Made by a program: the position numbers and the translations under genes | Notes under the pieces: generated by a model | What the model was told of the DNA's origin: nothing | Database searches by the model: none | What the model saw: only the letters and a program-made list of their open reading frames with translations | Assembly: GCF_000020225.1 (NCBI RefSeq) | Contig: NC_010655.1 | Location: 1,560,001 to 1,592,000 of the forward strand | Length of the DNA stretch: 32,000 bases | Origin: Akkermansia muciniphila ATCC BAA-835 | Lineage (GTDB): Bacteria; Verrucomicrobiota; Verrucomicrobiia; Verrucomicrobiales; Akkermansiaceae | Reading direction: 5' to 3' | Shown: one piece after another, positions 1 through 32,000 of the stretch | How positions within the stretch are numbered: position 1 is the first letter of the stretch | How the letters are laid out: each line of letters starts with the position of its first letter

Positions 1-31
1 AATAAAATCCAGGTTTCCCTGCTCCGGCGTC

Positions 32-697
32 ATGCCGGAGCAGGGGGCTTCATGGGCCGTTTTTATGGAAGACCCCCTTTCATTGGAGCAATGTGCCGGA
101 CGTCTGGAACGGCGTGGATTCCGGAGTTTTGTAGTGCCGGACCTGAGGGCGGCTGCGGAGGTTATGCGCGGCCTGGTGCGGGAGTTCAGGCCGTCGTCCG
201 CTTCCTATGGGGATTCCATGACCCTGAAGGATGCGGGCATTCTTGATGACCTGCGCTCCAATCCGGACATTCAGTTCTATGACGGCTTTGTTCCGGGCAT
301 GGTGCGGGAGGAGAAATGGGAAATCCGCCGCCAGGGCATGACGGCGGACCTGTTTTTAACCGGCGTCAATGCCGTCAGCATGGAAGGGACCCTGCACTGG
401 GTGGACATGGTGGGCAACCGTGTGGCTCCGGTGGCATTCGGACCCCGGCGCGTCATTTTGCTGGCCGGTTCCAACAAGCTGGTGGCAACGCCGGCAGAGG
501 CCCGGGAACGCATCCGCCGCATTGCGCCCCTGAACGCCAGGCGGCATGAAGGGTTCAGGACTCCCTGCATGCACACCGGAATCTGCGCGGATTGTAATTC
601 CCCGGACCGCCTGTGCAATATTCACATGTCCATTGTTAAATGCTTTCCCGAGGGAAGAATTTCCGTCATTCTGATGGAAGAACCCGGAGGACTTTGA
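32..697 (+). CDS. LUD-domain protein (DUF162; LutC/YkgG-like 'lactate utilization' family)
   Basis: 221-aa ORF. The core 'DLFLTGVNAVSMEGTLHWVDMVGNRVAPVAFGPRRVILLAGSNKLV' and the C-terminal Cys cluster 'TPCMHTGICADCNSPDRLCN' match stand-alone LUD-domain proteins as I remember them. The true start may be the internal ATG at 65 (MEDPLSLEQ...). The stop lies 3 nt before the next gene's ATG. Confidence 0.7.
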   Translation: MPEQGASWAVFMEDPLSLEQCAGRLERRGFRSFVVPDLRAAAEVMRGLVREFRPSSASYGDSMTLKDAGILDDLRSNPDIQFYDGFVPGMVREEKWEIRRQGMTADLFLTGVNAVSMEGTLHWVDMVGNRVAPVAFGPRRVILLAGSNKLVATPAEARERIRRIAPLNARRHEGFRTPCMHTGICADCNSPDRLCNIHMSIVKCFPEGRISVILMEEPGGL

Positions 698-700
698 CCC

Positions 701-1972
701 ATGCCTTTTCAAAACCGGATAGAAATCATGGCCCCGGCGGGGTCGTTTGAATCTCTGGCGGCCGCCTTGCAGGGCGGAGCGGACTCCGTGTACTTCGGAG
801 TAGGAAAGCTGAACATGCGTTCCCGCGCCACGGTCAATTTTTCGGAAGAAGATTTGCCGGAAATCGTCGAGCGTTGCCATGAGGCGGGCGCCAAAGCTTA
901 TCTGACACTGAATATCATTGTGTACGATGAAGAGCTGGAGGCGGTGCATGCCCTGTGCGACGCCGCCCGGAAAGCCGGTGTGGATGCCGTCATCGCTTCC
1001 GACCTGGCGGTGATTTCTTATGCGCGTTCCATTGGGCTGGAAGTCCATATGTCCGTGCAGGCCAACGTCTGCAACATGGCCTCCGTCAAATTTTACGCGC
1101 AGTACGCGGATGTGGTGGTGCTGGCCCGGGAACTCACCCTGGCGCAAATCAGGCATATCATTGAATCCATCCGGAAGGAGGGCGTGAAAGGCCCCTCCGG
1201 GGAGCTGCTGCGGGTGGAAATTTTCGCCCATGGGGCGTTATGTGTGGCCGTGTCCGGCAAATGCCACATGAGCCTGGCGGCCTACAACTCCTCCGCCAAC
1301 CGGGGGGCCTGCTTCCAGAACTGCCGCCGCGCCTACCGCGTGACGGATGAGGAAACGGGCAATGAACTGGTGATAGACAACAAATACGTGATGTCTCCCA
1401 AGGACCTGTGTACCATTCCGGTGCTGGACCAGCTTCTGGACGCGGGCGTTTCCGTGCTGAAGCTGGAAGGGCGCGGCCGTTCCTCGGATTACGTCAGGAC
1501 GGTTACCTCCGTGTACCGGGAAGCCGCGCGGGCATGCCAGGACGGAACCTTTTCCGCGGACAGGGCGGAAGCGTGGATGAAACGGCTGGAATCCGTTTTC
1601 AACCGGGGATTCTGGCAAGGCGGCTATTACCTGGGCGTGAAGTGGGGGGAATGGAGCGGTTCCGCCAACAGCCGCGCTGCCCTGTTGAAGATCCACATTG
1701 CCAGGGTAGAGAACTTTTATAAGAAGAACGGGGTGGCGGCCCTGTTCCTGGAAGCCGGCGGCCTGTCCGCGGGGCAGACCATCCTCATAACAGGCCCCAC
1801 TACGGGAGCCGTCCGCATGGAAGTGGCAGCCATGCGGAGGGAGACGGCAGAGGGCATGGAGCCCGTAGAAGCCGCTCAAAAGGGAGAAACCGTCTATCTG
1901 GCGGTTCCCGAACAGGTGCGCCGCCGGGACAAGGTGTACCTGCTGCGCCCCCGGATGCTGGAGGATGCCTGA
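701..1972 (+). CDS. Peptidase U32 family protein (Fe-S type; YhbU/YegQ/TrhP/UbiU-like)
   Basis: 423-aa ORF. The N-terminus 'IEIMAPAGSFESLAAALQGGADSVYFGV' is typical of U32. It has a complete Cx6Cx15Cx3C motif (CVAVSGKCHMSLAAYNSSANRGACFQNC, nt 1241-1324). 'KLEGRGRS' is typical of the family. Confidence 0.85.
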   Translation: MPFQNRIEIMAPAGSFESLAAALQGGADSVYFGVGKLNMRSRATVNFSEEDLPEIVERCHEAGAKAYLTLNIIVYDEELEAVHALCDAARKAGVDAVIASDLAVISYARSIGLEVHMSVQANVCNMASVKFYAQYADVVVLARELTLAQIRHIIESIRKEGVKGPSGELLRVEIFAHGALCVAVSGKCHMSLAAYNSSANRGACFQNCRRAYRVTDEETGNELVIDNKYVMSPKDLCTIPVLDQLLDAGVSVLKLEGRGRSSDYVRTVTSVYREAARACQDGTFSADRAEAWMKRLESVFNRGFWQGGYYLGVKWGEWSGSANSRAALLKIHIARVENFYKKNGVAALFLEAGGLSAGQTILITGPTTGAVRMEVAAMRRETAEGMEPVEAAQKGETVYLAVPEQVRRRDKVYLLRPRMLEDA

Positions 1973-2373
1973 ATGTCCGGTTGTCCCTTTCTTCCTCTGC
2001 CTGCCTTTTCCAAAGACCGGGAATCGACGGCAGGATGATTTTAATTTTTCCGTTTCCTGCCCGGCTGGGCCGGCGGGGCGTCCGGCTTCAGCAGGGGGGA
2101 GCTGGCTAAGCATGTTTCTGATCTTGATCGTCAGGCGCGGCATCGGCTCGGCTATCGTGAGGGCTGCCACTTCATAACGGGCGGCGATGTCGTTGATCAG
2201 ACGGACCACCTCATGGAGTTTCATTCCTCCCGGTTCCTCTTCCACTCCCGCGATGATTTCAGCCGGGGTCTTTTGAAATTCACGTTTGGCTTCCGGTCTA
2301 GAAATCCGAATCAATTAAGTTATTCATTCATTGTCTGACGTTTGAGAGAAAATGCCGTAAAGTAGTCTTCCTA

Positions 2374-5300
2374 TTGAATGAAAAAGAATTTCCCTGGCGT
2401 ATTATTTTAAAACCGTATGCCATGCCTGATTATATTTCCTTTCTGCGTCTTTTTTCATGTTCCTGCGCCTTGCTGTGTGCCGGAATGCTCCACGCTTCCG
2501 GTTTGCAGCCCTGGTTGCGGGAGCTGGACGTAATCCCGCCTGCGCCTTCCGCGAAAGAAAAGGATGCATGGATGAGGCAGGTATGGACGCGGACGGCGGA
2601 ATATGCGGCTTCCCTTTCCGAGCCTGCTGCCGCTGACGATTGCGGGGATGCGATGGTTTTGCTGGTTCCCGTATTTCAGGCGTGGCCGGACGGGAAGGCA
2701 GCAGGTGCCGCGCTGGCGGAAATTCTTTCCGTTCCCGCGGAGAGTATTGGAGCTGTTTCTTCCTGGGATGACCTGGTTAAGCATCAGGAAGCCATTCAGG
2801 AACGAGTCCGTTTCCTCAGGCTGAAGAAGCTGGCGGCCTATTATGACTCTGCGGCCATCCGCCGCGCGGTGAAGCGAAACCGGGACAAGTACGGGGAACG
2901 GTACGCCGGTGCGGAAGGTTTCCTGGCACGGCTGGATGAGTGGGAGAAGGAGCTGGGGCCGCTGGACCGGTGGGTGGAGCAGGCCGGGCCGGGACAGGCG
3001 GCCCTGCTGCGGGAGATGGTGGATCTGCGGAGAAAAGCCCTGATTGAAGCCCTGCCGGAACAGAACGGCCTGAAGGAATGGGTGAGCGTGCGGCGTTTCA
3101 ATCCGTCCGGGAAAAGTTCTTTCAATCATGACCGTCCGGCGAACTGGCAGGGTATTTCCAGCATGCCGGGGCCCGGGCGCAGATACCGCAGCGGCATTGT
3201 GAAATTTAACGGGGTTTCCTCTTCTTCCCCTGTGGAGCAGCTGCTGGCGGACGACCGCTGGGTCGGGCATCTGGATGTTGATTTTTCCGGGGAGAAGCTC
3301 ATGTTCACCGGGAACGGATTCGGCAAGAAGGAAAGCAGGCCCTGGGACGTTTTTGAGCTGGATTTGAAAACCGGGAAAAAGGAATCCCTTACCGCGCATA
3401 TGCCGGCGGATACGGACAGCTATAATTCCTGCTACCTGCCGGACGGCCGGATTATTTTCGTCAATACTTCCGGCATGCAGGGGGTGCCCTGCGTGGCCGG
3501 GGTGGATTACGTGGGCAACCTCCACCTTTACGACCGGGAAAAGAAAACGACCCGCCGGCTTACCTTTGACCAGGACAATAACTGGTTCCCCACCATGTTG
3601 CCGGACGGCAGGGTGATGTTCCTGCGCTGGGAGTACACGGAAAGTGCCCACTATTTCAGCCGCGTGCTGATGCACATGAATCCGGACGGCAGCGACCAGA
3701 AGGAATACTATGGTTCCAACTCCTACTGGCCCAACAGCTTGTTCAACGCACGGCCCCTCCCCGGCAGGCCGGGCATGTTTGCGGGCATTGTCAGCGGGCA
3801 CCATGGAGTCAAGAGGCTGGGGGAACTGGTCCTTTTTGACGTGAACAGGGGGCGCACCGCCACGGAGGGTGCCGTTCAGAAGATTCCGGGGTATGGAAAG
3901 CCCGTGGAAAACGTGACCAAAGATCAGCTGGTGCAGGGATTGAAGACTCCTTATTTCGCAGAACCTTATCCTTTGAATGACGAGTGTTTCCTGGCCGTTT
4001 CCTCCCCCTCCGGCAACCAGGGCGTGACCAATGTGGTCTGGTGCGACATATACGATAACATCGTTCCTCTCACGGCCTCCTCCTACTTCGTCTATGCAGA
4101 CCCCGCGCCCCTGGGGCCACGCAAAAAACCGTCCGTGTTGCATGACCGGGTGAAGACGGAAAGCAAGACGGCTACGGTTTATATTTCCGACGTATACCGG
4201 GGCCGCGCCATGGCCGGAGTGCCCAGAGGGGAAGCCAAGGCCCTGCGCGTGTTTATGTCCGAGTACAGCCCCCGCAATACGGGAAGCCACTATGCCATGG
4301 GCATGGAAAGCAACTGGGACTTGAAAGTTCTGTACGGCACCGTGCCCGTGAATCCTGACGGTTCCGCCATCTTCACGGCTCCCGCCTGCCAGCCTCTGAC
4401 GCTTCAGGTGCTGGACGGGGAGGGGCGCGCCCTGGCGCTGATGCGGAGCTGGTTTACCGCCATGCCGGGGGAAACGCTCAGCTGCATCGGCTGCCATGAA
4501 CGGCAGAACTGCGCTCCCCCCGCCAGGGCCGTCATGGCTTCCCGCCAGAAACCCGCTCCTATTGTTCCGTGGTACGGTCCGGCGCGCACTTTCTCCTTCA
4601 TGAATGAAGTGCAGCCCGTGCTGGACCGCCATTGCATACGCTGCCACACAGCGGAAGGCAAGGCCCGTGGAGGAGTGCCGGATTTCATGACATTGGAGGC
4701 CGTCAAGGGGGCTCCCGCCCCCGGTTCCGTCTCTTATTGGAACCTGCACCCCTATGTGCGCCGCAACGGCCCGGAGGGGAACTATCTGGGGCTGGCCCCC
4801 ACGGAGTTTTTCGCGGATACGTCGGAGCTTTACCAGCTCCTTAAAAAAGGCCACCATGGCGTGGAAATGCCGCAGGAGGACTGGAACCGCCTGGTCACGT
4901 GGATGGACATGAACGCCCCCTATCTGGGTGAATGGCCGGGAGAGCGCAATGAAGGGCTGCTGAAACGCCGTTATGACCTGCACGGCAGATTTTCAGGAGC
5001 GGAACGTAATTACGTGACGATGAAGGATTCCCTATTCCGGAGAAGCGCCGGCGTTTCCAAACCTGACGCCGGGAAGCCCATTGCTCGCACCGGAGGAAAG
5101 AGCGTTCCCGTTCCGGAACCGCGTAATGAAACGCTGACTGTGGATTTGGGCGACGGCGTGAACATGACATTCCGCCGCATTCCCGCAGGGAAGTTCAGGA
5201 TGGGGAATGAACGGGAAACACCGGCGGAACGTCCTGTTTCCACGGTGGGGATTGAAAGGCCGTTCTGGATGGGAGAGGCGGAAGTGACGTTGGAGCAATA

Positions 5301-5967
5301 CCGCCGCTTCGACCCGGAGTATGTTAACGGATGGTATGACATGCATTACAAGGACCAGGTGAGGCCCGGCTACGACATGGATGCCGATCCGCGTTTTCCC
5401 GTCATCCGGGTTCCTTGGGCCAGGGCCATGGAATTTTGCCGCTGGCTTTCCGGGAAAACCGGGAAAAAAGTGACCTTGCCTACGGAAGCGCAGTGGGAAT
5501 ACGCGGCCAGGGGGGGAGCTGATACGGATTTCTTTTTCGGGGAGCGGGATGCGGATTTTTCCGCGTATGCCAACCTGGGGGATGTGACCCTGAAGGAGCT
5601 GGCCGTTTCCGGCGTAGATCCCAGGCCGATTAAAAATCCCAACCGTTTCTGGGACTTCGTGCCGAGGGATGAGAAATACAATGACGGGAAGCTCCACCTG
5701 GCCCCCGTCAAGAGTTACAGGCCGAATGCCTACGGATTATACGACATGATCGGCAATGCCGCGGAATGGACCCGTTCCGAATACAGGCCTTACCCCTGGA
5801 AGGAAGGGGACGGGCGCAATGAAGGCCTGGACTCCCATGTTCCCCGTGCGGTGCGCGGCGGTTCCTGGTATGACCGTCCCAGGAGGGCCACGTCCTCCTG
5901 GCGCTGGGGCTATCCCGGCTGGCGTCCGGTGTACAACGTGGGGTTCCGGGTGATCATAGAAGACTGA
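2374..5967 (+). CDS. Large exported multidomain protein: helical N-terminal region, TolB/HzsA-like beta-propeller region, two CxxCH motifs, C-terminal FGE-sulfatase (SUMF1/EgtB/PvdO)-like domain
   Basis: 1197-aa ORF with a TTG start at 2374. The ATG at 2422 gives a better signal peptide (MPDYISFLRLFSCSCALLCAGMLHA). Propeller-like repeats: LPDGRIIF, MLPDGRVMFLRWEY, MNPDGSDQ. CIGCH lies at 4483-4497 and CIRCH at 4633-4647. The C-terminal stretch 'RVPWARAMEFCRWLSGKTGKKVTLPTEAQWEYAARGG...YGLYDMIGNAAEWT...RGGSW...VGFRV' is FGE-fold like. Confidence 0.8.
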   Translation: MNEKEFPWRIILKPYAMPDYISFLRLFSCSCALLCAGMLHASGLQPWLRELDVIPPAPSAKEKDAWMRQVWTRTAEYAASLSEPAAADDCGDAMVLLVPVFQAWPDGKAAGAALAEILSVPAESIGAVSSWDDLVKHQEAIQERVRFLRLKKLAAYYDSAAIRRAVKRNRDKYGERYAGAEGFLARLDEWEKELGPLDRWVEQAGPGQAALLREMVDLRRKALIEALPEQNGLKEWVSVRRFNPSGKSSFNHDRPANWQGISSMPGPGRRYRSGIVKFNGVSSSSPVEQLLADDRWVGHLDVDFSGEKLMFTGNGFGKKESRPWDVFELDLKTGKKESLTAHMPADTDSYNSCYLPDGRIIFVNTSGMQGVPCVAGVDYVGNLHLYDREKKTTRRLTFDQDNNWFPTMLPDGRVMFLRWEYTESAHYFSRVLMHMNPDGSDQKEYYGSNSYWPNSLFNARPLPGRPGMFAGIVSGHHGVKRLGELVLFDVNRGRTATEGAVQKIPGYGKPVENVTKDQLVQGLKTPYFAEPYPLNDECFLAVSSPSGNQGVTNVVWCDIYDNIVPLTASSYFVYADPAPLGPRKKPSVLHDRVKTESKTATVYISDVYRGRAMAGVPRGEAKALRVFMSEYSPRNTGSHYAMGMESNWDLKVLYGTVPVNPDGSAIFTAPACQPLTLQVLDGEGRALALMRSWFTAMPGETLSCIGCHERQNCAPPARAVMASRQKPAPIVPWYGPARTFSFMNEVQPVLDRHCIRCHTAEGKARGGVPDFMTLEAVKGAPAPGSVSYWNLHPYVRRNGPEGNYLGLAPTEFFADTSELYQLLKKGHHGVEMPQEDWNRLVTWMDMNAPYLGEWPGERNEGLLKRRYDLHGRFSGAERNYVTMKDSLFRRSAGVSKPDAGKPIARTGGKSVPVPEPRNETLTVDLGDGVNMTFRRIPAGKFRMGNERETPAERPVSTVGIERPFWMGEAEVTLEQYRRFDPEYVNGWYDMHYKDQVRPGYDMDADPRFPVIRVPWARAMEFCRWLSGKTGKKVTLPTEAQWEYAARGGADTDFFFGERDADFSAYANLGDVTLKELAVSGVDPRPIKNPNRFWDFVPRDEKYNDGKLHLAPVKSYRPNAYGLYDMIGNAAEWTRSEYRPYPWKEGDGRNEGLDSHVPRAVRGGSWYDRPRRATSSWRWGYPGWRPVYNVGFRVIIED

Positions 5968-5981
5968 TTGTTGAAATTGCC

Positions 5982-7844
5982 ATGAAACTGACAAAAATGT
6001 TCCGCGCTTCTGCGACTGCCCTTTGCTGCCTGCTGGCCCTCATTTCATGCAGGCAGGGACCGGATGCTGCTTCCGGCCCGCTGGCTCCGGTGGATGTGAA
6101 GGTCGTCGATCACCTGGTTGCCGTGCTGGGGCATGAGAGCTGCGTGCTGGAACTGGTGGACCCTGCTTCCGGGGAAAAGGTGAAAAGCATCCGGCTGGCC
6201 CAGCCTCCCAACGGAATGGCCGTGGATGGAGCAACGGCCTATGTGGCGGAAGGTGGCCCGCGCGGAGCAGTAGAAGTAGTGGACCTGGAAAGCGGGGCGT
6301 TGAAGCGTTCTTTTCCTGCCGGGCATACGCCCATGTCTCCCGTGGTGCGGGGGGGAAAGCTGTATGTGGCCTGCCGGTTTGATTCCCGCGTGCTGGAAAT
6401 GGACGCCGCTACCGGAACCGTGCTGGATTCCTGGAATGTCCCCCGTGAACCCGTAGCGCTGGCCGTTTCTCCGGACGGCAGGAAAATCTGGGCTGCCGGC
6501 CATTTGCCGGCCGGGGCTGCGGACGGGGATTTCACGGCTGCCGCGCTGACTCTGGTGGAAGATGGAAAAGCTGTCCATTTCCCGCTTTCCAACGGGACGC
6601 AGGGCGTGCGCGGCATGGCGATAAGCCCGGATGGCCGCTATCTGGCCGTGGCGCATGTATTGAGCCGGTACCAGGTGCCCACCACGCAGCTGGACCGCGG
6701 CTGGATGAACACGAATGCCGTGACGGTTATCGATACGGACGATCCGGACAAGCCCCATCCCGTTCTGCTGGATGACCCGGATGCGGGGGCGGCCAACCCG
6801 TGGGGCGTTTCTTTTTCCGGAGATGGCGGAAAACTGTTCGTGACGCATGCGGGGACGCATGAACTCTCCGTAATTGATTTCCCGGCCCTGCTGGAGCGCA
6901 TGAAGCGGGAAGGCCGGAGCAATGAGCCGGTTTCCGAAAGGCTTGGTTTCCTGCACGGTCTCCGCACCCGGATCGCTCTGCCCTTGAATGGCCCGCGCGC
7001 CGTGGCTTCCGATGGGGAAAACGTTTATGTGGCCGGCTACTTTTCTGATTCTCTGGCGGAAGTCTCCCTGAAGGATGCCTGCAAATCCAGGGCAATTCCC
7101 CTGAACGGCCAATTCCGGCCTTCCCGGGAAAAACTGGGGGAACGGTATTTTAATGATGCCTCCCATTGCTTCCAGGGGTGGCAGAGCTGCGCCACCTGCC
7201 ACCCGGACGGCCGGGTGGACGGCCTGAACTGGGATCTGCTGAATGACGGCATGGGCAACCCGAAAAATACGCGCACCATGTTCCTTTCTCACCGGACAAG
7301 CCCGGTGATGACGCTGGGCGTCCGCGCCTCTGCGGAAGTGGCCGTGACGGCAGGCTTTGTGCACATCCAGTTTCTGGAACCTTCCGGTGAATTGGCGGAA
7401 TGCGTGAATGCATACCTGAAAAACATGAAGGAAGTTCCCAGCCCGTTCCTGGTGGCGCATAACCCTTCCAAACAGCAGACAGGGGGGGAGGGGTGCGCCC
7501 AGTGCCATGCTCCCGGCGTGGAAAGGGGGGCTTTGTCCGAATCTGCCCGGAGGGGCAGGGAAGTGTTTAAAACAGCCGGGTGCGTGCGGTGCCACCCCCA
7601 TCCTTACTTCACTACCAAGGAACTGGTGGCCACGGGGACGGCCACGGGGCTGGATGAAGGTAAAAGCGTTCTGGTGCCCTCCCTGGCGGAAGTGTGGCGG
7701 ACCGCCCCTTACCTGCACGACGGCCGTGCGAAGACGATCCGGGAAGCCATCACGACATGCAATCCGGGGGATATCCGAGGGAAGACGAGTTCCCTGAATA
7801 ACCGTGAACTGGAGGATTTGATCAATTACGTGCAGTCCCTGTAA
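5982..7844 (+). CDS. Lipoprotein: YVTN-type beta-propeller fused to a di-haem cytochrome c peroxidase/MauG-like domain (three CxxCH)
   Basis: 620-aa ORF starting 14 nt after the previous stop. Lipobox 'LALISC'. Propeller repeats: SPDGRKIWAAG, SPDGRYLAVAH, SGDGGKLFVTH. CCP-like blocks: 'SCATCHPDGRVDGLNWDLLNDG..NPKNTRTM' and 'GCVRCHPHPYFT...PSLAEVWRTAPYLHDGRAKTIREAI'. CxxCH motifs at 7188-7202, 7494-7508 and 7581-7595. Confidence 0.85.
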   Translation: MKLTKMFRASATALCCLLALISCRQGPDAASGPLAPVDVKVVDHLVAVLGHESCVLELVDPASGEKVKSIRLAQPPNGMAVDGATAYVAEGGPRGAVEVVDLESGALKRSFPAGHTPMSPVVRGGKLYVACRFDSRVLEMDAATGTVLDSWNVPREPVALAVSPDGRKIWAAGHLPAGAADGDFTAAALTLVEDGKAVHFPLSNGTQGVRGMAISPDGRYLAVAHVLSRYQVPTTQLDRGWMNTNAVTVIDTDDPDKPHPVLLDDPDAGAANPWGVSFSGDGGKLFVTHAGTHELSVIDFPALLERMKREGRSNEPVSERLGFLHGLRTRIALPLNGPRAVASDGENVYVAGYFSDSLAEVSLKDACKSRAIPLNGQFRPSREKLGERYFNDASHCFQGWQSCATCHPDGRVDGLNWDLLNDGMGNPKNTRTMFLSHRTSPVMTLGVRASAEVAVTAGFVHIQFLEPSGELAECVNAYLKNMKEVPSPFLVAHNPSKQQTGGEGCAQCHAPGVERGALSESARRGREVFKTAGCVRCHPHPYFTTKELVATGTATGLDEGKSVLVPSLAEVWRTAPYLHDGRAKTIREAITTCNPGDIRGKTSSLNNRELEDLINYVQSL

Positions 7845-7858
7845 AGGGGCGGGAGGGC

Positions 7859-8986
7859 ATGATGACGGCGAATGCACCTGAACAACTGGAATGGTCCGGA
7901 AAAAACGGGGCGGAAGAACGCTTCTTCTGCATGACGGCGGAGCCGGGCGCAAGTTTTGAGGAAGAACTGCATTCCCTGATGACCAGGTACCGCAATCTGG
8001 GGGGAGGGGAGGAAGATGAATTCCTGTTGCGTTTCCATGTCAGCGACCCGGTGCGCCAGTCGGCTGCGCTGCGGCGGATGATAGGGGAGAGGAACTCCTA
8101 TGTTTCCATGGTTGGCCAGCCCCCTGCGAACGGGGCCCGCGTAGCTCTGGAAGCCTGGCACATCGGCGGAATGTTGGGAAAAAGGCATATGGCGGAACAG
8201 GGCGGAACGGTCGTGGAAGCCCTCCGCGTTCATTACCGGCTGTTCCTGGCGGGCAAGAGGGAATTCTCCTCCCCGGACAGCTGCGGCCAGATGCGGGAGG
8301 AATTCCGCTGGCTGGACCGGATTGCCGCCTTACAGGGGGGAGCCGTGCCGGATTTGATTCACCGCACCTGGATTTATTGCCGGGACATTGACAACAACTA
8401 CCGGGGATTGGTGGAAGGCCGCAACGGATGCTTTGACCGTTACGGGCTGACTCCGGAGAGCCATTTCATCGCCAGTACCGGCATTGAAGGCTGTACGGAG
8501 CTGCCGGGCCGCCTGCTGCATATGGACAGTCTGGGCATCGCGGGGCTGGAGCCCGGGCAGGTCCGGTACATGGAAGCGCCGGACTACCTGTCCCCCACGC
8601 ATGTGTACCGGGTGGCCTTTGAGCGCGGCGTCCGTATTGTGTACGGGGACCGCTCCCATTATTTCCTTTCCGGCACCGCCAGTATTGACGCGGAGGGAAA
8701 CATTGTCCATCCGGGGGACGTGGTGGGCCAGACGGCCCGCACCCTGGAAAATATGAGCGCCCTGATGGAAAGGAGCGGGGGAAGCCTGTCCGACCTGAAG
8801 CAGGCCGTAGTGTACCTGCGCGACTGGGCGGACCGGGAAACGGTCCGGAACCGGCTGATGGACTCTCCGCTGGCCGCTGTGCCGCATGTGATGCTGAAAG
8901 CCCCTGTCTGCCGCCCCGGCTGGCTGGTGGAAATAGACGGAATAGCCGTTAATGGAGCCGGAGAGTCCGCCTTTGCCCCCTTGTAA
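7859..8986 (+). CDS. FkbO/Hyg5/XanB2-type chorismatase-like protein (RidA/YjgF fold at the C-terminus)
   Basis: 375-aa ORF starting 14 nt after the previous stop, with no signal peptide. The C-terminal stretch 'HYFLSGTASIDAEGNIVHPGDVVGQTARTLENMSALMERSGGSLSDLKQAVVYLRD' has the YjgF/RidA-like signature. That signature preceded by a ~230-aa N-terminal extension is what I associate with chorismatases. The assignment is by recall only. Confidence 0.6.
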   Translation: MMTANAPEQLEWSGKNGAEERFFCMTAEPGASFEEELHSLMTRYRNLGGGEEDEFLLRFHVSDPVRQSAALRRMIGERNSYVSMVGQPPANGARVALEAWHIGGMLGKRHMAEQGGTVVEALRVHYRLFLAGKREFSSPDSCGQMREEFRWLDRIAALQGGAVPDLIHRTWIYCRDIDNNYRGLVEGRNGCFDRYGLTPESHFIASTGIEGCTELPGRLLHMDSLGIAGLEPGQVRYMEAPDYLSPTHVYRVAFERGVRIVYGDRSHYFLSGTASIDAEGNIVHPGDVVGQTARTLENMSALMERSGGSLSDLKQAVVYLRDWADRETVRNRLMDSPLAAVPHVMLKAPVCRPGWLVEIDGIAVNGAGESAFAPL

Positions 8987-9065
8987 ACCCTGCCGTTCCC
9001 GGAACCGCGGCGCACGGGCGATTTCCCTTGTTATCCCGTGCACGGAAATGGTATCATGAAAGCGC

Positions 9066-9449
9066 ATGACTTATCGCCTTAATACGGACCGTCTGGTTTT
9101 TTTTTCCGTGCTGTTGTGGGTGCTGTTGCCGCCGGGTGTTTTTGCCTGGGAAGGGAATCCTCCGGGTCCGGATAATGTGCGGTGGCTGGAGCAGTTCTGT
9201 TCCAGCTACATGCAGTTTCTGACCCTGGGCGGCGTGTTGTGCGCGGTTATTGGTTTTGTGTGCGCCGCCCTGGTCTGGCTGGTGCATCGTCTGGACTGGG
9301 CGCGGAGCTTGAAAATCAGCGTGCTGTTTGTCATGTCCATCCTGTGCCTGGTTTTGTATGGCGGCTCCCTTTCCTTTGCCGTGTTTTATCTTCCCCTGGC
9401 CCTGATTAACCCCGCCGTGTATTGTTTCAGCGTCGGCCGGGCGGAATGA
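9066..9449 (+). CDS. Small hypothetical integral membrane protein
   Basis: 127-aa ORF with about four hydrophobic segments (VFFSVLLWVLLPPGVFA, FLTLGGVLCAVIGFVCAALVWLV, ISVLFVMSILCLVLYGG, FAVFYLPLALINPAVY). No family recognised. Contains a T9 run at 9097-9105. Confidence 0.5.
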   Translation: MTYRLNTDRLVFFSVLLWVLLPPGVFAWEGNPPGPDNVRWLEQFCSSYMQFLTLGGVLCAVIGFVCAALVWLVHRLDWARSLKISVLFVMSILCLVLYGGSLSFAVFYLPLALINPAVYCFSVGRAE

Positions 9450-9638
9450 GCGGAGGGAGATTTGAAGGAAGATTCTAAAGGTCTTTAATAAAAATATTAT
9501 GCCGTTGCGGCAGAGATGGGCTGAATGAGAGTTCCTGGCGGCGACGAAGGAATACTTTTCCTAGAGGGGGGAGAAAAAGGTTTCATGATTTTGTTTTCTG
9601 GAATATCTCTTTGATTTTCAAATATAGCAGGATTTGTC

Positions 9639-9669
9639 CCGGAGCCGTCTACGGCAAAAACGGCTCCGG
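9639..9669. terminator. Stem-loop between convergent genes (candidate bidirectional terminator, 13 nt past the cysI stop)
   Basis: Perfect 10-bp stem CCGGAGCCGT/ACGGCTCCGG with an 11-nt loop. It is followed on the plus strand by the T-rich 'ATGTTTATGCTTTTAT'. There is no clean U-tract on the minus strand. Confidence 0.5.
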
Positions 9670-9681
9670 ATGTTTATGCTT

Positions 9682-11322
9682 TTATAAAGATTGCGGATGT
9701 AATGAGCGGATGCTCCAGTCACCGAATCCTTCCCCTTGGTTGCGTTCTGCCGCAAAACGTGCAAATACTGGTCGGAGCACGTCTACGATTTCTTTTACGG
9801 ATACAGATTCCTGATAGACGAAGCCTAGTCTGTCTCCTCTTCTGGAACCGCCCATCCAGATATTGTACTTGCCCGGACCTCTGCCGACGAAAGCCAGTTC
9901 TGCCAGATACGGCCTGGAGCATCCGTTGGGACACCCGGTCATGCGTATAGAAATTTCTTCGTCCCATAGCCCCAGTTCTTTTAACTGTGATTCCAGTTCA
10001 TCCACCAGTTTTGGAAGTAGTCTTTCGGAGTCTGTAAGAGCCTGCGGACAAAATGGCAGGCTGGTACAAGCGGAGGAATTGCGCCTGAGTCCCGAATCGT
10101 TGGGGAGAAGATTGTACTTCCTAATGATGGATTTGATTCGCACGGCAGTATCTGGTGTGATGCCGTCAATGACCAGATTTTGATTACCTGTGATGAAAAA
10201 ATCTCCTTGATGAATGGAAGCTATTTCGTGAAAAGCGGTTTTAAGCTGTTGCCTGTTTGAATTTTGGATGCGGCCGCCTTCAATTTCAATGGTTTGTCGG
10301 CCAGGAACATCTGCGGCATCTCCGTTCGTAGATAATGAAAAAGGTTTGGCCTCTTGAAGAGGAAATGGAAGGCGTGTTGCAAGTTCGTTAGTGAACCAGC
10401 CCAGTCCTTTACCGGCAATGGTGTACCTGAGCCGGGATGTTTTTCTGTTGCTGCGGGTGCTGAATTCTTTATGGATCAAAAGCACCTGCCGGGCTACTTC
10501 CTCCACCTGTTCCGGGAAACAGAATCCGATAATATCCGCAAGGCGGGGGAAAGATCCGGGATTGCCGTAAGCATAGCCCATTCCTCCGCCGGCCAGGATA
10601 TCATATCCCAGGAGTTTTCCCTCTTTTTCAATAGCCACGAAGCTCAAGTCCTGGGCGTATACATCCACATCATTTTCCGGGGGAAGCGTAAAAGCGATTT
10701 TAAATTTGCGCGGCAAATATCCGGGACCGTACAGAGGCTCCTCCTCCTCGCCCGAGTAGATTCGTTTGGCATCCAGCCATATTTCATGATAGGCATGTGT
10801 CTGCGGTTCCAGTTTTCGGGAGAGTTCCTGGGCTTGATTGAAGACTGTCTCATGGATGCCGGAATCTTCCGGGTGCAGAGAAACCATGACATTGCGTGTG
10901 GCGTCTCCACTGGCGGCAATCGTGGTGATGGCCGCGTGATGGATATCTTTCATGGTCTGTTTCAAATCCTGCTTGACGACTCCGTGGATTTGAATGGCTT
11001 GGCGTGTCGTAAGTTTAAGAGTGCCGTTACCGAATTGGTCGCTTAGCGTTTCCGCAGCCAGCCATTGACTGGGTGTGATACGGCCTCCGGGGAGGCGTAA
11101 CCTCAACATGAATAACCAATTTCGTCCCTGTCCGTTTTTCTTTCGGATAAGCCGTTCATCTCGGTTATCCTGCTGGGTGATTCCATGGAATTTCAGCAGA
11201 AATTCTTCTTCGGACGGGAAATGGGTAATGCTATCGTCATGGAGGAGGTTAGAGATATTCCCTCTGAGGAAATCGCTTTCCTCCTTGATTCGTTCGTTGG
11301 ATGTGTATCCTTCTTTAATCAT
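9682..11322 (-). CDS. cysI: Assimilatory sulfite reductase, sirohaem/[4Fe-4S] haemoprotein
   Basis: 546 aa. The N-terminus 'ERIKEESDFLRGNI...FLLKFHGITQQDNRDER...MLRLRLPGGRITPSQW...LKLTTRQAIQIHGV' is collinear with E. coli CysI. Cluster cysteines are present: 'CTSLPFC' and 'TGCPNGC'. Confidence 0.9.
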   Translation of the reverse strand: MIKEGYTSNERIKEESDFLRGNISNLLHDDSITHFPSEEEFLLKFHGITQQDNRDERLIRKKNGQGRNWLFMLRLRLPGGRITPSQWLAAETLSDQFGNGTLKLTTRQAIQIHGVVKQDLKQTMKDIHHAAITTIAASGDATRNVMVSLHPEDSGIHETVFNQAQELSRKLEPQTHAYHEIWLDAKRIYSGEEEEPLYGPGYLPRKFKIAFTLPPENDVDVYAQDLSFVAIEKEGKLLGYDILAGGGMGYAYGNPGSFPRLADIIGFCFPEQVEEVARQVLLIHKEFSTRSNRKTSRLRYTIAGKGLGWFTNELATRLPFPLQEAKPFSLSTNGDAADVPGRQTIEIEGGRIQNSNRQQLKTAFHEIASIHQGDFFITGNQNLVIDGITPDTAVRIKSIIRKYNLLPNDSGLRRNSSACTSLPFCPQALTDSERLLPKLVDELESQLKELGLWDEEISIRMTGCPNGCSRPYLAELAFVGRGPGKYNIWMGGSRRGDRLGFVYQESVSVKEIVDVLRPVFARFAAERNQGEGFGDWSIRSLHPQSL

Positions 11323-11337
11323 AATATTTTCTGTGGG

Positions 11338-12117
11338 TTAAGCTAGATTTGTCCCCCAGCGTTTGTAGATAGATTGTTCCAGGGGGGAGAAGATGAGTTT
11401 ATCTGAGAGCAGGCCTAAGAGAATAATAACGAACATGATTCCCATGACCTGCTCCATGGAATTGAGTTCTCTTCCGAAGTGCAGGAGCTGTCCCAATCCC
11501 AATCCTGTCAGGATGGGAACAAAAATTTCTGCGGACATCAGGGAGCGCCAGGAGAAGGCCCAACCTTGCTTCATGCCGCTGACGATGAATGGTGCAGAGG
11601 CCGGAAGCGTGACGAAGAGCAGCGTGTAGGCAGAACCGGCTCCCATTGTCCGAGCTGCGCGAGCATAAATTGGAGGGATGTTGGCAAGTCCATTTTCTGT
11701 GGCCAGTATGACTGACCAGACAGTACCCATGATGACAACGAACAAGATGGCCGCTTCTTCCTGACCGAACCATAGGATGGCCAGAGGGACCCAGCAAACG
11801 CTGGGAAGCCCTTGAAATCCCAGTGCCAGAACTCCGATGGTGTTTCTTATTATTTGGAAACGGGCAGATAAAAGTCCTGCTGGAATCCCGATGGAGATTC
11901 CTGCCAGGTACCCCAGGAACAGTCTCCTAATGGTAACGAACGTAGCGGACCAGAGAGAGTTGTCCCTGATTGCTTCTTCAAGATAGCCGCTTATGGTGGA
12001 AGGTGCCGGGAATAGGAAAGGCCTCCACCAGCCGGACAGAGACCCGTATTCCCATATAGCTATAGCTAGAAAGATGAATACTGAGGATTGGATGATGCTT
12101 TTTATGGAAGAATGCAT
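11338..12117 (-). CDS. ABC transporter permease, NitT/TauT family (SsuC/TauC-like)
   Basis: 259 aa, about 6 TM segments. The loop 'YARAARTMGAGSAYTLLFVTLPASAPFIVSGMKQGWAFSWRSLMSAEI' is EAA-type and typical of SsuC/TauC permeases. Overlaps the ATPase gene by 16 nt. Confidence 0.9.
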   Translation of the reverse strand: MHSSIKSIIQSSVFIFLAIAIWEYGSLSGWWRPFLFPAPSTISGYLEEAIRDNSLWSATFVTIRRLFLGYLAGISIGIPAGLLSARFQIIRNTIGVLALGFQGLPSVCWVPLAILWFGQEEAAILFVVIMGTVWSVILATENGLANIPPIYARAARTMGAGSAYTLLFVTLPASAPFIVSGMKQGWAFSWRSLMSAEIFVPILTGLGLGQLLHFGRELNSMEQVMGIMFVIILLGLLSDKLIFSPLEQSIYKRWGTNLA

Positions 12118-12899
12118 GATGTCTGTGTGTCTTGTTTTTCTTCTGCGGTTCTGGAAACCAATTTTAATGCACGTGTGATGTTTGAGGATAGCCGGGCTAC
12201 TCCCGGATCATTGATTTGGCGCGGTCGCGGCAAACGAATGCAGAATTCTCCGCAAATACGTCCAGGGTGGGAGGAAAATAAAATGACTCTGTCTCCCAGG
12301 CATACGGCTTCCCGTACATTATGAGTAACAAAGACGACGGTAATCCCATGTCCGGCACAAATGGCCTGGATATCCGCATAAAGTTGTTCCCTGGTCATGG
12401 CATCCAATGCCGCGAAGGGCTCATCCATCAGAAGAACCCTGGGGCGCAATGCAAGAGCCCGGGCTATGGCTACGCGTTGTTTCATTCCTCCGGAGAGTTC
12501 ATGGATACGAGCTTGCGTGAAGTTGTCCAAGCCTACTGATTTCAGGTTTTTCAAAGCTATTTGGCAACGTTTTCTGCGGGGAATTCCGGTAAATCGGAGA
12601 CCGAATTCTACATTGTGCAGCACGTTTAACCACGGGAACAGGGCGAAATCCTGAAAAACGACTGTCCTGTCCGGTCCAGGACCTGAGATTATTTCTCCAT
12701 CATAGGAAATGCTTCCCGTATCCGATTTGATCAGACCGGCGATCATATTCAGCAGAGTTGTTTTGCCACAACCGCTTGGACCTACCAGGCAGATGAATTC
12801 TCCTTCCCCTATGTCCAGATTGGCAGAAGAAAGCGCCAGAAGCGATTTTTTTCTGGAAAAATAACTTTTGGAAACGTTTCGTATGGATAATCTACTCAT
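12102..12899 (-). CDS. ABC transporter ATP-binding protein, NitT/TauT family (SsuB/TauB-like)
   Basis: Walker A 'GPSGCGKTT', signature 'LSGGMKQRVAIARAL', Walker B 'LLMDEPFAALD'. I trimmed the track ORF (12102-12986) to the ATG at 12899 (MSRLSIRNVSK...). That start overlaps the upstream gene's stop by 8 nt. Confidence 0.9.
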   Translation of the reverse strand: MSRLSIRNVSKSYFSRKKSLLALSSANLDIGEGEFICLVGPSGCGKTTLLNMIAGLIKSDTGSISYDGEIISGPGPDRTVVFQDFALFPWLNVLHNVEFGLRFTGIPRRKRCQIALKNLKSVGLDNFTQARIHELSGGMKQRVAIARALALRPRVLLMDEPFAALDAMTREQLYADIQAICAGHGITVVFVTHNVREAVCLGDRVILFSSHPGRICGEFCIRLPRPRQINDPGVARLSSNITRALKLVSRTAEEKQDTQTSCILP

Positions 12900-13917
12900 G
12901 GCTGGGATTATTTTTATCATTCCGGATGATGCCTTCGACACGGGGAAGTTCCTTGTAAAATCCAGTCCGTACCATATCCTTGGCAAATGCTTGGAGCTTT
13001 TCTTCGGATATTTTATTAGTGGGAACTAACCTGGGCCATGCATGGAGAATTAAAGAGGGATCAATGCTGGAACGGGTGAGTTCCCTCAGTTCTTCTACGA
13101 CGATTTTTTGAGCTTCCTGGGGATGTTCGATAATCCAGAAAGTGAGTTCTCTGTGAGCTTCAATAATGGCCTGTGCCACGTCCGGCTGTTTTTCCAGAAT
13201 TCTCTTTTGGGCTGTCAGAACAGTAGTTACGGCATCCGTTTCAAGAAACAGGAGCTTGCCTCCGGCTTCCTTTTCCAGGCGGCTAATCCATGGTTCTACA
13301 GTCCAGGATCCGTCTAGTTTTCCTTGACGAAAGAGAGATATCTGTTCTGGATTGGGGGTAGGAAGTATGCTTGCGTCTCCTCTGGATTGAGTGACTGCTA
13401 CGCCTCCCAGGGCCAACCATGTCCGGCAGGCTATATCCTGAGTATTGCCCAATTGGGGGGTAGCGATGATTTTCCCTTGAAAGTCTTTTTGTGTTCGTGC
13501 TTCGGAATGGGTGGGGACGACCAGTCCGGACCCTCCCTGTACGGCTCCTGCTACTATTTGCAGGAGAGTTCCATTGGATTTGGAATACGCATTAATGGCA
13601 GGGCTCGAACCAACGTAGGTAAAATCCAGGGAATTGGCGAACATGGCTTCCATGGCACTGGGGCCGGCGTTGTAAGCATACCATAGGATGGAGATGTTTT
13701 TCCCCGTCCGTTCAAAGATGCGTTTTTCAAACCATCCCTCCCCCGTGCGGCTGAAATGCCTGGCAACCAACCCCTGGACATGGGTTACGTTGGGGAAAAG
13801 GCCAAAGCGTATTTGATCCTGCCGTTCGGATGCTTCCCGACAGGATGCCAGAAATGCTGGAACCAGGAGAGCGCCAATACAAAGAAGAGCATCTAATGCA
13901 AGAGGCAGAGTTTTCAT
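12892..13917 (-). CDS. ABC transporter substrate-binding lipoprotein (NMT1/SsuA/TauA-like)
   Basis: I trimmed the track ORF to the ATG at 13917, which gives 'MKTLPLALDALLCIGALLVPAFLASC' (signal peptide plus lipobox). It has a periplasmic-binding-protein-like body and sits directly upstream of the NitT/TauT ATPase and permease. Confidence 0.8.
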   Translation of the reverse strand: MKTLPLALDALLCIGALLVPAFLASCREASERQDQIRFGLFPNVTHVQGLVARHFSRTGEGWFEKRIFERTGKNISILWYAYNAGPSAMEAMFANSLDFTYVGSSPAINAYSKSNGTLLQIVAGAVQGGSGLVVPTHSEARTQKDFQGKIIATPQLGNTQDIACRTWLALGGVAVTQSRGDASILPTPNPEQISLFRQGKLDGSWTVEPWISRLEKEAGGKLLFLETDAVTTVLTAQKRILEKQPDVAQAIIEAHRELTFWIIEHPQEAQKIVVEELRELTRSSIDPSLILHAWPRLVPTNKISEEKLQAFAKDMVRTGFYKELPRVEGIIRNDKNNPSHE

Positions 13918-13951
13918 AAAATGGTAGAACAGGTATTTAAATGGGATAAAA

Positions 13952-15679
13952 TTAAAATTCCACATAGAGAGTGCGCGCCAGAAGAAACGCAGTATTTTCG
14001 TTTGCTTTCGCAGGGGGGAGGATGCGGTCTGCCGTTTCTGGCGCGGAGACGACATTCCCAAGCCAGATGCAGTAGGTTCCCTTTGCTTTTCTGGGCAGGA
14101 CGGGAAGGCCCGGCAGCACTGCAATGCTCATGAGCCCCGCTTCGGCCAGCAGGCCTGAGGCATTGACGATTTCTCTAGCGGATCTGCCCCATACGCCTTC
14201 TGCCTTGAAATCCAGACCGTAGGTATGAGCCTTGAGCCGATGGAGTTCCCGTTCCAGCTGTTTGGCGAAGCTGCGTGCCAGTTCGCTGTCTTCTCCCGCT
14301 ACGTAAATTTGTTTTCCACCATGCCCGAAGGTTTCAGCGCGTTCATCGCTTGAAACGAATGTTTGGAGTTGTTCCTTTTCTTTTTCGGGAACCTTATCTC
14401 TGTGAGGGGGGCGGAGCATACCAGCTCCCGCTGTGACGTTATTCAGCGGGTCAATCAGGATGAAAGCTCCTCCGGAACGGTTATCCCGGTAATAATCATA
14501 GAACAAGGGGGAACTGGTTTCCAGGACGATACGGCCGACATGATTCAGAGGAAGCTGCGTTGCATGGCGGCTTTCCAGTGTATTGACGTCTATGTCGTAT
14601 TGGAGTTCTACTATCCTCCCCTGGATATTTCTGCCCGCATGGCGCATAATGTATTTGCTTCTGGGAAGAAGGGGTTTTTCAGACATCCAGATGACACGGG
14701 CTTCCAGCCGATCCTCTATATGGGGGAGATTCCCTTTTTTGACAATCATGTCACCGCTGCTGATATCTATTTCATCCTCAAGTTCCAATACGACGGCTTG
14801 GGGAGAGAATGCTTCTTCCAGTTCTCCGTCCGGAGTAACGATTCTTTTGATCCGGCTGTTTTGAAACGAAGGCAACGTCACGATAGGATCACCCCTGCGG
14901 ATGGAGCCGGAGGTAATGGAGCCGGCGAACCCCCGGAAATCGAGATTGGGCCGTATGACTGTCTGTACCGGAAAGCGGAAATCCCGGAGATTCCTGCTGT
15001 CGCTGGCATCCAGCGTTTCCAGAATGGAAAGCAGATGATCGCCCTGGTACCAAGGCGTTTTTCCTGTTGTTTGCGTCACATTTTCCCCTTCAATGGCGGA
15101 AATGGGAACGAAACGAACATCCGGGATATTCAACTGTTGCGTGAAGCTTCCGAATTCTTCTTCAATTTTCCGGAATTTTTCTTCAGAGTATTTCAAAAGA
15201 TCCATCTTGTTGACGGCTACGATGAGGTGCCGTATTTTCAGAAGAGAGACGATGAACGCATGCCGTTTCGTTTGTGTGAGTACTCCATGGCGAGCATCAA
15301 TCAGGATGATGGCGGCATCTGCCGTGGAAGCTCCGGTGGCCATGTTCCGGGTGTATTGTTCATGTCCGGGGCAGTCGGCAATGATGAATTTGCGGCGTGG
15401 GGTGGTGAAGTACCGGTAGGCTACATCAATGGTTATTCCCTGTTCCCGTTCCGCTCTAAGGCCGTCCAGCAACAGGGCGTAATCAATTTTACCTGCTCCA
15501 GCAGTTCCATTTTTTTCACTGGCTTTGCGCAGCTCTGCCAGCTGGTCGTCAAAAATCAGTTTGCTGTCATAAAGGAGGCGTCCGATGAGTGTAGATTTCC
15601 CGTCGTCCACGGAACCGCAGGTAAGTACGCGTAGCAGGCTTTTATTTTCGTGTTCGTTCAGGTATGAGTCGATGTCCAT
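13952..15679 (-). CDS. cysN: Sulfate adenylyltransferase subunit 1 (GTPase) with a truncated, P-loop-less APS-kinase-like C-terminal domain
   Basis: 575 aa. GTPase motifs 'GSVDDGKST', 'DCPGHEQY', 'NKMD' and an overall CysN-like sequence. The last ~140 aa align to the start of CysC but read 'YVAGEDSELA' where CysC has the '[10 protein letters not shown]' P-loop. Confidence 0.9.
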   Translation of the reverse strand: MDIDSYLNEHENKSLLRVLTCGSVDDGKSTLIGRLLYDSKLIFDDQLAELRKASEKNGTAGAGKIDYALLLDGLRAEREQGITIDVAYRYFTTPRRKFIIADCPGHEQYTRNMATGASTADAAIILIDARHGVLTQTKRHAFIVSLLKIRHLIVAVNKMDLLKYSEEKFRKIEEEFGSFTQQLNIPDVRFVPISAIEGENVTQTTGKTPWYQGDHLLSILETLDASDSRNLRDFRFPVQTVIRPNLDFRGFAGSITSGSIRRGDPIVTLPSFQNSRIKRIVTPDGELEEAFSPQAVVLELEDEIDISSGDMIVKKGNLPHIEDRLEARVIWMSEKPLLPRSKYIMRHAGRNIQGRIVELQYDIDVNTLESRHATQLPLNHVGRIVLETSSPLFYDYYRDNRSGGAFILIDPLNNVTAGAGMLRPPHRDKVPEKEKEQLQTFVSSDERAETFGHGGKQIYVAGEDSELARSFAKQLERELHRLKAHTYGLDFKAEGVWGRSAREIVNASGLLAEAGLMSIAVLPGLPVLPRKAKGTYCIWLGNVVSAPETADRILPPAKANENTAFLLARTLYVEF

Positions 15680-15724
15680 AATGGTAAAAATAAGAGGTAT
15701 CGTCAGAATGGTTCATAATAGGGG

Positions 15725-16636
15725 TTAAAAATATCCTTCTCGTTTTTTCTGTTCCATGGAGGCATCACCGTCGTGGTCAATTATACGAGAAGAACGCTCG
15801 CTCAGCCTGGTTTCCAGCATTTCCGCTACAATCTCTTCTACAGTGCGAGCTGTAGATTCTATGGCTCCAGTTAGAGGGTAACAGCCCAGTGTACGGAAAC
15901 GGACGGTTCTCATCTGCGGTGTTTCCCCCGGTTTCAAAGGCAGGCGGTCGTCGTCCGCCATAATAAGGGAGCCGTCACGTTCCACAATGGGACGGGGTCT
16001 AGCAAAATACAGGTCTACAACCTGTATTTTTTCCAGGCGGATGTATTGCCAGATATCCAGTTCCGTCCAATTGGACAGAGGAAAAATACGGACGCTTTCT
16101 CCCGGATTGATACGGCCGTTATAAATGTTCCATAATTCCGGCCGTTGATTTTTGGGATCCCATTGGTTGAATTTATCCCGGAAAGAGAAAATTCGTTCTT
16201 TGGCCCGTGATTTTTCTTCGTCGCGGCGGGCGCCTCCGAATACGGCATCATATTTTCCTGCGGTCAACGCCTGAATCAATGCCTGTGTTTTCATAATATC
16301 CGTGTATTTGCGGCTGCCGTAAGTAAAAGGATTGACGCCGGCGGAAATGCCTTCCTGGTTACTGTGGACAATCAGATCCAGATCATTTTCCTGAACGAAT
16401 CTGTCCCGGAATTCTATCATCTCGCGAAATTTGAATGTGGAGTCTATATGAAGAAGCTTGAATGGGAGTCTGCCTGGATAGAATGCCTTTTTGGCTAAGT
16501 GGACCAGTACAGAGGAATCTTTCCCGATGGAATAAAGAAGTACGGGATTTTCAAACTGGCTGATGGCATCCCGGAAAATGTGAATGCTTTCTGCCTCCAA
16601 CTGTTTTAGCTGGCTGAGTCTGTAAATGCTGTTCAT
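15725..16636 (-). CDS. cysD: Sulfate adenylyltransferase subunit 2
   Basis: 303 aa. '[66 protein letters not shown]' is the PP-loop CysD signature. Confidence 0.95.
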
Positions 16637-16654
16637 TTTGTATATTTTTGGTTA

Positions 16655-17338
16655 TCAATGTCTTGGTTTGCGGTGTAGACCGCACTCCTTGTGTTCTTTC
16701 TCTTCCCACCACCATCGTCCGTCGCGTACATCTTCTGTCCTCTTGACAGCTCTTGTGCAGCAGGCGCACCCGATACTGGGGAATCCTGCATCGTGAAGGG
16801 GATTGTAGGGAACGCCGTAGGCGCGGATATAGTTCCAGACATCCTCTTCTGACCAGTTGGCCAGTGGGCTGATTTTGATGATGCCGTTCGCCTCATCGTT
16901 TTCTGTGATATGAAGCCCTTTCCGGGTGATGGACTGAGTGGAGCGTAATCCGCAGATCCACGCTTTTTTCCCGGCAAGGAGTCTTTCCAGAGGGCGCAGT
17001 TTACGGATATTGCAGCATTCGTGACGGTATTCCACACTGTTGCGGAACAGATTGACACCTTTGTCCAGAATCATGCTTTCCACTTCTTCCGCTGCCGGAA
17101 AATAAGGAATAATGCGAATGCCGTATATTTCCTCCGTTCTTGTCCAGAGTTCATAGGTTTCCGGAAATAATCGCCCCGTGTCCAGAGTCGCCAGAGGAAT
17201 ATTCAGGCCAAGATGGGAGATCATATGGGTAAGCACTTGGTCTTCTGCCCCGAATGATGTGGCAAAAACAAGGTTTCCTTCGTATTGCGCTGCGGCTTGT
17301 CGCAACGTGTCTGTAGCGGTTGGGGAATGAGCGTTCAT
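16655..17338 (-). CDS. cysH: Adenylylsulfate (APS) reductase, [4Fe-4S]-type, thioredoxin-dependent
   Basis: 227 aa. It has the CysH fold plus the cysteine pairs 'HECCNIRK' and 'SIGCACCT', which distinguish APS reductases from PAPS reductases. It also has the C-terminal catalytic 'KECGLH'. Confidence 0.9.
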   Translation of the reverse strand: MNAHSPTATDTLRQAAAQYEGNLVFATSFGAEDQVLTHMISHLGLNIPLATLDTGRLFPETYELWTRTEEIYGIRIIPYFPAAEEVESMILDKGVNLFRNSVEYRHECCNIRKLRPLERLLAGKKAWICGLRSTQSITRKGLHITENDEANGIIKISPLANWSEEDVWNYIRAYGVPYNPLHDAGFPSIGCACCTRAVKRTEDVRDGRWWWEEKEHKECGLHRKPRH

Positions 17339-17394
17339 GAATGTTGGCGCTGGTTGAAGGTGGATAGCCGTATCCGGTAGAAAAGAACGGGATG

Positions 17395-18324
17395 TCAGAT
17401 GAACAGAGGAGTTGAGTAGTACCGATCCGCTGAATCGGGGAGGATCACTACTACATTTTTCCCTGTGTTCTCTTTTCTTTTAGCAACCTGGACGGCAGCC
17501 CATAGGGCAGCTCCGCTGGAAATCCCAGTTAGAATGCCTTCTTTGACGCCCAATTCTTTAGCTGTGGAAAAGGCATCTTCGTTGGAAACTGTGATGACTT
17601 CATCATAGATATCCGTATCCAGGGTTTCTGGGATAAAGCCAGCTCCTATTCCTTGAATTTGATGGCTTCCGGCCTGGCCGGCGGATAATACGGGGGAATC
17701 TGCCGGTTCCACGGCAATGACGGTGATTCCTCCGGGTTTGCGTTCCTTGAGCAGTCTGCCTATGCCGGTTATTGTTCCCCCGGTGCCTACTCCGGCTACG
17801 ACGATATCTACTTCTCCGTCCGTATCTTCCCATATTTCAACCCCTGTTGTTTCATAGTGGGCTCTGGGATTGGTTGGGTTGGTGAATTGACTGGGAATGA
17901 AGGAGCCCGGAGTTGTGGCCGCCAGATCCTGGGCTTTGGCGATGGCTCCTTTCATTCCTTGGCTGTCTTCTGTAAGGACAATATCGGCTCCGTAGGCTTT
18001 TAGAATATTTCGTCGTTCAACGCTCATGCTTTCCGGCATGGTAAGAATGATGCGGTATCCCCGGGAAGCAGCAATAGCCGCCAGGCCAATGCCCGTGTTG
18101 CCGCTGGTTGGTTCAATGATGACAGATCCCGATTTGAGTTGGCCCGATGCTTCTGCCTCGTTGATCATGGCGAGTGCGATACGGTCTTTCATGCTGCCTG
18201 CCGGGTTCAAGTGGTCCAGCTTGAGCAGGAGCCGGGCATTCAGACGATGTGCCTGAGCATAATTCCTTGGCTCCAGAAGAGGTGTTTTCCCGACCAGTTC
18301 CGATATGGAGGTGTAAATGTTCAT
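17395..18324 (-). CDS. cysK: Cysteine synthase A (O-acetylserine sulfhydrylase)
   Basis: 309 aa. PLP-lysine region 'LNPAGSMKDRIAL', plus 'EPTSGNTGIGLA' and 'GVGTGGTITG'. First gene of the operon. Confidence 0.95.
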   Translation of the reverse strand: MNIYTSISELVGKTPLLEPRNYAQAHRLNARLLLKLDHLNPAGSMKDRIALAMINEAEASGQLKSGSVIIEPTSGNTGIGLAAIAASRGYRIILTMPESMSVERRNILKAYGADIVLTEDSQGMKGAIAKAQDLAATTPGSFIPSQFTNPTNPRAHYETTGVEIWEDTDGEVDIVVAGVGTGGTITGIGRLLKERKPGGITVIAVEPADSPVLSAGQAGSHQIQGIGAGFIPETLDTDIYDEVITVSNEDAFSTAKELGVKEGILTGISSGAALWAAVQVAKRKENTGKNVVVILPDSADRYYSTPLFI

Positions 18325-18480
18325 CGTGTCGTACTTTACAGGGATGGATTTAGATTTCTTTTGTATTCCGATAGGAATAATAGGAATTAGTTACTCTTAT
18401 ATTCTGGAAGTGTCAATGTGAATTAATGAATATGAGATATTATTTTTTTATTTGTTTTTTTATGTAAATAAAAATGATAG
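18325..18480 (-). promoter_or_regulatory. AT-rich putative promoter/leader of the cysK-cysI operon
   Basis: This is the most AT-rich stretch in the window (runs of T7/A7). On the minus strand there is a TTGACA hexamer (plus coordinates 18411-18416) followed by TATAAG/TAACTA-like hexamers. Spacing to a clean -10 is ambiguous. No Shine-Dalgarno sequence is obvious. Confidence 0.3.
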
Positions 18481-18997
18481 AAGAGCATTGAATGAACAGT
18501 CGCAAAATGTCAGAGGTTGAGAGTAAAAACCGCTTCCCTCTGTTTTCAAGCTATTGATAGGGAAGAAGGAAGGATGCGTGTGAGGGACAGATGTCTTGTT
18601 CCCTTGCCTTCCTAGAGCATGCAGTTGTATTGGTACTCTCCGGTTGACGTTATGAATTTTCCTTTTCCCGGAGAGGGATTGTGGCGTTTGGAAAACTGTC
18701 TGTTTTGTCCAATTCCATCCTTTATCGCATATCCTTAGAATGTTTGTTTTCTATATGCTGATAATCTGTTAGTTGTGATTATTTGGAGGATGGTGTGCAA
18801 AAAACACAACTGCTGAGATGCTGATCCGCATAAGCCTTATGGGGAAGCCTCTGACACACGAAAATCGGATCATGTTGTTTATCATGACCTCTCTTTGTCC
18901 TGCATGACGGTTTCATCTTCTCCCTCGGCTATGATGATTACTCCGGATATTTTTTCGGTACGGGAAACAGGGAATCGCCGTGCGGGCAGGAATGGTT

Positions 18998-19672
18998 TTA
19001 TCTTTCTTTTCCGTGGCGGATATCCGTGGCTTCCTTCAGGAAGACGACGGTGGCGGCGATGGTTTTGGCAATGTCTCCTATCCGTTCCAGAGAACGGATA
19101 ATGAAGAGAAGGTTGACGTTGAGGGAAGGGGAGTCCTCCCGTTCGGGGGAGACCAGAAGGGCCAGCGCTTTGCGATGGGCTTTGTCCAGTTTTTTGTCGC
19201 GCAGGCGTATTTCCCTGGCGGCGTCCACATCCTGCGTTTCCAGACACCTGGCGGCGTCTCTGAATTCGGATACGGCCATTTCCAGCAGAGGGAGCACAAT
19301 ATCCGGGGAGAAGGATTCCTGATGCCTGATGGAGGACTTGGCATGCTTGGCGATACCCGTTACTTCCTCCATGCATTCCTGGAGCTTGTCCCCGCATCGG
19401 GAGAAAGTGATGACGAGCCTCAGGTCGCGTCCCAGTGGATGGAACTGGGTGAGTACGGAGGAGCAGAGGGAGAGAACCTGCCGGGTTTCTTCCTGCAGCG
19501 GGTCGCTGTCCGCAATGATGCTGTTGGCCCCGTCGCTGTCCGGGCCGGAAATGACCCGTTCCAGAATGTCCATGTATTTCAGCAGGCTGCCGCAGATGGC
19601 ATTGACGCGGAGGCGGATAGCGTTCAGGGCCGCGTCGTAGTGGGGGAGGATGTGATTGCCGGGGGATGTCAT
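18998..19672 (-). CDS. phoU: Phosphate signalling complex protein PhoU (copy 1)
   Basis: I trimmed the track ORF (18998-19858) to the ATG at 19672 (MTSPGNHILPHYDAALNAIR...), 25 nt after the pstB stop. Two PhoU repeats, including 'RSLERIGDIAKTIAATVVF'. Confidence 0.85.
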   Translation of the reverse strand: MTSPGNHILPHYDAALNAIRLRVNAICGSLLKYMDILERVISGPDSDGANSIIADSDPLQEETRQVLSLCSSVLTQFHPLGRDLRLVITFSRCGDKLQECMEEVTGIAKHAKSSIRHQESFSPDIVLPLLEMAVSEFRDAARCLETQDVDAAREIRLRDKKLDKAHRKALALLVSPEREDSPSLNVNLLFIIRSLERIGDIAKTIAATVVFLKEATDIRHGKER

Positions 19673-19697
19673 GAGGAGAATGGTTTGGAATGGGCTT

Positions 19698-20477
19698 TTA
19701 GCTGAAACGGCCCGTAATGTAGGCTTCCGTTTCTTTTTCCGTAGGATTGGTGAAGATTTGGGACGTTTCCCCGTATTCCACCAGGCGGCCCATGTACATG
19801 AAGGCGGTCCGATCCGCGATGCGTGTGGCCTGCTGCATGTTATGGGTGACGATGACAATGGTGAGTTCTTTTTTCAGGTCTTCCATCAGGTCCTCTATTT
19901 TTAAGGTGGCGATAGGGTCCAGGGCGGCGCAGGGTTCATCCATCAGCAGAATTTGGGGGCGGTTGGCAATGGCGCGCGCGATGCACAGCCGCTGCTGCTG
20001 GCCGCCGGAAAGGCCGTAGGCGCTTTCATGCAGCTTGTCTTTCACTTCATCCCACAGGGCGGCTCCCTTCAGGCTTCGTTCCACGGTTTCGTCCAGTTCC
20101 GCGCGCCTGTTGCGGCCGGCCACACGGAGGGGAAAGACGATGTTTTCGTAAATGCTTTTAGGGAAAGGGTTGTATTTCTGGAAGACCATGCCTACGCGCT
20201 TGCGCAGGGAGATGACTTCCACGCGCGGGTCATACAGGCTGGTGCCGTCAATGCGGATATCCCCCTGGTGGCGCACGTCCGGGACCAGGTCGTTCATGCG
20301 GTTGATGTTGCGGAGCAGCGTGGATTTTCCGCAGCCGGAGGGCCCGATGAGGGCGGTTACCCGGTTGGTTTCAAAGGTCATGCCGATGTTGAAGAGAACC
20401 TGTTTGCTCCCGTAAAAGAAGGAGAAGTCTTCCACTTCAATGATGGGTTCGTCGTTTGCGGCGGCTGGTTCAGTCAT
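19698..20477 (-). CDS. pstB: Phosphate ABC transporter ATP-binding protein (copy 1)
   Basis: 259 aa. '[20 protein letters not shown]', '[16 protein letters not shown]', '[12 protein letters not shown]', '[10 protein letters not shown]' and the C-terminal 'YITGRFS' are classic PstB. Confidence 0.95.
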
Positions 20478-20499
20478 GGGATGGTGAAGGAGAATGGGG

Positions 20500-22254
20500 T
20501 TAGAAGCTGGAGGCCGCGTATTTTTTGCGCAGGCGGTTGCGGATGAGGATGGCCGTGAGGTTCATGACCACCACCAGCAGGATGAGGAGCAGCGTGGTGG
20601 CGAAAACCATGGGCTGGGCGGCGTCCGAGTCCGGAGACTGGAAGCCCACGTCGTAGATATGAAAGCCCAGATGCATGAATTTGCGTTCCAGGTGGATGAA
20701 GGGGCCTTCCCCGTCAATGGGCAGGGAGGGGGCCAGCTTGACCACTCCCGTGACCATGAGTGGGGCTACCTCTCCGGCGCCACGGGCCATGGCCAGAATG
20801 AGGCCGGTCATGACGCCCGGCAGGGCGCTGGGGAGGATGATGCGTTTAATCATCTGCCATTTGGAGGCCCCGCAGGCCAGGGCAGCCTCCCGCAGCCCGC
20901 GGGGGACGGCGGAGAGTGCCTCCTCCGTGGAGACGATGACTACGGGCAGCGTCATCAGGGCCAGCGTGAGGGATGCCCACAGGATGCCGGAGGTCCCGAA
21001 GGTGGGGGTGTTGTCCACAGCCAGCTTTTTCCAGTAGAAAAGTTCGTCGATGCTCCCTCCCAGATAGTAAACGAAGAAGCCGAGGCCGAAAACGCCGAAG
21101 ACGATGGAAGGCACGCCCGCCAGGTTGTTCACGCAGATGCGCACGGCCTGAACCAGAGCCCCCTGTCTGGCGTATTCCCTCAGGTAGATGGCTCCGATGA
21201 CCCCCACGGGCGTGACCAGCACACTCATGAGCAAAGTCATGATGAAGGTGCCGAAAATGGCGGGGAAGATGCCGCCCTCCGTGTTGGCTTCCCGCGGATC
21301 ATCCGTGATGAAATGGTACAGGTTGTGGAGGAAGACGCCGCATTTGCCGAAGAACCCCAGGTCATTCGGCTGGTAGCCGTAAACGATTTTATCCATGCGG
21401 ATTTCCTTTCTTTCCCCGTCTCCCAGGGCATACACAAGAGAGTCTCGGCCCTGTTGAGCCCTCAGTTTGGCTGCTTCCGCGGTGTACCGGGCGTATTCGG
21501 CATTGAGCTGTTCCTCTTTGGCGCGGAGCCGGTCCAGTTCACCGGCCGGGTCGTCCATATCCGTGAGAATGGGGTTTTTCCTGGGGACGGCCGTACGCCG
21601 TCCGTTTTCTTCCCGGATGTCGTAGGAACGTTCTATGGCCTTGATATCCAGTCTGACGTCCGCCAGACGGGTATTGACGGAGCCGATGTCCCTGGTGTCA
21701 ATGGTTTTGACCCTGTCCCTCAGGTCTGTTTCCCGGTCCAGCACGCGGCGGAAAGCCTCCATGAATTCCGGTGAGGCGGCGGGGATGGTTTCTCCGGAGG
21801 CCAGCTTGAGTTCCAGAGGTTTGACCAGGGTGTTCCCTCCCTCCATGCGTTCCAGGCACAGAAGGCCTTTGGGGGTGGCGGAGGCAGTGACATTGTGCGC
21901 GTCCACATAGCGGTAGGATTGTCCATAGGATTCCTTGCTGCCGGTGAAAAGCTGGTATTCCCGCACGTCTCTGGCTGTGGAGCCGGGATGGGCGGGGTCT
22001 GCGGGGACGTGGCGCGTCTGGTCCTTTGTGATGCCGGCGTACAGGACAAGCGGTTGTTCTTCTTTTGAAGAAGGGGCGAGCGTCAGTTCATGGATAGTTT
22101 TGGGCCAGAAGGCCTCCAGACCGTTGAAGACGATGATGCCCAGCAGGCCGAAAATCATGATGAGGCCCAGGGAGAGCCCGATGGAGGCGAGCCAGATATT
22201 GACTTCCCCCAGGGGGCGTTTGGGGGCGGGCGGAAGGCTGAAGTCCTGTTTCAT
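20500..22254 (-). CDS. pstA: Phosphate ABC transporter permease PstA, long form with ~275-aa extracytoplasmic insert
   Basis: 584 aa. The C-terminal half is a PstA-type permease ('[44 protein letters not shown]'). Second permease in pstSCAB order. A long coiled-coil-like insert follows TM1. Confidence 0.85.
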
Positions 22255-22291
22255 GGAAGGTGGATGGATGGGAGGGAAAGGGTTGGATGGT

Positions 22292-24646
22292 TCACACGAC
22301 GTTGAAGCGTTTGCGGAGACGCTGGCGCACTATTTCCGCCAGAGTGTTCAGAATGAATGTCATGGAGAAGAGGATAAGGCCGCCCAGGAAGAGGACCCGG
22401 TAGTGGGTGGAGTCCTGCGCCGCCTCCGGCAGTTCCGTGGCGATGTTGGCGGAGAGGGTGCGCATGCCGTTGAAGATATTCCAGTCCATGATGGGGGTGT
22501 TTCCCGTGGCCATCAGTACGATCATGGTTTCCCCCACGGCTCGGCCCAGACCTATCATCAGGGCGGAGAAAATGCCTGCGGAAGCCACCGGAAGAACAAC
22601 GGTGCGGACCATCTGCCAGCGGCTGGCCCCCAGAGCCTCCGAGGCGGCGATGAGGGAAGGGGGGACGTTGCTCAGGGCGTCCTCGGAAATGGTGAAGATG
22701 ACAGGGATGACGGCAAAGCCCATGATGAATCCAACCACTAGGGAGTTGCGCTGTTCATAGGGCATGCCGGAGCCGTTGCGCCACAGGTCTGCGAAACTGG
22801 CGGCCTGGAAGTCCCCGTCTCCCCACAGGCCCATGACGCTGCGGCAGAGGCTGATGAGGGGCTGTTCCAGCCAGTAGCCCAGGTATTCCCAGCAGAACCA
22901 GGCGCAGAGCAGGATGACGGGGGTCATGACGATGTATTCCACACCGCGGCTGAATTTGTTGCGCCAGGCTGCGGGCCGGGTGGTCCAGAACCATGCGATG
23001 AGGGCCGCCAGGCCGGGAATGAGGACGGCCATGCAGAGCAGTGCGGGGACTTTGTCTTCCATTCTGGGGGCCAGGTAAAGGGCGCCGAAGAAGCCCAGCA
23101 CTACGGAAGGAAGGGAGGCCATGATTTCCATGACGGGTTTTACCACCCGTTTGACGGCAGGGGCCATGAAGTGGGCCGTGTAAATGGCGGCTGTGACCGC
23201 TACCGGGACGGCGAAGACAAGGGCGTACAGGGTGCCTTTCAGCGTGCCGAAGACCAGGGGCATCAGGGACAGCTTGGATTCATAATCATCCGTGCCGCCC
23301 ACGGATTGCCAGAGCCATTTGGGAGAATCGTACCCCTCATACCATATTTTCCCGACCAGGGCTTTGGCGCCGGCTTCCGGGTGCTTGTCTTCCAGAGAGA
23401 AGAAATGGATGTTTCCTGATGGGTCCACGGCAATGGCGGCGTTGAATTCCGCATTGGCGGCCAGTTGGACCGGAACGAATTCCAGAGGTCCGCTGTTCCA
23501 GCGGATGTCGGCCGTGGTTCCGTAGCAGAGCCTGAGTTCCCGCGGAGTGGAGACCAGGAAGGAACGGTTGATGCCGGATGCCGCGTAATGCTGCACCGGA
23601 CCGTCCATGGGAGAGAATTGCCTGGTCTGGCCGAAGAGGCGCAGGGAAGTGCCGTCCGGGCGGGAATGGGGATAAAGGCTGAAAATCTTAAGGCTTCCCC
23701 TGTCGCCTCCTATGACCAGGGACATGTCTCCGAAAAGCCAGTTGACGGAAGTCATTTTTTCCCCTTTCCCCAGCGGGGTCGGAATCATCTGGCGTCTGAC
23801 CCATGTTTCCCCGTCTTCATCATAGGAGAAGTAAAGAAGTTTGTCCGCATCCGTAGCGATGACGAGGCTGTCTCCGGAGGCTCCGGGTAGCATGGCCGTG
23901 GGGCGGCCTTCCAGCTGGTCCGTCAGGTCATGGAATCCGGAAGGCGCCAGTTCTCCCTCATGAAGCAGGGAGCGGGATTCTTCCAGCGTCATCAGCAGGA
24001 GGCGCGTGCCCTGTTCTGTCTCCACGGTTGCGGTAAATATTTTCCGTTCTCCCGCGTCCGCATAGGCTATGCCGGATATTTTGCCGGGGACGGAGCCGCT
24101 TTCCGTCAGGGGGTAGAGAGGGCCGGCCTCCGCTCCGGCTTTGTCCGGGCCGTGGGCATTCGTCCGGCCGTGGACGTTGAGTCCGGAATGAACATGGATG
24201 AGGCCCACCTTGCCGGATTCCGTGGCGATGGGGTAGGCGGTGAGGGATGCATCATAGGAATGGGCGCAGACGGTTTCGCCGTCCGGCAGGGAAACGGGAA
24301 CGGAGGACAGGTTCCCGGTAGTTTTGTCCAGGAAGAAGATGTTTTTCCCGTTGCCGTAGACAAAGGGAAGCGTGCCGGAAGGGTCCAGGCCCCAGGTTCC
24401 CGGAACCGGAGAGGAGGGCGCGGGGTGCTGCCGTTCTTCCACGTCCGCGCTCTGGAAGAGAGGAATCGTAACGGCCAGCAGGAAGAAAAGAATGCCGAAA
24501 ACGGCTACAATGACGGTGAATCCTCCGCCGATGATGGTTTTGGTCATGATGCGGTCAAACCACAGCGTGGTTTTTGCCACCTGAAAGCGTTCCGGAACGG
24601 GTTTGGGCTTTCTGGAAGGTGCGGGGGAGGGAGCATTGGAACTCAT
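22292..24646 (-). CDS. pstC: Phosphate ABC transporter permease PstC, long form with ~400-aa extracytoplasmic N-terminal domain
   Basis: 784 aa. One N-terminal TM, then a large beta-rich region, then a PstC-type permease ('SEALGASRWQMVRTVVLPVASAGIFSALMIGLGRAVGETM'). First permease after pstS. Confidence 0.85.
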   Translation of the reverse strand: MSSNAPSPAPSRKPKPVPERFQVAKTTLWFDRIMTKTIIGGGFTVIVAVFGILFFLLAVTIPLFQSADVEERQHPAPSSPVPGTWGLDPSGTLPFVYGNGKNIFFLDKTTGNLSSVPVSLPDGETVCAHSYDASLTAYPIATESGKVGLIHVHSGLNVHGRTNAHGPDKAGAEAGPLYPLTESGSVPGKISGIAYADAGERKIFTATVETEQGTRLLLMTLEESRSLLHEGELAPSGFHDLTDQLEGRPTAMLPGASGDSLVIATDADKLLYFSYDEDGETWVRRQMIPTPLGKGEKMTSVNWLFGDMSLVIGGDRGSLKIFSLYPHSRPDGTSLRLFGQTRQFSPMDGPVQHYAASGINRSFLVSTPRELRLCYGTTADIRWNSGPLEFVPVQLAANAEFNAAIAVDPSGNIHFFSLEDKHPEAGAKALVGKIWYEGYDSPKWLWQSVGGTDDYESKLSLMPLVFGTLKGTLYALVFAVPVAVTAAIYTAHFMAPAVKRVVKPVMEIMASLPSVVLGFFGALYLAPRMEDKVPALLCMAVLIPGLAALIAWFWTTRPAAWRNKFSRGVEYIVMTPVILLCAWFCWEYLGYWLEQPLISLCRSVMGLWGDGDFQAASFADLWRNGSGMPYEQRNSLVVGFIMGFAVIPVIFTISEDALSNVPPSLIAASEALGASRWQMVRTVVLPVASAGIFSALMIGLGRAVGETMIVLMATGNTPIMDWNIFNGMRTLSANIATELPEAAQDSTHYRVLFLGGLILFSMTFILNTLAEIVRQRLRKRFNVV

Positions 24647-24669
24647 GACGGCAGAGAGGAGAAGTTGGA

Positions 24670-24705
24670 GGGCAGGACTCCGGCGGGCGGGCCGGAGTCC
24701 TGCCC
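24670..24705 (-). promoter_or_regulatory. Intercistronic pstS-pstC stem-loop (15-bp perfect stem)
   Basis: GGGCAGGACTCCGGC (24670-24684) pairs perfectly with GCCGGAGTCCTGCCC (24691-24705) across a 6-nt loop. It lies between the pstS stop (24738) and the pstC start (24646). There is no U-tract, so it is more likely an mRNA-stability or attenuation element than a full terminator. Confidence 0.55.
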
Positions 24706-24737
24706 CGGCATGTGTTTACGGCACGGGAAGGGAGTGT

Positions 24738-25700
24738 TTATTCAATGCTCTTGAGCACTTCTGCGCTGACTTTGGCGGGAATCGGGTAATAACCGTCCTT
24801 GGTCACGATTTCCTGGCCGTCTTTGGATACGATGAATTTGATGAATTCCCTGGTCAGGGTGTCCAGGGGTTCTCCCGGTTTCTTGTTGACGTAAATCAGC
24901 AGGTAACGGGAGAGCGGGTACGTTCCGTTGATGCAGTTATCGTAGGAAGGCTGTACCGCCGCCTTTCCGCTTTTTTCCGCCAGGGAGAGGGTTTTTACGC
25001 CGGAGGTGACGTATCCGATGCCGGAATAGCCGATTCCCTGTTCGTCGGAACTGATGCCCTGCACGACGGCGGAGGAACCGGGCTGTTCCTTCACGGAGTT
25101 TTTATAGTCCCCTTTTTTCAGGGCTATTTCCTTCACGAACCCGTTCGTGCCGGAGGCGCTGTTTCTGCCGTAAATGGAGATGGCTTTTCCTTTCATGGAG
25201 GGCACCCCCGCATCGCCCCAGTCGGTGATGTTGGAGCCGCCGCGTTTGAAAGTGGAGGAGAAAATGGAGTCGATCTGCGTCAGGGTAAGGGCCTGGATGG
25301 GATTATTCTTGTTGACAAAGAAGGCCACGGCGTCCAGGGCCACTTTGATTTCCGTCGGCTTGTAGCCGTATTTGGCTTCAAAGGCGGCGATTTCCTCCCG
25401 CTTCATCTGGCGGCTCATGGGGGCGAGCTGGGCCGTGCCTGCCGTGAGGGCGGGCGGCGCTGTGGAAGAGCCTTTGCCTTCAACGCCGACTTTGACGCTG
25501 GGGTATTTTTTGTTGAATCCTTCCGCCCAGAGGGTCATCAGGTTGTTCAGCGTATCGGAGCCGACGGCGTTCAGGTTGCCGGAAACGCCGCTGGTGGGCG
25601 CATACGGCTTGATGCTGCTGTCAACGGTCACTTGGTTGGCGCCCATGCTCAGGGAGCTGAGGGCGGCGGCGATGGTCAGGATTTTGGCGACAAATTTCAT
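24738..25700 (-). CDS. pstS: Phosphate ABC transporter substrate-binding protein
   Basis: I trimmed the track ORF to the ATG at 25700 (MKFVAKILTIAAALSSLSMGA, a signal peptide). 'GSDTLNNLMTLWAEGF...GKGSSTAPPALTAGTAQLAPMSR' is PstS-like. Confidence 0.9.
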   Translation of the reverse strand: MKFVAKILTIAAALSSLSMGANQVTVDSSIKPYAPTSGVSGNLNAVGSDTLNNLMTLWAEGFNKKYPSVKVGVEGKGSSTAPPALTAGTAQLAPMSRQMKREEIAAFEAKYGYKPTEIKVALDAVAFFVNKNNPIQALTLTQIDSIFSSTFKRGGSNITDWGDAGVPSMKGKAISIYGRNSASGTNGFVKEIALKKGDYKNSVKEQPGSSAVVQGISSDEQGIGYSGIGYVTSGVKTLSLAEKSGKAAVQPSYDNCINGTYPLSRYLLIYVNKKPGEPLDTLTREFIKFIVSKDGQEIVTKDGYYPIPAKVSAEVLKSIE

Positions 25701-25902
25701 GGCGTCTTTTTTGGTGTGTTGCGTCTTCCGTTTCCGTCCGGCGGGGCCGTTCATGGCGGAAGACGGGGTAGTGATACCCTTCCGCCCCCATGGTGAGGAA
25801 GAGAATCCTGGTTAAGAAATCGTCACAAACCCGGAGTAGCCAGGGAGCCCTGTTTTTGGGATACCATGCGTCCAGAGGCGCAGGACGCGCCATTAGAAGA
25901 AC
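25701..25902. promoter_or_regulatory. Divergent control region between pstS and the second pstB
   Basis: 202-bp gap between divergent starts. It contains a compound hairpin at 25755-25786: GGCGGAA/TTCCGCC enclosing GGGTA-GTGA-TACCC. I could not recognise an E. coli-type Pho box. Confidence 0.4.
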
Positions 25903-26685
25903 ATGACTCCGCATCCAGCAGCAGCCGACCAGACCGCCGTAGAGGTGGATTCCCTGGATTTTTGTTATGGGAGCAAGCAATCCCTGTTCAACGTCACCAT
26001 GAAAGTCCCCAGGAACAGGGTGACGGCGTTCATCGGCCCTTCCGGGTGCGGGAAGTCCACGCTGCTGCGCTGTATCAACCGGATGAATGACCGTATTCCG
26101 GAGGCGCGCGTTACGGGAGGCTCCATCCGCATTGATGGGGTGGACGTGACTTCTCCTTCCCTGGATACCATTCGTCTGCGCCGGGAGGTGGGCATGGTTT
26201 TCCAGAAGTCCAACCCTTTCCCGATGAGCATTTATGAGAATGTAGCCTACGGATTGAAGCTGGCGGGGGTAAGAAACCGCGGCATTCTGGACGAGGCTGT
26301 GGAGGAAAGCCTGCGGCATGCCGCTCTTTGGGATGAGGTAAAGGACCGTCTCCATGCTTCCGCCAATGGTCTTTCCGGCGGCCAGCAGCAGCGGCTGTGT
26401 ATTGCCCGTTCCATTGCCGTGAAGCCGCGCATCCTGCTGATGGACGAACCCTGTTCCGCCCTGGACCCCATTGCGACAGTGAGGGTGGAAGAGCTGATGC
26501 ACCGTCTCAAGGACAAGTTTACCATCATTGTGGTCACCCATAATATGCAACAGGCTACGCGCGTTTCGGACCTGACCGGTTTTTTCATGTTGGGAAGGCT
26601 GGTGGAATTTGATGCTACGGAAAAGATTTTTTCCAATCCCTCCCTGAAAGAAACGGAGGATTATATTACGGGAAGATTCAGTTAA
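25903..26685 (+). CDS. pstB: Phosphate ABC transporter ATP-binding protein (copy 2)
   Basis: 260 aa, collinear with copy 1 over the full length (same Walker and signature motifs, same 'YITGRFS' end). The sequence is clearly diverged, so it is not a recent duplicate. Confidence 0.95.
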
Positions 26686-26870
26686 CAGAGAGACGATTAT
26701 GCTTTTTCCAAAGAATATTTCCAAAAATGGAACCGGGCGTGTTCCCCATGTTCCCGGCTCTGGACGAAGGCTGGCTGCCAGCGCCGCCAGAAAGAACAGC
26801 CTGCGCAGGCAGCATCTTTTTTATCATGCCGGCAAAACCTTATCCAATCATCAAGCCAATATTCCGAATC

Positions 26871-27518
26871 ATGAATCACGACGCGCACACCCTGAGGGAG
26901 TTTGACGCCGCCCTTTCCTCCCTGAATACGCATTTGCTCCAGATGGCCTATAAGGCGCAGAGCGCCCTTGATTTGGCCGCCGCCGGCCTTTTGCAGCAGA
27001 ATGAGTCTTCCGCCAACCGGGTTATTGCTGATGACGAAGAATTGGACGAGCTGGAAATGACGGTGGACAGGGAAGGGCTGCATCTGCTGGCTTTTTTCAG
27101 TCCGGTGGCTTCCGACCTCAAAGTGGTGCTGGCTTCCCTGCGCATGTCCTCCATGTATGAACGGATTGGTGATGAGGCCGTGACCATCGCCAAAAGGGCC
27201 AACAGGCTGAATAAGCGCCCGCGCATCCGGGAGGCTGCCTTGGCGGATCCTGTCTATCGGGAAATGGCGGAGCGGTTCAGGGCTGTGAATAAGGCTGTTT
27301 CCTCCTGGGACGGGGAGGCTCTGGCGGAGCTTGTCCCTGCGCTGGAGGATTTGGCGGAGCATGCGGCGTCCCTGACGGAGGCATTTGCCTGCTTGCCTGA
27401 GCAATATCAGGACAATCTGGTTTCCGTTGCGGATCTGGTTTTTGTAAGCCGTTCCCTGGAACGCATCGCGGAAGGGCTCCAAAAGGTAGCTGCGGAAGGG
27501 CTTTACGCGGCCTCCTGA
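26871..27518 (+). CDS. phoU: PhoU family protein (copy 2)
   Basis: I trimmed the track ORF (26727-27518) to the ATG at 26871. 'MNHDAHTLREFDAALSSLNTHLL' aligns with the copy-1 N-terminus 'NHILPHYDAALNAIRLRV'. PhoU repeats: 'YERIGDEAVTIAKRA' and 'RSLERIAEGL'. The ATG at 26826 is an alternative start. Confidence 0.8.
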   Translation: MNHDAHTLREFDAALSSLNTHLLQMAYKAQSALDLAAAGLLQQNESSANRVIADDEELDELEMTVDREGLHLLAFFSPVASDLKVVLASLRMSSMYERIGDEAVTIAKRANRLNKRPRIREAALADPVYREMAERFRAVNKAVSSWDGEALAELVPALEDLAEHAASLTEAFACLPEQYQDNLVSVADLVFVSRSLERIAEGLQKVAAEGLYAAS

Positions 27519-27548
27519 TGCCGCGTGCCTGCACAGGAAAGCCCGTTG

Positions 27549-27574
27549 CGGGCGTTGTCGAAGCGCCGTTTTTT
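27549..27574 (+). terminator. Weak intrinsic-terminator candidate after phoU copy 2
   Basis: Short GC stem CGG(G)CG/CGCCG with a 9-nt loop, followed by TTTTTTGTT. It lies between convergent phoU2 and galM. A second small hairpin, GCCCG-TTG-CGGGC, sits just upstream. Confidence 0.3.
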
Positions 27575-27602
27575 GTTCGGAAACGGGATTCAGGCATGCC
27601 GC

Positions 27603-28562
27603 CTATCTGACAGTCCAGGTAATGCTGCGCGTGGAGGATTGGCCGGGACGCAGAATGACGCTGGGGAAGTGGGGGGTATTGACGGCATTGGGGAAGCCCT
27701 GGGCTTCCAGCGCTATTCCCTGGCGCGCCTGGGGCAGGTATTCCCCGGTATATACCTGGAGGCCGGGAGCATCCGTCGCCACAATCAGGCGGTGCCGGGA
27801 TTCCGGATCAAGAAGGATGGCGGCGATTTTGTCGCCCGGTTCGGAATCCAGCACGTAGTTGTGGTCCAGTCCGGCGGCGGTGTCCGGGTGGGCGGCGGAG
27901 TTGCGTTCCCCCAGCAGGGCTGCTTTCCGCAGGTCAAAGTCCGTTCCTTCCACGGGAAGAATACGGCCGTCGGGGATATTGGTCGCATCCACCGGAGTAT
28001 AGGCGGAGGCCCGTATCTCCAGGGTCATGGAATCAATGGTGGGTTTGCCGGACAGGTTCCAGTAAGCGTGGTTGGTGAGGTTGACGATTGTGGCTGCGTC
28101 CGCATACGCTTCCAGGCGGAGATGAAGGGTTTCTTCCACCACGGTGTAGGTGGCTACCACTTCCAGGTTGCCGGGGTAATTTTCCTCACCGTCTGCGGAG
28201 TGCAGGGTCAGCACCAGCGTATTGCGCCCGGCTTCCTGCACCTGCCAGACTTTGCTGTCGAACCCCTGGATGCCGCCGTGCAGGTGGTTGGGGCCGTTGT
28301 TGACGGCCACGGTGCGGGAATCCCCGTCAATGGAGAACCTGCCTTTTGCGATGCGATTCGCGACACGGCCGCAAATCGCACCGCAATAACAGGTGTCTTT
28401 CAGCATGTCTTCAAAGTGCTTGGGCCCTACGATCATGTCCATGCCGTCCTTGACGACGGAGATGATGCGCCCCCCGTAGTTGCTGATGCGTACCGTCAGC
28501 TTGTCGGAAGACAGTTCAAACAATTCTACAGGTGCGCCGCCGGGTAAGGTGCCGAAGATCAT
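27603..28562 (-). CDS. galM: Aldose 1-epimerase (galactose mutarotase)
   Basis: 319 aa. 'GRVANRIAKGRFSIDG....NNGPNHLHGG..GF', 'NLTNHAYWNL' and 'GIALEAQGFPNAVN' are mutarotase signatures. Confidence 0.9.
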   Translation of the reverse strand: MIFGTLPGGAPVELFELSSDKLTVRISNYGGRIISVVKDGMDMIVGPKHFEDMLKDTCYCGAICGRVANRIAKGRFSIDGDSRTVAVNNGPNHLHGGIQGFDSKVWQVQEAGRNTLVLTLHSADGEENYPGNLEVVATYTVVEETLHLRLEAYADAATIVNLTNHAYWNLSGKPTIDSMTLEIRASAYTPVDATNIPDGRILPVEGTDFDLRKAALLGERNSAAHPDTAAGLDHNYVLDSEPGDKIAAILLDPESRHRLIVATDAPGLQVYTGEYLPQARQGIALEAQGFPNAVNTPHFPSVILRPGQSSTRSITWTVR

Positions 28563-28597
28563 GCCGGTATATAGCTTGGTCAGTAGTGGATGTCCAA

Positions 28598-29077
28598 TTA
28601 ATAGGCCAGCACGCGGGAACCGTTGTTGCCGATGATCACGCGCACGCGCTGCCCGACCTGAATCGGGTTGTTCCTGCTGGCGACCTGGACGACCGTGTAG
28701 TTGCGGGTGCCGTTCCTCTTCTGGTCCAGACGCACGGTGATGCGTTCCCCGGTCGTGTTGTTGACGGCCTTGTCAATCTGGTTGCCGGCAATGCCGCCCA
28801 GAATGGCGCCGCCCGCCGCCGTCGCGAATTTGGCGTTGCCGCCCCCGAACATGGCGCCGGTCAACCCGCCCGCCACGGCGCCGATTCCGGTGCCGGTGTT
28901 GGCGTTATTGGCCTGGATCTTGACGTTTTCCACGCTGGTGACCGTGCCGGTATAGGTTTCCTGGGCTCCGCCGATTTCGTTCAGGTTATAGGTGTTCGGG
29001 GAACCGAAGTTGGTGCAGGAAGTAATGGACAGCGCCATGGCTGCACAGCCGATGGTAAGAATGGAAGCTGTTTTCAT
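28598..29077 (-). CDS. Glycine-zipper outer-membrane lipoprotein (SlyB/Pcp-like)
   Basis: 159 aa. Signal peptide plus lipobox 'LSITSC'. Glycine-zipper 'GIGAVAGGLTGAMFGGGNAKFATAAGGAILGGIAGNQI'. The C-terminal region is SlyB-like. Confidence 0.75.
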   Translation of the reverse strand: MKTASILTIGCAAMALSITSCTNFGSPNTYNLNEIGGAQETYTGTVTSVENVKIQANNANTGTGIGAVAGGLTGAMFGGGNAKFATAAGGAILGGIAGNQIDKAVNNTTGERITVRLDQKRNGTRNYTVVQVASRNNPIQVGQRVRVIIGNNGSRVLAY

Positions 29078-29167
29078 GATGACGATTTATAAAATGGGTT
29101 GAAGGTTAAGATCAAGTAATTTCGCAGTCAACGGAAGGGGCGCGGCTGCCCTCTTCCGGCGGAGAAA

Positions 29168-29195
29168 ACCCTTGCCGGAAGGTTCCGGCAAGGGT
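29168..29195 (-). terminator. Strong stem-loop terminator downstream of the Cys-rich mini-gene (usable on both strands)
   Basis: ACCCTTGCCGGAA (29168-29180) pairs perfectly with TTCCGGCAAGGGT (29183-29195). On the minus strand it is followed by TTTTCTCC, and on the plus strand by TCTTATTTATTTT. A second 10-bp bulged hairpin lies at 29132-29158. Confidence 0.6.
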
Positions 29196-29222
29196 TCTTA
29201 TTTATTTTAACGGTCCGTTGGG

Positions 29223-29465
29223 TCAGGCCTTGGGGGCTTCTCCCTTTTTGGGGCAGTCGCAGGGCTTTTCCCCTTTGCTGCAAGGCTGGCCGCATTTTTC
29301 TGGGCATTTGCCTTCCTTGGCGCATTTCCTGGGGCACTTTTTGTCTTTCTTGCAGCACTTCTGGGCAGCGGGGGCGGGGGACTCCGCCGGAGCGGCGGCT
29401 TCCTGAGCGTAACCGTTGACACTGAAGGCGAAAGCAAAGGCTGCTACAGCGAGGATTTTTTTCAT
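29223..29465 (-). CDS. Secreted Cys/Lys-rich mini-protein (metallothionein-like composition)
   Basis: 80 aa. Clear Sec signal 'MKKILAVAAFAFAFSVNGYA'. The mature ~58 aa has an Ala/Pro-rich linker, then 9 Cys among Lys/Pro ('KCCKKDKKCPRKCAKEGKCPEKCGQPCSKGEKPCDCPKKG'). A strong terminator follows. This is the only frame of three overlapping ORFs with a signal peptide. Confidence 0.6.
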   Translation of the reverse strand: MKKILAVAAFAFAFSVNGYAQEAAAPAESPAPAAQKCCKKDKKCPRKCAKEGKCPEKCGQPCSKGEKPCDCPKKGEAPKA

Positions 29466-29704
29466 ATAATGATATGTGAGGTTGTGTGGTGTTGGTAATG
29501 CAGCGGCAGAAGAGCTGCCGTTCTACGACAGATAGAGCGGCAGGGAGTGATATTTGTTCAAAAAAATGCGCGGAGAGGATTCTTTTTAGGGCGGTTTTTT
29601 TTGATGAGGACGCGCTTTTAGCCTCCGGGGTAAGTTTGACAGTCCGGGGGCACGTACGGAGCGCCGGCTTGCATGGGGCGCCTTCTTGAGGCACGGTAGG
29701 GAAC

Positions 29705-32000
29705 ATGAGTTCAGCCAAGGAACCTGTGACGCGCCGTTTTGGAAATGGTTTGACGGTTTTGATTAAGGAGGACAAGTCTCATCCCGTAGTGTCCCTCCAG
29801 TACTGGGTAGGCACGGGGTCCATGAATGAGGGGCACTGGCAGGGGAGCGGACTTTCCCATTTGCTGGAGCATCTGGTGTTTAAGGGAACGGCGCATTTCT
29901 CCGGGCAGGAACTGGCCCGCAAGGTGCAGGAACGCGGCGGCCACTGGAATGCGTACACCAGCGTGAACCGCACCGTGTACTATATAGACGGCCCTGCGGA
30001 GTCCTGGCAGATTTTCCTGAATCTTCTGACGGAGCTTGTATTTTTCCCCACGTTCCCGGAAGACGAGATGGAGCGGGAGAAGGAGGTCGTGCGCCGGGAG
30101 ATGGCCATGTATGCGGATGATCCCGATTCCGTGGCCTACCAGCTTCTGATGCAGACGCTGTATCTCAAGCATCCCCGCCGCTGGCCCGTTCTGGGTGAGC
30201 GCGCCGCCTTTGACTGCCTGACGCGGCAGGACGTGCTGGATTACCATGCCAGCCGTTATGTTCCGAACAACGTGGTTCTTTCCATCGCGGGGGACGTGGA
30301 TGCCGCGGAGATTCTTTCCCATCTGGAATTGCTGGTGGAAGACCTGAAATCCCGTCCCCTGAACCGGGAACCCATTCCCCATGAACCTCACCAGTTCGGT
30401 TCCCGCAGGGTGCGGAAGGAGTTTGCCGTGCCTTACTCCAAGCTGCACCTTGCCTGGCGCCTGCCCTGTTCCGCCCATCCGGATACGCCAGCCCTTTCCG
30501 CTCTGTCCAGCATTCTGGGAGGCGGACGTTCCGCCCGTTTTTATGAAAAATTCCATGACCGCCTGGGCCTGGTGTACAGCATTGAGGTGCATTCCAACCA
30601 GTCTGAGACGGATGAAGGGGCGTTTACCATCAGCATGGACGTGGACCGCGCCCAGCGCGACAAGGTGCGGGACCTGGTACTTCAGGAGCTTCGCAATCTG
30701 GCGGAAGAGGATTTTACGGAGGACCTGAAGAGAGTCTGCAAACAGACCCGGGTCAGTCGCCTGCGCCGCAGGAGTTCCGCTTCCGGGGTGGCCTCGGAAA
30801 TGGGGGCGGATTGGTTCGGCTCGCGCAATTTGAACCTGTCTTCCGAATGGCAGGAAGCTATTGAACGGGTGACTACGGAAGATTTGCACCGCGTTTGTTC
30901 CACCTGGCTGTCTTCCCCGAATGTGACGGAAGTCAGCCTGGACCCCCCGGGCAGCAACGCCGGGGATGAAGAAAGGGCCTCCGCCTCTGCGGGAACGGCC
31001 CTGAGCGAGCATGTTCTTGGCAACGGCATGAAGGTGGTGATCCGTGAAGACCATCGCCTGCCGCTGGCCTATGCCTGCATGGCGTTCAAGGCCGGATGCC
31101 GTGCGGAGAATGAGCATGACGCCGGGGTGACGGACTTGATGTCCGAGTGCCTGCTGAAAGGAACCTCCACCCGTTCCGCGGCGGATATAGCCCGTTTTCT
31201 GGAGGACATCGGGGGAGCCATCAACACGTCCACCGGTAACAATTCCCTGAGCGTGGGATGTCAGGTTCTGGCGGAAGACCTGGACGCCGGATTGGAGCTG
31301 ATGGCGGATGTGGTCATGAATCCGTCTTTCCCGGAAGACGCCTTTCTGAGGGAAAAGGAATCTTTTGTGGCGGATGCGGAGGAGGATATGGAAGACCCTC
31401 TTTCCGTGGCGTTCCGGCAGGAGCGGAAGGTGGCTTACGGGCATGTTTCCTATGGAAATTCCCCTTCCGGCACGCCGGAAAGCCTGTCTTCACTGACGGT
31501 TCAGGACATCAAAAAACAGTATGAACGCATTATCTGCGCTTCCAACGCCGTGATTTGCATTTCCGGAGATGTCAGGAAGGATGAGGTCCTGCCTCTTCTG
31601 GAAAAACATCTGGGAGGCATGAGGGCGGGAACGCCTCCGGCCCTGATTCCCACGCCCGCGCTGCGGGCCGGCCGGGAAGTGGCCGTGCTGGATAAACAGC
31701 AGGCCGTGCTGGTAGTGGGGGTGCCGGGCGTGGACGTGGCTTCCCCGGAGATGGCCCAGGCTCTGCTGTTCCAGTCCTGGTGCAGTGATATGGCCGGTCC
31801 CGTTTTCACCAATATCCGGGAGGAGGCCGGACTGGCCTATTATGCCAGTTCTTCCCTGTTCATCGGCATGGATGCCGGAGGCATCTGCTTCTATCTGGGC
31901 ACTTCCCCGGAACAATTGGAGGAAGCCGGGCGGAGGCTGGAAAAAACACTGGAGATGATTGATGAACAGGGCATGACGGAGGAGGAGCTGGAACGCACCA
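29705..32000 (+). CDS. Fused double M16 (pitrilysin/insulinase family) zinc peptidase, 3'-partial at the window edge
   Basis: This ORF is not in the supplied track because it has no stop in the window. I translated it by hand from the ATG at 29705: 'MSSAKEPVTRRFGNGLTVLIKEDKSHPVVSLQYWVGTGSMNEG...SHLLEHLVFKGT' with HxxEH at 29858-29872. A second M16 unit begins near 31010 ('LGNGMKVVIREDHRLPLA'), where the zinc motif is degenerate ('TDLMSECLLKGT'). The hand-translated stretches (29705-30000, 30002-31030, 31442-32000) contain no stop, and I read the frame as open to nt 32000. Confidence 0.85.
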   Translation, partial: MSSAKEPVTRRFGNGLTVLIKEDKSHPVVSLQYWVGTGSMNEGHWQGSGLSHLLEHLVFKGTAHFSGQELARKVQERGGHWNAYTSVNRTVYYIDGPAESWQIFLNLLTELVFFPTFPEDEMEREKEVVRREMAMYADDPDSVAYQLLMQTLYLKHPRRWPVLGERAAFDCLTRQDVLDYHASRYVPNNVVLSIAGDVDAAEILSHLELLVEDLKSRPLNREPIPHEPHQFGSRRVRKEFAVPYSKLHLAWRLPCSAHPDTPALSALSSILGGGRSARFYEKFHDRLGLVYSIEVHSNQSETDEGAFTISMDVDRAQRDKVRDLVLQELRNLAEEDFTEDLKRVCKQTRVSRLRRRSSASGVASEMGADWFGSRNLNLSSEWQEAIERVTTEDLHRVCSTWLSSPNVTEVSLDPPGSNAGDEERASASAGTALSEHVLGNGMKVVIREDHRLPLAYACMAFKAGCRAENEHDAGVTDLMSECLLKGTSTRSAADIARFLEDIGGAINTSTGNNSLSVGCQVLAEDLDAGLELMADVVMNPSFPEDAFLREKESFVADAEEDMEDPLSVAFRQERKVAYGHVSYGNSPSGTPESLSSLTVQDIKKQYERIICASNAVICISGDVRKDEVLPLLEKHLGGMRAGTPPALIPTPALRAGREVAVLDKQQAVLVVGVPGVDVASPEMAQALLFQSWCSDMAGPVFTNIREEAGLAYYASSSLFIGMDAGGICFYLGTSPEQLEEAGRRLEKTLEMIDEQGMTEEELERT

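Follow-up and report, generated by a model that had tools for sequence, protein, structure and literature searches.

Predicted homologues of the hydrazine synthase subunits in the mucin-degrading gut bacterium Akkermansia muciniphila

Introduction

What kind of enzyme does a mucin-degrading gut bacterium make from two adjacent genes that resemble hydrazine synthase (HZS) alpha and a fusion of its beta and gamma subunits? The question is raised by a 32-kb stretch of the Akkermansia muciniphila ATCC BAA-835 genome, identified by exact protein matches and here called the window, in which a first-pass annotation had proposed an HzsA-related plus HzsBC-like module of non-anammox type that performs some other chemistry, with NO, hydroxylamine, peroxide or a small N or S compound as conjectural substrates, and has no described function outside anammox bacteria. 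The last statement holds in part. No function has been assigned to such pairs, but the pairs themselves were already reported: co-localised HzsA-like and HzsBC-like genes are found in non-anammox bacteria of clades I-IV (Hagglund et al. 2025, PMC12758564), and a similar pair was described in 2023 from Phycisphaerae UBA1845 (PMC10732223). In both reports the alpha-like gene lies upstream of a fused beta-gamma-like gene, as it does here, and the catalytic residues of HZS are likewise lost. The supplementary hit table of PMC12758564 contains an orthologue of our second gene from Akkermansia sp905200945 (CAJKMG010000009.1, locus L001), and neither report discusses Akkermansia, a fusion to an FGE-sulfatase domain, single-chain alpha-beta-gamma fusions or an FkbO/RidA-like neighbour. 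Clades I-III have a Trp at the position of gamma His144 and FG-GAP/CRTAC1 genes as neighbours; the former is not seen in the Akkermansia pair, nor the latter at its locus.

Results

The two open reading frames lie where they had been placed (2374-5967 and 5982-7844, 14 nt apart), on the forward strand like every feature described below. The mechanical frame of gene 1 opens with a TTG at 2374 and encodes 1197 aa. Nearly all homologues in the databases, the NCBI protein of A. muciniphila included, are 1181 aa long, so that translation most likely begins at the ATG at 2422 (MPDYISF...). Gene 1 (2422-5967, about Amuc_1290 by our own counting) encodes an exported HzsA-like di-haem protein of 1181 aa with a C-terminal FGE-like domain, and is an exact match to an A. 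muciniphila protein named 'SUMF1/EgtB/PvdO family'. Gene 2 (5982-7844, about Amuc_1291 by the same counting) matches ACD05115.1 exactly and encodes a lipoprotein of 620 aa, a homologue of an HzsB-HzsC fusion with three CxxCH motifs. Gene 3 (7859-8986, ACD05116.1, about Amuc_1292, again counted by us) follows after another 14 nt and encodes a cytoplasmic FkbO/Hyg5-like protein of 375 aa with a C-terminal RidA (L-PSP) domain. The three genes are a predicted operon, in which the cytoplasmic FkbO/RidA-like gene would be co-transcribed with the pair.

Export of the gene 1 product had been proposed, and the sequence itself shows a hydrophobic signal peptide (2422-2499, approximately aa 1-26, ending ...GMLHAS/G), with model pLDDT values under 50 over aa 1-24. 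It is followed by an all-helical domain (2506-3072, approximately aa 29-217), delimited by the secondary structure of the AlphaFold model, for which a search for a family match found none. A TolB-like beta-propeller (3076-4191, approximately aa 219-590), defined by the strand pattern of the model and by profile alignment, aligns with chain residues 53-398 of the HZS alpha propeller and holds an invariant Cys357 and an invariant SYWPN motif. The HZS_alpha middle domain (4228-4500) matches Pfam PF18582 with an E-value of 3e-25 (89 bits; cut-off 26.6), ends in the haem motif CIGCH (4483-4497) and was aligned to residues 451-560 of 5c2v_A, including the CSGCH motif of that chain. The second cytochrome c domain (4579-5001), with CIRCH (4633-4647) and a conserved His811/His812 pair, was aligned to residues 639-766 of 5c2v_A, which is the haem alpha-II domain. 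Alpha His772 of that structure falls on the GHH motif of gene 1, and the second haem is probably bis-His ligated; a counterpart of the haem alpha-II ligand seems to be retained as His811/His812.

Not only the middle region but also the remaining parts of the protein match HzsA, in profile searches against the PDB and in Foldseek. The family profile, stripped of the FGE domain, retrieved 5c2v_A with an E-value of 4.8e-41 in four stretches that cover chain residues 53-766/782, and the AlphaFold model (pLDDT 87.8) has the same chain as its best PDB match (E 8e-28, TM 0.63, 802 aligned columns). By sequence and predicted structure, gene 1 is a full-length HZS alpha homologue.

The regions that had been described in gene 1 were all found, but a C-terminal domain of 260 residues had been left out and was named only among the checks to be made. 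It has the FGE-sulfatase fold (5176-5955; PF03781, E 1e-42), lacks the catalytic cysteine pair and resembles PvdO, GldK and PorK; its sequence matches in the PDB are PorK/GldK, PvdO and FGE, and its fold matches PvdO and FGE. The domain is found in 30 of 33 diverse relatives, several of which also carry F5/8-type-C (NedA-like galactose-binding), Laminin_G_3, SASA or NPCBM modules.

Gene 2 begins with a lipoprotein signal peptide (5982-6050), read from the sequence, whose lipobox LISC places the lipidated Cys at residue 23, in line with the lipoprotein predicted earlier. The seven-bladed YVTN-type beta-propeller (6087-7100, approximately aa 36-373, model pLDDT around 95) has a blade insertion and an LDD...NP loop in common with HZS beta. 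The haem domain, of CCP/MauG/HZS-gamma type (7110-7841, aa 377-620), carries CATCH (7188-7202, aa 403), CAQCH (7494-7508, aa 505) and CVRCH (7581-7595, aa 534), as well as an invariant Cys396, and around haem gamma-I (SCAxCH...WDL...G.G..KNT) gene 2 strongly resembles HZS gamma. That a propeller is fused here to a CCP/MauG-like domain is borne out by Pfam (CCP_MauG, 28.7 bits; cut-off 25.6), by NCBIfam, where the top model is the hydrazine synthase beta-gamma fusion (hydrazine_BC, E 2e-32), and by matches to 5c2v_C and 5c2v_B, both for the sequence (9e-21 and 3e-20) and for the profile (1.6e-33 and 5e-43). The model (pLDDT 89.7) has 5c2v_B as its top fold match (E 9e-25, TM 0.83 normalised to the target). 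On this sequence and model evidence, gene 2 is homologous to a beta-gamma fusion and adds a third haem motif to it.

All CxxCH motifs that had been named were present in the two genes, and most are conserved: both motifs of gene 1 are kept in 101 of 101 homologues, and the first and last motifs of gene 2 in 111 of 111, while CAQCH is kept in 77 of 111. Directly 3' of the alpha-like gene in a Prevotellaceae locus stands a cytochrome c biogenesis gene, a ResB/CcsA fusion, and extra cytochrome c biogenesis genes have been reported from A. muciniphila phylogroup AmI (PMC8262928).

The two genes are co-conserved as neighbours across many phyla: in 58 of 80 loci the beta-gamma-like gene has an alpha-like one no more than 8 kb away. 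No such gene was found within 8 kb in the other 22; some of these contigs end early, but one locus (L013) has full flanks. The order gene 1 to gene 2 is kept in all Akkermansia loci that have an FGE-bearing alpha gene, and in three loci alpha, beta and gamma are fused into a single chain of 1415-1430 aa with four CxxCH motifs. These natural fusions serve here as a proxy for an interface between the subunits. Pairwise similarities of the two proteins correlate weakly (r 0.23-0.45). We regard it as very likely that both proteins are homologous to HZS subunits and that they form the predicted complex. Alpha homologues were called few in PMC12758564, whereas the alpha-like core here comprises 4808 representatives at 50% clustering. 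In the literature, we found no discussion of family size or of the third haem.

The C-terminus of gene 3 has a Pfam L-PSP match. The protein also hits the NCBIfam model chori_FkbO_Hyg5 (4e-13, under the cut-off), and its PDB matches include FkbO (4bps and 5ag3). A homologue adjoins the gene 2 homologue in 29-31 of 80 loci, and no signal peptide was found in any gene 3 homologue. This co-conserved protein is thus cytoplasmic, and it is left unexplained by the extracytoplasmic haem complex proposed below.

Discussion

The pair follows the subunit logic and domain order of HzsA/HzsB/HzsC of Kuenenia stuttgartiensis (PDB 5C2V), whose chains are its best PDB matches by sequence and fold. HZS alpha and gene 1 both run from a propeller through the middle haem domain to a second haem domain; HZS beta and gamma correspond to the seven-bladed propeller and the CCP/MauG-like haem domain (di-haem in gamma) of gene 2, where they are fused as in Scalindua HzsBC. 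Sequence identity is, however, only 15-25%, and the gene order, alpha before beta-gamma, is reversed in anammox bacteria. Extra to HZS are the FGE-fold and N-terminal helical domains of the alpha-like protein and the third haem of the beta-gamma-like one. The Tyr591-type ligand and the Cys303 zinc site of haem alpha-I are absent, as is the Mg-binding Glu of the beta loop: no Tyr is present four residues past the haem His in the gene 1 alignment, and Cys303 aligns to Asn433/Ser434. With the residues specific to hydrazine synthesis missing, the pair must do other chemistry, as had been claimed; the HzsA-related and HzsBC-like nature of the module is supported by profiles, folds, motifs and neighbourhood alike.

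Bacterial di-haem CCPs, MauG and MbnH offer a second comparison: the C-terminal half of gene 2 has their fold and their arrangement of two haems, with the PxL...APY.HDG segment among the shared parts. One could think of a plain periplasmic cytochrome c peroxidase, in which gene 2 reduces H2O2 through the haems of a gene 1 without a second catalytic site and so protects an oxygen-tolerant mucus dweller. The CCP_MauG match over the cut-off, the matched CCP structures 3o5c and 1iqc, the habitat of A. muciniphila at the oxic-anoxic interface of the mucus (PMC8262928) and the presence of the family in aerobes as well as anaerobes all fit. The nearest relatives are nevertheless HZS subunits and not CCPs, and gene 2 differs from CCP/MauG/MbnH in its propeller fusion, in an insert with an extra CxxCH and in the extra invariant Cys396 seven residues before the first haem motif. 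A Met or Tyr sixth ligand is not evident, the CCP Met position being a Leu, and the Trp for inter-haem electron transfer in CCP and MauG is not visible either; an invariant Met443 lies near its position, where the alignment is extrapolated. A plain peroxidase would also leave unexplained a conserved alpha partner of 900 residues with an open-type haem domain, the fusions and the glycan-binding modules, and we consider it unlikely.

HZS gamma is proposed to reduce NO to hydroxylamine, and haem 1 of gene 2 might in the same way reduce host NO, after which the alpha-like site would reduce the hydroxylamine further or condense it with an amine. The closest homology is to HZS, the only enzyme known for such chemistry, the haem gamma-I region is strongly shared, loops of beta with a proposed role in lining or regulating the tunnel are kept, and the RidA-like gene 3 would fit a role in quenching reactive nitrogen intermediates. 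Yet the gene 3 product is cytoplasmic, unlike the exported haem proteins, nitrogen-cycle genes are absent from the window, and the family is far too widespread in ordinary heterotrophs to belong to a specialist nitrogen pathway. The pair also lacks the Tyr591 ligand and zinc site of HZS alpha and the Glu of beta, which speaks against it as well (PMC12758564 agrees), and nitrogen-oxide conversion seems to us rather improbable.

A working formylglycine-generating enzyme in gene 1, which would mature the many mucin sulfatases of Akkermansia with electrons from its haems, is suggested by the strong Pfam match, the database name of the homologues and sulfatase genes in 9 of 80 related loci. Copper binding by FGE requires two cysteines. 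Cys1006, at a structural position, is the sole Cys of the domain, none lies downstream of it, and the RGGSW... active-site segment holds none, so that FGE activity is largely refuted. The closest matches are the non-catalytic PvdO and GldK/PorK, which also are without the copper-binding cysteines and act in the cell envelope; gene 1 differs from them in its fusion to a di-haem protein and in a locus without pyoverdine or type IX secretion genes. Most alpha-like homologues beside a beta-gamma-like gene (36 of 58 loci) have no FGE domain, and by our own estimate sulfatase genes turn up as neighbours about as often as chance would give in such sulfatase-rich genomes; this role is highly improbable. 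A genuine hydrazine synthase with cryptic anammox-type chemistry in the gut has only architecture and fold in its favour, against absent catalytic residues, NCBIfam equivalog scores 10- to 27-fold under the cut-offs (112 against 1250 and 29.5 against 800), a 32-kb window that holds no anammox gene, hydrazine dehydrogenase or other nitrogen-cycle gene, and the same conclusion for related clades in PMC12758564, and can practically be dismissed.

The best explanation overall, in which we have good confidence, is a two-subunit extracytoplasmic haem c complex, homologous to HZS in each subunit and each domain, the additions named above apart. One subunit would be the alpha-like protein with its propeller and two haem domains, the other the lipid-anchored beta-gamma-like protein. 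We hypothesize, borrowing from CCP, MauG and MbnH the idea of an oxidant-reactive haem that drives distant chemistry, that, like its counterpart in the CCP/MauG/HZS-gamma family, the first beta-gamma haem reacts with a small oxidant, with peroxide as the most likely candidate and NO as the second. From this haem, four to five haems in a chain would lead to a second, open haem site on alpha, where the substrate would be converted. No electron donor for the pair is evident within the window, and peroxide-driven oxidation specifically is a tentative suggestion. The lectin-like FGE domain, together with the glycan-binding modules of the relatives, may serve to bind the substrate or to locate it. 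Since the residues for making hydrazine are absent, the pair is probably another haem enzyme that works outside the cytoplasm.

Gene layout and homology to hydrazine synthase

The alpha-like gene (gene 1, 2374-5967) and the beta-gamma-like gene (gene 2, 5982-7844) both lie on the plus strand, at the coordinates and with the gap of 14 nt that the first-pass annotation gave, and the ORF list has another 14 nt between gene 2 and gene 3 (7859-8986, plus strand). All five CxxCH motifs are also where they had been placed, CIGCH and CIRCH in gene 1 and CATCH, CAQCH and CVRCH in gene 2. The translation start of gene 1 is most likely the ATG at 2422, since nearly all homologues have the 1181 aa that this start would give, and the product has a signal peptide. 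Gene 2 (ACD05115.1, annotated as 'putative surface layer protein, with cytochrome c domain' or 'YncE family') encodes a lipoprotein with the lipobox LISC, and gene 3 (ACD05116.1, 375 aa) is annotated as 'Endoribonuclease L-PSP' or 'Rid family hydrolase'. The products of genes 1 to 3 each match a protein of A. muciniphila ATCC BAA-835 exactly. In the neighbouring sulfate-assimilation locus the tags run from Amuc_1294 to Amuc_1301 (PMC8262928), and counting back from them we infer that genes 1 to 3 are approximately Amuc_1290 to Amuc_1292. A literature search on the tags Amuc_1286 to Amuc_1291 found no paper, one for hydrazine synthase together with Akkermansia found nothing relevant, and scans for promoters, terminators, Rfam families and tRNAs gave nothing informative. 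Two antisense ORFs on the minus strand opposite genes 1 and 2 (2455-4983, 842 aa, and 6045-7952, 635 aa) are most likely a consequence of high GC content and codon bias rather than genes. Another ORF, 79 nt past gene 3 (9066-9449, plus strand, 127 aa), has a hydrophobic product with a sub-threshold match to TrbC/VirB2 pilin and no NCBIfam match, and may be the final gene of the operon.

Both proteins are homologous to subunits of hydrazine synthase (HZS), gene 1 across its full length. In Pfam, gene 1 matches the HZS_alpha middle domain (E 3e-25) and FGE-sulfatase (E 1e-42). As a single query it gives a weak match to chain A (alpha) of the Kuenenia stuttgartiensis HZS structure, 5C2V. A family profile, made from the FGE-free part of gene 1 and FGE-less homologues, matches the same chain at E 4.8e-41 in four stretches over residues 53-766 of 782, covering the propeller, the middle domain and the second haem domain, and besides this chain finds nothing in the PDB better than 1e-8. 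The AlphaFold model of gene 1 (pLDDT 87.8) has HZS alpha as its top Foldseek match (E 8e-28, 802 aligned columns, TM 0.63); PvdO and FGE structures rank after it and match the C-terminal domain. With its propeller, a HZS_alpha middle domain containing CxxCH and a fold like that of 5C2V chain A, gene 1 is alpha-like in the sense of PMC12758564, and gene 2 is a fused seven-bladed propeller and di-haem CCP-like domain, as in the HZS-like pairs of that paper. The best solved relatives of gene 2 in a PDB sequence search are HZS gamma (9e-21) and HZS beta (3e-20), which a family profile brings to 1.6e-33 and 5e-43, respectively. Its model (pLDDT 89.7) is matched first by HZS beta (E 9e-25, TM 0.83), and its top NCBIfam model is the beta-gamma fusion type. 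Profiles and folds thus uphold the proposal, made from the sequence alone, of an HzsA-related and an HzsBC-like module.

Pairs of this kind outside anammox bacteria are already described, so the central surprise of the first-pass annotation is no longer new. The hzsA-like genes of Phycisphaerae lie directly 5' of fused hzsBC-like genes, and a broader enzyme family was suggested from them (PMC10732223, 2023). Co-localised alpha and beta-gamma homologues have since been found in Planctomycetota, Desulfobacterota and Opitutus, in four clades (PMC12758564, 2025). A supplementary table of the latter paper contains an Opitutales 'SUMF1/EgtB/PvdO' protein matched by HzsA, and also CAJKMG010000009.1 gene 7 of Akkermansia sp905200945, matched by Scalindua HzsBC, which is the gene 2 orthologue on our locus L001. 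Akkermansia, the FGE fusion, single-chain fusions and the FkbO/RidA-like neighbour are absent from the discussion in both papers. The alpha homologues were termed few in PMC12758564; our full scan with the alpha-like core gave 4808 representative clusters at E <= 1e-3 and 1219 at E <= 1e-30.

Conservation of the pair

The 80 loci with gene 2 homologues that we collected come from Verrucomicrobiota, Planctomycetota, Acidobacteriota, Bacteroidota, Armatimonadota and other phyla. An alpha-like gene is found within 8 kb of the beta-gamma-like gene in 58 of them, mostly directly adjacent, and bears an FGE domain in 22 of these 58, so the expected synteny of the two genes extends across phyla. Three loci (L042, L058 and L080) have alpha, beta and gamma in single ORFs of 1415-1430 aa with four CxxCH motifs, in the order HZS_alpha, YVTN propeller, CCP/cytochrome c. 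The single-chain fusions are strong indirect evidence for a physical complex of genes 1 and 2, and that the pair combines HZS homology with complex formation is a conclusion we hold with high confidence. We give no weight either way to the weak mirror-tree correlation of the pairwise similarities of genes 1 and 2 over 53 loci (r 0.45, and 0.23 without Akkermansia).

Nine FGE-less loci (L016, L024, L035, L036, L039, L050, L053, L056 and L057) have a pair of adjacent alpha-like paralogues, usually one with two CxxCH motifs and the other with three, which suggests heteromeric or alternative alpha subunits. In L072 (CAZZJC010000061.1), from a MAG labelled 'Candidatus Kuenenia sp.', there is a 1155-aa beta-gamma-like homologue that is not of the HZS type and has 38% identity to gene 2, with an alpha-like gene on the opposite strand that has a single CxxCH. 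Either anammox bacteria also carry the non-HZS family or the contig is mis-binned.

Haem motifs and lost catalytic residues

Conservation of the CxxCH motifs holds for four of the five. Both motifs of gene 1 are invariant in 101 homologues, together with Cys357 in the propeller and a SYWPN motif, and CATCH, CVRCH and Cys396 of gene 2 are invariant in 111 homologues; the middle motif, CAQCH, sits in a short insert that is present in 77 of the 111. Where a three-haem version of gene 2 is paired with an alpha-like gene, the latter bears the FGE domain in 12 of 12 loci, although these represent mostly one Akkermansia-centred lineage. Of the two further invariant cysteines, Cys396 (7167-7169) is seven residues ahead of the first haem motif of gene 2, where HZS gamma has Ser, and Cys357 (3490-3492) is in a propeller loop of gene 1. 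A role as an additional cross-link to haem, as an axial ligand or in redox activity is conceivable for either. An FGE-bearing alpha-like gene of a Prevotellaceae MAG is followed immediately by a fused ResB/CcsA gene for system II cytochrome c biogenesis (L073:13923-16358), which argues that the motifs would really bind haem, and the attachment machinery seems to travel with the pair. The A. muciniphila phylogroup AmI is reported to have additional cytochrome c biogenesis genes (PMC8262928).

The pair is not a genuine hydrazine synthase, since its scores are far under the cut-offs, the zinc and Tyr ligands are gone and the window holds no nitrogen-cycle genes. The NCBIfam equivalog scores are 29.5 bits against a cut-off of 800 for alpha (NF052339), 112.1 against 1250 for beta-gamma (NF052342), 76.8 against 625 for gamma and 61.8 against 560 for beta, that is, 10- to 27-fold under the cut-offs. 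Hydrazine dehydrogenase, HAO paralogues and other nitrogen-cycle genes are all missing from the 32-kb window, the remainder of which encodes sulfate assimilation, phosphate transport and U32 and LUD proteins, and the host does not belong to Brocadiia; the non-anammox setting is thereby borne out. Loss of key residues has also been taken to mean that the homologues cannot make hydrazine (PMC12758564).

In HZS alpha (residue numbers follow PMC12758564), Tyr591, four residues after the haem-motif His, ligates haem alpha-I, and the zinc ligands are His587 and Cys303. The profile alignment to 5c2v_A places Cys303 (chain residue 276, in YGNC) on Asn433/Ser434 in the invariant YGSNS of gene 1, and the position four residues after His692 is Asn696 and not Tyr. 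Because of these replacements, the first haem of gene 1 is expected to have ordinary His ligation. His772, the distal ligand of haem alpha-II, falls on a conserved GHH (His811/His812), for which reason the bis-His electron-transfer haem is likely kept. The beta loop that constricts the tunnel is also kept, with HZS beta PVCEAENGQVFTNN aligning with gene 2 VPTTQLDRGWMNTNA. At its Glu positions gene 2 has Gln and Asp; in HZS beta a conserved Glu of this loop, presumably one of those replaced, is reportedly the Mg ligand, an assignment said to go back to Dietl et al. in 2015.

In HZS gamma, haem gamma-I has a third covalent bond, to Cys165, beside Asp168. The HMMER alignment of gene 2 to HZS gamma skips this region (chain residues 104-163), and the homologue alignment has no conserved Cys in residues 434-500 of gene 2. 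When the alignment is extrapolated, the invariant Met443, Thr444 and Leu445 come to the position of gamma His144 and the CCP Trp, and no conserved Trp or His is found there in the gene 2 family. The peroxidase-like character noted earlier has a marginal match behind it: gene 2 has two of its CxxCH motifs in a CCP_MauG domain that scores 28.7 bits against a gathering score of 25.6, in the N-terminal part of the model only. Known CCP and MauG proteins have an inter-haem Trp and, as sixth ligand of the second haem, a Met (CCP) or a Tyr (MauG). The Met position of PYMHDG, which we take to be the CCP motif with the Met ligand, is Leu578 in gene 2.

The FGE-like domain

The C-terminal domain of gene 1 has an FGE-sulfatase fold by its Pfam match and by Foldseek (TM ~0.65 to FGE structures). 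A formylglycine-generating enzyme has two catalytic copper-binding cysteines, Cys336 and Cys341 in the human protein. In gene 1 the active-site segment reads RGGSWYDRPRRATSSWR, Cys1006 is the sole cysteine of the domain and none follows it, and this excludes FGE activity; the domain is closest to PorK/GldK and PvdO. It occurs in 30 of 33 diverse relatives of the alpha-like core. Several of the 33 add F5/8-type-C (NedA-like galactose-binding), Laminin_G_3, sialate acetylesterase or NPCBM modules, and some FGE-less relatives have F5/8-type-C and LRR domains instead. These domains hint that the alpha subunit may be directed towards glycans, which is consistent with the lifestyles of the hosts.

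Neighbouring genes

Gene 3 is the sole other gene recurrently linked to the pair in the 80 loci. A homologue is present in 29-31 of them, directly 3' of the beta-gamma-like gene in 25, and nine of the loci that have it show no alpha-like gene in view. The protein has a C-terminal RidA/L-PSP domain and a weak similarity to FkbO/Hyg5 chorismatases that does not reach the cut-off of TIGR04444 (49.3 against 325 bits). The architecture is common with FkbO, as distant homologues match FkbO_Hyg5-like_N together with L-PSP and the PDB matches include FkbO 4bps. No gene 3 homologue has a signal peptide, and the enzyme is for that reason placed in the cytoplasm. On the other side of the pair, 5' of gene 1 (32-1972, plus strand), are a LUD-domain protein and then a U32-family protein, which in NCBIfam comes closest to the prephenate-dependent hydroxylases TrhP and UbiU, in both cases under cut-off. 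The haem pair is thus flanked by two chorismate/prephenate-related folds, the U32 protein and the chorismatase-like gene 3. The U32/LUD pair is kept in five of 12 loci of close Akkermansia relatives, sometimes apart from gene 1.

Other neighbours in the 80 loci are sulfatases (9 loci), GFO/IDH/MocA oxidoreductases (8), histidine kinases (8) and fucosidases (5), as well as GH2, GH123 and CotH; none of these is, by our estimate, clearly above chance for genomes of glycan degraders. Within the window, the minus strand at 9682-18324 encodes sulfite reductase, an ABC transporter, CysN, CysD, CysH and CysK (Amuc_1294 to Amuc_1301). The GC content is 0.48-0.51 over about 10-20 kb of the window and 0.57-0.61 in the flanks, and the phylogroups AmII and AmIV as well as one AmI strain lack the locus (PMC8262928). 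Low GC and patchy presence suggest a horizontally acquired, strain-variable island. A link between it and the pair is rejected: the island is on the opposite strand, differs in GC and is absent in AmII/AmIV, while the other Akkermansia species that we recovered all retain the pair. Further on (19698-27518) is a phosphate-transport cluster with two PstB-like ABC ATPases, a 784-aa BPD_transp_1 permease and PhoU; Pfam has no match for the ORFs at 20494-21774, 24603-25796 and 27525-28547.

Possible function and significance

We propose that the two proteins would assemble into an HZS-like complex of four to five haems, with the lipid tail of gene 2 as its anchor. In the gamma-like domain, the first haem would react with a small oxidant. 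Peroxide is our first candidate, given the CCP/MauG ancestry and the occurrence of the family in aerobes, and NO is our second. This haem would then be linked, by electrons or an intermediate, to the open haem of the alpha-like protein, a site that could convert a second substrate. Any specific chemistry assigned to the pair is nevertheless doubtful. More speculative still, and in our opinion improbable, is that the pair and its thousands of relatives in glycan-degrading bacteria are an HZS-like two-active-site tunnel enzyme with a reaction new to biology. Such a reaction might use peroxide or NO to oxidise or cross-link a group bound to a glycan or protein, or it might form or cleave N-O or N-N bonds in nitrogen species of host origin in gut mucus. 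The FGE-like domain would then act as a lectin that positions the substrate, and the FkbO/RidA-like enzyme in the cytoplasm would either act on the product or provide a co-substrate.

HZS has long been viewed as an orphan enzyme, and its uncharacterised relatives are the sole route to the origin of its two-haem tunnel chemistry. It follows from the family that hzs-like matches in metagenomes are no evidence of anammox. The pair sits in the type strain of A. muciniphila, which is cultivable and medically prominent, and this makes a family of at least 4800 sequence clusters accessible to experiment; a transposon mutant library presumably exists for the strain. Should the complex act on peroxide, NO or glycan-bound substrates, it would be relevant to the survival of Akkermansia at a mucus surface exposed to oxygen and NO.
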